Positions 1 through 64,000 of a DNA stretch of 64,000 nucleotides are shown one piece after another. Below the pieces are notes generated by a model. That model was not told where the DNA came from, made no database searches, and worked only from the letters and a program-made list of their open reading frames with translations. This DNA comes from an uncultured virus (IMG/VR IMGVR_UViG_3300042276_000285). Lineage: Duplodnaviria > Heunggongvirae > Uroviricota > Caudoviricetes. Both the position numbers and the translations under genes were made by a program. The stretch lies in the IMG/VR virus record IMGVR_UViG_3300042276_000285; one strand, written 5' to 3'. The first letter of the stretch is position 1. The number at the start of each line of letters is the position of its first letter.

Positions 1-26
1 CTAATTGGTTTTAATAATAGTTAGCG
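1..26 (+). other. attI-like proximal recombination site of array 1 (may extend left of window)
   Basis: CTAATTGGTTTTAATAATAG|TTAGCGG. Nt 1-23 are the exact reverse complement of 41969-41991 at the end of array 2; no hairpin arm precedes this GTT. Confidence 0.7.
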
Positions 27-809
27 GTAATGCGAACCAAACACATCATCCACCGCTATGTTATAATATTCCTTTTCCTTTTCAATCCCAATAAATCTTC
101 TGTTCAAATCCTTAGCACCTAAACAAGTTGTCCCACTACCCATTGTGTTATCAAGTACATACTCGTTTTCTTCACTATATGCAGTAATCAACCACTTTAT
201 TAAATCCAAAGGTTTTTGAGTTGGGTGCTTTTGGTCTTGTCTTCTCCATTGTTGTGGATAGTCAAGTACAGTAATTGGGTGTCTTGTTCCTTTATTGTCA
301 GTCTGCACCCCTTTTATTCCGTACTTCATATTGTTTTGTTTGTTTGGTGTCCATTTACGTTTATACGGCTTTCCTTCCGTAAGTTGTGGTAAGTAATAAC
401 TTGCACTTTCACCAAATACTAATATCATTTCGTGTTTTTTAAGTGGCATATATTTAGCGGTAAAAGGGCTTCCACACTTACTTTTCTTCCAAACCATATC
501 GTATCTAAATAACCTTTCGTTACTAAGCGCAAGTTTAAAAGCAAACATTCCAGCACCAAACAAAACAATATTTCCCTTTGGTTTTAATATGCGTTCATAT
601 TCAACCCACAACTTGTTTAGGTCTAAAACACTATCCCATTTATTTGCAGTCGTTCCATAAGGCAAGTCAGCCAAAATAAGTTGAACAGATTTATTGGGTA
701 TCAAAGGAAGAATATCCATACAATCCGCATTGAACAAAGCACTACCGCCAACATTGGCTATATGTAATGCCTTATTTCCTGATTCGTATTTAAGTTTTTC
801 TATATCCAT
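21..809 (-). CDS. DNA methyltransferase, N6-A/N4-C family (beta class)
   Basis: DLPYG motif IV, HPTQKP, VLDNTMGSGTT SAM-binding motif, FIGIEKE. The start lies in the attC1 loop and the stop is the TAA of the core at 20-23. Confidence 0.9.
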   Translation of the reverse strand: MDIEKLKYESGNKALHIANVGGSALFNADCMDILPLIPNKSVQLILADLPYGTTANKWDSVLDLNKLWVEYERILKPKGNIVLFGAGMFAFKLALSNERLFRYDMVWKKSKCGSPFTAKYMPLKKHEMILVFGESASYYLPQLTEGKPYKRKWTPNKQNNMKYGIKGVQTDNKGTRHPITVLDYPQQWRRQDQKHPTQKPLDLIKWLITAYSEENEYVLDNTMGSGTTCLGAKDLNRRFIGIEKEKEYYNIAVDDVFGSHYR

Positions 810-876
810 AAGCTCCTACTTCGTATTAATTTTTTTGGTAGTTTATCGGCACTACACATAGCCCTATCCGTTATAC
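746..876 (+). repeat. attC-like site 1 (131 bp)
   Basis: CGCCAACattGGCTATATGTAATGCC ... GGCACTACACATAGCCctatccGTTATAC. Confidence 0.85.
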
Positions 877-958
877 CTCATTGCGCCAAAAAAATTGTAA
901 ATAAATTTGAAAGCTAAATACATGGCGCAACGCACGCAAAACAGAAAAAGTTTTGCTG

Positions 959-1952
959 GTATAACACCATGTATATTTTATAGCTGTATCGTTCATTTAT
1001 TAGGCGTTTCTGCGTAAATCCGTTTTAATAATTTTCCCACCGCACATTAGTTTTTTCAAAACTATTTGGATTCAGATATTTCTTTTATGGAGTTTTCCCA
1101 TTTTTCAATTGATTCCTGATAGCTTTTAATGTTTTTTGTTAAGCTATCAATAGACCTATGTTTAAGGTCGTTTAACTTTTCGGCATCTAATTTTATTCCA
1201 TATTTTTCAGCTAATTTTTTATCATCTGCCGATATTTTATCTTTTTCAGACAATATGCTTTCGAGTTTTGCAATGGCTTCTTCTTTAGTATGAAATGGAA
1301 TAAACTTTTTATGTCCGCCGGAATAATCATAATAATCTCCAATAGCATATGTAAATGAACCGTCATCTTTACCAAAAAATGAAATCAATCTCAATCTTTC
1401 CTCATAGCTTTCGTTAAATTCAGCCATATCCATGATTTTCAAATCATATCCAGTAACAAGAATATACTTTATGTCGCCACAGATATAATCAGCCATTAAA
1501 TCAAATGTTTCAGGCTTAATTTTATCAATAGCAGACTTTATATATTCTATTTTATTTCTAAATTCTTTTGTTATCTCTCTATGTCTTTTTTCTAAACGAG
1601 ACATTTCGTCTAATCTTTGATTATACTCTTTTTTATAACGTTCTTCAACTTCTTTAATCCGTTTTTCTTGCCATGAAACAGCGGGAAAATCATGCAAACT
1701 TCTAACAACGAAGTTTTCACCAGAAGGAACTTCCTGATTATTTACTATAAAAACTTCCTGCACTATCTTTTCTTGTGCATTAAGATTTCCAATAACTACT
1801 ACTTTTTTACCGTCTGTTGTGTACTTAAATTCATTCATTGTTTTATATTTTAAAGTTTAAAAAATCCCTCTCAAAAATTATTAAAACTACGTCAGTTTTT
1901 CATTGAACATTCTGCATTAATCACGCTACAAAACATACATTTTCCGTTACCT
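959..1952 (+). repeat. attC-like site 2, loop expanded by a whole gene
   Basis: Arms ATGTATATTTTATAGC / GCTACAAAACATACAT; inner IR TTTTAATAATTTT / AAAATTATTAAAA. Confidence 0.8.
1062..1838 (-). CDS. Hypothetical phage protein (coiled-coil rich) inside attC2 loop
   Basis: 258-aa ORF with A/T-rich leader; no recognised motif. Confidence 0.8.
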   Translation of the reverse strand: MNEFKYTTDGKKVVVIGNLNAQEKIVQEVFIVNNQEVPSGENFVVRSLHDFPAVSWQEKRIKEVEERYKKEYNQRLDEMSRLEKRHREITKEFRNKIEYIKSAIDKIKPETFDLMADYICGDIKYILVTGYDLKIMDMAEFNESYEERLRLISFFGKDDGSFTYAIGDYYDYSGGHKKFIPFHTKEEAIAKLESILSEKDKISADDKKLAEKYGIKLDAEKLNDLKHRSIDSLTKNIKSYQESIEKWENSIKEISESK

Positions 1953-1962
1953 GCAATAAAAA

Positions 1963-2169
1963 TTACTTGTCATCTCTTTTAGGGCAAGTATATCTAACAT
2001 CGCCTTGCAAGTATTTAATCGCATTCCAAAGGTCATCTAATACTATTGTGCCAAGTGGTAGTAAGTTCCCTTTTCCATCTTTTACGCCAGATAGATAAAT
2101 AGCCAAGTCTTTTAAACTATCAGTTCCTACTATAATTTTTTCTTGCATTGGTTTGTTGTTATCTTCCAT
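1963..2169 (-). CDS. Hypothetical cassette protein (MEDNNKP...)
   Basis: ORF fills body 1946-2194; ATG at 2169. Confidence 0.65.
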   Translation of the reverse strand: MEDNNKPMQEKIIVGTDSLKDLAIYLSGVKDGKGNLLPLGTIVLDDLWNAIKYLQGDVRYTCPKRDDK

Positions 2170-2187
2170 AATCGTAATTTTAAAAGC

Positions 2188-2317
2188 AGGTAACAACGTG
2201 TATAAAAAATAGCTGTTAAGTGCTTTGGTTAATGTTATTTTATTTTTGTTTACTCTTTTACTAATTCAATTTTTAAGTGTGTTAAAACGCTACATTTCAT
2301 ACACAAATACGTTGTGC
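2188..2317 (+). repeat. attC-like site 3 (130 bp)
   Basis: GTGTATAAAAAATAGC / GCTACATTTCATACAC arms, GTT at 2311. Confidence 0.8.
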
Positions 2318-2332
2318 TTCATTAAAACGAAA

Positions 2333-3175
2333 GCACAACATGCAATATAAAACATGCTTAGTGTAGTGCTTCGTTTCAATGTTTCTACAAGTTTGACCAT
2401 AATTAAATATTTTTTTGCCCGCCCGCTTTGGTTTTTTCAAAACCATTAGGTTTTCGTAGTTTTGCAACAAATTCAAATCCAGTTCTTACATTGCCGTTTT
2501 GTCCAAACCCATTGCCATTAGTTTGTACTTGTCTTACTTCTTCAAGCATAAAACCTATCTCAATTAAAATTTTAATATGCCAAGAAAAAGCATCCACAAT
2601 CTTTCCTTTTCGTATATGGTTCTTAAAATTTAGTATAAACAACCCATCTTTTTTCAAAACCCGATACGCCTCTTTCCATGCTTTAATGTGTAAATTCCGA
2701 TAATCTTCGCCCCATTGCATTTTACCGCTATTATTATCGTTAAGAGTTCTACCCAACTTATGTGTGTATGTATTCCTACTACTTCCGTCATTAGCATTGT
2801 GGCAATCTGCCATTCTGTTGCCATATGTTGGGCTTGTGCATATTGCATCAAATTCGCAATTCGCAAATTGCAAATCCGTAGCATCTCCAACAATAGTTCC
2901 TTCTTGCATACCCGCCCATTCTGGTTCAATTTCAACACCTATTGTATCAAAAGGCAAGCTATGTATCTTTCCTGTCCCAGCGAACGGGTCTAAAACAGTC
3001 TTGCATCCTTGAAGCATTTCTTCAAATACTGGTAAAAGTGCATCTGTATATTTAGCTGGGTGCTTTGGTTTATTCATAAAAATCCCTCCCTAAAAAATAT
3101 TTAATTATTACCGTTGTGCTTCGCATCATAGTTTCTGCGTAATTGTCGCACGTTTCATATTGCTGTCCGTTATGT
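2333..3175 (+). repeat. attC-like site 4, loop holds a methyltransferase gene
   Basis: GCAATATAAAACATGC / GCACGTTTCATATTGC arms, GTT at 3169. Confidence 0.8.
2403..3077 (-). CDS. DNA methyltransferase (probable N4-C/N6-A)
   Basis: HPAKY, VLDPFAGTG motif I, TSPTY motif IV, YRVLKKDG. Confidence 0.85.
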   Translation of the reverse strand: MNKPKHPAKYTDALLPVFEEMLQGCKTVLDPFAGTGKIHSLPFDTIGVEIEPEWAGMQEGTIVGDATDLQFANCEFDAICTSPTYGNRMADCHNANDGSSRNTYTHKLGRTLNDNNSGKMQWGEDYRNLHIKAWKEAYRVLKKDGLFILNFKNHIRKGKIVDAFSWHIKILIEIGFMLEEVRQVQTNGNGFGQNGNVRTGFEFVAKLRKPNGFEKTKAGGQKNI

Positions 3176-3415
3176 GGCATTTGTTTCAATCTTCCAGTAC
3201 ATACTACAATAATCAGGGTAAAGTGGCTTTTCTTTTGCAGAATGTTCACCGCTAAACACCTTCATTTCTGTATGGTCAAGAAAGTCTTTCATAAAATAAT
3301 GTTCACCACTTTCGTAATCTTTTTCAGTCTTGTAAGCACAAAAACGCCACATAACAACAGGTATAGTTAATGCTCGTTCTTCTGCTAAGTCGTAATATTT
3401 TTTCTTTTTACTCAT
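3170..3415 (-). CDS. Hypothetical protein crossing attC5/body junction
   Basis: Starts in attC5 loop, GTT core read as Val, stop at next core. Confidence 0.6.
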   Translation of the reverse strand: MSKKKKYYDLAEERALTIPVVMWRFCAYKTEKDYESGEHYFMKDFLDHTEMKVFSGEHSAKEKPLYPDYCSMYWKIETNAT

Positions 3416-3479
3416 TTCTATTTTTAATTAAAGTGAATACTTCTATGGTCGCACTAATCATACCTGTGGTACGTTAGCA
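3349..3479 (+). repeat. attC-like site 5 (131 bp)
   Basis: ACAGGTATAGTTAATGC / GCACTAATCATACCTGT arms. Confidence 0.8.
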
Positions 3480-3485
3480 GTAATA

Positions 3486-4247
3486 CTACATTCCATCTCC
3501 GAATGAAGTTATCACATTAAATTCTTTTTCTTTTCTTTTTTCTTCCACCCTCTTTTTTGAATTAGTAAAATGTTCTAATTCTTTTTCAATGCCAATGAAA
3601 TTTCTATCAGTATTTATACAAGCAATTCCTGTTGAACAACTCCCCATCGTATTATCTAGTACCAAGTCATTTTCATCAGTATATGTTTTGATAAGATATT
3701 CCAACAAATCAACAGGTTTTTCAGAACTATGTAATCTACTGTAATTATCTACACACTTAAACTCTAAAATGTTTGTTGGAAATCTTGTTGTTTTACCACC
3801 TTCGTAATCTCTTGTATTTGTTCCGTGATATGCTTTTCCATTACTGCAACCTTTTGCACTATTTGTTGGTATGTGTCCATCTGTTATTTGTGGATAGTAT
3901 TTACCTTTTTTGAAAATACATATTTCTTCAATTTTTCTAATTGGCATTCGTTTAGCGTGAAAGAAATTAGTTCCTTGATTTTTCAACCAATACCAACAAT
4001 ATCTAAAATCCTTTTCATTGCTTGAAATTATTTTGGTTGTAAATGGCTGTGAAGCAAATAAAGCAATCGTTCCGTTTTTCTTTATTATTCGGTTGTATTG
4101 TTTCCAAAGTTCAATCATATCAATATGTTCATCCCATTTTGGTGCTGTCATCCCATAAGGTAAATCACAACAAATAAAATCAATACTTTTATCAGGTATC
4201 AATTTCATTTGTTCTATTGTATCTCCGTATCTTAAATCTATTGTCAT
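3486..4247 (-). CDS. DNA methyltransferase, N6-A/N4-C family (paralogue of 21..809)
   Basis: DLPYG, HSSEKP, VLDNTMGS, FIGIEKE. Confidence 0.9.
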   Translation of the reverse strand: MTIDLRYGDTIEQMKLIPDKSIDFICCDLPYGMTAPKWDEHIDMIELWKQYNRIIKKNGTIALFASQPFTTKIISSNEKDFRYCWYWLKNQGTNFFHAKRMPIRKIEEICIFKKGKYYPQITDGHIPTNSAKGCSNGKAYHGTNTRDYEGGKTTRFPTNILEFKCVDNYSRLHSSEKPVDLLEYLIKTYTDENDLVLDNTMGSCSTGIACINTDRNFIGIEKELEHFTNSKKRVEEKRKEKEFNVITSFGDGM

Positions 4248-4338
4248 AATTTTATTTTAATATTTTACCACCACACAAAAAAGAAAAGAAAAAGGTTCTG
4301 TTCTTCGATTGAGTATTTGTGGTTTAAATCCGTACTAC

Positions 4339-4432
4339 TGCTAACAGCGTATATAAGAAATGGCACATAAACATTTGTGCTAAATTTCAAGTTCGTGCAA
4401 GTGCCACTTCTCATATACGCAAACCGTTAGCG
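4339..4432 (+). repeat. attC-like site 6 (94 bp)
   Basis: GCGTATATAAGAAATGGCAC / GTGCCACTTCTCATATACGC arms. Confidence 0.9.
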
Positions 4433-4433
4433 G

Positions 4434-4847
4434 TCAGTTTTTTACCTTTAAATAATAAGCATACAACTCCTCTGTTGTCAAATGACCAACCGTGTGAATA
4501 TACCAACTACCACCCCTGTATCTAAACCAGCTATCAGCTTGCATTTTTTTAGCAATCCAGTCTGCGAACAAAACCGAACCGCTAACATTGTGCAAATGTA
4601 AACCGCTCGCTTCGTTGTTGCGTTCAGCCTCCGCGCGTTCTAAAAAATCATTCTCAAAATATTTTTTAATCTTTTTGCGCTCAGATGTTTTTAATTTAGT
4701 TATTTGTTTTTTGTGATATCCGGCTGTATAGTATTTGCCATTCCTTTTTACAGAATCGACAGTATATTCTAAAATTTTGTCGTTTATAATAATTGTAACA
4801 TCATGTGTAAATGTTTTTACTCTTTCTTTAAAATAAGTTATTTCCAT
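4434..4847 (-). CDS. Hypothetical fusion protein (attC7 loop + body)
   Basis: Junction peptide GLHLHNVSGS. Confidence 0.7.
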   Translation of the reverse strand: MEITYFKERVKTFTHDVTIIINDKILEYTVDSVKRNGKYYTAGYHKKQITKLKTSERKKIKKYFENDFLERAEAERNNEASGLHLHNVSGSVLFADWIAKKMQADSWFRYRGGSWYIHTVGHLTTEELYAYYLKVKN

Positions 4848-4932
4848 CGCGCGTTAATTTATAGTTTCGTAACTCGTATCAATGTTCATCTGTAATTCAA
4901 TAGCGGTCAGCACTTGCACTTTGCCGTTATAG
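4580..4932 (+). repeat. attC-like site 7
   Basis: GTGCAAATGTAAACCGCT / AGCGGTCAGCACTTGCAC arms. Confidence 0.8.
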
Positions 4933-5442
4933 TGCATTGCCCACCCGCTCAAAAACGAATTGCTTCGGAAGTAAATTTGAGCATAGGTAAATACTTTTAA
5001 ATGGTACGCCCTTTAGTTCTATTCCTGTCTTTATATAATCAATTCGTTTATCAAACACCATTATTTCAAATTTGTGGGTACTTAATAGTCCGTACCGCTT
5101 TTTGCTATCAAATAAACCTGCTTCATTAATCAACATTGCAAATGGTTTATTAAGTCCAAACAACCGTTCTAAAATCGGTTCTCGTAGGCTGTATGGTGGG
5201 TTACTTATAATTAGGTCGTAATTTTGTTCAGGTTCATACTCGAAAAAGTCTTTCCCTTCGTCAATATGTGAGTGTATAACATTATGGCTTTCACTCAGTA
5301 GTTTCACAAAATTACTTTCGTTCGTATCAAACGGACACCAAACGGTTGTTTTCGGTGGTAAATATGGTAAAAGCGGTACTATTGCGTAATCTTTAGTATA
5401 GTACTCATCGGCTTTGTTCTGTTTAAATTGGTGATTTGCCAT
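4927..5442 (-). CDS. Small phage adenine DNA methyltransferase
   Basis: DEYYT, VWCPFD, GKDFF, IISNPPYS motifs. Confidence 0.8.
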   Translation of the reverse strand: MANHQFKQNKADEYYTKDYAIVPLLPYLPPKTTVWCPFDTNESNFVKLLSESHNVIHSHIDEGKDFFEYEPEQNYDLIISNPPYSLREPILERLFGLNKPFAMLINEAGLFDSKKRYGLLSTHKFEIMVFDKRIDYIKTGIELKGVPFKSIYLCSNLLPKQFVFERVGNAL

Positions 5443-5456
5443 CGCTCAAAAACGCA

Positions 5457-5586
5457 CTATAACAATTTATATAAGTAATAGCCGTTGTAGTGCAATTATT
5501 AGGGCTTATTACTCTGTTTAACATTTGCAATTATTTCAAAGTTCGTGTTTCAAATCGGCTACTACTCATATAAGTATCCGTTATAA
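5457..5586 (+). repeat. attC-like site 8 (130 bp)
   Basis: TTATATAAGTAATAGCCG / CGGCTACTACTCATATAA arms. Confidence 0.85.
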
Positions 5587-5592
5587 AACATT

Positions 5593-5727
5593 TTAAGACA
5601 CATCATATGTCGAAAAATATTCACCATCTATATAAACTATTGCTTCATTTTCACGGTACTTTATTTTAATGTTTGAGCCGTAATTTAACTTTTCTCTGAG
5701 TAATTTAAGTAAGTCTTCTAAATACAT
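5593..5727 (-). CDS. Small hypothetical cassette protein (44 aa, MYLEDLLK...)
   Basis: Translated by hand; fills body 5580-5746. Confidence 0.55.
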   Translation of the reverse strand: MYLEDLLKLLREKLNYGSNIKIKYRENEAIVYIDGEYFSTYDVS

Positions 5728-5739
5728 AATAAAAACGTT

Positions 5740-5835
5740 TTATAACAAAAGCTATAAACAAAAAGCCTCTGTTTGGTTTGTACTTTTAATTATATTTTAT
5801 GGTTCGGCTTTCAGTTCATAGCCAAGCCGTTAGCG
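5740..5835 (+). repeat. attC-like site 9 (96 bp)
   Basis: GCTATAAACAAAAAGCC / GGCTTTCAGTTCATAGC arms. Confidence 0.85.
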
Positions 5836-6123
5836 TTCAGTTTGCCGATTATTGCAAATTTTCCAAATTGTTCCGTTCAGACATTTTCCATTGTATTGGT
5901 CTAAGCATGGTCTGTAATGGCAAACCGCATCGCTAACATGCGGTTTATTGCAGTTGCTCAGCTCGTCCGAACTTTTTGCCAACGCGCGGGGAAGCCATTC
6001 AAAACTTATAACCGAATCAACTCTTTTTTGTCCCTGTTTTTCGTACCAGTCAAATAGCTGGTCTTCCTCGGTTTGCGTTTCTGGTGTAATATGTGGCACA
6101 TTATCTGTAAATTGTATTTTCAT
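5830..6123 (-). CDS. Hypothetical fusion protein with Cys-rich C-terminus
   Basis: Junction peptide NCNKPHVSDA. Confidence 0.65.
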   Translation of the reverse strand: MKIQFTDNVPHITPETQTEEDQLFDWYEKQGQKRVDSVISFEWLPRALAKSSDELSNCNKPHVSDAVCHYRPCLDQYNGKCLNGTIWKICNNRQTER

Positions 6124-6212
6124 CCTACGCTCGTATTTTTATGGTTATTTACTCGTATCAACTTATTCGGTTATTGTAGCGGCAACCGACAACAAACCGC
6201 CAGCCGTTAGCA
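5931..6212 (+). repeat. attC-like site 10
   Basis: GCGGTTTATTGCAGTTGC / GCAACCGACAACAAACCGC arms. Confidence 0.8.
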
Positions 6213-6345
6213 ATAATAAAAACTAACAGTATCAATATGTACCGCCTATTTTGTCACTGCCGCAATTTGCACAGCTTGTAAAATTAAAATGTTCTATATT
6301 ATATGGATTCCATTTGTATCCACATTCCATACATTTACAATAGTC

Positions 6346-6519
6346 TTATTTAAAATCGTTTTTACTATTGCTAACATTATGCAAATTTAAATTTTTAATT
6401 TTCCATTCTGCATATTCGTTCATTGCGTTCAATATCGTGGCTTCCTTGCCTATATCTTCCAAACAAGGTTCCCAACTTCTCCAAATTTCAAGCATTTTTA
6501 AAGTGTCGTTTTTACTCAT
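6346..6519 (-). CDS. Small fusion ORF (57 aa) followed in frame by a stop-separated Zn-ribbon module
   Basis: MSKNDTLKM...NLNLHNVSNSKNDFK* then DYCKCMECG...CANCGSD to TGA at 6232. Confidence 0.5.
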   Translation of the reverse strand: MSKNDTLKMLEIWRSWEPCLEDIGKEATILNAMNEYAEWKIKNLNLHNVSNSKNDFK

Positions 6520-6569
6520 AATATTTCAATTTAAAATTAAAAATCAAAACTTGCACTTGTCCGTTAGCA
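6369..6569 (+). repeat. attC-like site 11
   Basis: TGCAAATTTAAATTTTTAATT / AATTAAAAATCAAAACTTGCA arms. Confidence 0.75.
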
Positions 6570-6578
6570 ATCAGTTTG

Positions 6579-6971
6579 CTAACCATCTATTCCACATTTA
6601 ATACACTTTAATGCAAATGGTATGTCAGATTCTTCGTTTGTTGTCCACTCGTGTTCGCAAACCGCCGTTTCGTCATTTATTTGCGCTTCGTGCTTAACGC
6701 CACATTCGCACTCATAAATAACTTTTGTAATCGGGGCTAATTTGTTGCATAAAGGGCAAATAAATTCCTTCACTTTGCTAACACCATGCAAAGGTAATGC
6801 TGCGCTCTCGTCCAAACTGTTTCCCGATGCTCGTTCTAATTCAAGAATATAATTAGCCAAATATTCTCTTTCATTAATCGTTAGAATATCAGCTTTTGTT
6901 TTGCCAATTAAAGCACTCACAATCATTTTTCGTTCCAATCCAAGTTTATTCAATTTGTTAATGTAATCCAT
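6579..6971 (-). CDS. Hypothetical fusion protein with Zn-ribbon C-terminus
   Basis: Junction peptide DESAALPLHGVS; CxxC pairs. Confidence 0.7.
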   Translation of the reverse strand: MDYINKLNKLGLERKMIVSALIGKTKADILTINEREYLANYILELERASGNSLDESAALPLHGVSKVKEFICPLCNKLAPITKVIYECECGVKHEAQINDETAVCEHEWTTNEESDIPFALKCIKCGIDG

Positions 6972-7057
6972 CGCTCGTATTATTTAATCGTTATTTACTC
7001 GTATCTACTTTCGTGCAGCTTTCAGGGCAGCACATACCCTTGCATTTACCGTTAGCA
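6776..7057 (+). repeat. attC-like site 12 (same shell as 35599-35965)
   Basis: ATGCAAAGGTAATGCTGC / GCAGCACATACCCTTGCAT arms. Confidence 0.9.
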
Positions 7058-7063
7058 GTAATG

Positions 7064-7306
7064 CTATTTGTGCTTATCATAAAATTCAATTAAATGATAT
7101 ATGCACTTCGCATCTCCCGTACTGCTAAACATATACTTTTGCCTCAAATATTCAACCATTTCATCAAGACTTAATGTGTTCCAATCAAACATAGGTGAAG
7201 CACTACTGCTAACACCATGTAAAAAACATTGCTCGGCAAGTTTCTTAGCATCTGGCTTTGGTTCACCTATTATAATCACTTTTGGCTTTTTGTCTTTATC
7301 TTTCAT
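7064..7306 (-). CDS. Hypothetical fusion protein
   Basis: Junction peptide CFLHGVSSSA. Confidence 0.65.
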   Translation of the reverse strand: MKDKDKKPKVIIIGEPKPDAKKLAEQCFLHGVSSSASPMFDWNTLSLDEMVEYLRQKYMFSSTGDAKCIYHLIEFYDKHK

Positions 7307-7339
7307 ATCGCAACGATTTTTTACATTTCAACGTTGTAT
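7207..7339 (+). repeat. attC-like site 13 (133 bp)
   Basis: ATGTAAAAAACATTGC / GCAACGATTTTTTACAT arms. Confidence 0.8.
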
Positions 7340-7491
7340 TTCACGGTAAGACCGAGAGGTTCAGAATCTACTTTAAAAATTCTTGTTTTAAAGTAGTGAA
7401 CCGAAGGGATTACGCGACGGTAGGAGCGAGTGAAATACAACGGCTTCGTGTAAACTTGAAATATGTGACCACTTTAACCGGAGCGAGCGCA

Positions 7492-7768
7492 ACACAACAA
7501 AAGTGTAAACGTAATTTCAAACGCGAGCTTAATTTCATTTCAAGTTCCTGTATTGCTCCCAGCCTTTAAAATTGAAATCTCTTTATTCATTCGCTCAATG
7601 CGTACATCGTATTTTTTAACATCGGTCATATAACCTAAATTTTCGTGTACTTTTCTCAATTCAAGTAACCTATCTCTATAAATTTCAAATGTCTTTAATA
7701 TGTCCATGATATTTCAATTTTAAATTCTTTCTCAATCCAGAAACTACGTTTACACGAAGCCGTTAGGC
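7492..7768 (+). repeat. attC-like site 14
   Basis: GTGTAAACGTAATTTC / GAAACTACGTTTACAC arms. Confidence 0.75.
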
Positions 7769-8053
7769 TTCATTTACCTCCGCACTCATAAATAATTCCC
7801 ATGCCTTTTGGTAGTTCTTATGCCACATTTTTTGTAACTCAATATCTTTATCACTCCAATTGTGTTTAGGCTGTAATTCGGCATAAGAATCATCATCCCA
7901 ACCCATTACAACGCCATACATAAAAGCTATCATCTTATCTTCGCTGCAATCTCTGGAGGTAAATGCGAATGTTTCGTGCAACCTTTGTAATGGGTTTGTT
8001 GGCGTTTCCATCTCATCTCTTGTTTGCCATTTTAATTCTGTATTATCTTTCAT
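7763..8053 (-). CDS. Hypothetical cassette protein (MKDNTELK...)
   Basis: ORF between CCWCCGCAC direct repeats; stop in core. Confidence 0.7.
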   Translation of the reverse strand: MKDNTELKWQTRDEMETPTNPLQRLHETFAFTSRDCSEDKMIAFMYGVVMGWDDDSYAELQPKHNWSDKDIELQKMWHKNYQKAWELFMSAEVNEA

Positions 8054-8086
8054 AATATTGTTTTTATCCCACCGCACAAAACGAAA

Positions 8087-8216
8087 GCCTAACAATGTAT
8101 AAAAATAATAGGCGGTTACGTGCGTGTAGGTAGTTTATAATCATTTAATTAATTGTATTCTGTTTGCGAAGTTCAGCGTTTCAAATCGCCTACTATTCTT
8201 ATACTCACCGTTACCG
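8087..8216 (+). repeat. attC-like site 15 (130 bp, related to site 8)
   Basis: GTATAAAAATAATAGGCG / CGCCTACTATTCTTATAC arms. Confidence 0.85.
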
Positions 8217-8286
8217 TGCATGCTAAATTTTAATTTAGTGCCGTGCTTAATCAGAAAGTGTTTAACCTTTAAGAAAAAGCACGACA

Positions 8287-8635
8287 CGGTAACAATGTGT
8301 AACTACAAAATGCTCGTAGCTCGTAAAACCATTTAGCCATCACACAACTCTGTTACCAGTAAGTCTTATCTTACCATCATCTTTTGGCTGTGTTTCCATT
8401 ACAATAAATTCACTTCCGTCTGAATTGTGTCTGTGCAATATTACAATTGCATCTAATTCAACTTTCCCATAAACAGAATCACCATAGTCTATGGTAACTT
8501 TTCTTGTTTTTGTTTTTCTTGTAGGCATATTTATTTATTTAGTTGCCCTCCGCGCTGTACTTTGGGCTGTTAATTCTCGTATCAAAGTCGCTGCAAATTT
8601 GAAGCAGCATTCAGTAGTTACACCAACCGTTAACG
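8287..8635 (+). repeat. attC-like site 16
   Basis: GTGTAACTACAAAATGCT / AGCATTCAGTAGTTACAC arms. Confidence 0.85.
8340..8528 (-). CDS. Small hypothetical protein in attC16 loop
   Basis: 62-aa ORF flanked by CCATCACAC / CCTCCGCGC. Confidence 0.6.
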   Translation of the reverse strand: MPTRKTKTRKVTIDYGDSVYGKVELDAIVILHRHNSDGSEFIVMETQPKDDGKIRLTGNRVV

Positions 8636-8977
8636 CACATGCTGAGAATCGTATTCATCAGCAGCTTTGCGTAATTCGTTATATTCTATAACAGGTACAG
8701 TAAACTTTTTGAAACGGTGTGCAATCTTTGAACCATCTACATATTCAGCAAGGTTTCCGCAGCTTTCAACAAAAGCACGTGCGTTAACACAAGCTAAATG
8801 CAAACCGCCTTCGGTATCTGAATCGGGCTTGCCAACGCTCGCAATAAATTTGGCTGTTAACTCTTTATTTCTGTAAAGAAATTCAGTTATAACTTGTGAG
8901 TTAGTCGTGTCATTGTTAACCTTCCAATCGGTTTTTTTATCAATGAAGGTTAGTAGTTCATTTAAAAATTTTTCCAT
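8630..8977 (-). CDS. Hypothetical fusion protein
   Basis: Junction peptide GGLHLACVNARA. Confidence 0.7.
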   Translation of the reverse strand: MEKFLNELLTFIDKKTDWKVNNDTTNSQVITEFLYRNKELTAKFIASVGKPDSDTEGGLHLACVNARAFVESCGNLAEYVDGSKIAHRFKKFTVPVIEYNELRKAADEYDSQHVR

Positions 8978-9061
8978 CGCTTCGGTATTTTAAAGTTATT
9001 TGTTATCTGATAATTCATCGGTTATTCAAAAGGCGGTCAGCACTTAGCTAAACCGTTAGCA
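8782..9061 (+). repeat. attC-like site 17 (family of site 7)
   Basis: AGCTAAATGCAAACCGCCTT / AAGGCGGTCAGCACTTAGCT arms. Confidence 0.85.
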
Positions 9062-9113
9062 ACAATGCCTTTAAATAATTGCCAACACTCAAAAGCCTTA
9101 CACAAGGCACAGT

Positions 9114-9537
9114 TGCTAACACGTTGTATAAAACATGCTTGCGGTAGTGCCTCGTGCTAGCTTCGGTGCTTAATTGGAGCAAAATAATAATGCCCCACGC
9201 ACAACAACTACTTTTTAATTTCAGGCCAACTCCACTCGCGCTCTCCTGTACCCAAAACAGCAGAAGTTACCCAAAGGTTTTCTTCTCCATCAAGTAGTAC
9301 TTTAAGGTTTACGCACTCGTCACCCCACACAGCAGTAATAACCGCAGGTGCATCTTCTTGGTAATTGTTCATCTTGTCCTTTTGCTCTTCATCACAATGA
9401 TAAATCACAATTCTACCTATTGTTGGTGTCATAACTAAATATGGGTTTTACAAAGCCCGCCCAGGGCATTATTATTTTTTCTCTCGTGTGAAGGTCAGTG
9501 CAAATTTGCCGTACTTGCCATATTGCCACCGTTAGCT
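9114..9537 (+). repeat. attC-like site 18 with non-matching (hybrid) outer arms
   Basis: Both boxes present; inner IR AAAATAATAATGCC / GGCATTATTATTTT; outer arms do not pair. Confidence 0.6.
9208..9432 (-). CDS. Small phage protein (MTPTIGRIVIY...WSWP)
   Basis: PTIGRIV / PAVIT / VNLKV / W-WP pattern typical of a common small phage protein. Confidence 0.75.
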   Translation of the reverse strand: MTPTIGRIVIYHCDEEQKDKMNNYQEDAPAVITAVWGDECVNLKVLLDGEENLWVTSAVLGTGEREWSWPEIKK

Positions 9538-10288
9538 ACAAAGCCAACAACTGTTCGTACTTTTTTAAACATTTACGGCAAATTAAGCGTGTGTCTATTT
9601 TTGTCGGTTGCTTATCCAACGCACGAAATGGAATATTGCCGTCAGGGTGTGTATATTTTGAATCATCTTTTGTTTTATCATAGGTTGGTAAGCCAGAAAG
9701 CGATAATGTATTATAGCCACCATTTTTTACTGAATATCCTGTCGTTTTATGATCTGGTTCGCAAAGAACTTTTCCATCAACGGCAATATGACGTTTTTTA
9801 GTAGCCCAACACAAAGCAACCTTGCGTTCTGCGTTTGGCTCAGTAGCTAACACATTACATAGGTCATTTGCTTTGCTATTCGGATGTTTGGTACTTTTAT
9901 TCATCGTATCTGTTTTTTGAAGTTTTGTAAATTTATTCAGGGGCAAACGCCCCATGTAATCGGCACGGTACCATTCATTCGCCCCACCGCACATCGTAAT
10001 ATCATTGTAACCACCAATTCCAACAACTTTTGCATCATCCCAATTACTTATCCCGTATTTAAACTCTCGCATTTCTGTGTAGGGTTTTCCTTTAAATCTA
10101 ACATCGGGCTTTGGCATCTTATCAAACATGAAGAAACCATCACAGCAATGCAACTGTTTTTCGCTGTAATAAAATACGTGCGTAGCCCTATTCTTTCTAA
10201 ATGGGTTACTCATAAACGCCCAACACTGCAACGAAATGGTAACAATGTGTAGGCGTAATGCCTTCGTTTTTTTAATTAAAGTTTTCAT
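9536..10288 (-). CDS. Read-through fusion of two cassettes
   Basis: Spans attC20, body 20, attC19 and body 19; core mutation at 9968 removes the internal TAA. Confidence 0.55.
   Translation of the reverse strand: MKTLIKKTKALRLHIVTISLQCWAFMSNPFRKNRATHVFYYSEKQLHCCDGFFMFDKMPKPDVRFKGKPYTEMREFKYGISNWDDAKVVGIGGYNDITMCGGANEWYRADYMGRLPLNKFTKLQKTDTMNKSTKHPNSKANDLCNVLATEPNAERKVALCWATKKRHIAVDGKVLCEPDHKTTGYSVKNGGYNTLSLSGLPTYDKTKDDSKYTHPDGNIPFRALDKQPTKIDTRLICRKCLKKYEQLLAL
9845..9973 (+). repeat. attC-like site 19 with mutated core (GGT)
   Basis: ATTACATAGGTCATTTGC / GCAAACGCCCCATGTAAT arms; GGTACCATT where GTTACCATT is expected. Confidence 0.8.
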
Positions 10289-10354
10289 ATACTTTTAGTT
10301 TTTAAGTTTTAAAACGAGTCAGTGGTGGCACTCCGCCTACACCAACCGTTATAG
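10237..10354 (+). repeat. attC-like site 20 (118 bp)
   Basis: GTGTAGGCGTAATGCC / GGCACTCCGCCTACAC arms. Confidence 0.85.
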
Positions 10355-10372
10355 TGCATTTCCATCCGCACT

Positions 10373-10537
10373 CTAAATCTGTTTATAAAATTCAATTTCT
10401 TTTCTTGTCATAGGTACTACTTGGTAACCATAACCTTGTTCTGCTTTCCAGTTAAAACATTCTTCGTATGTACCTGCATATACCTCATTACCCTCATCTT
10501 CATGGTAAACTAAATCAATTACTTTATGTGTTTTCAT
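10373..10537 (-). CDS. Small hypothetical cassette protein (MKTHKVID...)
   Basis: ORF in body 10348-10578. Confidence 0.6.
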   Translation of the reverse strand: MKTHKVIDLVYHEDEGNEVYAGTYEECFNWKAEQGYGYQVVPMTRKEIEFYKQI

Positions 10538-10630
10538 TTTATAATTTGTTATGCCTACCCGCAAAAACGCACTATAACAAGCGGTCATAAAAAATTGCGG
10601 GGTTAGCGGTTAACATTTAAACTTCTACAC

Positions 10631-11020
10631 TTATTCGCATTCATACGTGTTAACGTTTTTTTCAATTTTAAGCATTTCTCTATAATGCAGATCCACATCA
10701 ATGTCCTTTAATCTATTCATGTATCCACCCCACCACCACAGGTTTTTTAAAAAAGAAATTGGCTTGTTGTGGTAACCTTCGTCACCTGTGTGATATTTGT
10801 CTATACACGGAAATATGAACCTCTTATCACAGATCAACTCTCCGTCCCTTCCTTTCAGGTGGTGAAAAGAAACATCTTTCCACGTTACGTGATCCGGTAT
10901 AGGCAGGCCAGAAAACACGCACACCCATTTTCCGGCTTCTTTCAATTCTTTTTCTTTTTCTTGCTTTGCCCTGTTGTAGGCGCGTATTTCAACCTTTCTC
11001 TTTTCTGATATCTTTTTCAT
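10631..11020 (-). CDS. Putative HNH-like nuclease domain protein
   Basis: CVFSG...FHH...C..YH....YH spacing resembles HNH/Ref-like folds. Confidence 0.45.
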   Translation of the reverse strand: MKKISEKRKVEIRAYNRAKQEKEKELKEAGKWVCVFSGLPIPDHVTWKDVSFHHLKGRDGELICDKRFIFPCIDKYHTGDEGYHNKPISFLKNLWWWGGYMNRLKDIDVDLHYREMLKIEKNVNTYECE

Positions 11021-11152
11021 TTAATTTAGCTATTGATCTTACCAATACGACTGTCATAAACACAATCGCCAATATTCCAAAAATCCACCCTAATATCGTG
11101 TGGTGAAACAACCTTGCAATCGCCACGCACACAAACGAGTAAAATATTCCTT

Positions 11153-11347
11153 TCATTCTCTTTCTCCTATGTCTCTTAGTATTTCGTTGTATGTTCTCTT
11201 TCTATGCGTAAAGCCACACGCCGGACAAACATAAAAGTCGTGACACTTGTCCCACCTGTTTTTACGTCTTTTTGCCCTTACTAGGGTCATTTCCGTGTTA
11301 CACACGTTGCAAACGCTTTCGTCTCTTTGTGCTTCTTCTATGTTCAT
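11153..11347 (-). CDS. Zn-ribbon protein
   Basis: CNVC ... CPACG. Confidence 0.6.
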   Translation of the reverse strand: MNIEEAQRDESVCNVCNTEMTLVRAKRRKNRWDKCHDFYVCPACGFTHRKRTYNEILRDIGERE

Positions 11348-11500
11348 ATTAATTTTATTTTACGAAAACACAAACTCACTTCCGTAGTAAGTATGACTCC
11401 TTTTATACCCATGTGAGCGATTTTGAATGCGTTTTAAGACACTTTCCTCGTCCCGGGGCGTCATAAATATACCAGCCGCACATATCTGCGTTTATCCTCA

Positions 11501-11683
11501 TCATGGCTGTAATTCAGAAAGTACATTTAAACAAATCTCGCTGACGGGTGTAAATATTTCGTCGTTGGATTCTTCTTTAATAAGCTCCCACACGCGATCT
11601 ACTCCGTAGCCAATGACTACGTCAGTCAGTCCGTTTTCTTCGGCCATGCGCCAAATGCTTTGTTTTACTTTTTCCGGTGTCAT
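11501..11683 (-). CDS. Hypothetical protein
   Basis: ATG overlaps stop of upstream ORF. Confidence 0.55.
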   Translation of the reverse strand: MTPEKVKQSIWRMAEENGLTDVVIGYGVDRVWELIKEESNDEIFTPVSEICLNVLSELQP

Positions 11684-11970
11684 TCTGTTGCTTTTTGAAT
11701 TGCTTCTTCATGTCTCTCAATATCCTTACGATATAAATTTTTTATATCCATATCCAATTGAGATATTGACAGTAGTTTTTGAATTGATACAACGGCGTTT
11801 TTGAGTTCATTTAGCAATTCAGGAGCAGCAGCCATAACCTTTGAATTTGCTTCCATTTCTTTTTCGTCCCTATCGTAATAGGGAATTATTGCAAGGGTCT
11901 TGCCTGTTTCCATTGAAATTACATTGCCGTCTTTTGCATACCATTCTCCGGGTGTACATTGTGTTTTCAT
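11680..11970 (-). CDS. Phage protein with TPGxW / AAAPELL motifs
   Basis: TPGEW ... EANSKVMAAAPELL, a common phage early-protein pattern. Confidence 0.75.
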   Translation of the reverse strand: MKTQCTPGEWYAKDGNVISMETGKTLAIIPYYDRDEKEMEANSKVMAAAPELLNELKNAVVSIQKLLSISQLDMDIKNLYRKDIERHEEAIQKATE

Positions 11971-12523
11971 AATTAATAACATTTAAAATTTCCTAACTTA
12001 AAATTGTCTTTTGATACTTTTATTTTTTTTACCCCGTATCTAACAGGGCTTTTTCCGTCTGCCTTTGTTGGCAAGTCCCAGACGGGAGGGAATTCAATTT
12101 TTTCTTTCATTGTTCTTAGTTTAAATGATAATTATTACAACAATTGACAGTTTCAAGAAAATTTAAAACCTGTGACTCCAACAAAGTAACAAACTGTTCA
12201 GCATATTGACTTTTTCTGTCTATTGCTTTTGCAACAATTTCAACCTTGTTTTGATATGCGTCTGGCATATTGGAAGAAAAAACCAACAACGCAACTATCT
12301 TAAATCTTAATTCGATCTTGTCTTTCATAAAATGCAAATTTAATTAATAAATGTTTTGCGTGCAACATGTTATACAACATATTACCGCACTTCCTTAAAG
12401 TATTTCACACCGGAAAGCACCGCAGCGCCCCCGATTAACACTAGTCCTTCTTTGAACCAGATGAGATCAATTATAAACAACATCAAAAACGATATTGTAA
12501 ACGCCAAATACAAAACTTCTCTT

Positions 12524-12781
12524 TTAATCATGGAATCCAAAATATAAAGTTAATTCACAAAACTCGTCGTAACACGGATCGACAAACAGTTCACGTGGGG
12601 CGATTTTGAGCGTATTTAAGAACGTTTTAACCTGCTCCTTATGTTCCGTGTTCCAATCTGCAAAAAGCTCCTTATTTAGCTTTATTTCTTCTCGTATGGC
12701 CTTAGCCATGTCGCCGTTTGTCATTGCAGTATACACCGGAACAACAACGGACTTGTCTTTTTCTTGTGTTAGTCCAAACAT
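12524..12781 (-). CDS. Hypothetical protein
   Basis: 85-aa ORF in minus-strand operon. Confidence 0.55.
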   Translation of the reverse strand: MFGLTQEKDKSVVVPVYTAMTNGDMAKAIREEIKLNKELFADWNTEHKEQVKTFLNTLKIAPRELFVDPCYDEFCELTLYFGFHD

Positions 12782-12810
12782 TTCCTATATTTTAAATGTT
12801 ATTTCTTGCA

Positions 12811-13368
12811 TCAGATATACATTGCGCCATTTACCCGAACGTCTTTTATTTGTTCGATTATCTTATTAATTTGTTCAGGGTCTTTATCAGGAGCAAGTCC
12901 GTAAACCATTCCTTCAGGTTTAAAAGTACCTGTTTTTTCGTCTGGTTTATTTGTAGCCTCTCTGGATTCGTAAATAATTTCATTAAGTCTTTTCTCTGGC
13001 ATTCTATGCCCGTTTAAATAAATACCACGTTCTGCAATATGTGTGTAATCATAATTTACATAATAGGGAAGTTCATCGTAGTTATCATTTTTTACAGCCC
13101 ATTTCCATGCATTTTCTGGAACGTCGATATAATAAATCATTAACCACACAAAGAAAATATCCCCTTTATGCGTAGAACAATATTTATTATACCAGGCATG
13201 TTCCGAAAAATCGGAAGTATCAAAGTTTTTTAATGTGGCTGAGTTGTACAAGTTAACTTGTTCTTTTCTGTTGTCGCTCCATTCGGTCATTCTCTCATCG
13301 TATGGAGGAAAACAACCGCCGTCGCAATGCAATGAACCTTCGTATTTGTATAAACGTATCGTTTTCAT
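12811..13368 (-). CDS. Hypothetical protein
   Basis: 185-aa ORF, A-rich leader. Confidence 0.75.
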   Translation of the reverse strand: MKTIRLYKYEGSLHCDGGCFPPYDERMTEWSDNRKEQVNLYNSATLKNFDTSDFSEHAWYNKYCSTHKGDIFFVWLMIYYIDVPENAWKWAVKNDNYDELPYYVNYDYTHIAERGIYLNGHRMPEKRLNEIIYESREATNKPDEKTGTFKPEGMVYGLAPDKDPEQINKIIEQIKDVRVNGAMYI

Positions 13369-13470
13369 TTTTTTTATATTTTAAAAGTTATTTGTTTTTT
13401 CGTACTGTTTGGCGTGAGCCGGAAAGCATCCGGCTCAATTCGCCCCAGTTGATTAAATCTTGTGCGCTCA

Positions 13471-13764
13471 TTAGTTGTTGAATTGTTCGTAATACTCAAT
13501 TCTTTCTTCGATGTCTTCATCAGTGAATGGTGTATTCAAATCTTCATTCAACCATTCAACATATTCGTCTCCACAATCATCAGTTTGTACTTCGTGATTT
13601 GCATCAACGTAATCTTCAAAATCTCCACTTCTTTCAACTAACACTGCAAAGCTGCTGTTATCGGCTCTGTCGTTATCTTCCATAAGGCAGATTTCAGTAT
13701 CTGAATATACTCTTACTGTGAAGTTTGTGCCTTTTACCGAGTTTAAAATTTCTGTTGCTTTCAT
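13471..13764 (-). CDS. Acidic hypothetical protein (possible DNA mimic)
   Basis: 97 aa, very D/E-rich; A-rich leader. Confidence 0.7.
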   Translation of the reverse strand: MKATEILNSVKGTNFTVRVYSDTEICLMEDNDRADNSSFAVLVERSGDFEDYVDANHEVQTDDCGDEYVEWLNEDLNTPFTDEDIEERIEYYEQFNN

Positions 13765-13874
13765 TTTGTTGTTTTTTACTTTTTTTATTAATTTTGTTTT
13801 CGCTGAATTATTCAGCTTACATTGTGATAAGATGTAAACCCCGGATTGATTAGTTTATTTCCGGGGTTGTTTTT

Positions 13875-14126
13875 CTATCCTATTCCCATCTCTGCCGCAT
13901 GATCCCTGAATGAAGGAATGTTTGTTGTGATTACAAAATTACCTTGTCTTACTTCCCTTACTCCTTCACACGTTACATAAGAATGTGACCAATTGGATGG
14001 TGTCCAATCTTTTCTTTTGCAGTAGTTTTTTAAACTTTCCTCTTTCCAGAAACCATTTAAGGAAACGGATTTAATGTCATTTGGATAATCTTCATTTGTT
14101 TTTACAGTTAAGAATGTAGTTTTCAT
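13875..14126 (-). CDS. Hypothetical protein
   Basis: MKTTF start with A-rich leader. Confidence 0.65.
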   Translation of the reverse strand: MKTTFLTVKTNEDYPNDIKSVSLNGFWKEESLKNYCKRKDWTPSNWSHSYVTCEGVREVRQGNFVITTNIPSFRDHAAEMGIG

Positions 14127-14223
14127 AATTTTAGATTTTAAATTAAACATTAAATAAAATTTGTGGCTGCCCTGCTCCGGTCACAGGGTTGCGGATTCAG
14201 CCGATGTGTTAAAAATCGTAATT

Positions 14224-14502
14224 CTATTCAATGTGGTGAAGTTCTGACAAATCAGACAACAATTCCCATTCATCATCAACAGTATAGGGTGAATATTCAG
14301 CATAATAATACTTTTCGCCCTCAACAACAACATAATTTTCTTTGTTTTCTTCGAAATACGATTTGTTGTAGATGTCCAACAAGTCATTTTTTTTCATGTA
14401 TCGATCACAGTCAACCATAACATACTCACCTGTAAAGTGAGGAACTAAAATTTCATTGCCATTTTTGTAATAAGCGCCTTTAATAACTAATTTTGCTTTC
14501 AT
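14224..14502 (-). CDS. Hypothetical protein
   Basis: 92-aa ORF, A-rich leader. Confidence 0.7.
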   Translation of the reverse strand: MKAKLVIKGAYYKNGNEILVPHFTGEYVMVDCDRYMKKNDLLDIYNKSYFEENKENYVVVEGEKYYYAEYSPYTVDDEWELLSDLSELHHIE

Positions 14503-14592
14503 TGTTTTATTTTTTTTAAAATTAAAATTTTCGTTTGTTTACTGGCATTGCTGCCAGTGGTCACAATTTGCGGACTGCCAACCAGGAAAATA

Positions 14593-14886
14593 TTAAACAA
14601 CCATAAAATCAGCATATCTGTAAACTCCTTTTTCAATATCATTCACACATTCTTTAATGAATGATTCGATTCTTGTTTTAAAAAGGTCGTTTGCAATTTC
14701 GCTGAATTGTTTTCTAATTGAGGATGAAAGTTGTTCTTCAAACATTTCGCAAAGTTTTGCGTCAAGCATTCCAAATGCTAAAACTGCTTTCATTTCGTCG
14801 TTTGATGCATGAAGATCGCACAACCCTTTACTTAATTTGTCGGTATCAATTGATACTCTTCTGCTTGCAATTTCTAATGTTTTCAT
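14593..14886 (-). CDS. Hypothetical protein
   Basis: 97-aa ORF. Confidence 0.7.
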   Translation of the reverse strand: MKTLEIASRRVSIDTDKLSKGLCDLHASNDEMKAVLAFGMLDAKLCEMFEEQLSSSIRKQFSEIANDLFKTRIESFIKECVNDIEKGVYRYADFMVV

Positions 14887-14976
14887 TTGTAGTAAAATTT
14901 TAATTTTTAATAAGGTTTGTGGCTGCTCCGGTAAATTGAACCGAATAAAAAAGCCTATCTTTGCAGCCGCCGGAAA

Positions 14977-15168
14977 TTACAAGTTAATTGTTTCTTTTTT
15001 CACATCATCACTGTAATATCCAACTGAATTAGAACAGTAATAAATGATAATTTTTTCAACATCGAAACACATATTTTTTGCTCTATTCAAATAGCCTCTC
15101 ACCGTTTTTAAATCAGTTTGCAAAACAGAGGCGTTATTTTTACCTTTTTCATAAAATTCGCAATACAT
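14977..15168 (-). CDS. Hypothetical protein
   Basis: 63-aa ORF. Confidence 0.55.
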   Translation of the reverse strand: MYCEFYEKGKNNASVLQTDLKTVRGYLNRAKNMCFDVEKIIIYYCSNSVGYYSDDVKKETINL

Positions 15169-15171
15169 AGT

Positions 15172-15363
15172 TTATTTTTTTGAAGTTAAACAATCATTTT
15201 TTGATTCAGCTAAAACCCAAACTACGGTAACAACCGCAAAGAACAAACCAGCAACTAAAGCCAGTGTTTTTGAACCGGAAGACAAAAAACTATCTTCCGA
15301 GCAACCAATCCCGGCTAAACTTACAGCCGAAACAAAACTAATAAAGGAAATAATGTTTTTCAT
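15172..15363 (-). CDS. Small membrane protein
   Basis: Two hydrophobic segments. Confidence 0.6.
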   Translation of the reverse strand: MKNIISFISFVSAVSLAGIGCSEDSFLSSGSKTLALVAGLFFAVVTVVWVLAESKNDCLTSKK

Positions 15364-16607
15364 TGTGATAAGTATTTAAGATTAATATTTTAATTTAAAA
15401 ATTAACCGGAAAGATGTTTCTTGTTATTCTTACTTCGCTCGTGTTGTCAGGAAACAGCACAACCTGTTTCCGCGTTCTTTTATGCAATGTTTCATAAACA
15501 ATAGTTCTGCCTGTTCTGCCAGTGGAATAAATTGTAGTTTTCATTTTTTTTAAATTATTAAGTAAATATTTTGTGGCCTGTCAATGAATCGAACATTGAA
15601 TTATAACCATTCAGGCCGGACATGAAGTTTGACGAATAATCCTTTTATCCTGAACCGAAGTGATTTTCTTTATTCAATTGTGCACTGTTCCAAACTTTCA
15701 ATAGTCAAATATCTATCTTTTAAAATTAACTACCAAACTTTTTTATATGTTTTTTATATGTTTTACAACATGTTTCTGGTTTTTCCTGTGTGAAACCCTC
15801 TTTAAGGAAACACTAACACACAATAATAACAACAAATAACCCAATTAGCTCAAACACCCGTAAATATGATTTTATTTACATTTTGCTACAACGACACCAT
15901 CATAATAAAACACATAGACACAAAACACACACATAAAATAGCATATTGTTATATTATTATGGATTGTTGCGATAAATGAGGGTGAGTAAAGTAAAAACAA
16001 GGCAAAAACTTCTCTTTTCCATGCTTTTTACAGAAGGTTTTAAGGCTAACTTATTGATAAACAACAGCGGGAGACCGACGAGGAGCAAAAATATTTGTCC
16101 TATAATTGCTATTATGATCAATAGAAACGCAAAAATAAAGAGATCTGCAAAGAAAAGAAATCATTTGCAAGGGATATCTAACTAATTGTTATCACAGGCC
16201 ATTAGAGAGGTTTTAGCAGGGCCATTTGGCACTAACGCAACAAAACAATACAAATACCTAACGGAAACAGATCGCGCCTAATATACCGCCTCGATTTGTT
16301 CTACGCGGCACACGTGCAAAAACATGAACTTTCATTCATGCATTCATTTCTATTCAAATCGTTAATGAAATCGCTTTCTCTGGACTGACAGGAATAAACC
16401 GGAACTGCTTTTCTTTTCCTTTAAGTACTAATTTTATTCAAACACGACCCCCCGGCTTCGCAAATTCCGGTTTCGTTTGTTTTTTACACCACGTCGAATG
16501 TTACGCTGAGTCCACTGATCCAACAGTCTTCCCGGCAATGTTAAAATAGTTTGAGTTGTCTTTTGGTTCACATATTGCAGCCAAATATCTTTTTATGCAT
16601 CCCGTTT

Positions 16608-16775
16608 TCAATTCACGCAAATGTTCTCGGTTAGTCTCTCTATGTATTCACGGCGGTCAAATGAGTTGTGTACGACGATTATCTCACCGGATTCAAACAC
16701 GATTTTTGGTTTGCACTTACACGCAGTAGATTCTTCGTGTTCTTCTATGTCGTTAATGGGTAGTATGTGAATCAT
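16608..16775 (-). CDS. Small hypothetical protein (MIHILPINDIEEH...)
   Basis: 55 aa translated by hand; H..H..CxC..HN..D pattern. Confidence 0.55.
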   Translation of the reverse strand: MIHILPINDIEEHEESTACKCKPKIVFESGEIIVVHNSFDRREYIERLTENICVN

Positions 16776-16930
16776 TGTCTTGCACGCGATCGTTCCTAAA
16801 ATACTGCTTAAATTACGTCACACGGGCTATCTCAACCCGAATCTCAACACATACGCCACCACTTCAACGACGGCAATGACAACAACAACTGCTGCTATTA
16901 TCCACGGTTTATTTTCGTCAATCCACTTTT

Positions 16931-17260
16931 TCATTGTTCTTCTAATTTAAAATATTCTACCCACGCGGAGTCTTTTGAAGATTGCTCTAATTGCACGCAG
17001 TCGATTTCATACGCAGACGGATTCTTTATCTGTATCACCAGCGTGTCGTTTCTGATGTATGCATATTGTTCGCTGTGGTTGGAACACGCCGTAAGTATCA
17101 AAAACAACCCCACTATTCTAAATGCCCCCTTGCTCCATTTTATCTTTACTCTTTCTCCGGTCTTCTTATGTACGTACGTGTCCTTCACGGGAAACTTACG
17201 CTTTGTGTTTGGATACTCGTCCATTAACTGTTCGTACTTTGTTATGTCTATTTCACTCAT
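16931..17260 (-). CDS. Hypothetical protein with internal lipobox-like segment
   Basis: LFLILTAC. Confidence 0.55.
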   Translation of the reverse strand: MSEIDITKYEQLMDEYPNTKRKFPVKDTYVHKKTGERVKIKWSKGAFRIVGLFLILTACSNHSEQYAYIRNDTLVIQIKNPSAYEIDCVQLEQSSKDSAWVEYFKLEEQ

Positions 17261-18089
17261 CGCATAAAAATTGATTAAAGTCGTTGTAGTAGCCGTATAG
17301 ATACCTCATGTCTGTCACTCCATCCAACGCCATAAATACTTCGTCTCCGGCGGTATCGTTGTCACCCCAATAGTATATCTTCTTTCCACTCACAAAGGGT
17401 TTGATTAGGTTTATCTGTCCTACGCCGTTCAGGATGTACGTATCGTATTCCGGTTCCTGAAGGCCGTAGAACGTCATATAGCTAAGAAAGTCTGTGTACC
17501 CTTCGAATATATTTACGTCTCTGCTTCGTCCCTTTACAAGGCTAAAAGACTTTGGTGGTGAGCAAATCTTGATCCACGACGACCGAAGCTCCCACGAGTT
17601 CATGAACGTTTTGAATCCAACGGCAACATGACTCTTGTCCGGATTCTTTCCCATTGGAAAGCTAAATTCAACCTGCTTGCAATATTTCAACAAAACGTCT
17701 TTGTTTATCTTTCTGTCTGCAACAAAGTAAGAGATTAGCTTTTCGTCTGTGATGTCTAACACGGAGTGAATCTTTACACCGGGCTCGCTTCTCGTTGGCA
17801 CATACTCTACTTTGTGTACCGTGTTTTCTTCTTCAAGAAATTTAACAGCTTCACGAAATGTCATGTTCTCCATTGCCATAACAAGGTCTATGATAGACCC
17901 GCCTTTCTTCGCAGAGTAGTCGTGCCACCTGTTCGTAGCCGTGTTTACTTTCATTGAAGGATTGCCCTCTCTGGTAAGAATTGAATAGTAGCTGCGATAC
18001 TTGCCCGTTTTGTTTACAGGCGTGTACCCACACTTAGCTAAATATTCAACTATCGATTTGTTCCGTATGTTCTCCGTATTGTTCTTCAT
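17253..18089 (-). CDS. DNA primase-like protein (CHC2-like N-domain + Toprim), Bacteroidota type
   Basis: GGSIIDLVM, FEGYTDFLS, WGDNDTAG; the zinc-finger Cys residues appear degenerate. Confidence 0.85.
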   Translation of the reverse strand: MKNNTENIRNKSIVEYLAKCGYTPVNKTGKYRSYYSILTREGNPSMKVNTATNRWHDYSAKKGGSIIDLVMAMENMTFREAVKFLEEENTVHKVEYVPTRSEPGVKIHSVLDITDEKLISYFVADRKINKDVLLKYCKQVEFSFPMGKNPDKSHVAVGFKTFMNSWELRSSWIKICSPPKSFSLVKGRSRDVNIFEGYTDFLSYMTFYGLQEPEYDTYILNGVGQINLIKPFVSGKKIYYWGDNDTAGDEVFMALDGVTDMRYLYGYYNDFNQFLCDE

Positions 18090-18300
18090 ATACTGCTACT
18101 GCTGTAGATATTAAGTCGTACAAAACACCGCTTTTTTCTGTTGCCATTGCGCTCATAATCATAAACACTATATCTTCATCTGTGCCTGCATATACGTGGG
18201 TGACTTCGTTTCCTTCGTGTCTAAAGTACAACAAAGCTCCTTCGTCTCTGTTTACGATGCTGTCTGCTTCTAACTTTGCGTCTAAGTCAAGGTTGTTCAT
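18046..18300 (-). CDS. Hypothetical protein
   Basis: 84-aa ORF. Confidence 0.6.
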   Translation of the reverse strand: MNNLDLDAKLEADSIVNRDEGALLYFRHEGNEVTHVYAGTDEDIVFMIMSAMATEKSGVLYDLISTAVAVYEEQYGEHTEQIDS

Positions 18301-18438
18301 CTTTTATATCTTAACAGTTCTTTTTCTACTATCTTGTTGTACGCGGCGTATGCTTGTTCAATTGTTTCGTCTATTGTTTCTTCTTCTGTCCTCAACGCTG
18401 AAAACAACACAGAAATAGTCAATTTTTTGATGTCCAAA

Positions 18439-18672
18439 TCATATAACATACAGTATGCTTTTTTCGTCTATGTAAATGTAGTTAATTCCGTGTATTTTTA
18501 CGTTTGTGCCTCCACGACGAAACACTACCTCGTCTCCGGGGATAAGTTCCGAGCCTTCTCCTGCGACACGAACTGTGCCGTCAAACAAATCTTTGAATTT
18601 GTCTGGAACTATTATTCCGTCTTGTTTCTTTTTTTCTATTAATAGTTTTCCTTCGAGTACATTCATTGCCAT
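18439..18672 (-). CDS. GroES/Cpn10-like co-chaperonin
   Basis: GIIVP, GTVRVAGEG, PGDEVVF, IDEKSILYVI. Confidence 0.75.
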   Translation of the reverse strand: MAMNVLEGKLLIEKKKQDGIIVPDKFKDLFDGTVRVAGEGSELIPGDEVVFRRGGTNVKIHGINYIYIDEKSILYVI

Positions 18673-18701
18673 ATTTTTATATGCTTAACATGCAGTAAAA
18701 A

Positions 18702-19382
18702 CTACAAAACTCCCTGTATCCAACATCGCTGCAAGTATCCTATTCCTTTTTCAAGTATCGCAAATACGTCGTTTTCTATTTCTGTAAACCAGTTTCCTTC
18801 AAACACAACCACGTCGCCAACGCTAACATCAGCATCTACCATCAAAGAGTTGTGATACATGTCGTTTTTTCTTCCTGTGTACAAAACCTTTCCAAGACGC
18901 TTGTTCTGAAAGTCTCCAAAGTCAAGAATCAATCCTTCCACGCGCACGTTGTCAACAACTGGCTCTACAACAACGTTTCCGTTCAATGGGTATATTTCTC
19001 CGTTTCTGGCGCGAAGAATCAACTCTGAATAGTTAACAACAAAATATATATCGTTGCCACATTTAATAACCGGGGCGTTAGCACCTTCCATCTTTCCAAA
19101 GAACACAACGTCTCCTTCTTCAATCTCCACTTGTGTCTTCCATCCCATAGCACCTTCAAACATAGTCTCCCATTGTCCAATCAACTTCTTTGGTGCTTTT
19201 ACTACTGTTCCGTATCGTGCTACACGCCCCGGTTCGTCCCATTCCCCACCAGCTAAGATAATACTGCCAAACTTAGTTCCATCTTCCGGGACAAAATCAA
19301 CCTTAACTAAAACCTTGTTGTTTATCATTGGCTTGTTGCCAAGTTCTTTTAATTCTATCTTTTGTCGTTCTGCTATTCCCAT
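18702..19382 (-). CDS. Tandem double-GroES-like protein
   Basis: Two repeats: NKVLV..GSIIL..GTVV..EGDVVFF and PLNGNVVVEP..GLIL..GKV..VGDVVVF. Confidence 0.75.
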   Translation of the reverse strand: MGIAERQKIELKELGNKPMINNKVLVKVDFVPEDGTKFGSIILAGGEWDEPGRVARYGTVVKAPKKLIGQWETMFEGAMGWKTQVEIEEGDVVFFGKMEGANAPVIKCGNDIYFVVNYSELILRARNGEIYPLNGNVVVEPVVDNVRVEGLILDFGDFQNKRLGKVLYTGRKNDMYHNSLMVDADVSVGDVVVFEGNWFTEIENDVFAILEKGIGYLQRCWIQGVL

Positions 19383-19606
19383 ACAACAATTTTTTTAACG
19401 TTCACGAGCTTCTCTCCGTCTTTGCTAAAACAATGCCTGCCAAAATACAACACGCGGCTGCCGTCTGGAACATTGCCGTTGCCGTCCACAACAACACCCC
19501 ATTCCATTTTTGGGTCTGACGCAGTTTCCGGTATGATAATTCCGCTTGCCGTTACACGCTCGTATGGCTCAGGTCTTACTAATATGCTGTTTCCTGTTGG
19601 TTTCAT
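19373..19606 (-). CDS. GroES/Cpn10-like co-chaperonin
   Basis: MKPTGNSILVRP..TASGIIIPETA..GVVV. Confidence 0.85.
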   Translation of the reverse strand: MKPTGNSILVRPEPYERVTASGIIIPETASDPKMEWGVVVDGNGNVPDGSRVLYFGRHCFSKDGEKLVNVKKIVVWE

Positions 19607-19752
19607 GTATAAATGTTTGCAGTTCGCGAATCACGATAACTCTAAATCAAATGTTTTTACTAACTTGTTGAACATGTCGTTTTTTTCAAACAATTCCAAC
19701 TTGTCTTTTGGCGTTAACAGTATCTCTTTTTGGGGCTGATTACTCTCCTCTG

Positions 19753-20163
19753 TCAAAAAGGCATATCAGAGTCGTCGCCATCAACTTCTTTGGCATTTTG
19801 AAACTGCCTTAGATGCTTTGCTGCTATGTCGTCTGCGTATGCATTTAAATCTTCTTGTCCAGTTACAACTGACGTGTCCTCCCTGACAGTTTCAACCTTA
19901 AAAGCGTTTGCTCCTGTAAACCACCTGTCCTTCCACTTTCTGCTTGTAACATCATACCACACGCGAACAATAGAACCATCAGACGTGTCTGAAATGAATT
20001 GTATTACATCTGTGTTTAGAGACTCAAAGTAAAGTTCTTTCGGAAACTTCAAATTCTGTTCTTTTACCTTAATGGCAAAACCAATCTTCTGCCACTGTTT
20101 GCCTGCTTTTGATACACCAGACTGAATCTCTGTCTTTTCAATTAATTTTCCTGTAGTGTCCAT
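19753..20163 (-). CDS. DUF3127-like single-stranded DNA-binding protein
   Basis: SGVSKAGKQWQK, SRKWKDRWFT, acidic tail DDSDMPF. Confidence 0.8.
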   Translation of the reverse strand: MDTTGKLIEKTEIQSGVSKAGKQWQKIGFAIKVKEQNLKFPKELYFESLNTDVIQFISDTSDGSIVRVWYDVTSRKWKDRWFTGANAFKVETVREDTSVVTGQEDLNAYADDIAAKHLRQFQNAKEVDGDDSDMPF

Positions 20164-20270
20164 GTTTTTTCATTAAGTGATAACATTCCATTATTCTAAC
20201 GCGAATGTCGTGTTTTAATTCTTCGTCTTTCGTCTCTATTAACAGCAAAGACAATTCTGTTATTCTTTCC

Positions 20271-20483
20271 TTAAAAATGTTCATTGTATGTGTGTCCTGT
20301 AAAATTAAACGACGTCACCTTGTCAGTAATGTCCCACTCACCAATTGAAAGCTGTTCGTCTTCAACCACAAACTGATCGTAAAATCTTCCATTGGCGTAA
20401 ACAGCAAGACTTAATCCAAGTTTGTTCCAGTTGGTGTTGTGTGTTACAACGTAAATTCCATTCTCAACCATTTCTTCTTTCAT
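20271..20483 (-). CDS. Hypothetical protein
   Basis: Downstream of minus-strand TACATTTG promoter-like motif. Confidence 0.5.
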   Translation of the reverse strand: MKEEMVENGIYVVTHNTNWNKLGLSLAVYANGRFYDQFVVEDEQLSIGEWDITDKVTSFNFTGHTYNEHF

Positions 20484-21163
20484 TTCCTCATCGTGTTTAA
20501 TCTTTTGCAAATGTAACAACAAAAGCACAATGTAGCAAATGTTTTTTTATGTTGTACAACACATTATACATATAAAATTATTTTTTCCTTAAAGGAAATA
20601 TTGTTATTAAACGTGAAATAACTTACATTTACTTATAGGGAAACATTTTAACTGTTTTTAAATTGTTTATTTTTAAGGAAAAGGAATATTGGTGTTTTAA
20701 AAGAAAATTTCCCCCTTTCCCCCATAAAAGAAAGATTGCTTTTTTAGAAGCAAAAGGAGCGTAACGCCCTTCGGAGCTATCTGTGTTTGTGTCCAGCAAC
20801 CTTATGAGTTTTGATACCGTGCAATCTCTATTCGCGGGTAAGACGAAATTAACTTATGTATCACAATAAAAAAACCACCCTCTCTCATTGAGAAGAAGGT
20901 GGTATGTGTTTATGCGAAAACCGTCAGAACGATTTTTTTTCAAATTAATATGTAGCTCGAGTTTTCGCATAAAAAACTATTTTTTACACGGCAAATATAA
21001 TAAAAAAAAACAATCACAAAGAAAAAGGTTTAAAAAAAATCATTTATCTGTACTTGTAGTACAAATAAGCTCAAAAAAATAAACCAGAAACAACAACATA
21101 ATGTGAAAAAATATTATCTTTTTGCTTTGTTTTGTGCAAAATGGCGCACATATCACATTATAG

Positions 21164-21562
21164 TCAATCTTCATCGTCTCTAAATGGAATGATGGAACGT
21201 TTGTCCATTTTTATGTTTCCTATTGCGCTAATCATGACCTCGTGAACGTCTTCAAGGGCAAACGACGAATCCGGGTGTTTTTTTATACTGTTGAATATAG
21301 ACTCTTCTATTTTAGAGCAGAACAGAATAAAGTGAGGTATTTCGATAAACCCTGTGTATTCGTTGTAATTTATGTTTTGCTTCTTTAGTCTTTCGGTACG
21401 CATCCTCATTAGTTTTCCATACCATCTGTGTGCTTTTTCCCATGCCTTTTCAATGTTTTGTTTCACGCGGGTCGAGCAGTATGTTTTTATGAGACGTTCA
21501 ATTTCTTGTTCGTCAGAAGACTTGGCGACGTACTGCACCAGTTGTTTGAAATCTATTTCCAT
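21164..21562 (-). CDS. Hypothetical protein, first gene of leftward arm
   Basis: 132-aa ORF after minus-strand TACTTTTG. Confidence 0.7.
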   Translation of the reverse strand: MEIDFKQLVQYVAKSSDEQEIERLIKTYCSTRVKQNIEKAWEKAHRWYGKLMRMRTERLKKQNINYNEYTGFIEIPHFILFCSKIEESIFNSIKKHPDSSFALEDVHEVMISAIGNIKMDKRSIIPFRDDED

Positions 21563-21569
21563 TTTTTAT

Positions 21570-21655
21570 TTCAAAAGTACAAAATATTAATATGTTGTAC
21601 AACAGTTTTTTGCGCATAGTTATTGACATTTAAAATCTTTTTATTATCTTTGTGT
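21570..21655. promoter_or_regulatory. Divergent promoter region with central palindrome
   Basis: Minus-strand TACTTTTG (~21572-21579), palindrome ATGTTGTACAACAG 21592-21605, plus-strand TTGACA...TATCTTTG (21645-21652); gene strand switches here. Confidence 0.7.
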
Positions 21656-21678
21656 CGTAATTGCTAAAGACTAAAGAC

Positions 21679-22014
21679 ATGTTTTACAAAAAAAGGATTG
21701 AAGAACTGGAAGAAACCGTTGTTGCTTTGGACAAAAAAATCAAGGAGATAAACGACACGTTTACTTCAAGGCTTGACAAATTTGAAGATGAGACGAAGAA
21801 TGATTTTGTGGAAAAGTTTGAGGACATAATTGAAGTCATACGGGAAGAAATGACAAAAGACTTTAAGAAGCTAAGAGAATACGATGCCACGAATTTTAAT
21901 TCAATGTCAGAAATTGTCGAAGAAACCGTTAAGTCGTTTAACAAAAAACTTGATTTAATTGCGGGATACAGCACGAATCCGGTGTTAGCAAGAAAAGGTT
22001 TAGAGAAAAACTAA
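21679..22014 (+). CDS. Coiled-coil hypothetical protein
   Basis: 111 aa, heptad-rich. Confidence 0.7.
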   Translation: MFYKKRIEELEETVVALDKKIKEINDTFTSRLDKFEDETKNDFVEKFEDIIEVIREEMTKDFKKLREYDATNFNSMSEIVEETVKSFNKKLDLIAGYSTNPVLARKGLEKN

Positions 22015-22018
22015 TTTT

Positions 22019-22447
22019 ATGGATTTAGATACAATACGAGAAGAAGCCGCAAAACACGGATGCGTTGTTGTTTCTGTGCGCAATACGAGCATTTCGCCTA
22101 CGGAAGTTATTAGGATCGCGTGTTTTGCTACCGGAATACAAGTTGAAGATTTTTTCAAGAGGTCGCGCAAGCAGGAAATCGTGTTTGCAAGGTATTTGGC
22201 TTTCTATGCGTTTATCAGGGACAATGTAATGAGACAAATAGACATTGATCGCAGATACGGGTGGAATCATTCCAACATTCACTATGCAGAAGATTTGCTG
22301 AGAGGTGTTTACGAGGACGAAAAAAATATAAAGTACTTCAAGGAATGGCAACAGTTTGCTATATTGGATTTCAATGCCGCGTATGAAGAATATAAAAAAA
22401 CACTAAAAAATGATAGAGTACAAAAAAGTTGTAATGAAGCCGTATGA
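22019..22447 (+). CDS. DnaA C-terminal-like helix-turn-helix protein
   Basis: SRKQEIVFARYLAFY ... YGWNHSNIHYA matches the DnaA domain IV pattern. Confidence 0.7.
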   Translation: MDLDTIREEAAKHGCVVVSVRNTSISPTEVIRIACFATGIQVEDFFKRSRKQEIVFARYLAFYAFIRDNVMRQIDIDRRYGWNHSNIHYAEDLLRGVYEDEKNIKYFKEWQQFAILDFNAAYEEYKKTLKNDRVQKSCNEAV

Positions 22448-22711
22448 ATCTTTAAGAGACGACGACTTTGCAGAATTAGGCAAAGAGAATTGGGAACACT
22501 ACCTTATCGAGATCAACGAAAACGAAAGAATTTACTATTTCAGGAAACATGCAAATTAGACAAACAATACGCAACCGGATTGTGTTTCATGCGAAGAACG
22601 TAAATAAAGCTAAAGAGGAGGACAATGAAATGTTGCTTGCTGATTCTTTGATTAGAATAGACGAGTTGAAGAAGTTGCTTGGTGTGATGAGGAATAGATA
22701 ATTTGTTTGCT

Positions 22712-22987
22712 ATGAGTGCAAAAGAATTTTTAAATATAAAAGGCAATGGTGAATCGCCATACGGTGATGTTATATGGAACTTTGACACGGCGTCAAATGA
22801 TTGGCTGTGTGATTTGTTGGAAGAATACAAAGAATTTGTTTTACGAAATTCAGGTAATACCACCAAAATAATACAAAAGCAATATGAACTTGAAGGATCA
22901 ATTTACTTGGTTGAGTGTTGTGAAATTGGCCCCATAACACACGAAAAATATTGTCCTAAATGTGGTAAGAAAATAGTTCGGCAATGA
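22712..22987 (+). CDS. Hypothetical protein with C-terminal Zn ribbon
   Basis: YCPKCGKKI. Confidence 0.6.
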   Translation: MSAKEFLNIKGNGESPYGDVIWNFDTASNDWLCDLLEEYKEFVLRNSGNTTKIIQKQYELEGSIYLVECCEIGPITHEKYCPKCGKKIVRQ

Positions 22988-23019
22988 CAGCCTTTTTTGG
23001 TGTGTGTGTTTGAAGGTAT

Positions 23020-23027
23020 TATCTTTG
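23020..23027 (+). promoter_or_regulatory. Bacteroidota -7 promoter element TATCTTTG (also at 24438, 28484, 30919, 35192, 42084, 46736, 57005)
   Basis: Identical octamer matching TAnnTTTG, usually 10-25 nt upstream of gene starts. Confidence 0.75.
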
Positions 23028-23041
23028 TGAAAAAATAAACA

Positions 23042-23731
23042 ATGGCGTTAACTAATTGGGATTTATTAACAATAGCAAACATAGCGATCAACAAAGATGT
23101 CAATGGACGAGCGTTGACGTCCGGTCAATTTCAATCTTTGATAAACGCAAAGAGTCAGAAGTTGTTTGCTGAACATCTTGGGTTGGAACGCGAATATCCG
23201 CTGGATGCTCCTCTATCCCGGCGTGGAGTTGGCAAATCAAGAAAAATAAGTCAGTCGTTACGTCCATTTTTAAAGACAGAAACAAAGTCTGTTGCAGGCG
23301 GTTCTTTTGACATGAGTACGCTTTCTAAATCTGTTGGCTACTTGGTGTCTGTGAATCCTGCTACTATTTCAGGCAGACCGTTTGACGAATTGGAGCCAGA
23401 TGAGCTTGCAGACAGACTCGGAAGTGCTGTTACTGTTCCAACAGCAAGCGATCCTGCGTTTGTGTGGACAGGAAAAAACACAATCAACACACATCCAAGC
23501 ACAATAACATCGATAACCATCGTTTATTACAAATTTCCAGACAATGCTGTTATTGCTACGACTACCAATACGTCAACATTGCTGGAAGAATACAATGCAA
23601 GTGGAAGTACAGAGTTAGAGTGGTATGATACAGAAAAGATAGAAATTTTGTATCGCGTGTTGAAGGACATGGGCATTAACTTAGAACGCCAAGACGTGTT
23701 TGCGTTGGCAGAAAGGGAAACAAATGAATAA
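23042..23731 (+). CDS. Putative virion ring / head-tail connector protein
   Basis: Position, size, and YYKFP ... ELEW..EILYRVLKDMGINL pattern typical of crAss-like ring proteins. Confidence 0.55.
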   Translation: MALTNWDLLTIANIAINKDVNGRALTSGQFQSLINAKSQKLFAEHLGLEREYPLDAPLSRRGVGKSRKISQSLRPFLKTETKSVAGGSFDMSTLSKSVGYLVSVNPATISGRPFDELEPDELADRLGSAVTVPTASDPAFVWTGKNTINTHPSTITSITIVYYKFPDNAVIATTTNTSTLLEEYNASGSTELEWYDTEKIEILYRVLKDMGINLERQDVFALAERETNE

Positions 23732-24344
23732 AAAGGCGTTAGTTGAGTTTGTACGAGTGTCTATACTTGGTTCAGAGGCAGTAGCAGACAATCAAAAGAC
23801 AGCCCACTTCAAGCGAGTTGAACAGGGTGTTGGATATGCGTTTGACACGTTGCTTGCGCAGATACCAATTGACGAAAGCGGTGTCAGCCAGATAGAGGAA
23901 TACTATGTAAAGCACTACTACAATCAATCCGTAAAAGAGGCAACGAATGGATACCGATACGTTGGCGTAGACGACTCTATCGTGCCCGTAGGCGAAGGGA
24001 AAGGCATTTGGTATGTACAACCATCAGGAGGCGGCAATCCGTTCTCACAGGCTCGCAGACCGAGTCTGGCGATGTTTAGAAATCTAAAGATAGGCAGTGC
24101 TATCAACGAAACATACTGGAGGCTTGGCAACGTTGCAACGAATTTGCAGATTGTATTGGAACACATAGGCGACAGTCCTTTTAGAGACATACGCAGGGTT
24201 GACTATGGCGTTGTTCGTGCGTTTAGTTCATACGGAGAAACAGAAGAAGTTCGTATTCCCGGTGGCAGAAGTGACCTTTTGGTGAACATGACACGGGCGT
24301 GGTTTGACAAAAACTATAACGATATGATAAACAACAACAAATAA
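23724..24344 (+). CDS. Putative virion structural protein
   Basis: Coupled to upstream ORF; ends DMINNNK. Confidence 0.5.
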   Translation: MNKKALVEFVRVSILGSEAVADNQKTAHFKRVEQGVGYAFDTLLAQIPIDESGVSQIEEYYVKHYYNQSVKEATNGYRYVGVDDSIVPVGEGKGIWYVQPSGGGNPFSQARRPSLAMFRNLKIGSAINETYWRLGNVATNLQIVLEHIGDSPFRDIRRVDYGVVRAFSSYGETEEVRIPGGRSDLLVNMTRAWFDKNYNDMINNNK

Positions 24345-24372
24345 TTCTTTTTGGTTTTTTGGTCATTTTTTA

Positions 24373-24404
24373 GGCTCACGGCGGTTGCTGTGGGCTTTTT
24401 TTTT
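24373..24404 (+). terminator. Rho-independent terminator
   Basis: GCTCACGGC-ggtt-GCTGTGGGC followed by a T run. Confidence 0.7.
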
Positions 24405-24444
24405 GTTAAAATGTTTGTATGTTTGGTATTTATTTCTTATCTTT

Positions 24445-24571
24445 GTACAACGTTTGGTGCAAGTGGTGTTAGCCAACCGTATTGCAAATAATATAACACC
24501 GCAAAATGGTTAACGTGTGCAGATTTTTGTGAGTAACGCATTGGGCTAATGCCATTTGCACATTGTTAGCG
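24445..24571 (-). repeat. Orphan attC-like site (127 bp)
   Basis: TACAACGtttgGTGCAAGTGGTGTTAGCC ... GGCTAATGCCATTTGCACattGTTAGCG. Confidence 0.8.
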
Positions 24572-25037
24572 CAAGTATTTGGTTCTATGTCAGGCATTGT
24601 AAATGATTATGAAAGATTATTAGATTATACTAAGAAACATCAAAAAGCTGTTTCTGAAATTTTACCTGTTTTAAACGGAATGTCTACGAGAGATGCTAAG
24701 GACGTTCTTAAGTCTGTTGAACAGAGGCTTGATGAATTTCCTTTATCCATATCTGTTTAATCATTGTTTTTTATTAATACAGTTTCAGTCGTAAAATATT
24801 CAACTAATTTGTCGTCCTAGTCTTTTACTGTCATTCTTATTAAACTTCCATCTGTTCTGTGTTCTATTGAAGCGATTTAAGATGTGTTTAAGATTCGTTT
24901 ACCGTTAGGTGTTTGAATAGTAATAAAATTTGGTTTTGTCATAATTTATAAAATTTAAAAGTTAATGGATTTAGCTATTCTTTGTTGTCGCCTTCTTGGT
25001 TTAGATCCAGAAAAATATTCGACAAAAGCGAAACAAA

Positions 25038-25274
25038 ATGAAAGACAAAATAAGGGAAAACGCTAAAAAATATTTTGAGGAAGAATTAAGTGGAGAGCCG
25101 TTGTATCAAGATTTGGTAATAGACTGGCTTACAGAGTTCGCAAAACAGCAGTTAGAAGACTGCAATTCGCAAAACATTACCTGTGCTGTTTGTGGTTCTT
25201 CAAACCTGTTCAAATTCAAACTTGAACACATCAAATGTAGAAATTGTGGTGAAACGTTTGAGCGTGGCTGCTAA
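25038..25274 (+). CDS. Zn-ribbon protein, probable decayed cassette fusion
   Basis: DCNSQNIT resembles junction peptide NCNLQNVN; CxxC..CxxC. Confidence 0.6.
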   Translation: MKDKIRENAKKYFEEELSGEPLYQDLVIDWLTEFAKQQLEDCNSQNITCAVCGSSNLFKFKLEHIKCRNCGETFERGC

Positions 25275-25444
25275 TATAAAAAATGTAAATAAAAAACAGG
25301 ACAATTTGACAATAATTTGTTAAATATTTTACATATTTGCAATAGCTCATAAGAAACAATTTACCAAAAGAGGGTTAAGTGTATTGGCACTTAGCCTTTT
25401 TTTTTGTGTGTTGTTGTAAGTATTACTTTTGTAATAAAAATACT

Positions 25445-26170
25445 ATGCAACAATATGACTTGAAGGAACTGGACTGTGACGGAATGGTTATTCACCCCAA
25501 CTCCCCAAAGATAGTTACCTATTTAGAATCAAAAATACCTTTACTGAAAAAGTTTCCTGCCGAATACGACAAGAAAGGATTTAAGAAATCGATGGTGTAC
25601 AGGTACGTTCTGTTGATGTACGATCCAAAGTCGCCAATACAGGAAATGATGTCGTTAGACTGGTGGGCAAAGAAGTTTGAATCTATCGCCTACGCCGGGT
25701 TTGAACTCAAAAATGGCAGAGATGGACACCCGCGTTTTGATGAACAGGTGTTAGAGATGGCACTTGGGAAGATACAAGAGATAAACGACATTGTCATTTT
25801 GTTTATAGCATGGATAAACAACTATCGATGGAACCACCGCGTGTTCTTACACGAATCAATTCTGCAATATACAAAAGGTGCTTTGGCTGGTGATAAGGAA
25901 AGTGTGAAGGGTATTAGTGAAGTGAGAGCATTGAGGTCAGAGATCAACGTTCTTGACAAAGAAATGATACGCGCAAATGAAGAAACCGAAGAATTTGTTT
26001 CTCGTTTCTACTACCATATCGAGCAGTCGCGTTTGGCTATACGCCCGGAAGACTATGCAAAGAGGTTGGCAGACGGAGACGATCTGAGTTCAGATTCTCC
26101 GTATGGAATCAACTACCGCGTGAACAAAATAACATTTGCAGGAGACAAAATACCAGATGGAGAAGTGTAA
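25445..26170 (+). CDS. Hypothetical protein upstream of terminase (possible small subunit)
   Basis: 241 aa, overlaps terminase start; position-based call. Confidence 0.55.
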   Translation: MQQYDLKELDCDGMVIHPNSPKIVTYLESKIPLLKKFPAEYDKKGFKKSMVYRYVLLMYDPKSPIQEMMSLDWWAKKFESIAYAGFELKNGRDGHPRFDEQVLEMALGKIQEINDIVILFIAWINNYRWNHRVFLHESILQYTKGALAGDKESVKGISEVRALRSEINVLDKEMIRANEETEEFVSRFYYHIEQSRLAIRPEDYAKRLADGDDLSSDSPYGINYRVNKITFAGDKIPDGEV

Positions 26171-28454
26171 ATATCAATACGAAGAAGCAGACAAATACGT
26201 AGTAGTAAACGACAACGATCCAGACCTGCGTCCTATCGTGTTGAGACTGCCAGAGCCACCGCCGTTGCACACAATAGACGGGTATGGACTGCCGCCGGAA
26301 GAACAGCGGTTCAAGAGGCTTGCTATTCCACGGCGTTTGATAGATTTGGAGGCAGAGGCTATTCTTCGAACAAAGGAAGATATAAAGTCAAACAAAAACA
26401 ATAAATTGACTTTAATAAAAATACAGAAGACATTTTGGAATTTAGTACAAGAAAGATACAAGCAACTAAGCAAGGAAATAGATTTTATTCGCCGTGTGTG
26501 GTATCACAGGATTAACGGATATTGGGTATTTATAAAAGGAAAGCCGTATTATCTTACAGGCAGATTTTTTTATTATTTGAATTTTTGTTACATGGACGTG
26601 CAGGGAGAGCGTCCAGAATACAGAGATTGTGACCGTCGTGAATACATTTTTAAGGAATATTGTTGGACTGCGTCAGAGACATTTGAAAAATTAGATGAAT
26701 TTGGATTTGCTGTTCCAGAGGAAGACGGTTCTTATAAAATGATTGATTTGGGAAGGCGTATTTGTTTTGGCGACGGACAGACAAAGAATAGGCGTAGGGG
26801 GAATACGTCAAAAGGCGTGTCTGACGGAGTTGAGGTTGTTACGAGAACCATAGGCACAGATGGAATGGGTTTGCAAAGCTATACCGAAGAAAGTGCAAAA
26901 GGTCATTTTAAGGGAAAAGTTCTGCCATTGTTTGATCACCTTCCCATATGGCTAAAGCCGTATACTGCATCGAACAGAATGACACTAAAATTTGAAACAG
27001 AAAAAAGCGATTTCGGTGATTTTGGATTAGACACAAGAATTGAATATGCAACTACGTCGTCTTCCAAGTTTTTTGATGGTAGGAAGATGATGTATCTTAT
27101 AATTGACGAAAGCGGCAAGACTTCAAATGTGTCTGTTTCAGAAAGATACAATGTTAACAAACACACACTTGCACAGGGTGACGGAATGATTATTCGTGGA
27201 TATGCAACGAATCCAAGTACCGTAGATCAATTGACAGATGGTTCTGGGGACTATCAGTTTTTAATGGAATCGTCTAATTTTTACAAAAGAATAAAATCAA
27301 AAGGACAAACACCAAGTGGACTGTTTCGCGTATTTATTCCTGCGCAGGATGGGTTAGAAGGATTTGTTGATAGTTATGGTTTTTCCGTTACGGGAAATGT
27401 GAAAGAATACCAGAAAAAAGAGGGATTTGATCAGACGGCAGAAAGCTATCTTATCGGAGAGCGTGAATTGCTTTTAAAGGAAAACACCCCAGAGTCATTA
27501 AAGAAACATAGAGAACACAAGCAGCTTTGGCCTATGCAGTATTCAGATAGCTGGATGGGGATATCAGGCGACATTGGACTCGACATAGAAAAGATAGACA
27601 GCCAGATTGCTGAATTGCGTAGGAAAAATGAAATAATAAGGGGAAATTTTGAATGGGCAGATCAATTTGGGAGAAAAGTTTTGTTTAAGCAAGACGATAT
27701 AAAGGGAAGGTTTTTCATGTCAAAAGATTCGCCGGACTATGTTCGCAACAAAATGGTTCGAGTGTCTTTTTTCAATCCATTTAAACAAAAAATGGAAGAA
27801 TCGTGGAAGCCCATGTACCCCGGAATGTTTACGGTTGGAGTAGACCCATTTAGACTTGGAGGAAAAGCAGACAGAAAGATATCTGATTCACTTGGAAAGA
27901 AGTCGAGCTTGTCAGACGGTGGTATGGCAATACTTTGGAACTACGATGCGTCTATTGACGGAGAAAAAAACAAAAGCGAATGGGAAAGCTATCGCTTTGT
28001 GCTGACATATCGTTACAGGCACAACAATACAGATGATTTTAATGAAGATGTTTTAAAGGCAGCTATTTATTTTGGTGGAATGGTGTACCCGGAAACAAAC
28101 GTTCCAAACACGTATGAATATTTTGTAAAACATGGTTTTGGTGGTTATCTTTTGTATGATGTCGATAAATACACCGGAAGGTTGAAGGACAAACCCGGTG
28201 TAGATTCACTTGAGCGATCCAAGCAAGAGATATTCAGTCTGTGGAGAGATTATGTGGATTATCGTTGCCACAAGGAGCAACATGCTGATTTATTGCATGA
28301 GCTGAAGGATATACAGGGCATGGAATACATGAGGCATTTTGACCTTGTTGCTGCTGGCGGCGTGGCGTTGCTTGGGGCAAAAAGTCCGTATGTGGAAACG
28401 TTAAAACGAGTAGAAGATAGAGACTACGATCTACAGGATTTTCTTTGGACATAG
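26157..28454 (+). CDS. terL: Terminase large subunit
   Basis: KNRRRGNT Walker A variant, YLIIDESGK Walker B, nuclease VGVDPF ... HFDLVAA. Confidence 0.85.
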   Translation: MEKCKYQYEEADKYVVVNDNDPDLRPIVLRLPEPPPLHTIDGYGLPPEEQRFKRLAIPRRLIDLEAEAILRTKEDIKSNKNNKLTLIKIQKTFWNLVQERYKQLSKEIDFIRRVWYHRINGYWVFIKGKPYYLTGRFFYYLNFCYMDVQGERPEYRDCDRREYIFKEYCWTASETFEKLDEFGFAVPEEDGSYKMIDLGRRICFGDGQTKNRRRGNTSKGVSDGVEVVTRTIGTDGMGLQSYTEESAKGHFKGKVLPLFDHLPIWLKPYTASNRMTLKFETEKSDFGDFGLDTRIEYATTSSSKFFDGRKMMYLIIDESGKTSNVSVSERYNVNKHTLAQGDGMIIRGYATNPSTVDQLTDGSGDYQFLMESSNFYKRIKSKGQTPSGLFRVFIPAQDGLEGFVDSYGFSVTGNVKEYQKKEGFDQTAESYLIGERELLLKENTPESLKKHREHKQLWPMQYSDSWMGISGDIGLDIEKIDSQIAELRRKNEIIRGNFEWADQFGRKVLFKQDDIKGRFFMSKDSPDYVRNKMVRVSFFNPFKQKMEESWKPMYPGMFTVGVDPFRLGGKADRKISDSLGKKSSLSDGGMAILWNYDASIDGEKNKSEWESYRFVLTYRYRHNNTDDFNEDVLKAAIYFGGMVYPETNVPNTYEYFVKHGFGGYLLYDVDKYTGRLKDKPGVDSLERSKQEIFSLWRDYVDYRCHKEQHADLLHELKDIQGMEYMRHFDLVAAGGVALLGAKSPYVETLKRVEDRDYDLQDFLWT

Positions 28455-28509
28455 CCTTTTTTACAACTGTTTTGTCTGCGTTGTATCTTTGCTGTAAAAT
28501 ATTTCAGGG

Positions 28510-30888
28510 ATGATATTTAAAGCAGCTGAATACGGGAAGTCAAAAAGAGTATTTCCAGACAGAGAAAGCAAGGATTTAGACAAAAATTCTGAACAATATA
28601 ATTTACAGATTGCAGAATATGTGTATTCTGAATTTTGTCGCGGTGGTACTTACGTTGGCTATGACTGGTACAGCGATGTTGACAGAAACAGAAAATATTC
28701 AGACGGAAGGCAAGACACTGGTATATACATGGATGCTTTTTATGGAAAAGAGCAATCCAACACTGTTATAGAAAACTTCGACAATGCAAACACGCGACTT
28801 GCCAAAAGAAATGCATACGCTACCCTGAACTTTGAAATCCAATCACCCGCCCCCAGATATGTAGATGCCATTGTAAATAAATTAGCTGAACTTGTCAACC
28901 GTGTATCTGTTGATGCGTCAGACAGGAGCAGTGCTGAATTGCGTGAAGAATTGAAGTGGGGAACCTATGTAGACGGAAAATTCAGGAACGAACTTGAATC
29001 GTTGCGTGCAATGGCAGGACTTCCACAGCAAGATATAGGATATACGCCAAGAAGCGTAGAGGAACTGAACCTATACGAGGCAGAAGGTGGGTTCAAGCTG
29101 GGATACGAGGAAGTCATGGAACGGCTTTTGAAATTTGCGTTTGAGCAATCCAATTGGGAAGAAAATAGCTTGGAGAGACACATAAAAGACCTAATCACAA
29201 GCGGTTTTACAGGGGCAGAAGACTACTACGACAAACACACTGGACAAGTTCTTACGAGATACTTAGACGCAGAATATGTGGGCGTTCAATACACCAAAGA
29301 AGATGCATACAGGAAACCAGACTTTGGTTTCTATACTCGTATGGTGAAGCTATCAGATTTGTATAAGCGCGGGTTAGACGAAGAAAAGCTGGACTCAGCT
29401 GCAAAAACATTTGAAGGAAAATATGGGAATCCAACGTCAGACGACCTGAACAAAGTAAACAAACAGCGTTCCGACTATTCAAAGTACGATCAGTACACCG
29501 TCCCCGTGTTTGTTGTAAAGTGGATAGACGTTGAATGGATAAGAGAAGCACAAAACAAAATACGAAAAGGAAAGGTTCGTACACGAAACGTGGACAGGGA
29601 ATACAAGCCAACCACAAGAGAGCAAATCATAGAAACAAGAACCAAGACACTTCGTGAAGTGCATTGGGTTATTGGAACAAACTTGGTGTATGACTATGGC
29701 AAGTGTGAGTTTCAGAACAGAGACGGATTGAATGAACCAGTCCTTCCGATTCACTTGGTTAAGGTGACCGGAACCCCCATAATCCCAAGAATTATTCCAT
29801 CGCTGGATCAGTACCAAATGGCATGGCTTAGGCTGCAACAGGGAATTAGTTTGGCTGCTATGAACGGGTATGCTATCAACATGGATGCTATCTCCAATTT
29901 AAGCATGGGAAGCAAGAAGATGTCACCGCGTGAAGTACTTAGATTTTGGAGGCAAACAGGAACACTTTTCTTTAAGCCAACCGACGTAGCGGGGAACGTT
30001 CATCAGGGCATGATAACACGCCCCGTGGAGCAACTGCCCGGTGGTGCAGGTGCCGTAATAAACGAAGCTCTTGTTATGATGGACGCAGCCATGCAGCAGA
30101 TAGAGAGGCTAACAGGAATAAACGATGTGGCAGTTGGCGGTGCGCCAGATAGGGGAACAGGAAAAGCCGTTACCGAATTTTCTATTGCCGGAACAAACGA
30201 CGTGTTAAAAGGAATACTCAAACAGGTAAACATACTTAAATCAGACGTTGCACGTGGCATGACAATGCGTTTACAGCACGTTATAGAGGCAGACGAGCGA
30301 GCAAGGAAAGCATACAGCTGGATAGGAGATAGTGCCATAGAACTGCTTAAAATCGCTAATGGCGGCGACGTGAAATATGGAATAAGAACCCACGTTAGAC
30401 CAACACAGCAGGATATAGCTGAATTGAAGGAAATGATTGCCTTGTCTTTGAAAAATGGAAGAGACGGAAAGGTTGGGATTACAGAGGCAGATGCGGTTCG
30501 TTTCAATGCTATGATAAATTCAGGAGCAAGTTTGAAGCGCGTGGCGTTGTTGTTAGACTTTGCCAACAAAAAGGCAAAAGAAGAAGCAGAGGCAAAAGAA
30601 ATGCGAATGATTCAGATAAACGCACAGCAACAGGCATATACGGCACAGGTGAACTCACAGGGAAGGGAGCAGGAACAGCAGATTAAAACACAATCTGAAA
30701 TAGAAGTACAAAATGCCAAGACGAAAGGTTCTATTTTGGAGAAGGCGTTTGAGAAAGGAGAGGTAAAGTGGGATCAGGCATTGTACCTCATAAGTGGTAG
30801 GACAGTTCAGGAAATGCAAGAGCCACAGCAACAGCAAATTGGACAGACACAAGAGCAGACACTTCCAATGCCGGAAGAAGCCGTTTAG
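28510..30888 (+). CDS. Portal protein
   Basis: 792 aa after terminase; LTGIND motif, Q-rich coiled C-terminus typical of podovirus/crAss portals. Confidence 0.8.
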   Translation: MIFKAAEYGKSKRVFPDRESKDLDKNSEQYNLQIAEYVYSEFCRGGTYVGYDWYSDVDRNRKYSDGRQDTGIYMDAFYGKEQSNTVIENFDNANTRLAKRNAYATLNFEIQSPAPRYVDAIVNKLAELVNRVSVDASDRSSAELREELKWGTYVDGKFRNELESLRAMAGLPQQDIGYTPRSVEELNLYEAEGGFKLGYEEVMERLLKFAFEQSNWEENSLERHIKDLITSGFTGAEDYYDKHTGQVLTRYLDAEYVGVQYTKEDAYRKPDFGFYTRMVKLSDLYKRGLDEEKLDSAAKTFEGKYGNPTSDDLNKVNKQRSDYSKYDQYTVPVFVVKWIDVEWIREAQNKIRKGKVRTRNVDREYKPTTREQIIETRTKTLREVHWVIGTNLVYDYGKCEFQNRDGLNEPVLPIHLVKVTGTPIIPRIIPSLDQYQMAWLRLQQGISLAAMNGYAINMDAISNLSMGSKKMSPREVLRFWRQTGTLFFKPTDVAGNVHQGMITRPVEQLPGGAGAVINEALVMMDAAMQQIERLTGINDVAVGGAPDRGTGKAVTEFSIAGTNDVLKGILKQVNILKSDVARGMTMRLQHVIEADERARKAYSWIGDSAIELLKIANGGDVKYGIRTHVRPTQQDIAELKEMIALSLKNGRDGKVGITEADAVRFNAMINSGASLKRVALLLDFANKKAKEEAEAKEMRMIQINAQQQAYTAQVNSQGREQEQQIKTQSEIEVQNAKTKGSILEKAFEKGEVKWDQALYLISGRTVQEMQEPQQQQIGQTQEQTLPMPEEAV

Positions 30889-30944
30889 TGCTTTTTTAAG
30901 AGAATAAAAAAGACAATATATCTTTGTAAACAAAAAAATACAAC

Positions 30945-32051
30945 ATGGAAGAACAGGGAATTGTAGGAAGGGTAATAGACAAAGAACAATATCTTTCGCG
31001 GATGCCGAAGGATGTCGTTGAAACAAAGGACGAAGTTGTAGAAAAGACAGATGTTGTAGAACCGGGTGCCGTTGAAGAAAAGCCAGTGCAGCCGGTTTCC
31101 AGTGAAGAAAAACCGGAGCAGAAGGCATCAGAGGAAAAAGTGGTAGACTTCGTGAATTTATTCAACGAGAAATTTGGGAAAGACTTTAAGGAAGAAAAAG
31201 AAATAATAGCGTTATTTGACAAAGTTGGTGGTTACGACGAGTTGGAAAAATCCAATAAAGACTTGCTGGCAAAACTTGGCGACTACAAAAAAGTTGCAGA
31301 CGGTGTAAACCCGATGAAGTATTTTGCCTCCGAAGACGATTTTATCAGGAATCAGTTTTTGCTGAAGAACAAAGATAAATTCGACGAAAGCAAGTTGGAA
31401 GTATTGTCTTCGCTTAGTCCAGAGCGCATATCAAAATTGTCTCCTGTTGAAGCTATTAAAAAAGACTTGGTTGTCAACAATGGTGTTTCAGCGGAAGACG
31501 CAGAGGAATACGTTTCTGAGACATATGGCGATTTAGACGATATGTCGGGAGCAGCAAAAGTAAAACTTCAATTGGCGGCAAAAGAAGCCAAAGGGCGTTT
31601 GACGGGCTTGTATGAGGGAATTGAAGTCCCTAAGGGTGTAAGCGTGGACGAACACTTGGTGCAGCGCAGAGATTCGTGGCAGAAGTCTGTGAAGGCAACC
31701 GTTGATGGAATAGACAAATTGTTGCTTGCTGACGGCGTGGATGTGGAAATTCCGGCAGAGTCGAAAGAAGGAGTTGCAGACGAGCTTGTGTCTATGGTCT
31801 TAAATAGCGGAATGGAGCTGACAGAAGAAAATCTTAAATCCGTGGCAGGAAAAGCAAGAGACATTCTTTTGGCAAGAAACATTGACGACGCTATGAAAGC
31901 ATATGCGGCAACAAAAATAGAAGAAGAAAAGGCTAAATGGAGAGCCGACATTCACAATGACAAGCCGTTGAGTACTGACGTAAGTGGATCTACAAAAGCG
32001 ACAAGAACCAATGACGACATAGTCAAAAACTTCGCATTGTTAAACAGATAA
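30945..32051 (+). CDS. Putative capsid scaffolding protein
   Basis: Acidic, helical, between portal and capsid. Confidence 0.6.
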   Translation: MEEQGIVGRVIDKEQYLSRMPKDVVETKDEVVEKTDVVEPGAVEEKPVQPVSSEEKPEQKASEEKVVDFVNLFNEKFGKDFKEEKEIIALFDKVGGYDELEKSNKDLLAKLGDYKKVADGVNPMKYFASEDDFIRNQFLLKNKDKFDESKLEVLSSLSPERISKLSPVEAIKKDLVVNNGVSAEDAEEYVSETYGDLDDMSGAAKVKLQLAAKEAKGRLTGLYEGIEVPKGVSVDEHLVQRRDSWQKSVKATVDGIDKLLLADGVDVEIPAESKEGVADELVSMVLNSGMELTEENLKSVAGKARDILLARNIDDAMKAYAATKIEEEKAKWRADIHNDKPLSTDVSGSTKATRTNDDIVKNFALLNR

Positions 32052-32063
32052 AATGAATGAAAC

Positions 32064-33491
32064 ATGTCTTTAGTTAATAGTAATTACAGAGAATCAACAG
32101 CCACCCAGTCGTGGTACAATCAGACTTTTGCGTCTATATATGATGCAGAGTTGAAACCACAGACTTTGGGTGAGTTGATTTATCGCTACGGAGACGGCTT
32201 GTCTGTGACAGGTATTCTCCACATGGCAAACAGGGTTATTCCTGTTAAAAGCCCGAACATCACAATTTTTGAAAAAGGAGCGCCCACTCGTCCTGTTAAG
32301 GTGTCAATTGCTACCAGTGTAGATGCTTCTGCTGGTGTAACAGTTACCCCGGCAACAGACGACGATTCAGACGACTACCTTCGTGCAGGTCTGACAATTG
32401 TCATTCCTAAGTCTTTTACAAACAAAGACAAAGACGTGGAATTGGTACTTTCTTATGCTGATTCTACGTGGACTGGTACTCCGCTTGTATCTGGACTGCA
32501 AATAACAACTGCACTGTCCGATGAATACGTATTTGTTGGAGCCAGTGCGTTTGGGTACGGAACAGCACAGCCAGACCCGATGGCTTCCGGCAGCTATTCT
32601 TACGAGACCAAAGACCGTATTATAAAAGACACCTCTGGTGTTGAAGGCGGTCAGGTTTATCAGGAACGTTGGGAAGAAATTGAAATGGCAGGTGGACGAA
32701 AAGGTGTGCTGACACAATCGTTGATGGAAATGGACTTCAGGGTAGACGATCAATATGATTCAGCCCTGTTGATTGGAGATGAAAACGCCAACACTACCAA
32801 CCTCGTTGCTACCAGCGTCAGTGGTGCTTCACAGGCAATCCCGTCTTTCAATGGGTTGATTGCAGAAATGAAATCCAAAGGACAAGAACTGGAGTGGACT
32901 ACTGGTTTCGACATTGACAAGTTCCGTGCAGTAAAAGTTCTGTTGGAAAACGTGGGTATCACCAATCGCGGTGTTGATTTCTTCGTTGGTACGGACTTGA
33001 ATTCTAACATTGAAACAGAAATGTTGGACTTCCTGAATGCTTATTCACCGGGTCACAGTTTGTGGGATATGGTTAAAGGGGTAGGTTTCAACGTTAAGAA
33101 ACTGAACATTAACGGCGTTATGTTCTACATCAATGAACTTGGTGCGTTCTCTAACCCGAACAAGTTTGGTTTGAGTAACTATGGATACCGTGACATGGGT
33201 CTTATGTTACCGCAGGGGGACTATGCTGCTCAATTGCAACAGAACGGAATTCAGGAAAATGTACGTCTGCCTCACCTGTCGATTGGATATCCGGCAAACA
33301 ACGGCGAAAACAGAAAACGTAAGTTCTCTATTGAACCCGGTGTAAATGGATTAGAGGGAATGGGAAGCATTGTTTCCAATGCATACGACGGTGTTAAGGT
33401 CTATACCATTGCACATATGGTTCCGATCTTCACACACATGCACCAGACCATTTTGGTAGAAAAAGATGAAACATCAGGCGTAGGAGCTTAA
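32064..33491 (+). CDS. Major capsid protein
   Basis: 475 aa, position after scaffold, high-expression codon usage, FNGLI motif. Confidence 0.75.
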   Translation: MSLVNSNYRESTATQSWYNQTFASIYDAELKPQTLGELIYRYGDGLSVTGILHMANRVIPVKSPNITIFEKGAPTRPVKVSIATSVDASAGVTVTPATDDDSDDYLRAGLTIVIPKSFTNKDKDVELVLSYADSTWTGTPLVSGLQITTALSDEYVFVGASAFGYGTAQPDPMASGSYSYETKDRIIKDTSGVEGGQVYQERWEEIEMAGGRKGVLTQSLMEMDFRVDDQYDSALLIGDENANTTNLVATSVSGASQAIPSFNGLIAEMKSKGQELEWTTGFDIDKFRAVKVLLENVGITNRGVDFFVGTDLNSNIETEMLDFLNAYSPGHSLWDMVKGVGFNVKKLNINGVMFYINELGAFSNPNKFGLSNYGYRDMGLMLPQGDYAAQLQQNGIQENVRLPHLSIGYPANNGENRKRKFSIEPGVNGLEGMGSIVSNAYDGVKVYTIAHMVPIFTHMHQTILVEKDETSGVGA

Positions 33492-33508
33492 AAAAAGGAG
33501 GTATTAAG

Positions 33509-33997
33509 ATGAAAAAGTTAATTGTAATTGTATCACTGCTTGTTTTTGCGATGCTTAGTTATTCGCAGGACATTACAGTCACAGGGCTAAAAGCTTCCGT
33601 AGATGCCTTTGTTGATGTTTCCGGATCGACAAACGAGTCTTACATATACAAGTATCCAAGCGAAAGTGCTGATACGTTGATAGAAAGTGAAACTTGGAAT
33701 TTCGACATTGGGATATTGAAGGATTATTCGGCTGATCTTAAATACGAAGCGCGTGTTGCCATTGACAGCATTAGCGGTACGCCTTCGTTGAATATTATTT
33801 TGCAGGGTAAATATTCATGGAACGATAGTTATACATCTTTAGACACAGTTGCGTGGGCAGGGACAAGCTCTGACACTACCGCCGTGTTTACTTACAGTAC
33901 AGCTAAAAACTATCGGTTTGTGAATATTGCCATTGTTGCTGATGCTACCGACCAAAAGGTGCAGGTAGAGAGAATTGAATTTGGAGTATATGACTAA
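33509..33997 (+). CDS. Signal-peptide-bearing beta-rich protein
   Basis: MKKLIVIVSLLVFAMLSYS-Q. Confidence 0.75.
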   Translation: MKKLIVIVSLLVFAMLSYSQDITVTGLKASVDAFVDVSGSTNESYIYKYPSESADTLIESETWNFDIGILKDYSADLKYEARVAIDSISGTPSLNIILQGKYSWNDSYTSLDTVAWAGTSSDTTAVFTYSTAKNYRFVNIAIVADATDQKVQVERIEFGVYD

Positions 33998-34053
33998 CAG
34001 GTTGGGGCTTTTGCCCCTTCCTTTTTTCAACACAGAGAAAAATACAAAACAAC

Positions 34054-35097
34054 ATGATATTTTATTTAGACAAATTGGTTGACTGGAACAGGCGAACCGG
34101 CCTGTCAGAACTTGAGAGACAAGTAAAAGAAGAAATTGAACAAATCCGTTCAGAATTCTTTTCAGAAAATTCACCACAACTTGTAAGGCTTATTTATCCA
34201 AAAGGAGCAGCAGAGAAAGTACACCACGTTCACGGCGTGTTGCGTAAGTTTCCTATTGACCTGTTGAGTCCTGACGGTGTTTGGAGATATTCAAAGTCAC
34301 GTCCGAAGATGTTAAAAAGCGGAAAACTGGACTACGGAGATCGTCACCTGTTTGTACTTCATACGAATAAGTTTTCAGAGAAAGATATTGAACTCATTTG
34401 GTACTTGAAGAACAAAGCGTCGTCGCTTAAAAATGGCAAGGTGTATATTGAAAATCTGGAAGCAGAAGCCAAACAACAGGTAGAGGAAATGTCAACAGAG
34501 GCAGACATTCGTTATATGATAATGGGTAACACCTCTCCGGTGGCTAAGAACGAAAAGCTGATAAAGGAAGCGGCAGAGATTTTTGGCGTGAAAGACGTTG
34601 ACAAAATGAAAATCAATCAGATAAAAATGTCTTTGTATGATAAAATAGTAGAAGGAGAAAAGGCCAAAGACAGGTTTGCCAACTTCAATAAGTTTGAAGA
34701 AATTGTAGAAGGCAACGTGAAGCGCAAAGCTGCTTTTATCACGCGGCGTGCCATAAACGACAGCATTGTTGGATACAGAGACAGAGCTTGGTGGATAAAA
34801 GAAGGGCGTGAATATGTAGAGAAATTAATAAACATACGTCCCGTTGACGTAGAACAGCGTGTAGAATTGTTGATAGAAGAAGTAATCAACAATCCTAACA
34901 TACGAAGCAGGCTGTTTGCGGTGATGGGAGAATCAGAAAACACGACAGTAGAAGAACTGTGGGAGTTGGATCGTCCGACTCTTATGAGACATGCAAAAGA
35001 CAGAGGGTTGCCAACGAGTACCAAGTCTACGAAGACTGAATTGGTAGAGATGTTGTGTAAAGACATGGAGATCGAATTTAAACCTGAATCTGCATAG
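34054..35097 (+). CDS. Hypothetical protein with C-terminal Rho-N/HeH-like motif
   Basis: LMRHAKDRGL..STKTELVEML. Confidence 0.7.
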   Translation: MIFYLDKLVDWNRRTGLSELERQVKEEIEQIRSEFFSENSPQLVRLIYPKGAAEKVHHVHGVLRKFPIDLLSPDGVWRYSKSRPKMLKSGKLDYGDRHLFVLHTNKFSEKDIELIWYLKNKASSLKNGKVYIENLEAEAKQQVEEMSTEADIRYMIMGNTSPVAKNEKLIKEAAEIFGVKDVDKMKINQIKMSLYDKIVEGEKAKDRFANFNKFEEIVEGNVKRKAAFITRRAINDSIVGYRDRAWWIKEGREYVEKLINIRPVDVEQRVELLIEEVINNPNIRSRLFAVMGESENTTVEELWELDRPTLMRHAKDRGLPTSTKSTKTELVEMLCKDMEIEFKPESA

Positions 35098-35125
35098 TTT
35101 TGTAGGTTTCTTCTCGTGTTGTATC

Positions 35126-35157
35126 GGGGGTGGCTGTTGAGTCGCCCCCTTTTTTTA
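35126..35157 (+). terminator. Rho-independent terminator upstream of array 2 promoter
   Basis: GGGGGTGGCT-gttg-AGTCGCCCCC followed by a T run. Confidence 0.75.
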
Positions 35158-35259
35158 TTCACAAATACTTGCATCGATGCGACTTATTTTCTATCTTTGC
35201 TAACGTTTCCGCCATGAGTAGTGGCGGTTTTAGAACTACTCACTTTAAATAACAAAATA

Positions 35260-35592
35260 ATGAGCGAATTTGAAAACGGATATTATTGGGTAAGTTATAA
35301 AGGTATGAAACCTGTAATTATGGAAAAAGATAATTATGGATGGAATGCTATGGGTATAGAAACCGAACCAGATTTAACAGATTATAAAGTATTAGGAAAG
35401 GTAAGCGAATGGGATTTGAGCGTACCACAAGCAAATGAATTATCACCGCATGTTAGCGGTAGTGCTTTTCCTAAGTACGATTGCGATGATTGTAAACACT
35501 ACCCCTGCCAAACAGAACCAGATAGCCACGGAAGCCGACAAAGAAAAATAGAATACGGTAAATGCGGAGACCATAGCGAAAGATGTGATTAG
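35260..35592 (+). CDS. Hypothetical fusion protein, Cys-rich C-terminus
   Basis: Junction peptide NELSPHVSGSA. Confidence 0.65.
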   Translation: MSEFENGYYWVSYKGMKPVIMEKDNYGWNAMGIETEPDLTDYKVLGKVSEWDLSVPQANELSPHVSGSAFPKYDCDDCKHYPCQTEPDSHGSRQRKIEYGKCGDHSERCD

Positions 35593-35598
35593 CATTAC

Positions 35599-35965
35599 CG
35601 CTAACGGTAAATGCAAGGGTATGTGCTGCCATGAAAGTTGCACAGACAATGATACGAGTAAACGACAAAACAAATAAAAGCGATGGAAAAAATAACTTAT
35701 TACACAAACAGCGGTGAATTTATAGCTGACAAATTACTGCCATGTCCTTTTTGTGGGGGTGAGCCTGAATTTATAACAATCGGAAACTACCACACAAAGA
35801 GTAGAAAAGCACAAATTGAATGTACCAAATGCCATGTAAGGCGAACAACTGGCACAATTAGAAATGACCTTGAATGGTGTGGACGTAAAGCAATTGAGGC
35901 TTGGAACGCGCGTTGGCAAGACAGTTCGGACGAGAGCGCAGCATTACCTTTGCATGATGTTAGCG
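35599..35965 (-). repeat. attC-like site sharing its shell with 6776-7057
   Basis: GCTAACGGTAAATGCAAGGGTATGTGCTGCC and GGACGAGAGCGCAGCATTACCTTTGCATG identical to the reverse complement of site 12. Confidence 0.9.
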
Positions 35966-36120
35966 CGTCGTTGCTTAAAAAATACATGACTTTGATAATT
36001 GATTGTGAAGGAGTGGACTTCCTTTATAAAATAGATACAATGCAAGATACACAGGAATGGACAGACGAAGAGGTTGAAGCTTTAACTGAACTTTCAGAAT
36101 CAATTAGCAATGCGCGCTAA
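35683..36120 (+). CDS. Lar-like (restriction alleviation) Zn-binding domain fused to a cassette body
   Basis: LLPCPFCGGE ... IECTKC ... AIEAWN. Confidence 0.7.
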   Translation: MEKITYYTNSGEFIADKLLPCPFCGGEPEFITIGNYHTKSRKAQIECTKCHVRRTTGTIRNDLEWCGRKAIEAWNARWQDSSDESAALPLHDVSASLLKKYMTLIIDCEGVDFLYKIDTMQDTQEWTDEEVEALTELSESISNAR

Positions 36121-36233
36121 CGGTTTGTACAAGTTGCGTTTTAAAACTGACGATTATTTGAAATACTAAAGTAATATTTTTAAAAGCGAAGCGGGGGCGT
36201 TTTCTCCTGCATAAATTTAATACATACAGCAAA

Positions 36234-36929
36234 ATGAAAAATTTAAAAGAAATGACAGAACAAGAAATTCTTGCGTTAACAGATGAAGAAATTACGCTTA
36301 GAATTAAGCTGAAAAAGGCAGAAGAAGGAATTAAATTAGTTCCAAAACCCAAAATGCCTTCCTATTTTGATATTGAAGAACCTGACAAAACAGTTTATTA
36401 TTGCGAGTTATTCGGTGATGATTTGTGTTTTGAAAGCATGGAAGAACTTACTAAATTGATTCAATTGATTTCTGGTAGCGAAACAAAATGTTCGGTTACC
36501 TATGACTACAATAAAGCCGGGTCTGAATATTCTTATATCACGTCAAAAATGAAAACACGTGGTTACAGCTATAAAGAATGGAGTGTGACTGGTTCGAAAC
36601 GTGTTTATTCAATCGAAAAATACAATGCTTGTGTTGATATGATTGCTCAGAACAAAAAAATGAAAGAGCAATATGAAAAAGAATTAAAAGAATATGAAGC
36701 TGCTATTTCGGAAGCCAAATGGATTGAAGATGAAATAAACGACCGTGTTCGCGAAGTTCGTGACAAATATTGGAAACTAAATGAATATTGCCGTAAATTT
36801 AAACTTGATTATTTGCCACTTGCAGACGAAAATGAAGACGTGGCAATGAAGTTTATGGATAAAGCATATTCGTTAACTGACGAACAAAAGGAATACGTTC
36901 TATCAAATTATGCAGGATTAAATTCCTAA
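36234..36929 (+). CDS. Hypothetical protein inside attC loop
   Basis: 231-aa ORF. Confidence 0.8.
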   Translation: MKNLKEMTEQEILALTDEEITLRIKLKKAEEGIKLVPKPKMPSYFDIEEPDKTVYYCELFGDDLCFESMEELTKLIQLISGSETKCSVTYDYNKAGSEYSYITSKMKTRGYSYKEWSVTGSKRVYSIEKYNACVDMIAQNKKMKEQYEKELKEYEAAISEAKWIEDEINDRVREVRDKYWKLNEYCRKFKLDYLPLADENEDVAMKFMDKAYSLTDEQKEYVLSNYAGLNS

Positions 36930-37168
36930 ACAGCTTTGCTGTATGCGGGAGGGGCTTTTAAAAATATGGTTAATTAAGCTCCACCGTTGATTAGATGCAC
37001 GGCAAAAATGCAATTTGTACTTTGTTATAAACTGTAGCCGTGCTTCTTCTAATCTTTTTAAACATACAGTTTTCACGGCTATTGTTTATAACGGTTGGTG
37101 TTTGTTTAGTTTGCCAACCGGATTGCAGAGAATTTTAATTGAAATACTAAAATATCAAATTACGCGCG

Positions 37169-37444
37169 ATGGAAGATTACGAACAAGATTATGACGAATG
37201 TTGCCCGAAGTGCGAACATTCACCGACACACTACCGCAATTGCAGCGAATTGCACTGCGATGAAGGTTATATAGATGAAAATGACCTTGACCCGATAGAT
37301 TTCATGGAAGGTGAAAGTTACATTATGTGCAATGAGTGTTACGGCACTGGTATTGAAGAATGGTGTCCAAAATGTGGTTACGATATTAGCGCACATAAGT
37401 ACGTTGTGCGGCTGCGAGAAGCTAAATTGAAAAGCGCAAATTAA
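37169..37444 (+). CDS. Cys-rich zinc-finger protein inside attC loop
   Basis: CPKC, CNECYGTG, CPKCG. Confidence 0.7.
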   Translation: MEDYEQDYDECCPKCEHSPTHYRNCSELHCDEGYIDENDLDPIDFMEGESYIMCNECYGTGIEEWCPKCGYDISAHKYVVRLREAKLKSAN

Positions 37445-37671
37445 ATAAACACATTGTTACCATGCCGAAGGGTACGTTTTGCGCTTACGTACCTTTCGGA
37501 TTGCTTCAAATTTTCAAGCGCAAAATGCATGGTAACGGGAACTTGTATGAAGCGGTGGCGATTAGGAGCTACTACCTATCGAACCGCACAAAATTAACTT
37601 AGTAGCTAAGTGGTTAAAAATAAGCACATAACGCCACTGATTTATACAAAATGTTATGCTGCGTTTTTGTT

Positions 37672-37947
37672 ATGATTTACAAATTAACTTTTGATGACGG
37701 CAGAATTGATTGGTGTACCGCCAAAAACCAATTACACCTATTAAAATCTTACGATAAAGATTATGATTTGCCATTGCAGGAAATTGAAAATATCGAAGAA
37801 ATAGAGGAAGAACAAGCCAAAACAATAATGGTTACAAATACTGAATTTGACGAAGATAACCCAGATGATATGCCGGAACAATTATCAATTTGGGAATTGG
37901 CAGTTGGAGAAGATTTTGAAATAATCGCTTCTACGGAGTTCGTTTAA
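37672..37947 (+). CDS. Acidic hypothetical cassette protein
   Basis: Fills body 37653-37959. Confidence 0.7.
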   Translation: MIYKLTFDDGRIDWCTAKNQLHLLKSYDKDYDLPLQEIENIEEIEEEQAKTIMVTNTEFDEDNPDDMPEQLSIWELAVGEDFEIIASTEFV

Positions 37948-38073
37948 ATGCAGCATAACGGTCGAGTGTATGAGTAGTGTGGCTTTGCACATACTTTCTT
38001 TCGACTTACAGATAAACTTATTTAGCCACATTACTTATACACTTTGTTATAGGTATGTAAAAATTTATGGATT

Positions 38074-38247
38074 ATGAAAGATAAAGAAATTAAAGACTTA
38101 CAAAAGTTTAGGGCAAAGGAAGAGTTGAAGATAAAACTACTTCAAGTTATTAACAAATATAAATCAAAGGAAGAACCACATATAATGTTATCAAATGATG
38201 ATATTGTAAATGTTTTATCTTCAATGATAGTTAGAAGAACGGAATAA
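38074..38247 (+). CDS. Small hypothetical cassette protein (57 aa, MKDKEIKD...)
   Basis: Translated by hand; fills body 38046-38265. Confidence 0.55.
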   Translation: MKDKEIKDLQKFRAKEELKIKLLQVINKYKSKEEPHIMLSNDDIVNVLSSMIVRRTE

Positions 38248-38342
38248 ATTTTTATTACCTATAACGGAAAGCATAAGTTTTGACCGCAGTTGAATAACCG
38301 AAAAAATCTAATACGAGTATAAACAGTTTAAAATTACGTGTG

Positions 38343-38684
38343 ATGGGAAAAGAATTACATATTATAAGACCAAAAGGAACAACTATTGGAGAATATGAAG
38401 TAACAAAAATTGGATTTTTGATGCCGAATGGAGAGGAAGTTATCATTCCTTTTAATAAAGGCACGAAGATAAAAGACATACTGAGCGAAGGCAATCCGTT
38501 GCTCGAAGTTGGTAGCGGTTTAAATTTATGCTGTGTTAGCAGCCGTTTATCCTTAGATGAAATAGAAAAAGAATCAAAAGAGTGGGCTGAAAGTAGGAGT
38601 GTTGGCAACAAAGAGCAGGACGATGAATGTGCTTATGACTTTAAATGTGGAATGATAACCGCAAGAAATAAACTTAGCAAATAA
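38343..38684 (+). CDS. Hypothetical fusion protein
   Basis: Junction peptide GLNLCCVSSR. Confidence 0.65.
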   Translation: MGKELHIIRPKGTTIGEYEVTKIGFLMPNGEEVIIPFNKGTKIKDILSEGNPLLEVGSGLNLCCVSSRLSLDEIEKESKEWAESRSVGNKEQDDECAYDFKCGMITARNKLSK

Positions 38685-38735
38685 AATGGCTGCTAACGGT
38701 AACTTGTAAGTTGTCGGTTTTTATTAACGGATTAA

Positions 38736-39119
38736 ATGAACGAAATTATGGAAAAAGTATTTAGAGTTGCAGACATTAGAAAATTTGAGCAACAAGTTAC
38801 AAAAGGAGATATAAGCTATTCAAGAATGGTTGAATTAATGAACGAAATGGCGCATACGCACTATGTAGTTAATAAAAACTGCAATTTACAAAATGTTAAC
38901 CGCCGTTATTCCCCAGAAGAAGGAAAAGTACGAGGCGGATCAACAATTAAATGGGAAACTTTTACGGACGAATCATATCACAATATGGTTGCTGTTAGAC
39001 CAGTTGGAGACACCGACTTTAATTCACCGAGGTTATTTCATTTCATATTCCCAGAAAATGCCGAAAAATTTAAACTACTTGCTGAAATGGCTTTTGTTGC
39101 TAAGCCTAATGGCGGTTAA
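38736..39119 (+). CDS. Hypothetical fusion protein
   Basis: Junction peptide NCNLQNVNRR; stop in core. Confidence 0.65.
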   Translation: MNEIMEKVFRVADIRKFEQQVTKGDISYSRMVELMNEMAHTHYVVNKNCNLQNVNRRYSPEEGKVRGGSTIKWETFTDESYHNMVAVRPVGDTDFNSPRLFHFIFPENAEKFKLLAEMAFVAKPNGG

Positions 39120-39204
39120 CGGTAAGCATAAGAATAGTGGCGACAATAACGCACGAAAGTTAATAAAAGAGATACAGTAATATTTTATTTTTAGGGATGG
39201 TTTT

Positions 39205-39867
39205 ATGTTTTATTATTACGGAAGAAAAAAACAAATAGCCAAGTATTATCCTGCTCCAAACTGCGATACTATTATTGAGCCGTTTGCAGGTGCAGCATCT
39301 TACTCAATGTTTGGCGACAATTGGGAAAAGAATATAATTCTCATCGAAAAGGATGAGAAAGTTGCCAATATTTGGGATTGGCTTATTAATAGCGCAACTG
39401 TCGAGGATATTAAGAATTTACCTGACTTAAAAGTTGGTGAAAGAAGTTCTGATTTTTTACATATTGTACATGCTGCAACAAAAATGGCTTTCCACTACAA
39501 AACGATTAAGGTAACACCTGTACTGGAACGAAATTGGGAAATCAGCCGCAGAATATTTGCTGAAAACCTTCACAAAATAAAACATTGGCAGATTATTAAT
39601 GACGATTATTCAAGTGCGCCAAATATTGAAGCTACTTGGTTTATCGACCCCCCGTACAAAGGCAATGCAGGAATGGGGTACAGGCATAGCAGTAGATTGT
39701 TGGACTATGATAAACTCGCCGATTGGACATTGAAACGCAAAGGCGAAATTATTTTTTGTGAGGGTAAAAACGGTGATTATTTACCATTTAAACCCTTATT
39801 AAATTTGAAAGGTGTGGCTGGGAAAGTAAGTAAAGAAGTTATTTTTTACAAATCCAAATTGCTTTGA
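39205..39867 (+). CDS. Dam/D12-like DNA adenine methyltransferase
   Basis: YYGRK, IEPFAGAA, FIDPPY. Confidence 0.85.
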   Translation: MFYYYGRKKQIAKYYPAPNCDTIIEPFAGAASYSMFGDNWEKNIILIEKDEKVANIWDWLINSATVEDIKNLPDLKVGERSSDFLHIVHAATKMAFHYKTIKVTPVLERNWEISRRIFAENLHKIKHWQIINDDYSSAPNIEATWFIDPPYKGNAGMGYRHSSRLLDYDKLADWTLKRKGEIIFCEGKNGDYLPFKPLLNLKGVAGKVSKEVIFYKSKLL

Positions 39868-40117
39868 AAAAGCAAAAGTGCGAGGGCAAAATAAAATATG
39901 GAATTAGCGCAGAATGTTGATTAAATGTACCACACCAAGCCATTATTTTTATGCATTGTTATGCACCGTGCTTTTTGTAACTTTGAAACACGGACGTAAC
40001 AACAAAGATGCATTTATGAATAATAGCATGGTGCATAACGGTTGCAACAAGTGGCGTTGCTGCCAGACAGTTGATTAAATGAACGGACGTTAAAAAAATA
40101 ATTTTAGGGAGGGTTTT

Positions 40118-40834
40118 ATGATTAATTTTTTCTTTGGTAACTACAAAATATTTACGCGCAATATCCCTGATTTATATTACGATTGGACTATTGCCGATAT
40201 TCCCTACGGAATTGACGTTGCAAATATGGCTTATCTGAAAGAAGTTAATACAACAGTTAAACAGAAAAATGGAAATAGACTTAATCCAAACCGAAACAAA
40301 AAAGCATATAAACAAAAGGATTGGGACAAACAAACACCTTCTCAAGATTACTTTGACGAGATTAGGCGCATAAGTAAGAATCAGATTGTTTTCGGTGTTA
40401 ACTATGTTGATTGGAAAGGACTTGGAAAAGGCAGAATTAAATGGGATAAAGGTGTTCCTGATGGTGTTAGTTTTAACCGTTATGAATATGCCTATTGTAG
40501 TTCGATTGATTATGAACACGAAATACAACTTCTTTGGGCTGGAATGTGCCAAGCTAAAAGCCTGAGCGAACCAATGACACAGCAAGGCAATAAGAAACTC
40601 AATGAAAAACGTATTCATCCATGCCACAAGCCTATTTTGCTTTATAAAAGACTATTGCTTGATTTCGTGGAACCTGGGATGAAAATAATTGACACGCATG
40701 GAGGAGGAATGAGTTTAGCAATTGCTGCAGATGAATTTGGCGCAGATGCAGATATATGTGAGATTGACGGTGAATACTTTAATTCTGGAACTAACAGATA
40801 TAAATTGCACAAACGCCAACTCAAACTGTTTTGA
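40118..40834 (+). CDS. DNA methyltransferase, N6-A/N4-C family
   Basis: ADIPYGI, RIHPCHKP, IIDTHGGG, CEIDGEYF. Confidence 0.85.
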   Translation: MINFFFGNYKIFTRNIPDLYYDWTIADIPYGIDVANMAYLKEVNTTVKQKNGNRLNPNRNKKAYKQKDWDKQTPSQDYFDEIRRISKNQIVFGVNYVDWKGLGKGRIKWDKGVPDGVSFNRYEYAYCSSIDYEHEIQLLWAGMCQAKSLSEPMTQQGNKKLNEKRIHPCHKPILLYKRLLLDFVEPGMKIIDTHGGGMSLAIAADEFGADADICEIDGEYFNSGTNRYKLHKRQLKLF

Positions 40835-41137
40835 AAAAACAGTACGTGGGTCGGCAAATTATTTTTTGATTTTATGCAGAAACTTAGCTATGAAATACCG
40901 AAGCAATGCCATTTGTTGCGTGTTAGCGTGCCAACGGGAACGGTTTTGCTAAACTGGTTTTCATGTTTGCTTATAAGTTTCAAGCAAAACTGCACGCTAA
41001 CGGCTATTGTAAGAATAGTAGCCGTAAAATACGCAGAAAAGTTGATTGAAATACAATAGTTTAATAACCGATAATAGCTCTAAAAAGACCACATAGCAGG
41101 CTATTATTTTTACAAATTGTTATGTGGCGTTATTATT

Positions 41138-41302
41138 ATGGACAAATGGGAAATATACGGAACTTTCAATAACTGGAAGAATCGAAACTATCACGAGCTT
41201 AGAAAAGAGTACGAAGGTGGGAAAAATTGCGGGGATTCAATGAGAAGTACTGACGATTGTAGTTTTGATGATTTTTGTATGGGTAAGTGGCAGCGACTTT
41301 AA
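41138..41302 (+). CDS. Small hypothetical cassette protein
   Basis: Fills body 41119-41313. Confidence 0.55.
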   Translation: MDKWEIYGTFNNWKNRNYHELRKEYEGGKNCGDSMRSTDDCSFDDFCMGKWQRL

Positions 41303-41482
41303 TGCCACATAACGGTTCGTATATGAAAAGTAGCGGACTACGAAGCGCAAAACTATCAAACTATGAGAAACGATAATACGAGTACGAACCTTGCAAACGG
41401 CACTAAAACCGCTATTTTTTATATATGGTGTTATGTGTAGTGCTTTATTAATCAGATTGTTAAACTTTAAAAATTAAATAAA

Positions 41483-41959
41483 ATGGGATTAGATGTAAGA
41501 ACTTACGGAAATATTAAACTTGCTGAAAACGAAGATGATTACGCATTTACAGCATTTGTAATAGATGATAATTGGAAGCATAAAATTAAAAACTTAGAAG
41601 ATGGTAAATGTTATACTGGTGATAGCATTTTCAGAGGTGTTTCTTATCCTTATTCAGCACATAGCAGATTTAGAGAAATGTTGGTAAAATTAATTGATAG
41701 AACTGATTTACTTGAAGCTGATGGAAAAATAAAATGGAGCGAACTGCCTTCTGATATTCCATTTAATGCGTTAATTGACTTTGCAGATAACGAAGGTTGT
41801 TTGGACTGGGAAATTTCAGAAACTATCTATTCTGACTTTAAAAAATACAATGAAAAGGCAAAAGCTGAATTAGATGAATACAATTATTCAAGATACGAAA
41901 CTTGGATGAAAACATTTGAAGCAGCTAAAAATAATCAAGGCGTGGTGGTGTTTTCTTAA
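41483..41959 (+). CDS. Phage hypothetical protein (MGLD... family)
   Basis: MGLDV start, PFNALIDFADNEG. Confidence 0.8.
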   Translation: MGLDVRTYGNIKLAENEDDYAFTAFVIDDNWKHKIKNLEDGKCYTGDSIFRGVSYPYSAHSRFREMLVKLIDRTDLLEADGKIKWSELPSDIPFNALIDFADNEGCLDWEISETIYSDFKKYNEKAKAELDEYNYSRYETWMKTFEAAKNNQGVVVFS

Positions 41960-41965
41960 CATTAC

Positions 41966-42003
41966 ACATAACTATTATTAAAACCAATTAGTTTAACCAA
42001 TTA
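41966..42003 (-). other. attI-like proximal site of array 2
   Basis: 41969-41991 is the exact reverse complement of 1-23; internal direct repeat AACCAATTA at 41982 and 41995. Confidence 0.7.
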
Positions 42004-42108
42004 ATTTTCAATCAGATAAAAATGGATTTGACAGAACTGAAACAAAACTATGTCACTGTTTTGACTGCGCATATCCATTTTTGTATCTTTGTAGAAAAAT
42101 AAATAAAC

Positions 42109-42846
42109 ATGCCAACAGGATTTAGGACAGCCAACCAGATAATAAACGAGTCGCTTGCCTCCGTACGTGACTTCGATCGAAAGTACTACAACGAAGCTGC
42201 TATGTACTTTGACAGGGGGTATCGTGAGTTTAAGTTGTTCAACGATTCTTCTTTTAAGGAATCGTGGGAAACAATTACTGCAATAAATACTGTAAACTAT
42301 CCCAAAGACGCTATCAGGTTGTTGTCTGTCGGAGTGGTATCAGATGGAGAGATGTTTACGTTCACGCGATCTGACGACATGGTTGCGCCAATTACAAGCC
42401 CAATTGATTCTTTTTTAGATAGTGATAGAGGAGAAGACGACACCTTGCGGCGTGTGCCACAAATTGGCTATGGGGCTAAATCTGTAAACGTAGAATACTA
42501 CTACTTTGACGACAGGAAAAAGCGCAGGATTGTGCTTGGCAGAGCTGCTGTTGACGTTTCTCGTTTTGCAGCCAGAGGAGAGGTGTTAGTGAGGTATGTT
42601 GCAAACGAGGTGGATAACTTGGATGCGCTGCATATACCTGACGATGCTTCCAATCTTTTGATTGCTTATATAGAATATAAACTTGTTGAATCGCGTCCAG
42701 ACAAGTACGATCGTGGCTACATGGCAGAAAAGAAACAAAACTACAGAGAAGAAGTAAGGCGGTACGAAGCATTGGAACTGCCGTCGTTGCAAGACATGAT
42801 AGACGTTATTTATGAAACATCGGGACAAACGCCGCGTAGAGTATGA
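42109..42846 (+). CDS. Putative tail tubular / ring protein
   Basis: Precedes stabilisation protein; size and position. Confidence 0.6.
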   Translation: MPTGFRTANQIINESLASVRDFDRKYYNEAAMYFDRGYREFKLFNDSSFKESWETITAINTVNYPKDAIRLLSVGVVSDGEMFTFTRSDDMVAPITSPIDSFLDSDRGEDDTLRRVPQIGYGAKSVNVEYYYFDDRKKRRIVLGRAAVDVSRFAARGEVLVRYVANEVDNLDALHIPDDASNLLIAYIEYKLVESRPDKYDRGYMAEKKQNYREEVRRYEALELPSLQDMIDVIYETSGQTPRRV

Positions 42847-45800
42847 AGACACTTTTGCCAATGAATGGAGGCATCAACAGAGATGCAAATCCGCTATATA
42901 TAGCTTCTGACAGAGGCGACGTGTATGACAGGAGAAACTGCCGTGTGTATTCTTTTGATGGTAATAGAACAGGAATAAACGTTTCTATAAAGGGTATGAC
43001 AGAGGTGTCGGCAAGTCTTCCGAGTGGCACGAATATAATTATAGGATACGTACAGGACAAAGAAAGAGATTGTGGAATCTTCTTCAACTACAATTCAAAC
43101 GGAAACGACGGTATTTACATATTTACGGGTTCGCTTGTGATAAACTTGGGAGTGCCAAATGGTGTTCTTGGGTTTAGCCCATTTTATTTTGTAAGGGCAT
43201 CAGTGATAGGAGACTATTGCGTGTTTACAGACAACCTGAATCCACCGCGTAAGATACAGTTTGTGAACGACGACGGAGATTTTCAAATCAATTTACTTTC
43301 AGGGAAAAGTGCAGATGACATACAGTTGATAAATAGACCACCCTCTTCTGCACCAACGTTTGTGGTGGGAAGTGATTCATCAAAGAAAAGTAACAGACTC
43401 ATAGGAAAATCATTTCAGTTTGCATATTATTATATATATTCCGACAATACATATTCAGTATTGTCTCCGTATTCTGATTTGCTTGTAGCACCGTCTATGT
43501 TTACTGGTGACAAAGATTCTTACGTGGATCAGTCGCTTGGAAACCATGCGGTAGTTTCTTATAATGTTGGTTACGACAGTGTTTCAGAAGTTGTACTTGT
43601 GGCAAGAGAGGGAAATAGTGGGAATTGGTTTGTTGTAGACAAACATGAAAAAGATTCAGAAGACGAATTGTCTGTAATTTCAACCGTTTTTTATAATGAT
43701 GTGGCAAGAGTTGGTGTGCAACATCAGGAAGTTGATTCTTTTTTTAGCGACGTTCCGTTATTGGCAAAATCTGTTAGCATTGTTCAAAACAGAGTTGCAC
43801 TGGCAAATGTTTTAAAGGGATACGATAAAACAAATGTTGATTTTAGTGTATCTGTTGCTTACGAAGACTACGATTTAAATGGTCTTTTTACGGATATGAC
43901 AAACAGCGACGAAATTAGTTCTACTAATTATATTATAAAATGGACAATTCCTACCGCTTTAATTAAGGGACAGATTATAAAAGCAACATTTAGTGGACGG
44001 TTTAAGAATGAAAGTTCTTATGATTTTGACTTTTATTATTCGTTTTCGGTTGTTGTTGAAAGCGGTGACGTTGTGTCTGATATTATAAATAAATTTGTTG
44101 CAGACATTACCTCGAAAGGAAACGGAATTATAACCACTATAAGAAAAGGTACTTTTATTACGGCATCTCCATATCAAAGTGGAAGCGACGTTGGAATACA
44201 GTTTTTAGGGGTCGCTGGAAGTGGTTCAGAGGAATATTCATATAGTGGCACATTTACGCAAGAAACAATTGTTTCGGGTGTAAATACATTCAAGGCGGGC
44301 AGTTATTATGAAGTTGGAGTTGTTTTGTGTGATGAACACTCAAGAACATCTGGTGTATTGAGCAAAAAAAAGATTTATATTCCAAGTGCAGGAGAAAGAG
44401 ATTTTGCAGATGCTTACAAAAGGGCTTATTTAAACTTTACCATAAACAATACAACAGCGCCATCATGGGCAAAGTATTTAAGATTTGTTGTTACTGAGTC
44501 TGTAAGTTTTTCTGGCGTGTTTAATACTATTGTTGGTGCTTCCTCTGTTGAGGCAGTAAATGATGGTAAAGATGTATTTGCTATATCGTTGTCTGAGTCC
44601 TTAGATTATGCTTTTACAGACGGAGACTACGTTTTAATTGAAAGTATTAGCGGTTCTTCTATAACAACGATACAAAAAACGTGTATAGGAACAAGAACCA
44701 TAGTATACGATTCTGCCTCTAATGAATATTCTGGATTTTTCTTACTTATTCCAAACGAAGGAGAATCTATTTTAGATTTTGCAGGAAATAAGCTTACGAT
44801 ATACAGACCAAAATCAGACATAGAAAATAATGTTTTCTTTGAGGACGTTAATACTTATTCTGTAACGAATGGAGTTATACAAATAACAAGCGGTACCATT
44901 GATAATTCTGATGCATGGATAATAAACAGACAGTTTAGCGTCACTTTTGATATAGGACTCCCAAATGTATTACAAGGAATTAGATTAAACACAGGAACGT
45001 CAGGAACGGCTCAGTTTTCTTATGGAAGCATAACTGGTGTATTTACTTTTTATGACGATTATGAGACAACTATAAAGAGATTTGTTGCTCAATATGGGAA
45101 TGATTTTTTAACAAACGGATTAGTTGTAGCAGCAGATGGTAGTGACTTATTGGTCTATGAGCCAGCAGGCGCGTCAACATCTCCAACAATAACTAATTTA
45201 ACGGGAGATTTAGACGGAGACACTCTGTTGATAAATGAAGCAAGAACAGGTGTTTTGTATGCCACCGTAGAGGATTTCTATATAGACATTTATACCGGAT
45301 TAAGGGCTTATGCTCGTGGTAGGAGTATTGTAGAATTATCAGATTTATCTCAAATAAGATTACAGGATTTTGTGTGGAGTTTTAATTATTTAGACAATAC
45401 CAAGATAAACGGAATGTCAACGTTTAATCCACTGAACAGGAAGCAGTTAGACGAAAAGAACGGACAGATAAATGCCATCTCAGTAGTTGGCGACGTGGTA
45501 AAAGTAATTCAGGACAACAAGGAAACGTCGCTGTACATTGGCAAGGCACGTTTTGTAGACGGGGACGGAACCATCGGGCTTGTAAAATCAAACGACTTTA
45601 TTGGAGACGCCTATCCGAGTGTGTCAGACTACGGTTCACGCTATCCGAACAGCGTAAGCACCAACAATCGTGACGTATACTATTTTGACGGGGACAGAGG
45701 GCAGGTGATACGATCATCGGCAAACGGACAGTTTCCTATTTCTGACTATGGAATGAAGTCAGAGTTTTTGCGGATAAAAAGAGATATGGACAATGCTCTG

Positions 45801-46427
45801 GGCGTAGACAGCAGAAGCGTGAAAATTATCTCTTTCTACGACGTAAGGAACGATGAGTATGTGATTACATTTGACATACGCGGAAACGTAGAGACGTGGG
45901 CTTTCAAAGAAGGGGCAGATCAGTGGGTGGCAAGATACGACTTTGAAGACGCTTCCGGCAATGCACCGAGTCTGTATGGAAATGTAGGAGAACAGGCGTT
46001 GTCGTTTTTGAACGGAAGCGTGTGGCTGCATGAGCGTAGCACGTCGTACAATACCTTTTATGGCGATTTAAAACCACTTTCTGTCACAGGACTACTAAAT
46101 ATATATCCTGAACAGGAAAAGTGTCTCAGAGCTGTCAAAATTGACTCAAACAGGGCTATGGACACAACGATTACTTCTCCGGTGGCAAACACGCGTCCTG
46201 TTGGGCAAAAGAGTTTGTTGTATGCAGAGAGCTACTCGTTGCGGGAAGGAAGTTACACGTCAGCCGTGTATGGCAACATTTTAGGGGCAGGTGGAGTAGA
46301 GAATTTGTCGTTGTTGCATTCCGGCGACGACATGGTTGGGAAGTACCTGCAACTGACGTTTTCAGACGAAAGTGCAAGTGAAATGCAACTGCGCTTGGTT
46401 ACAGCCTCTTTTACAATAAATCGATAA
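42843..46427 (+). CDS. Tail stabilisation (muzzle, P22 gp10-like) protein
   Basis: GGINRD N-terminus, FTDNLNPPRKI, TFKAGSYYEVGVV, YYFDGDRG, PISDYGM motifs typical of crAss-like stabilisation proteins. Confidence 0.75.
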   Translation: MKTLLPMNGGINRDANPLYIASDRGDVYDRRNCRVYSFDGNRTGINVSIKGMTEVSASLPSGTNIIIGYVQDKERDCGIFFNYNSNGNDGIYIFTGSLVINLGVPNGVLGFSPFYFVRASVIGDYCVFTDNLNPPRKIQFVNDDGDFQINLLSGKSADDIQLINRPPSSAPTFVVGSDSSKKSNRLIGKSFQFAYYYIYSDNTYSVLSPYSDLLVAPSMFTGDKDSYVDQSLGNHAVVSYNVGYDSVSEVVLVAREGNSGNWFVVDKHEKDSEDELSVISTVFYNDVARVGVQHQEVDSFFSDVPLLAKSVSIVQNRVALANVLKGYDKTNVDFSVSVAYEDYDLNGLFTDMTNSDEISSTNYIIKWTIPTALIKGQIIKATFSGRFKNESSYDFDFYYSFSVVVESGDVVSDIINKFVADITSKGNGIITTIRKGTFITASPYQSGSDVGIQFLGVAGSGSEEYSYSGTFTQETIVSGVNTFKAGSYYEVGVVLCDEHSRTSGVLSKKKIYIPSAGERDFADAYKRAYLNFTINNTTAPSWAKYLRFVVTESVSFSGVFNTIVGASSVEAVNDGKDVFAISLSESLDYAFTDGDYVLIESISGSSITTIQKTCIGTRTIVYDSASNEYSGFFLLIPNEGESILDFAGNKLTIYRPKSDIENNVFFEDVNTYSVTNGVIQITSGTIDNSDAWIINRQFSVTFDIGLPNVLQGIRLNTGTSGTAQFSYGSITGVFTFYDDYETTIKRFVAQYGNDFLTNGLVVAADGSDLLVYEPAGASTSPTITNLTGDLDGDTLLINEARTGVLYATVEDFYIDIYTGLRAYARGRSIVELSDLSQIRLQDFVWSFNYLDNTKINGMSTFNPLNRKQLDEKNGQINAISVVGDVVKVIQDNKETSLYIGKARFVDGDGTIGLVKSNDFIGDAYPSVSDYGSRYPNSVSTNNRDVYYFDGDRGQVIRSSANGQFPISDYGMKSEFLRIKRDMDNALGVDSRSVKIISFYDVRNDEYVITFDIRGNVETWAFKEGADQWVARYDFEDASGNAPSLYGNVGEQALSFLNGSVWLHERSTSYNTFYGDLKPLSVTGLLNIYPEQEKCLRAVKIDSNRAMDTTITSPVANTRPVGQKSLLYAESYSLREGSYTSAVYGNILGAGGVENLSLLHSGDDMVGKYLQLTFSDESASEMQLRLVTASFTINR

Positions 46428-46760
46428 TATGTTTTACAACATGTAAAAATATTTGTGGATTTGTTGTTAGTTTTGTGTGATGATTGTTGTAATTGATATT
46501 ATATGTAAAGCCATATAAATTGGTATAATGTTTAAGTATTATATTCACAAGCATACAATGAATGAAATGGAATTAAGAAAAGAAGAAATGTTTTAGAATT
46601 TTGTTATCAAGTTGTTGTTTGATTTGCAGCTAAGTAATTCCAGTGTAACTTTTGATGTTGTAGAAGACGATGATTTGGTTGAAAGGGGTTAGACTTTGTG
46701 TTTAGCCCTTTTTTATTTGTACGCAGCCATATTTGTATCTTTGCTGTAAAATATAGAAAT

Positions 46761-47483
46761 ATGCCAATACCATTATTAGTACCACTGATTGCGGCGGGTG
46801 TATCGGCTGCTGGGCAAATAGGCATGGGTGTAGCCGATTCTGTTAAAGGGAACAGGACGTTGAAACAGGCACAGAGCTTTTACGAACAGAACAAATTCGA
46901 CATACCCGAATTTGCACAGGAGGCATTGAGTGTTGCGGAGAGACAGGGGTCTTCGATGCGTCTTCCGGGTGAGGATATAGCAAGGTCTCGGTTGGAAGAA
47001 ACTGTGTCAGGTGGCATAGGTGCGGCACAACAGGCAGCTACAAGTTCAAGTGACGTTTTGGCGTTGTTGGGGACATTTATGGGACAAAAAGCACAGTCAG
47101 AACAAAACTTAATAGAAGCAGGGGCGCAAAGATACGATGCCAATCAGCTGCAACTTCAAAACGCGCTGGGAATGATGTCGGAATTGGAGCAGAAGCGTTG
47201 GCAGTACAACGTGCTTTATCCATATCAACAGCAGTTGGCACAGGCAGAGGCTTACTCTACAAGAGGGCGACAGGAGCTAAGTGGCGGTTTAAGCGCACTT
47301 GGAAGCATGGCTGGCGGTATGGCTCAGGTAGGTTCAGCACAAGGTCAATACAACAATTGGATGGCAAATATGGGGTTTACAATGGGAGATTTAAACCCAC
47401 AGAACAGAATGCAGCCAATGGGGACAATTGGCACGCCGAGTTTGTCGTCTGGAGTTAGTACAAATCAATTAATGCCGATGTAA
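46761..47483 (+). CDS. Putative ejection / pilot protein
   Basis: Hydrophobic G/A-rich N-terminus, Q-rich helical body. Confidence 0.6.
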   Translation: MPIPLLVPLIAAGVSAAGQIGMGVADSVKGNRTLKQAQSFYEQNKFDIPEFAQEALSVAERQGSSMRLPGEDIARSRLEETVSGGIGAAQQAATSSSDVLALLGTFMGQKAQSEQNLIEAGAQRYDANQLQLQNALGMMSELEQKRWQYNVLYPYQQQLAQAEAYSTRGRQELSGGLSALGSMAGGMAQVGSAQGQYNNWMANMGFTMGDLNPQNRMQPMGTIGTPSLSSGVSTNQLMPM

Positions 47484-47485
47484 TT

Positions 47486-49108
47486 ATGGCAGATGGATTT
47501 TTAACAGGAGTAAGCAGGCAACCATTGGACTTGGTCTCAGGTGCGCAAAGTTTCATGCGTTCTGCGGTTGAGTCGCGTTTGGCAGAAATAGAGGCAAACA
47601 AAATAGAAGTAAGCGAAAACTACAAAAATTCGTTGAAGGCTATGTCTCTGTCTACCGTAGAGGGACTATCAGAAAATTTACGCAGAAAGTATCAAGGCAG
47701 AATAGAAGAATACCGCAAAGACGTTATGAACAAATTTCGTTCTTCTGGTGGCAAATTGAGCATGCAACAGGAGAAAGAAATTCAGGATGGCTATGTAGAC
47801 ATACAGAGAAAGATGGCCGGTGATGTTTCTATATTGAACGAAATACAAAAAGTTCAGGACATGGCATTGAGCAATCCTACGATGTACAACATAGAAGCAC
47901 TTAGCACTGACTTGGGGCATGTTCAGACGGCGTTGGACAAAGGGGAATATACAGGCAGACCGTCCGTGTTGCTGATGAAACATCAAGTTCCTGTTAGCGA
48001 AGGCGACTTTATTGCCAAACACTACGGAAACGAAATGAAGGCGTTAGAGGACTTTGTTACGGGCGACTTCACAGGAAACATCTTCAAAACTACAGAGTTG
48101 ACAGGGTTAGACCCGAACACATACGAGCTAACACGCCGCGCAAGCGACCTGCGAGACAGAATATTAGAAAACCCGTGGATGAAATCCAAATATACCAATC
48201 CAGACGGTTCTATAAATCCAGAGGCGTATGCTCGTCAGAAACAAGTGGCAGAAGACAACATCACCAGAATAGTTGAAGACATGAAGTCTTACAGTCCGCG
48301 TGCGGGTAGTGGCAAAGACAAAGAATTGACATACCTGACGCCAACCACTGTTGACGTAAACGGTGAGGACGTAAGCGTGTATAACGTTCCGGCTGGTATA
48401 CCACAAACGAAAATGACCATTACGGTTGGTGGAAAGCTGAAAAATGCAAACACGGGGCGTATGGAAGAAGTAAAAGGAAATACGCTCGACGACTTTATTG
48501 TCAAGGGGGTATCACCAGAAACAAGAGAAGTGTTTGTTCAGGTAGAAGGCGGTGGTGTTTTGGAAAGAGACGGTCAGCCGTTGTTAGCCAGAGAAACAGA
48601 AATTGGTTCTTTAGAGGGAAGGTCAGACAGCGACAAGATGCAAGACGGACAGACGCCAAATCAAATTAAAGAAAATGCATTTAGCATACTCGTTGGTCAG
48701 TCGAGCAAGCCAAGTGAAAGAGATTGGACGCGTGTTGTAGACGCGAAAGTGACCGAGAACAACGACGGTTCATATACGCTTAGCGGCACACTTGAAAGGC
48801 ATGGAACAAAAGCACTTGGAGTTGGCTTAGGTGGCGTTAGAAAAGAAGAAGATTTATCCAAAGAAGGCGAGAACCTGAAAAAGTCAGAACAGGTAAGCAT
48901 AACCTACCAACCAATAACAGGAGGCAAAGAACCAAAATCTTATGCCTTGCCAATGGATGAATACAAGGATGTGTTGCAGCGCATCGTTGGCAAATTTGGC
49001 CTTGTGTACGACGGTAAGAGATACACATGGGACGACGTGTTTAACAGGCCTGAATTGTTTCAGAAGTCGAAGAAAACAAAAGAAGACGATCCGTTAGGAA
49101 TATTATAA
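47486..49108 (+). CDS. Putative ejection (internal virion) protein
   Basis: Position between pilot-like and giant genes; ends DDPLGIL. Confidence 0.55.
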   Translation: MADGFLTGVSRQPLDLVSGAQSFMRSAVESRLAEIEANKIEVSENYKNSLKAMSLSTVEGLSENLRRKYQGRIEEYRKDVMNKFRSSGGKLSMQQEKEIQDGYVDIQRKMAGDVSILNEIQKVQDMALSNPTMYNIEALSTDLGHVQTALDKGEYTGRPSVLLMKHQVPVSEGDFIAKHYGNEMKALEDFVTGDFTGNIFKTTELTGLDPNTYELTRRASDLRDRILENPWMKSKYTNPDGSINPEAYARQKQVAEDNITRIVEDMKSYSPRAGSGKDKELTYLTPTTVDVNGEDVSVYNVPAGIPQTKMTITVGGKLKNANTGRMEEVKGNTLDDFIVKGVSPETREVFVQVEGGGVLERDGQPLLARETEIGSLEGRSDSDKMQDGQTPNQIKENAFSILVGQSSKPSERDWTRVVDAKVTENNDGSYTLSGTLERHGTKALGVGLGGVRKEEDLSKEGENLKKSEQVSITYQPITGGKEPKSYALPMDEYKDVLQRIVGKFGLVYDGKRYTWDDVFNRPELFQKSKKTKEDDPLGIL

Positions 49109-49109
49109 T

Positions 49110-52100
49110 ATGGAAGAAAAATTAACATATCAGGAACTCGCACTGAAGATAAAGTCCAAATATCCACAGTATAAAGATATGGACGATACGGTGTTGGTTG
49201 ACAAAATGGTCTCTAAATATCCTGTATACGGAGAGTTGTTAAAAAAAAAAGACAGTGGCGACGAAGTTTCAAAATCTTCGGAAGAACCTATTACTTCGGT
49301 TGGGAGTGAAACAACCGCACAAAAATTTGGTTCACAACAGCTATTTGATAAAGATGGCAAGATACCTCAGAATTCCAAGTTAGCAGATAAGCCAAAAACA
49401 GAACAAGAATCAAATTTTGTTCCTGATACATATTTTGACGAAAAGATAAGCGAGGGTGATTCTCGTTACGGAGTTTCTATTTATAATTATTCAAAATCAA
49501 ACATTGAAAAGAATGATGCTGTTTCTAAACACAACAGTATAATTGAAAATATAAACAGTGGTTCAGATTCTACCTATAATGCAATCATTGAGGATAAAAA
49601 GAAACAGATACAAACCGAAGTTGAAAAGTTGCAGAAACAATTTGATTTTAAAGAACCAACAAACGATCAGGAAGTTGATGAATACAATAAAAAAGTAGTT
49701 GACTTTAATAAACAGGCAAAACAAATTCAGGAAAAAATATTGTCAACCATTGACAAGGATGTAGAAGATTACGTTAATAAAACTGTTCCGTCGGTTATCG
49801 AAGATAAGTATATCGACAAAAACGATAAGGCACAATTAGACACAATGATTGAAAAAGAAATGCCTGTATCTTATGATGACAAGAAGAAATACATTGATAA
49901 GATCGTTGAATCAATGACTTATTTCTATGATGAAAAGGAAAAGAAAGAAGCAAAATCTGAATTGTACAATTATCTTTCTGAAAAACTATTATTTGACAAA
50001 GAGGGTAATCCAACGCAATATGCGTTAAAAAATCAGGCAGAAACAAGACTTGAAAAAGTAAATAAAAGAATATCTGAATTAGAAAATGAATTATCAAAAC
50101 CACAATTCCAAAGGACAAGGCGGGAAATAACAAGAGGACAATTTGCAGGAACAAGGTCTTATACTCCGTCAAGCGAAGAAACTAAACTTCGAGATGAATT
50201 ATCTAATTTAAGACAAGCGCAAAATAAATATCGGGAAGTAATTGCCTTACCGGATAAGCAAGAAGGCGTTAAAGTGGGTAAGTTTTCAGATGCTTTTACA
50301 GCGGAAACAGTTGCAGACATAGCAACCGGAGGGTTTGCTTCTGCATTTGTGGCGTTAGATGTATTAGGGAAAATCAAAAAAGGAGAAGATGCTACTGATG
50401 CTGAAAAGGAAATGTTAAACGCATTATCATTAAATAACGCAGCCAAAGGAGACATTAAAGAGAACATGAGGACTTGGGCTATCGTTGGACAGGGAGTTGC
50501 TGGTTCATTGCCTTTTGTTACTTCAATTATGCTGTCAGGTGGAACATCTGCGTTATTCAGAGCAGGCACTAAGAAAGCACTTGGATGGGAACTTAAAAAT
50601 ACGATTAAAAACAGGATAATAAATCAGGTTGGAAATGTTACTTCGGCAGCAGCAAGAGTTCCATTTTATGGTGGTTATTATGAGAGTTTAGCAGACAGAC
50701 GTGCAAAAATTGAAATGAAGTACGACCCAATATCAGGTCAATTTGCGGCAGATGTAAAGGAAAGTGAAAAACCATTTATTGCAGATGCTACAAAACAATT
50801 TGTTACCACATGGACTGAATTTTATGCAGAAGAACTTGGTGGGTCTATTGCTGCAAGAGTTGTTAACCCATTGGCAAAAAGGATTGGTTTAAAAAATATT
50901 ACTAATTCAGTATTTAAAAAAGTTACAGAAGCAACTAAAATAAATGACCCAATAACTGAATATTTAGAAGAAGTTGTAACAGGCGGTATGCAAATAGCCA
51001 TTGGAGAACAAGACCCAAAAGAGTTTCTTACATGGAAAACCCAATGGGAAACCTTGCTTACCACGACAGTAATGTCAGGTACACCACAAGTATTGACAGC
51101 ACCTTTTAGTAAAAACACAGAAGGACTTGCGAAACATTTTAATAAAAAACAAATAGCTGAAATAGAAAAAATATTGGCTATTGAAGATATATCTGAAAAA
51201 GCAAAGCAACTTACTCAATTTTCGTATGACAATAAAATAGGAGAGGATGCTATCCGTCAACTTGGGGATTACGCATGGAAATCACAAGCAGAACAAGCCG
51301 ATAAAATTACAAAAGAGGAAGCTGAAAAGATAAAGAAAGATCAAACAGAGTTAGCAACCCAACAGGAACAACTTGACTATTTAAAAGAAAAAGGCGTTGA
51401 AGTACCCGATGGAACTTCGATGGAGAACTTAAATAAATTGTATAACGAAACAAAAAAATCAGAAACGCCAAAAGTAAGCGAAAGGGACACTAAATTAGAA
51501 TTTGTTAAATCAAGGGGAATTGAAATAGCAGAAGATATTTCAGACAACGAACTTGATAAGACATATCGGGAACAACGTGTATCTAAAATTAAAGAAGATA
51601 ATGTAGAATTTGATAATCAAATATCAGAATCACAAAAAAGGTTAGGGCTACCAACAACTCCAGATATTAAAATATCCGATGATACCGAATTAACGCTGGA
51701 ACAGCTTGATAATGGTGAACCTGTTACCAATGAGTTTTTAAAGAAAGCCAGCGATGAGTTGTATAAAAAGTACAATGAATTAGAGGCAATGAAGCAGTCT
51801 GATTCTCGTGTTTACACGACAGAACAGATTGAATCCATGCAGGAATTTTTAGGTGAAGAAATAACTAAATTAGAAGATTATGCAAAAGAACAAGCAGAAA
51901 CGGGTAAGTTTGTCGGCGAAACTGAAACTGGCGAAGTTACCGAAAGAGGAGCAGAAGAAGTTGTTGAAGTTAAACCAAAAATAAAAGAAGATGGCAAAGA
52001 AATGCAAGTCAGCGAAAGCGAAAGAGAAGATGTACCAGAATCCGAAACACAAGCCGCCGAAGGAGGTGAGACAGAGGCAGCGGCAGTTGCAGAGGCAGCA

Positions 52101-55100
52101 GAAGCGGAAATAAAGCTAGTAGAGCCACTTTCTCCCGAAGAAGGTGCTGTTGCTCCATTAGAAGAAGAAGTGGCTGAAAAAGGCGTAGAAGAGACAATAG
52201 AACGGCAGCAAATCGAACCTGCTGCCGAAATAAAGGCAGCAGAACCAAAGGTGGTAAAAGCCACCGGAATCAAACCAAAGAACTTGCGCGACGTGTACAG
52301 GGCGGGGCGTGAAGTATTTGGACTTGACAAATCACAGGCGTTGGCACAGGCTGTTGTTGTGGATAGAATTGTAGGCAACATCGCAAGACGGCAAGGTGTT
52401 GGCAAGGATGCTGTGTATTCTGGTGTAGAATTTAGAAAAGGATTGTCAGAAGAAGGCGCTAGGGCTCCACAGGGGGCAAAAGGAGCTATTAGTATCATGC
52501 GTGATGGTCGTGCAGTCATTAGCGCACTAACAAACCCAAATGTTTCCACGCCGCTACATGAAATAGCCCATCTGTACGAGAAATACACGACAAAGCCTGA
52601 ACGCGACGCCGTGTTGAAATGGGCAAAGACAAAAACGTGGACAACGGAAACAAGCGAGAAGTTTGCGCGTGGGTTTGAAAGATATTTGGCAGATGGCAAA
52701 GCACCTGTTCCGAGTTTGCAGAAAGTGTTTGACCGATTCAAGGCGTGGCTGACTGACATCTACAACGGAATCACAGGAAGTGAAATAGACATTGAGTTGA
52801 ACGATGCTATGCGCGGTGTGTATTCTGCAATGTTGGGTGAGGGTGTTGTAAAAACCAAAAAGCGTACAGCGGCAGAAACTAAACCAAGCACGACTGGGTT
52901 TGACGACGTGGACGCATTGTTGTTTCAGGACGTTTTATTTCAAGGTGAAGACAAAACAGAAAAACACACAAAGGCTGTAAACCTGTTGGTTGACAAAGCC
53001 GAATCAGCCAAAGAAGATGTTGAGAAATTTGTAAGGGAAAAACTTGCCAATGCAGGCAATCCGGTGCGTGAAGAAATAATTACTAACGTTTTAAAAGAAA
53101 GAGGTTATGCCAAAGAAAAGCAAAGTGGGAAGATGCGTAGCGAAGGTAAGCAAAAGCAACCCAAAGGGAAGGGCGATAGCGATTTGTCAGAAGTCGACAG
53201 GGCAGAGCTACAAGACCGGAAGAAAGACAAAAAAGTAAGCCAGTTTGGAAAGAGGTTCTTTACTGCTACGTCTCAGGTTTCAGAAGAAGTTCAAGACCTG
53301 ATTGTAGAAAAAGGTATTCATTTGTACGAGCCAACCAGCTTGGAAGAAGCGGTGACTGTGGCTAAGGAAATGGCGTCGAATCTTTCGTATGAGGAGCTAA
53401 AAGACATCATAACATCCAACAGAAAGATGAACGAGGCTGTTCGTGCCAATATTGCCATTCAAACGCTAAAGAAATCTACTGCCGAAATGCGCCAAAACAG
53501 CAAAAACGGTGTTAGTTCTCCTTATTTGGTGAATTTGCAGTTGGAGGTACTAAGGTCTTTAAAAGACAATGTAAGCGCGGCTGGGTTGTTGATGAGAGCT
53601 ACACAGGGTGATGAGTTTACCGAATACATAGCCCCGGATGCGTGGGTGCAGGACTATATCGATACCGTACTTGGATCGAGAAGAACCAGCATGAAAGAAA
53701 AGTGGTTCAACAGGGCTTCCGATTTGTTTGACAAAAAAGCAAAGCGGGCTGTGTCTGAATCGGTGTCAGAGACAATGGATGCTCCAAAAGTAAAAAAGGA
53801 AATAGAAAAAGCCAAAAAGAGAAAACCAAAGGCGCCAAAGTCAGAAGCAGCTAAAAAGCGAAACGACATTGTTGCCAAGTGGAAAAAGTCGCTGGAAAAC
53901 AGGAAGACGCTGTTTCAGGCAGCAAGGTCTGAGTTTGTCTGGATGGAAGAAGACATTCAGTTTGCACGCGATGTCGTACAGACGTACATAGAAGACGGCG
54001 TGTACAACAGGAACGTGTTGGCAGAAAAGCTATCCATGCAATTTGAGAGTCTTGGTCTTCCGGTGGAAGAAGAAGTGCTTCGCAGGATTATCCCGGACGA
54101 GTTCAACGGTGTTCCGCTGGATAAGTTGTTTGAACGTCAGCAGTTGGACAAGGCAGCAGAGTCGTTGGCAACAAGGATATTTGGGTCGGTAATCGAGACT
54201 AAGAAAAAAGACGATCCATTGCTTCAAATGGTGAATACATTGCTTTCTAAATTCAAGGAAAGAACAGAAACAAAAGAGGTAAAAAAGAAAACAGATTTAG
54301 AAAAAGTAGTAGACGCCATAAGCAGGGTAAGCGACTACAAAGAGGTATGGAAAGAGGCACGTGATCTTGCCATTGACAAAGTTGACGCAAACGAATCGTT
54401 AGAATCAATTCAAAAGGAACTGGCAAAAGAAAAAATAAACTATGCCTACGACAACGCCACTAAGTTTACGTTTACTGAAAATCAAATAAGAGGCGTTGTT
54501 CGGGACGCAATACGAAAAAAAGAAATAAACCTCGACGACTTGGTTAGGTCGCACATGAGTGTAAGAGGGGCTACGCGTGAAACGTTGCGCAACTTCATTA
54601 TAGACTCATCTGGATTAGATGCAGAGGGAGCAAAGACATTGTCTGATGCTGTTTATGGTGTCTATGAAAGGATGCTGACACAACGTGCAACCAACATTGT
54701 GTCCAAAGAAGCGAAAAAGATGGGGGACAAGGTTTCTGGCAAAGAGGTTGAAAAAAGAATCGTTGCAACAGAGACAGAGAGGCTGTTGGACATGATTTTG
54801 TTGAAGGCATTTGAGAACGACGAATTTAGAAACGCGTATGCCTCCGTGAAGGGAATCCCAAGGATTACAGAAGACCATGTAGCCAACATCGAAATGCTTG
54901 CCGACAAAGTAAGGGAAACACCATCTACGGGTGTAAAGAGAATGCGCAAAGACGACTTGCTTATGTACATGAGGCGACTGGAAGGAGTGTCTATTCAGGA
55001 GGCATTGGATACCCTGTGGTTTGCTGCGGTGTTATCCGGCGTGCCTACACAGGTAAGAAACGCTTATGGTGCCTTTGGGAACGTGTATGGTGATTTATTT

Positions 55101-56960
55101 TTGAAGATAGCATCCAACCCGTTAAAGGCAGCAGACATTATAAAGTCACAGTCGCGTGGGTTTAGATTTGGTAGAACAAAAGCAGGCGTTATATGGAGAA
55201 CTGGAAAGTACTTTTTTGAAAATAGAACGGACGCTCCTATGGCGTCAGAATACGCCGTTGACAAAGATTCAAGTTGGACAAATCCGTTTAAGTTTGCTGC
55301 GTACCTGATGAGGTTTATGTCAGCCAACGACCAGCTTGCGCTATCCGTAGGGAAAGAGGCTTATGCTACTCTGCTGGCCAACGAACAGAAAAACGTCAAC
55401 TATTTCAAAAAGGCTTTCAGCAAAGAATATCGCAGGCGTATCAACGAGGAGGTAGAGCGCGTTCTTGGGTTGTCGAAAGAACAGTTGGATGAATTTGACA
55501 GGATTGTAAAAGAAGAATCCGAAGAATACGGGTATGACATAAACGAACAAAAAATACGCAAGCAAGAGCTTATAGATGAAGCACGTCCTCTTGAACTGGT
55601 GAAAGATGCGGAGACAATAGCCGCCGAACTTACAGGAAATACAAAGGCTTATGGAACAATTGGATATTTGATTGAACAAATTGCCAAGCCGTTGAGAAGT
55701 TTTACTGTAAACATTAAAGTTCGCGGCAAAGACTACGCAATACATCCAACCAAGCTACTTGCCGTGTTTACCAAGATTTCTACCAACGTGGCTACGACAC
55801 AGCTTTCCTTTACGCCGTTTGGATTTATGAACGTATTGGCTGGAAAACATGGCTTTTTGCCAAAAGACAATCCATTTATAAGAGAAATGTCACCGGCTAA
55901 AAAAAGAATTCACATAGCAAGGGCAACTGCTGGAACTGTGTTGATAGGATTGATATGGGGGTTAATGAATCCAGACGACGAAGACCATTGGTTTCAGTTG
56001 ACTGCAAACGGAACAGGAAACTACAAAGACGAAAAAGAACTAAGAAGGATTGGGTGGAGACCGTATTCTGTTTTCATTGGCGGATACGATGGAATCCGTG
56101 TTTCATACAGATATACTCCATTTGCCCTGTTGATGGCTCCGCTGGGATATATGTCAGACAGAAAAAGATTTACGAAAAAAGGAAAAGAGAAATCCGAATT
56201 TGAATTGGTTGCGTGGGCTATGACAGATGTATTTACGTACATTGCAGATAATACGCCGTTAAGTGGTATGTTGAATTTCATGAACGACATAATTGGTGGC
56301 ATACGTGGAGCCTCCGATATGGCTGAATCTGGTAAAGACGGCGCAAAGGCAGTAGCTAAAGCATTTCTAAACATACCAAAGGGGATATACGGTGCAGGGA
56401 TAGTTCGTTCTGTTATAGACACGTGGGATAGCTTTACCCGCGACGAAAGAATGGAGAACAACAAAATCTACAACGACTATATCGACAGAACCGTGTTTGA
56501 GATATTGCCGTGGGAAGAAGACAACTTTCCGGCACGTGATTCATGGGGATTGCCAATGAAGCAGTACAGAACGCTGGATGAGTTTTTTGGGTTGAGAGAC
56601 GAAGATCAGTTTGCCTCTTTGAGAGAATTTCACTACGAACAGGGCGCAGGCGTTGTTGGAATGCCAAACAGAAATCAATTGCTTTTCAGGGTTAAGTTTG
56701 CAGACGGGACACAACAGTACATAAGTCTTTCAAGGAACAACAAAAATCACAGGTATCTGTGGAATGAGGTGTTTCTAAAGAAACGTGGAGAGTACATGCG
56801 TGAAAGCATGACAAGTCTTAAAAACACAGGATACAAAAACGAAAGATATGTAGAAGAATTTTCAAAGAGAAAAACGAAAGACCAGAACAACGCAAAAGAG
56901 GATGTGTATCGCTATACGCTGAACAAGCCACTTCCTGTGTCGGAAAAGAATAAAGAGTAA
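49110..56960 (+). CDS. Giant internal virion / polyvalent protein with zincin-like HEXXH motif
   Basis: 2616 aa; STPLHEIAHLY ... EKFARGFERYL; N-terminal KIKSKYPQY. Confidence 0.75.
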   Translation: MEEKLTYQELALKIKSKYPQYKDMDDTVLVDKMVSKYPVYGELLKKKDSGDEVSKSSEEPITSVGSETTAQKFGSQQLFDKDGKIPQNSKLADKPKTEQESNFVPDTYFDEKISEGDSRYGVSIYNYSKSNIEKNDAVSKHNSIIENINSGSDSTYNAIIEDKKKQIQTEVEKLQKQFDFKEPTNDQEVDEYNKKVVDFNKQAKQIQEKILSTIDKDVEDYVNKTVPSVIEDKYIDKNDKAQLDTMIEKEMPVSYDDKKKYIDKIVESMTYFYDEKEKKEAKSELYNYLSEKLLFDKEGNPTQYALKNQAETRLEKVNKRISELENELSKPQFQRTRREITRGQFAGTRSYTPSSEETKLRDELSNLRQAQNKYREVIALPDKQEGVKVGKFSDAFTAETVADIATGGFASAFVALDVLGKIKKGEDATDAEKEMLNALSLNNAAKGDIKENMRTWAIVGQGVAGSLPFVTSIMLSGGTSALFRAGTKKALGWELKNTIKNRIINQVGNVTSAAARVPFYGGYYESLADRRAKIEMKYDPISGQFAADVKESEKPFIADATKQFVTTWTEFYAEELGGSIAARVVNPLAKRIGLKNITNSVFKKVTEATKINDPITEYLEEVVTGGMQIAIGEQDPKEFLTWKTQWETLLTTTVMSGTPQVLTAPFSKNTEGLAKHFNKKQIAEIEKILAIEDISEKAKQLTQFSYDNKIGEDAIRQLGDYAWKSQAEQADKITKEEAEKIKKDQTELATQQEQLDYLKEKGVEVPDGTSMENLNKLYNETKKSETPKVSERDTKLEFVKSRGIEIAEDISDNELDKTYREQRVSKIKEDNVEFDNQISESQKRLGLPTTPDIKISDDTELTLEQLDNGEPVTNEFLKKASDELYKKYNELEAMKQSDSRVYTTEQIESMQEFLGEEITKLEDYAKEQAETGKFVGETETGEVTERGAEEVVEVKPKIKEDGKEMQVSESEREDVPESETQAAEGGETEAAAVAEAAEAEIKLVEPLSPEEGAVAPLEEEVAEKGVEETIERQQIEPAAEIKAAEPKVVKATGIKPKNLRDVYRAGREVFGLDKSQALAQAVVVDRIVGNIARRQGVGKDAVYSGVEFRKGLSEEGARAPQGAKGAISIMRDGRAVISALTNPNVSTPLHEIAHLYEKYTTKPERDAVLKWAKTKTWTTETSEKFARGFERYLADGKAPVPSLQKVFDRFKAWLTDIYNGITGSEIDIELNDAMRGVYSAMLGEGVVKTKKRTAAETKPSTTGFDDVDALLFQDVLFQGEDKTEKHTKAVNLLVDKAESAKEDVEKFVREKLANAGNPVREEIITNVLKERGYAKEKQSGKMRSEGKQKQPKGKGDSDLSEVDRAELQDRKKDKKVSQFGKRFFTATSQVSEEVQDLIVEKGIHLYEPTSLEEAVTVAKEMASNLSYEELKDIITSNRKMNEAVRANIAIQTLKKSTAEMRQNSKNGVSSPYLVNLQLEVLRSLKDNVSAAGLLMRATQGDEFTEYIAPDAWVQDYIDTVLGSRRTSMKEKWFNRASDLFDKKAKRAVSESVSETMDAPKVKKEIEKAKKRKPKAPKSEAAKKRNDIVAKWKKSLENRKTLFQAARSEFVWMEEDIQFARDVVQTYIEDGVYNRNVLAEKLSMQFESLGLPVEEEVLRRIIPDEFNGVPLDKLFERQQLDKAAESLATRIFGSVIETKKKDDPLLQMVNTLLSKFKERTETKEVKKKTDLEKVVDAISRVSDYKEVWKEARDLAIDKVDANESLESIQKELAKEKINYAYDNATKFTFTENQIRGVVRDAIRKKEINLDDLVRSHMSVRGATRETLRNFIIDSSGLDAEGAKTLSDAVYGVYERMLTQRATNIVSKEAKKMGDKVSGKEVEKRIVATETERLLDMILLKAFENDEFRNAYASVKGIPRITEDHVANIEMLADKVRETPSTGVKRMRKDDLLMYMRRLEGVSIQEALDTLWFAAVLSGVPTQVRNAYGAFGNVYGDLFLKIASNPLKAADIIKSQSRGFRFGRTKAGVIWRTGKYFFENRTDAPMASEYAVDKDSSWTNPFKFAAYLMRFMSANDQLALSVGKEAYATLLANEQKNVNYFKKAFSKEYRRRINEEVERVLGLSKEQLDEFDRIVKEESEEYGYDINEQKIRKQELIDEARPLELVKDAETIAAELTGNTKAYGTIGYLIEQIAKPLRSFTVNIKVRGKDYAIHPTKLLAVFTKISTNVATTQLSFTPFGFMNVLAGKHGFLPKDNPFIREMSPAKKRIHIARATAGTVLIGLIWGLMNPDDEDHWFQLTANGTGNYKDEKELRRIGWRPYSVFIGGYDGIRVSYRYTPFALLMAPLGYMSDRKRFTKKGKEKSEFELVAWAMTDVFTYIADNTPLSGMLNFMNDIIGGIRGASDMAESGKDGAKAVAKAFLNIPKGIYGAGIVRSVIDTWDSFTRDERMENNKIYNDYIDRTVFEILPWEEDNFPARDSWGLPMKQYRTLDEFFGLRDEDQFASLREFHYEQGAGVVGMPNRNQLLFRVKFADGTQQYISLSRNNKNHRYLWNEVFLKKRGEYMRESMTSLKNTGYKNERYVEEFSKRKTKDQNNAKEDVYRYTLNKPLPVSEKNKE
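53107..53238 (+). CDS. Candidate overprinted small basic protein (43 aa)
   Basis: Alternative frame MPKKSKVGRCVAKVSKSNPKGRAIAICQKSTGQSYKTGRKTKK with A-rich leader. Confidence 0.45.
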   Translation: MPKKSKVGRCVAKVSKSNPKGRAIAICQKSTGQSYKTGRKTKK

Positions 56961-57028
56961 GAAGCCATTTTTATGGCTTTTTCTATGCCTGTTTTTTTCG
57001 TGTGTATCTTTGTAAAGAAGTTAAAATC

Positions 57029-57520
57029 ATGCCAACGATTGAAGAAAATATGGGAGACTACTTGGATCAGCTTGAGAAAATATTAGATAGGGCTGAAAGC
57101 GAGAGAAAAGAGCATTTTCAAAAAATGCAGGAGCAGCGTGAATTAAACAACAGGCAGCTTACTATGTACAAAGAAGTTCTGGATGCAAGCATCATGTTCA
57201 ACAAAGAACGGTTGGACGGCATGGACAAGCGCATAGGGTGGTTCACGAAGATTGCATTAGCCCTGTTGCCATTTGTTGCTGCGTTTGTTGCTGCTGGGTT
57301 TACCGTGAACACGCGGGTGTCTAAAATAGAAGACTACGTTAGAGAACAAGACCCCGCACAAAAAACAGAAGTAACCAACAGCATTGGCGTGGTTGTGGAC
57401 GAAACAAGAGACGCTCTGGAAAACGTTGGCATGGACAAAGAAGATGCATACAAATACGAAAAAGACGCAAAGGGCGGTGTGACGAGAGCAATGGGTGACA
57501 TTAGTCGTGGAGTAAAATAA
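57029..57520 (+). CDS. Single-TM coiled-coil protein
   Basis: IALALLPFVAAFVAAGF hydrophobic segment. Confidence 0.7.
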   Translation: MPTIEENMGDYLDQLEKILDRAESERKEHFQKMQEQRELNNRQLTMYKEVLDASIMFNKERLDGMDKRIGWFTKIALALLPFVAAFVAAGFTVNTRVSKIEDYVREQDPAQKTEVTNSIGVVVDETRDALENVGMDKEDAYKYEKDAKGGVTRAMGDISRGVK

Positions 57521-57526
57521 AATAAT

Positions 57527-58036
57527 ATGGCAAGTTTCAAAATAAAATGTTCAAAGAACAAGGCACAGACGGTGATTACAGTTAAGCAAACCGATTCTGT
57601 TGATTTGATTGGAGTAGCAGAAATTGTTGTCAGTTTGTATTCAGACGACATATCTACGGCAGACAACACCTATACACTGGACGCAACAGAACTTAGTGCT
57701 TTCAAAACAGACGGCACAGTTAACTTAAATGTGTCAGACGTCATTGGTGCAAGTCCGGCAGACGACTTTTATTTGGTAGAGTTCAGTGCAGACAGTGGCA
57801 GCTATTTGTCTAACAAGGCAGGGTTAGCTATTACGCTGGAAGCAGCCGGAAGGGTGTACTCAAAGCAGGGATTTGTCGATGTATACGCTCCAGACTTTAG
57901 GATCGACCGCGTGTTGCACACAGTTCACATGCTCTTTCAGGAAATGAATCTCATAGAAGAACTGGACACGTCGTTGCAAAAGAGGGCAGACTTCACTACC
58001 CGTCTTAGTTTGTTAAAAGAAATACTACAATACTGA
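57527..58036 (+). CDS. Putative tail-associated protein
   Basis: Late operon position. Confidence 0.6.
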   Translation: MASFKIKCSKNKAQTVITVKQTDSVDLIGVAEIVVSLYSDDISTADNTYTLDATELSAFKTDGTVNLNVSDVIGASPADDFYLVEFSADSGSYLSNKAGLAITLEAAGRVYSKQGFVDVYAPDFRIDRVLHTVHMLFQEMNLIEELDTSLQKRADFTTRLSLLKEILQY

Positions 58037-58617
58037 TGAATCAGGCACAACTGGACAATATAAAAGAAACAGCCGCAGGCGTGGTGAATCAATACTCAAG
58101 TGGATATGCAGACGCTATGCTGCGTGGTACAGAGCAGATAGGCGACCTGTTTGAACACTGTTTGAGGCTTCACTATCTTTGGGGGGTGTTGAACGAAGTG
58201 CGATTGAGTGGTACGTCTCTGTATGTGGGAAACGCCGTTATCTCCGGCGACGACGTAGAGGACGTATATTCAAAGATATGGCACTACAACGGAATATTTG
58301 CGTCCGTAGATCTGTCTGACTATTCAGATATAGTTGCAGACGACGGTGACGGTGGCACGAGCAATGGAGATACCGGCACAGGAATTTCAAGCGACCACTA
58401 TCGGTCAAACGACATAACGTCGGTAGTAGGCACCAATGTGGTTACATTCAGTTCTCCGCTTCCAAGTTCGGACTACACTGTTACCGTGTACAACACAGGG
58501 GCAAATGGCTATCTGCAAAAGAATTTAGTGGTAAGCACAAAAACAGCCAACGGGTTTGTGTGTGGCGACGTATTGGAAGCAGGAACGTTAACCTATTTTG
58601 CAGTAATTGACCTATGA
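58036..58617 (+). CDS. Putative tail-associated protein
   Basis: C-terminal VTFSSPLPSSDYTV module shared with next gene. Confidence 0.6.
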   Translation: MNQAQLDNIKETAAGVVNQYSSGYADAMLRGTEQIGDLFEHCLRLHYLWGVLNEVRLSGTSLYVGNAVISGDDVEDVYSKIWHYNGIFASVDLSDYSDIVADDGDGGTSNGDTGTGISSDHYRSNDITSVVGTNVVTFSSPLPSSDYTVTVYNTGANGYLQKNLVVSTKTANGFVCGDVLEAGTLTYFAVIDL

Positions 58618-61166
58618 TGAACAATAAGCCATATAAGCTCATTTTAGCCCTTTTTACGGCACTTCTCCTGTCGGGTGGTGTATTTGGTCAGGGGTTCGTA
58701 GAACGTCATATAAAAGGCACAGAAGACGTCGAGACGAACCTTCACTTTATCTATCAGGGGATACACATTCCCGTATTGGATCAGACCTATCATGAGTTCA
58801 GTGCCGATTCGCTTACATGGAGAAAGAGCTACGAAGAAGGAGACTGCTACATACGGTTTAACAACTATACAGACAATTCTGTAAATCCATACACCGGATA
58901 CGAAGGCTATCACCCCGATTCAGGATGGTGGGTGTTTAACTTCTGCACGTGCAACGGAGCCATACCCGACAACATAGGCGGAGTAGATACGATGTTCGTG
59001 TATTACTACCAGACAGATACGACATACATAATTGACACCGTAGTCGTTCAAAACGATGCGCTGGATATAAACATTCCATTTCCCGATACGGTGAGTGGAA
59101 GCACTGTGAACTATCAGGATACGACGTACCATACACACGAATTGTATGTTTTTATAGGAGACAACGAAGACGTAGATACAACAGGCAGATTCGACGGAGC
59201 CGTGTTGAAGTGGAACGCTGTGAGTGAGATGTGGGAAGTGTCCTCTGATCTTATAGGCACAGGGGGAGGAGCATCACTGCGTGTCACAGAAGAAGACAAC
59301 AACCCAAGCGTGGACAACGTTACAGAGATACGTGTAACCAATAGTCACCTGACAAACAATGGAACGGGAAGTGTATCTTTGGATTTGACGATAGACGCCA
59401 ACGAGGCAGAGAATGACTTTTTCAGAACAGGGAAAGTCAGAGTTCCTTCCGGCGACAACTTCATAACGTTTAGTTCAGCCCTGCCCGACACAGACTACGT
59501 GGTGGCAAGCGTGTATGCGCAATTGGACTGGCAGCAGGCACGACAAAGCCTGTGGTACGACAGCCTTGCTGTGGACGGGTTTAGAGTGCTGGACGTCGTG
59601 GACAGTGCCTATGTACACTACATAGCCATACGGGATTTGGATTCTCTGTTGCTGGCACTGAACGGAACAGGACTGGTGTACGCAAGCGGAGCAGACACCA
59701 CATTAGGTTTTTTGTCCAACTCTGTTGACGACAGTACAATTACTGTTTCCAACAACGAATTGCACGTACTGGACACAGCTCTGTATCACAACAACCTTAG
59801 AAATCTAAATTGGGCAGACGCAGGGCACACGATGGACGACACGCTGGAAATGAACGGATACAACGTGGATCAAGTGGGTGTAGTTGGTATGGACACATCG
59901 TATACTGTTTTGGGGTCAGAACCAATAGGTAGCATCTATTGGGACAGCGACAACGGAACGTACAGCTACGTGTTTGAAAACGGCGTGATAGGGCAGAACT
60001 TCTTCGAGGAATATTTTAGGGTAAAAAACGAAACAGGAGCGCAAATAGACAACGGAACACCCGTTATGTATTCCGGCTCGGTAGGAGCCAGTGGAAACCC
60101 GAAAGTAGTGAAGGCTATTGCCGACGGAACAAGAGCACCGTGGACGTTTTTGGGTGTAGCCACAGAAGACATTGCCAACGGTGGTTGGGGTTTGGTTTCG
60201 TGGAGGGGAATAGTACGCGGAATAGACACAGACGGAAGCCCATACGGTGAAACGTGGAGTGCGGGCGATACTATATACGTATCTTCTGCGACAGCAGGAT
60301 ATCTGACAAACGTTCAGCCCAGCGCACCAAACTACACTATATGGGTGGCTATTGTTTCTTCCGCAGGAAACAACGGGTCGTTGCTCATCAGACCAAGCTG
60401 GGACAGCAAAATAACTGATGCCGCCGACGTGAACGGAACCCCACTGACAGAAAGCGGACAGTTCCTCGTGTGGAACAACGACAGTTCTTATTTCGATCCA
60501 ACGTGGAACGTAGATACCTTTAAGGTATTAGACGCATTGTACGGAGAGATGTACAAATACGAAAATACAACGGCCGCTGTCATTGGAACACAAGATACCT
60601 ATCATGCGGTTGTGAATTTTACACAAGGAAGCCAAAACGGAGTTACCTACGTGGCAGGGGCAGAAGGAAGTTTCACGGCAGTGGCAGATTACAGCGGAAC
60701 AGTAGCCGGAACAGTGTTGATAACAGACGTAGGACACGGGTTGTCCACAGGCGACATACTTACAATTCACAATACAACAAACTACAACGGCGTGTTTGAG
60801 ATAACAGTAGTAGACCCGGACTCCTATTACATTACCGACACATACGTTGCCACAGAAACGGGGGATTGGGCAGCAGGTGACTATCTGAGATGTGATGTTG
60901 CGGGTGTGTACATGGCTACATTCCACGCCACTGCATTTGCAGCAGCAGCCAACACGCAGTTTAAGTTTGAGTTGTTCAAAAACACAACAGAGTTGAACAA
61001 CATAGCTGCGTCGCGTATGTTTTCATCTACCGACTACGGGTCTATCAGCGGACATGGAGTTGTTACCCTTGCTGTGGGGGATCGCGTATGGTTTGCAGTG
61101 ATGAACAGAACAAGTTCAACAGATATAACAGTGCGTCACGCAAATGTGACAATAAACAGACTTTGA
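58614..61166 (+). CDS. Tail-fibre-like multidomain protein with N-terminal signal peptide
   Basis: KLILALFTALLLSGGVFG-Q; LGVATEDI..G.VRGIDT cement-like domain; C1q-like C-terminus. Confidence 0.65.
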   Translation: MMNNKPYKLILALFTALLLSGGVFGQGFVERHIKGTEDVETNLHFIYQGIHIPVLDQTYHEFSADSLTWRKSYEEGDCYIRFNNYTDNSVNPYTGYEGYHPDSGWWVFNFCTCNGAIPDNIGGVDTMFVYYYQTDTTYIIDTVVVQNDALDINIPFPDTVSGSTVNYQDTTYHTHELYVFIGDNEDVDTTGRFDGAVLKWNAVSEMWEVSSDLIGTGGGASLRVTEEDNNPSVDNVTEIRVTNSHLTNNGTGSVSLDLTIDANEAENDFFRTGKVRVPSGDNFITFSSALPDTDYVVASVYAQLDWQQARQSLWYDSLAVDGFRVLDVVDSAYVHYIAIRDLDSLLLALNGTGLVYASGADTTLGFLSNSVDDSTITVSNNELHVLDTALYHNNLRNLNWADAGHTMDDTLEMNGYNVDQVGVVGMDTSYTVLGSEPIGSIYWDSDNGTYSYVFENGVIGQNFFEEYFRVKNETGAQIDNGTPVMYSGSVGASGNPKVVKAIADGTRAPWTFLGVATEDIANGGWGLVSWRGIVRGIDTDGSPYGETWSAGDTIYVSSATAGYLTNVQPSAPNYTIWVAIVSSAGNNGSLLIRPSWDSKITDAADVNGTPLTESGQFLVWNNDSSYFDPTWNVDTFKVLDALYGEMYKYENTTAAVIGTQDTYHAVVNFTQGSQNGVTYVAGAEGSFTAVADYSGTVAGTVLITDVGHGLSTGDILTIHNTTNYNGVFEITVVDPDSYYITDTYVATETGDWAAGDYLRCDVAGVYMATFHATAFAAAANTQFKFELFKNTTELNNIAASRMFSSTDYGSISGHGVVTLAVGDRVWFAVMNRTSSTDITVRHANVTINRL

Positions 61167-61201
61167 TGTAAAATAACGATATTTGTAAAAAAAAATAAAC
61201 A

Positions 61202-61591
61202 ATGGCAATTTACAGAGACACAAACACCAGATATGTGGGCACGATAGACATCGAAACGGCCACAATTGTTCCTCAGTTTACACTGCGCACAGGAGCCTTG
61301 GACGACGGGTACTTCAGAACAGACAAAGGAGAGTCTTTTTCTTTTCAGTTGTTTTCCGACGACATCAGCGCAAGTCTTACGTGGACGCTGCAATACAGCC
61401 TAGACGGAACGAATTGGGCAACAGCAAAGGACAGCTCTGACACGGACATTACGGGAACGCTTGTGGCAGACACAGCCACTATTCAGTCCGTGTATGCTCC
61501 GAGGTATGTCTATTTCAGAGTTTCTCTGGCAGTGACGACAGAGACCGGTAACGTGAGCTATATTGTCAGACCCGGAAACAGTGAAAAGTAA
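61202..61591 (+). CDS. Putative virion beta-sandwich protein
   Basis: LQYSLDGTNW ... YFRV. Confidence 0.65.
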   Translation: MAIYRDTNTRYVGTIDIETATIVPQFTLRTGALDDGYFRTDKGESFSFQLFSDDISASLTWTLQYSLDGTNWATAKDSSDTDITGTLVADTATIQSVYAPRYVYFRVSLAVTTETGNVSYIVRPGNSEK

Positions 61592-61776
61592 TGAGAGTAA
61601 TCGGTAAGTTTGTAGGAAGGGACATTGGCAAGACAGTGGGAAAGGCTCGCCTTGGGTCAAAGTTGAACTCTTATGCGATTACAACAGACATCGAAGATGG
61701 AGTTATTCAGGCAATTTTAACAGATAGTGAAGACGGAACACCAGAATTAATCTTAATTGATACGGAGGACAGATAA
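61591..61776 (+). CDS. Small hypothetical protein
   Basis: Translationally coupled (TAATG). Confidence 0.55.
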   Translation: MRVIGKFVGRDIGKTVGKARLGSKLNSYAITTDIEDGVIQAILTDSEDGTPELILIDTEDR

Positions 61777-61778
61777 TC

Positions 61779-63548
61779 ATGAGTAAAGAAGCAAAAAATT
61801 TAGGGGCATATACAAACACGTTAGAATCACTGCGTAGGCTATTAGGTAAAAACAAAGAATTTTTCCCCAAGAATTTAATTAATACCGTTTCTCCAGATCA
61901 CATAACTGGATATTTTTACGATATTTATGGCAGTTTGACTTTAAATTCGAAGTATAATATAACTGAATATATAACAGTTGACGGATTAGTTGGTAAGGTT
62001 CTTTTGTCTTTTTATATTGGGGAAAAAAATTCAATAGTACAACATCATCATTTTAGGTTTGTTACATTTTTTGACAACAATAAAAATTTTATTGCCTCAA
62101 CATCTATTACAGATTATCGCAATTATTATCTTGTTGAAGATGTAGCCGATGCTGTTTATATGAGGATTTCGTACGAAAACACCAGCCTGAGCTCTGAGAC
62201 TGAAAGTGTAATCATATGCAGCGAAGAAGATTTTTATAACTCCTTAATATCAAGAATTGTTCTCGAAAATAAAAATTCATTGCAATTAGCAAGTACGGTG
62301 TTATCAGTTAATAGTAATTTATATAGAAATGATGATGGCTTGGTGGCCTCTGAATATTACAGTTCTTGTGAATTTGTTCCACAACGAGACAAGTTGTATT
62401 ACATACACTTAAATACAGGAGGTGGTTTGCCGTCTGACTTGAACTTTATGACTGTTTTGGATTCTAATGATAATGTTATTTATCGTAATAAATCATCGCT
62501 TTCATATAAAGGATGGGTTTTTCCATCAAACGCAGTTAAAGTGGTGTTGTCGTATCGTAATTTATGTGATCCATTGCTGTTGACTGAAGGTAAAAATTCA
62601 AATGAAAACTATAATTTAAGTGGAGATCTCACTTCTGGAGTTACGTATTATATTGGAGAAAATAATTATATAAAAAAGAATGTAATATTGACATATTTTA
62701 TTCAATTTACAACTTTTTCAAACATCCGAATTGGGAGGGGTGTTGGCGAATATTGGTATTCATATGTTGATGTTAATTCAACGCAGATAATAGCAACAAC
62801 TAAGAACGGGGTTGTGTCCACAGAATCTCACGGACTGACTATCTTGGATTATTTAGTTATTTCATTAGAATCAGACGATTATAATCAGACCATTGTAAAG
62901 ATTAGAACAAACGGGGGGACGTTTACAAGTGCCGCATTTGATTTTTACGGCGACGGAAGACCGTATATAATTCCATACATGGATTGTCAATTATACAAGG
63001 CTTGTGAAATTTTCAAAGATATTAAAAAGACGGTTAGATACTACGGAGATAGTTATTCTGGAACAAATAACGTAGAGCGATGGCCGTATCAAGCGGCATT
63101 ATTGGGTGCTGATTTTTTAGTCAATGGTTTAACTGGCGGAACTTCTGTTGAATTATATGAAATGGTGGTAAGAGACATGTGGTTTGGCAAACCAAACATA
63201 GTTATTTGGGGACTTGGTATGAATGATGGTTCGGACGCAGACGAAAATACCCCTAACGCAACATGGAAGTATATCGTTGATAGTCTTATTCAATTATCAT
63301 ATTTGCTTGATTTTGAATTGATTTTATGTACAATTCCAAATGTTCCATCTAGATATCATGGTGGGAAGAACAAGTATATTAGAGAGTTAGGATTTAGATA
63401 TATTGATTTTGATTCTATTGTTGACAATGGCATTGACTACACGTGGAAATCAGGAATGCTAAGTGCAGATAACATACATCCGTCAAAGATTGGCGCAATT
63501 GCTTTAGCTCATGCTGCCATAGCATCTGTTTCTGAACTCTTTGTTTAG
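61779..63548 (+). CDS. SGNH/GDSL hydrolase domain protein (putative tail spike / esterase)
   Basis: YGDSY, GMND, DNIHP catalytic blocks. Confidence 0.85.
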   Translation: MSKEAKNLGAYTNTLESLRRLLGKNKEFFPKNLINTVSPDHITGYFYDIYGSLTLNSKYNITEYITVDGLVGKVLLSFYIGEKNSIVQHHHFRFVTFFDNNKNFIASTSITDYRNYYLVEDVADAVYMRISYENTSLSSETESVIICSEEDFYNSLISRIVLENKNSLQLASTVLSVNSNLYRNDDGLVASEYYSSCEFVPQRDKLYYIHLNTGGGLPSDLNFMTVLDSNDNVIYRNKSSLSYKGWVFPSNAVKVVLSYRNLCDPLLLTEGKNSNENYNLSGDLTSGVTYYIGENNYIKKNVILTYFIQFTTFSNIRIGRGVGEYWYSYVDVNSTQIIATTKNGVVSTESHGLTILDYLVISLESDDYNQTIVKIRTNGGTFTSAAFDFYGDGRPYIIPYMDCQLYKACEIFKDIKKTVRYYGDSYSGTNNVERWPYQAALLGADFLVNGLTGGTSVELYEMVVRDMWFGKPNIVIWGLGMNDGSDADENTPNATWKYIVDSLIQLSYLLDFELILCTIPNVPSRYHGGKNKYIRELGFRYIDFDSIVDNGIDYTWKSGMLSADNIHPSKIGAIALAHAAIASVSELFV

Positions 63549-63574
63549 TTCACCTTTGGAACAATACAAAGCAG

Positions 63575-63606
63575 GCAGGATTCTTTTTAAGGGTCTTGCC
63601 TTTTTT
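63575..63606 (+). terminator. Rho-independent terminator
   Basis: GGCAGGATTCTT-ttt-AAGGGTCTTGCC followed by a T run. Confidence 0.65.
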
Positions 63607-63860
63607 GTGTTAATTTTACAACATGAAGAACACGCAGGAAAAGTTTGTGGACTCACAGACAAAATTCAAAATAAAGATAAATGTAAAAAAAGCAATACGT
63701 TGGATAAAAAAGAAACTAAAATGAAAGGATTGTATTTTGGAGAATGGATAGACGTGCAGAAGGTAGACGCAGAGTGGCTAAAAGAGCCGTGCTACTTCAA
63801 CACAAAAGAGGGGGTTATCCCGCGTGAACTGTTAGACGACATCATAGGAGAAGAATGCTC

Positions 63861-64000
63861 ATGACAGAAAAAGACAGACTGATTTTTGTTGGATATATGT
63901 ATCCATACGCGAAGCTCGTAGAAGAAGACACAGAGCTGAACTGTCGTATTCAGTTGGCGCAGTTGGTGGCAGAATCCGGGTGGGAAATACCTGAAGGCAA
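63861..64000 (+). CDS. Glucosaminidase (GH73-like) endolysin, 5' part
   Basis: LAQLVAESGW motif; ORF runs off window. Confidence 0.6.
   Translation, partial: MTEKDRLIFVGYMYPYAKLVEEDTELNCRIQLAQLVAESGWEIPEG

What the first reader, a model, noticed from the sequence alone, without database searches (positions are those of the whole stretch)
41966..42003. Both arrays end in the same 23-bp attI-like site
Seen: TAACTATTATTAAAACCAATTAG (41969-41991) is the exact reverse complement of nt 1-23. In both cases it abuts the first GTT core, lacks a hairpin arm, and identity stops just inside the first cassette. AACCAATTA is directly repeated (41982, 41995). Established: attI is a non-palindromic site ending in G|TT, often with accessory direct repeats. 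Inference: this is the dedicated insertion site, so the newest cassettes would be the MTase 21..809 and ORF 41483..41959.
Basis: partly seen in the sequence, partly recalled or inferred. Interest (0 to 1): 0.9.

Follow-up and report, generated by a model that had tools for sequence, protein, structure and literature searches.

The report
Phage integron-like cassette docking site
The 23-base match is real and belongs to a 98-base inverted repeat that marks the docking site where this phage's two libraries of swappable genes, several of them DNA methyltransferases, gain and lose cassettes, probably through a Xer-type recombinase rather than a true integron integrase.

Summary
Observation confirmed. 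Window 1-23 is the exact reverse complement of 41969-41991 (none expected by chance).

It is not an artefact. Two related viral contigs hold both copies internally. There the repeat runs 96-98 nt. It holds a hairpin-less site, TAAC|TATTATTAAAACCAATTAG..., and the first 14 codons of a 271-aa Xer-type tyrosine recombinase gene that lies just left of window nt 1.

Both arrays consist of cassettes bounded by A-T-[GT]-N5-YAAC|GG sites with hairpins: about 19 on the minus strand at 20-10354 and 12 on the plus strand at 35201-41972.

Relatives that are 99% identical in the backbone differ in whole cassettes next to both copies. The junctions fall in the four bases YAAC. One cassette sits in opposite arrays in two phages.

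The same layout, array then YAAC|TAnnATATAT then recombinase, recurs in distant viral contigs (22 of 22 examined for the site). It also occurs in cultured Polaribacter Freya phages, where six isolates show five different cassettes against one site.

The recombinase lacks the IntI-specific insertion, and cassette genes face the opposite way to those of integrons. So it works like attI but is not an integron.

My five literature searches found no description. Earlier notes of this scan report the same kind of system on other genomes.

The parts
1..23 (-). Left copy of the attI-like site, cut off by the contig start. In relatives it continues leftwards for about 75 nt more into the recombinase gene.
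   Evidence: exact reverse complement of 41969-41991. (L001 and L002 continue into the 271-aa recombinase ORF). (G001 ends at window nt 13).
20..10354 (-). Left cassette array. It has 20 YAAC sites on the minus strand, at 10351, 9534, 9058, 8632, 8213, 7765, 7336, 7054, 6566, 6209, 5832, 5583, 4929, 4429, 3476, 3172, 2314, 1949, 873 and 23, giving about 19 cassettes. Genes point towards the site at nt 1-23.
   Evidence: site list. (motif A-T-[GT]-N5-YAAC-G-[GT]: 14 on the minus strand and 0 on the plus strand in 1-10400). (clear DNA methyltransferases at 24-809, 3489-4247 and 4930-5442; partial Pfam match at 2406-3077).
24..873 (-). Cassette of the left array nearest the attI-like site: N6/N4 DNA methyltransferase (ORF 21..809). 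Its start codon lies in the hairpin loop. Its own R' is GTTGGCGGTAGTG and its R'' is CATTACCGCTAAC.
   Evidence: PF01555, 7.9e-35. (own ends complementary at 11 of 13). (G004 carries a further 457-nt cassette between this one and the site).
35201..41972 (+). Right cassette array. It has 13 YAAC sites on the plus strand, at 35201, 35602, 36118, 37089, 37533, 37956, 38262, 38694, 39117, 40036, 40998, 41310 and 41969, giving 12 cassettes. It sits between the head genes and the downstream virion genes.
   Evidence: 10 motif hits on the plus strand, 0 on the minus strand in 35151-41999. (Lar-like protein at 35683-36117; methyltransferases at 39205-39864 and 40118-40831; terminase and portal at 26136-30885).
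41314..41972 (+). Cassette of the right array nearest the attI-like site. It holds an attC-like hairpin (41310-41446) and ORF 41483..41959 (158 aa, no family hit). Its R' is GTTATGTGTAGTG and its R'' is CATTACACATAAC.
   Evidence: own ends complementary at 12 of 13. (fold). (no Pfam or PHROG hit).
41969..42021 (+). Right copy of the attI-like site. It holds the crossover core TAAC (41969-41972), then TATTATTAAA, then two direct repeats AACCAATTA (41982-41990 and 41995-42003). It ends 49 nt after the core at the ATG at 42022. It has no hairpin.
   Evidence: (contigs of runs X6 and X7 join 40997 to 41969 with 4 shared letters).
41967..42064 (+). Full repeat unit shared with the left copy: 98 nt at 100% in G004, 96 nt in G003's left copy, and 99% in G003's right copy.
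   Evidence: L001 9928-10025, L002 9928-10023. (L123 at 98.98%).
42022..42064 (+). Duplicated first 14 codons (MDLTELKQNYVTVL) of the recombinase gene. Here the sequence then diverges into a 26-codon dead-end ORF (42022-42102). No full recombinase gene lies in the window.

Best explanation
The 23-mer is the visible end of the docking site (the counterpart of an integron attI) of a phage-borne gene-cassette system that works like an integron.

The phage has two mirror-image arrays. Each cassette, read in the direction of its gene, is [L''-loop-L'-R' (GTTRnnnnnCAT)]-ORF-[R'' (ATGnnnnnYAAC)]. When such a cassette is circularised, its R'' and R' pair and form a hairpin with an R box, a small bulge and an L box.

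A 271-aa Xer-type tyrosine recombinase is encoded immediately downstream of the left docking site. I infer that it exchanges strands within the four bases YAAC, between a folded cassette site and the unfolded site YAAC|TATTATTAAAACCAATTAG... New cassettes therefore enter, or leave, next to that site.

The right array ends in a 98-nt copy of the site plus the first 14 codons of the recombinase gene. The one enzyme, acting in trans, could therefore serve both arrays.

Recognisable cargo is mostly DNA methyltransferases plus a Lar-like protein. This points to a stock of anti-restriction genes, although most cassette ORFs match no family.

Shown: the sites, the junctions, the cassette differences and the linkage to the recombinase gene. 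Inferred: the catalysis, the strand that folds, the direction of events (gain or loss) and the function of the cargo.
For: (1) The repeat is real and longer than 23 nt. L001 9928-10025 is the reverse complement of window 42064-41967 at 100%, and L002 matches likewise. Both copies lie within G003 and G004.

(2) The recombinase ORF L001 9155..9970 starts inside the repeat. It matches Pfam Phage_integrase at 3.2e-19 and Phage_int_SAM_4. Candidate catalytic residues R134, K159, H218, R221, H243 and Y252 are invariant in 19 family members.

(3) Junctions. Conserved sequence stops at TAAC in all 4 aligned copies. G004 has an extra 457-nt cassette bounded by GTTA on both sides, with ends complementary at 14 of 15.

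(4) Against G003 the backbone is 97.9-99.6% identical over its long shared blocks. Window 1-7047 and 37539-41961, the parts nearest the two sites, are replaced. The breakpoints lie at ACCG|TTAGC and GGTAACGG|. The 257-nt cassette at window 5832..5576 sits at 99.6% identity in G003's other array.

(5) Contigs of independent wastewater runs join 40997 to 41969, skipping 971 nt with 4 shared letters (runs X6 and X7). They also have loose ends at sites 35606, 37538, 40036, 40998, 41965 and 41969.

(6) The site motif occurs 14 times on the minus strand and 0 on the plus strand in 1-10400, and 10 times on the plus strand and 0 on the minus strand in 35151-41999. There are 5 hits in the other 46.7 kb. 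The total is 29, against a shuffle mean of 4.9 and maximum of 14.

(7) A cassette's own ends are complementary: 12 of 31 cassettes reach at least 11 of 13, against 0 of 31 with the neighbouring cassette's end (Wilcoxon p = 1e-4).

(8) Family-wide, in 39 viral loci the motif occurs 150 times upstream on the recombinase strand and 6 times on the other strand, with 14 and 3 downstream. 22 of 22 loci examined have a terminal YAAC|TAnnATATAT-type site 18-53 nt before the ATG.

(9) Cultured Freya_1, 5, 6, 8, 9 and 10 show five different cassettes against ...YAAC|ACCCCTATAAC, 50 nt before the integrase gene.

(10) The attI-like site has no fold, whereas one attC-like site folds at z -4.0. The gene-sense strand folds better in 14 of 15 sites.
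Against: No recombination was observed. Everything rests on comparison of sequences.

The window lacks the recombinase gene, so its left flank is inferred from relatives.

The recombinase is not an IntI.

In this lineage the core (TATTATTAAA) departs from the family consensus TAnnATATAT.

15 of 31 cassettes show no clear R' of their own (9 or fewer of 13).

One attC-like site folds only weakly (z -1.1; 25 of 200 shuffles fold as well).

Some breakpoints between relatives are not at YAAC: 38685, 38886 and 40299, and those beyond 11.4 kb.

The sense-strand folding bias fits an RNA hairpin as well as single-stranded DNA.

The conserved site lies where a promoter of the recombinase gene could also lie.

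In Bacteroidota genomes, most homologues of the recombinase have no array beside them.

The scan of metagenome contigs found no further relative with this 21-mer.
Confidence: 0.8

Rival explanations
1. The cassettes are shuffled by general homologous recombination between repeated intergenic hairpins, as proposed for the PeSL regulatory cassettes of T4-type phages (recalled, not read here). On this view the 23-mer is only the conserved flank, with no dedicated site-specific step.
For: The hairpins share conserved arms of 20-70 nt (families D1, D9 and pair I1). Some breakpoints between relatives are not at YAAC. In G003 a different ORF sits in a conserved cassette frame (40036-40113 and 40848-41001).
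Against: The docking site and the cassette sites share only the four bases YAAC, yet junctions fall exactly there (and the 4 shared letters). Each cassette's two ends are complementary to each other and not to the neighbouring cassette's end. That pattern points to a circular intermediate cut at a fixed position. The arrays are tightly linked to one recombinase family and one strand.
Confidence: 0.08
2. The repeat is a regulatory element, such as the promoter, operator or leader of the recombinase gene, that was duplicated along with the first codons. It lies at the array ends only because the gene does.
For: The site lies 36-53 nt upstream of the start codon in 21 of 22 loci. It is AT-rich with a TATAT core. 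The duplicated unit includes the ribosome-binding region and the ATG.
Against: The sigma-70-type scan places no site in 41966-42021, and the 5 sites in the region match the 5.1 expected. That scan does not cover Bacteroidota promoters. A purely regulatory role does not explain why different cassettes abut it at exactly YAAC in seven junctions here and five in Freya. The two roles can coexist, as in integrons.
Confidence: 0.05
3. The site is the phage's attP for lysogeny, or a site for inverting the 42-kb segment between the two inverted copies.
For: GenBank annotators call the Freya homologue 'integrase', and the authors suggest that the phage may be temperate (passages). Two inverted copies of a recombinase site are the classic layout of an invertible segment.
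Against: All contigs that show a flank have the same orientation. The metagenome-contig scan turned up no sequence sharing more than the 21-mer that could serve as attB. Neither idea explains the arrays or the cassette differences. Neither is excluded as an additional activity.
Confidence: 0.05
4. The match is an assembly artefact, for example a chimeric or folded-back contig end.
For: The match starts exactly at nt 1 of the window. G001 also ends there, at nt 13.
Against: G003 holds both copies internally, and so does G004, although its second copy lies 104 nt from the contig end. Both have colinear flanks. Contigs of four further runs support the junctions. Contigs are expected to break at a 98-nt inverted repeat, or at a junction that varies within the population.
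Confidence: 0.01

Closest known systems
Integrons (IntI, attI, attC cassette arrays; class 1 and sedentary chromosomal integrons)
   Same: An unfolded docking site lies next to a tyrosine recombinase gene. Cassette sites have R''-L''-loop-L'-R' anatomy with AAC...GTT cores and a small bulge between the boxes. The crossover falls in or next to AAC/GTT. The cassettes nearest the docking site differ most between relatives. The order array, docking site, recombinase gene, read along the strand that carries YAAC at the 5' side of the hairpin, matches cassettes, attI1, intI1 on the integron bottom strand (integron layout recalled).
   Different: The recombinase is 271 aa and aligns colinearly with XerA. 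It lacks the roughly 48-residue IntI-specific stretch: profile positions 178-209 face IntI4 residues 180-259. It scores far below the IntI model cut-offs. Cassette ORFs face the opposite way, with the hairpin upstream of or overlapping the 5' end of the gene, so no Pc-type promoter is implied. There are two inverted arrays with a duplicated docking site. The system is carried by a phage, and its recognisable cargo is methyltransferases and a Lar-like protein.
Phage CALINs (clusters of attC sites lacking an integrase) of Qi et al. 2023, PMC9892861, including Polaribacter phage P12002L with two methyltransferases
   Same: These are attC-type sites flanking methyltransferase genes in virulent phages of Flavobacteriia. 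Seen alone, the window holds no integrase gene and would look like a CALIN.
   Different: That paper (abstract, passages and section 3.4 read) reports no phage recombinase or attI for these clusters. It interprets the sites as substrates of bacterial IntI1. Here a dedicated phage recombinase family and a conserved docking site are linked to the arrays. I did not examine P12002L itself.
Xer/dif recombination and its use by CTX-type phages, where a folded single-stranded hairpin is recombined by XerC/D (recalled)
   Same: The recombinase is of Xer type: best solved relative is XerA 4a8e at 177 bits over its full length. The proposed reaction is between a folded hairpin and a double-stranded site.
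   Different: The enzyme is phage-encoded and not a host Xer. It serves arrays of gene cassettes, not integration of a whole genome at dif.
PeSL (promoter-early stem-loop) mobile regulatory cassettes of T4-type phages (recalled, not read here)
   Same: Small accessory phage genes are flanked by repeated stem-loops in hypervariable regions, and differ between close relatives.
   Different: No dedicated recombinase or docking site is described for PeSL. Here the junctions are fixed to four bases and linked to a recombinase gene.

Membership tests
Integron | Integrase of the IntI family, with the IntI-specific additional domain in the catalytic half | tested here: not met
   NCBIfam TIGR02249 scores 67 bits against a cut-off of 265 and matches only profile positions 15-177. 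PRK15417 scores 29 bits against a cut-off of 435. The profile of 19 family members aligns to IntI4 (2a3v) in two pieces, 8-177 and 210-266. That leaves IntI4 residues 180-259 facing only 32 profile positions. XerA aligns end to end.
Integron | attC sites: imperfect inverted repeats R''-L''...L'-R' with conserved AAC/GTT, foldable as a single strand | tested here: met
   33 sites are listed. The own ends of 12 of 31 cassettes are complementary at 11 or more of 13. One site folds at z -4.0 with a 4-nt bulge between the boxes. IntegronFinder's attC model was not available, so the published detection criterion is untested.
Integron | attI: a non-palindromic site next to the integrase gene at which cassettes are inserted | tested here: met
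   The site has no fold. It lies 49 nt before the recombinase ATG in relatives. Six different cassettes abut it in four genomes, and G004 holds one more cassette there. Insertion itself was not assayed.
Integron | Cassette ORFs lie upstream of their attC and are read from a platform promoter (Pc) away from attI | tested here: not met
   All cassette ORFs point towards the docking site, and the hairpin lies at their 5' end. In several cassettes the start codon lies in the hairpin loop.
Integron | Crossover at G|TT of the core | tested here: inconclusive
   Junctions are confined to the shared YAAC/GTTR tetranucleotide (and 4 shared letters). The exact phosphate cannot be read from sequence.
Xer-type simple tyrosine recombinases | Core-binding and catalytic domains only, colinear with Xer proteins, with catalytic R-K-H-R-H-Y | tested here: met
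   Pfam PF00589 and PF13495. Best NCBIfam match is XerA_Arch at 105 bits, below its cut-off of 220. 4a8e scores 177 bits over profile positions 4-262. R134, K159, H218, R221, H243 and Y252 are invariant in 19 sequences. It falls below every equivalog cut-off, so it is a separate family within this type.
CALIN (cluster of attC sites lacking an integrase) | Two or more attC sites called by IntegronFinder, with no IntI nearby | not testable with these tools
   IntegronFinder and HattCI are not available. The window has the sites and no recombinase gene, but relatives show the gene just beyond nt 1.

The most novel reading that the evidence does not exclude
This is an independently evolved, virus-borne counterpart of the integron. 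A Xer-type recombinase without the IntI insertion recombines folded cassette sites with an unfolded docking site. It is used widely by phages of Bacteroidota to trade cassettes, among them anti-restriction genes. In this phage the platform is doubled into two mirror-image arrays around the strand-switch point at about 21 kb. If that point is the replication origin, the better-folding gene-sense strand would be the lagging-strand template on both sides. That part is inference, and it is confounded with the direction of transcription.
Probability: 0.6. Interest if true: 0.9.

Novelty: new variant of a known kind. Interest (0 to 1): 0.85.

Why it matters
Integrons are regarded as a bacterial invention tied to one enzyme family, IntI. 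This window shows the same logic of docking site, folded cassette sites and ordered arrays, built on a different recombinase, inside a virus, and stocked with DNA methyltransferases and a Lar-like protein.

If the mechanism holds, three things follow. Phages would have their own cassette system for anti-defence genes, mirroring the bacterial integron stores of defence genes. The step from Xer to an integron-like enzyme would have happened at least twice, or the IntI insertion would not be needed for recombining hairpins. And the many unannotated cassettes would be a ready list of candidate anti-defence genes.

The system is directly testable, because cultured Polaribacter Freya phages carry it and already differ in their arrays.

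Tried and rejected
No whole genome is held for the window, so the left flank could not be read directly.

Two strict consensus patterns for the hairpin arms found only 1 and 4 sites. They were too narrow.

A generic AAC...GTT hairpin scan of the whole window gave 47 mostly spurious hits in coding regions and was dropped. The first pairing filter was also too strict.

The scan of metagenome contigs with the degenerate 21-mer gave 64 stretches. None shares more than the 21-mer with the site or the recombinase by blastn or tblastn, apart from two marginal matches of 44 and 51 nt. Two of the 7 viral-contig stretches (L121, L125) were chance matches as well.

G002 holds only one copy of the site and lacks the gene downstream of the right copy. 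Whether the doubled site is older than this lineage therefore stays open.

Recombinase homologues in Bacteroidota genomes (77 loci) mostly lack arrays: 51 plus-strand and 33 minus-strand motif hits in 640 kb, with 10 loci holding three or more hits. I did not follow these up.

The sigma-70-type promoter and terminator scan around the site gave nothing above chance. Rfam has no family for the hairpins.

Read laying used assembled contigs only, so rare forms such as circular cassettes could not be sought.

One script failed on an empty match and was corrected.

Structure prediction, complex prediction and the large protein searches were not used, because they would not have changed the verdict.

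Full report
THE OBSERVATION. Window 41969-41991 reads TAACTATTATTAAAACCAATTAG, and window 1-23 is its exact reverse complement. At up to three mismatches these are the only two matches, and 100 dinucleotide-preserving shuffles gave none. AACCAATTA stands at 41982-41990 and again at 41995-42003. The stretch 41955-42025 has no fold on either strand: -1.2 kcal/mol (z +1.2) and -3.1 kcal/mol (z +0.1). The GTT/AAC core is the first four bases of the 23-mer, not its neighbour. And a weaker likeness runs on to 44 nt at 84% (pair I4), because both terminal cassettes end in CATTACnnnTAAC.

WHAT THE WINDOW IS. Genes run leftwards from about 21.5 kb to nt 1 and rightwards from 21.6 kb to the window end. 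The rightward part holds a large terminase subunit (26136-28451), a portal protein (28510-30885) and virion proteins. These include a 2616-aa protein and a weak match to a crAss-type muzzle domain. So this is a tailed phage. The only nucleotide matches among GenBank phages were a 135-nt stretch in a Cellulophaga phage and a 58-nt stretch in an uncultured phage record. Public runs holding the sequence are mostly labelled wastewater metagenomes. No host is shown. A Bacteroidota host is my inference, drawn from the relatives and from TAnnTTTG-like motifs before late genes (family D13; the motif's meaning is recalled).

HOW FAR THE IDENTITY RUNS. No genome is held for the window, so I used relatives. 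The 23-mer occurs in two IMG/VR contigs, twice in one of them. In L001 (contig G004), positions 10478-20023 equal window 20-9565 at 100%. Positions 9928-10025 equal the reverse complement of window 42064-41967 at 100%. L002 (contig G003) shows the same over 96 nt. The repeat unit is therefore 96-98 nt. Both copies lie within G003 (10618 and 49100 of 59146) and within G004 (16967, and 59390 of 59516, about 100 nt from the contig end). G001, which is the reverse complement of window 13..61251 at 99.99-100% over the two 20-kb ends I compared, also stops inside the left copy. The contig end is thus a break at a true inverted repeat, or at a junction that varies in the population. It is not a chimera.

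WHAT LIES LEFT OF NT 1. In L001 and L002 the repeat contains the ATG and first 14 codons of a 271-aa ORF (L001 9155..9970, same strand as the array genes).
- The ORF has Pfam Phage_integrase (3.2e-19) and the SAM-like N-terminal domain.
- Its best NCBIfam match is archaeal XerA at 105 bits, against a cut-off of 220. The integron-integrase model scores 67 bits against 265 and covers only its first half.
- A profile of 19 family members aligns end to end with XerA structures (4a8e at 177 bits). It aligns to the integron integrase IntI4 in two pieces, leaving IntI4 residues 180-259 opposite only 32 profile positions. The IntI-specific insertion is therefore absent.
- R134, K159, H218, R221, H243 and Y252 are invariant.
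- The window's right copy (41967-42064) keeps only the 14 codons, then diverges into a 26-codon ORF. No recombinase gene lies in the window or in G001.

THE ARRAYS. Read in gene direction, the gaps between genes share A-T-[GT]-N5-[TC]AAC followed by GG.
- I listed 20 sites on the minus strand between 10351 and 23, and 13 on the plus strand between 35201 and 41969. The list was made by eye from the output.
- A regular expression for the motif hits 14 times on the minus strand and 0 on the plus strand in 1-10400. It hits 10 times on the plus strand and 0 on the minus strand in 35151-41999. There are 5 hits in the remaining 46.7 kb. The total is 29, against a mean of 4.9 and a maximum of 14 in 200 block shuffles.
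- Downstream of YAAC lies a hairpin arm (consensus about GGTTnGnGTATATGAnAAGTnGC). Its partner arm and GTTRnnnnnCAT follow 80-250 nt further on, often at 116-117 nt.
- Site 4330-4442 folds at -20.1 kcal/mol on the sense strand (z -4.0; 0 of 200 shuffles as good), with a 4-nt bulge between two stems. Site 41297-41446 folds less convincingly (z -1.1).
- The sense strand folds better than the antisense strand in 14 of 15 sites. The reason is G-T pairs at fixed places.
- Rfam has no family for these hairpins.

CASSETTES ARE UNITS WITH MATCHING ENDS. For each of 31 cassettes I asked how well the reverse complement of its own 3' end (13 nt ending in YAAC) matches the first 260 nt of the cassette. 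I compared this with the 3' end of the preceding cassette, which is the one that sits across the hairpin in the array.
- Own ends: mean 9.8 of 13, with 12 of 31 reaching 11 or more.
- Neighbour's ends: mean 8.3, with 0 of 31 reaching 11 or more.
- Other cassettes: mean 8.3.
- Wilcoxon, own greater than neighbour: p = 1e-4.
This is the expected pattern if cassettes pass through a circle whose two ends pair, and are opened at YAAC. Both terminal cassettes pass the test: 11 of 13 at nt 23 and 12 of 13 at 41969. The remaining 15 cassettes, at 9 or fewer of 13, show no clear partner.

COMPARATIVE EVIDENCE FOR THE DOCKING SITE.
(a) In an alignment of four copies (G004 left, G003 left, G002, window right), conservation begins exactly at TAAC and continues into the recombinase gene. 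Upstream of TAAC nothing aligns.
(b) G004 carries one more cassette between the site and the methyltransferase cassette. It is 457 nt from GTTA to GTTA, with a 119-aa ORF and ends complementary at 14 of 15.
(c) G003 shares the backbone with the window in long blocks at 97.9-99.6% identity (plus one 212-nt block at 90%). Window 1-7047 and 37539-41961, the parts nearest the two copies, are replaced by other cassettes, with breakpoints at ACCG|TTAGC and GGTAACGG|.
(d) The 257-nt cassette at window 5832..5576 (left array) sits at 99.6% identity in G003's right array. Part of a window right-array cassette (41001..40848, 94.8%) sits first in G003's left array. Cassettes therefore move between the arrays.
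(e) Contigs of four further runs (X5-X8, assembled contigs only) show a joint from 40997 to 41969. It skips exactly the two last cassettes (971 nt) with four letters shared, in X6 and X7. They also show loose ends at or within a few bases of sites 35602, 37533, 40036, 40998 and 41969, and at 42064 leading into recombinase codons. That joint may stem from a G003-like left array.
Against the reading, loose ends at 38685, 38886 and 40299, and the differences beyond 11.4 kb in the left arm, are not at YAAC.

THE SAME LAYOUT IN DISTANT PHAGES. A search of viral contigs with the recombinase returned 40 loci. Apart from the two query contigs, one is 66% identical and the rest are 27-38% identical.
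- In the 39 loci with enough upstream sequence (L010 was dropped), the site motif occurs 150 times upstream on the recombinase strand and 6 times on the other strand (178 kb). Downstream it occurs 14 and 3 times (214 kb). 29 of the 39 loci have two or more upstream hits.
- In the 22 loci for which I could fix the start codon, a script picked the best YAAC within 15-120 nt upstream. All 22 have one, and 21 of them lie 36-53 nt from the ATG. It is followed by TAnnATATAT (T19 A17 T17 A19 T16 of 22 at positions +6 to +10), in place of the GG of internal sites. The pick favours such sites by design.
- The window's lineage has TAAC|TATTATTAAA.

CULTURED PHAGES. tblastn found the family (27-29% identity) in 24 GenBank phage records. 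Among them are Polaribacter phages Freya_1 to Freya_10, Leef_1 and Cellulophaga phages Ingeline_1 to 8.
- The Freya records range from 43978 to 48920 nt.
- Freya_1 reads ...ttgtttaCAAC|ACCCCTATAAC..., 50 nt before the integrase ATG. Freya_10 has 4942 nt more, inserted exactly at that bar.
- Freya_5, 6, 8 and 9 end in ...ttgttacCAAC|...ttactacCAAC|...ttgttgcTAAC| and ...ttttacCAAC| against the same sequence. The ends of Freya_5 and Freya_9 are internal sites of Freya_10.
- That makes five different cassettes against one site in six isolates from one host.
- The paper describing these phages mentions the integrase only as a hint of a temperate lifestyle and does not contain the word 'cassette' (passages).

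CARGO. The cassettes hold:
- N6/N4 methyltransferases at 24-809, 3489-4247 and 40118-40831, and a partial match at 2406-3077;
- other DNA methyltransferases at 4930-5442 and 39205-39864;
- a Lar-like restriction-alleviation protein at 35683-36117.
The other cassette ORFs have either no family match or a match only to a family of unknown function. The anti-restriction role is inferred from the family names.

HOW IT MOST LIKELY WORKS (INFERENCE). A cassette excised as a circle folds one strand into a hairpin with an R box (its two ends), a bulge and an L box. The Xer-type recombinase pairs this hairpin with the unfolded docking site and exchanges strands within YAAC. This places the cassette between the last cassette and the site, just upstream of the recombinase gene. 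Along the strand that carries YAAC at the 5' side of the hairpin, the order array, site, recombinase gene equals cassettes, attI1, intI1 on the integron bottom strand (recalled). Only the cassette genes are turned round. Each cassette therefore brings its own 5' region, and in several the start codon lies in the hairpin loop. The right array has the site but no enzyme gene, so it would be served in trans. The two arrays flank the strand-switch point near 21 kb, where cumulative GC skew turns. If that point is the origin, the better-folding strand is the lagging-strand template in both arrays. This is confounded with transcription direction and is untested.

WHAT IS KNOWN. Qi et al. 2023 (PMC9892861; abstract, passages and section 3.4 read) reported clusters of attC sites without an integrase in virulent phages. 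One was a Polaribacter phage with two methyltransferases. They showed that bacterial IntI1 can use some of those sites, and described no phage recombinase or docking site. Five full-text searches and passages of a survey of tyrosine recombinases (PMC8138268) gave no description of a phage-encoded platform of this kind. Subscription journals are not covered by the library. Earlier notes of this scan describe the same kind of system on other genomes. These notes are unchecked AI notes and agree with what I found independently here.

VERDICT. The element works like an attI, but the system fails two defining features of integrons: the IntI enzyme and the cassette orientation. I therefore class it as a new variant of a known kind.

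Noticed in passing
window 14526-14592 (-): Rfam type-P3 twister ribozyme (RF03154), 41.8 bits against a gathering score of 39.9, in a gap between small genes of the leftward operon. GC-rich hairpin gaps at 14151-14223 and 14887-14976 look similar and were not tested.
   Followed up: no
window 6777-7066 (-) and 35590-35964 (+): Two cassettes, one in each array, share their hairpin arms (73 nt at 88% and 44 nt at 95%). They also share the peptide DESAALPLH(G/D)VS, which is encoded by the L'-R' half of the site. In several cassettes the start codon lies in the hairpin loop and the 3' arm is translated as a Gly/Ser-rich stretch.
   Followed up: partly
L211 (Cellulophaga phage phi19:3, NC_021789) record 14673-16394 (+): This is a short array of the same kind of sites. 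It ends in TAAC|AATGTTATATAAC and is followed by a 78-aa gene and a 418-aa tyrosine recombinase of a different size class. The window's site 40998-41135 matches this phage at 77.5% over 135 nt.
   Followed up: partly
G003 (L051) 27003-29063, opposite window 21015-21025: A 2-kb insertion in the relative, exactly at the divergent point between the leftward and rightward gene blocks.
   Followed up: no
window 40036-40113 and 40848-41001; L002 10020-10720: The same cassette frame (5' hairpin part and 3' end) holds an N6/N4 methyltransferase in the window and an unrelated ORF in G003. Gene replacement inside a cassette therefore also occurs, away from YAAC.
   Followed up: partly
L133, L148, L179, L181, L185, L203 (Bacteroidota genome contigs): A few bacterial or MAG contigs with a homologous recombinase also carry runs of the site motif. 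In two of them the run lies on the opposite strand downstream of the gene. Most of the 77 loci have none.
   Followed up: no
window 28481-28502, 42081-42102, 46733-46754 (+): TTGTATCTTTG... motifs repeat before late genes, and two copies are identical. They are likely late promoters. The one at 42081 lies just outside the 98-nt repeat.
   Followed up: no
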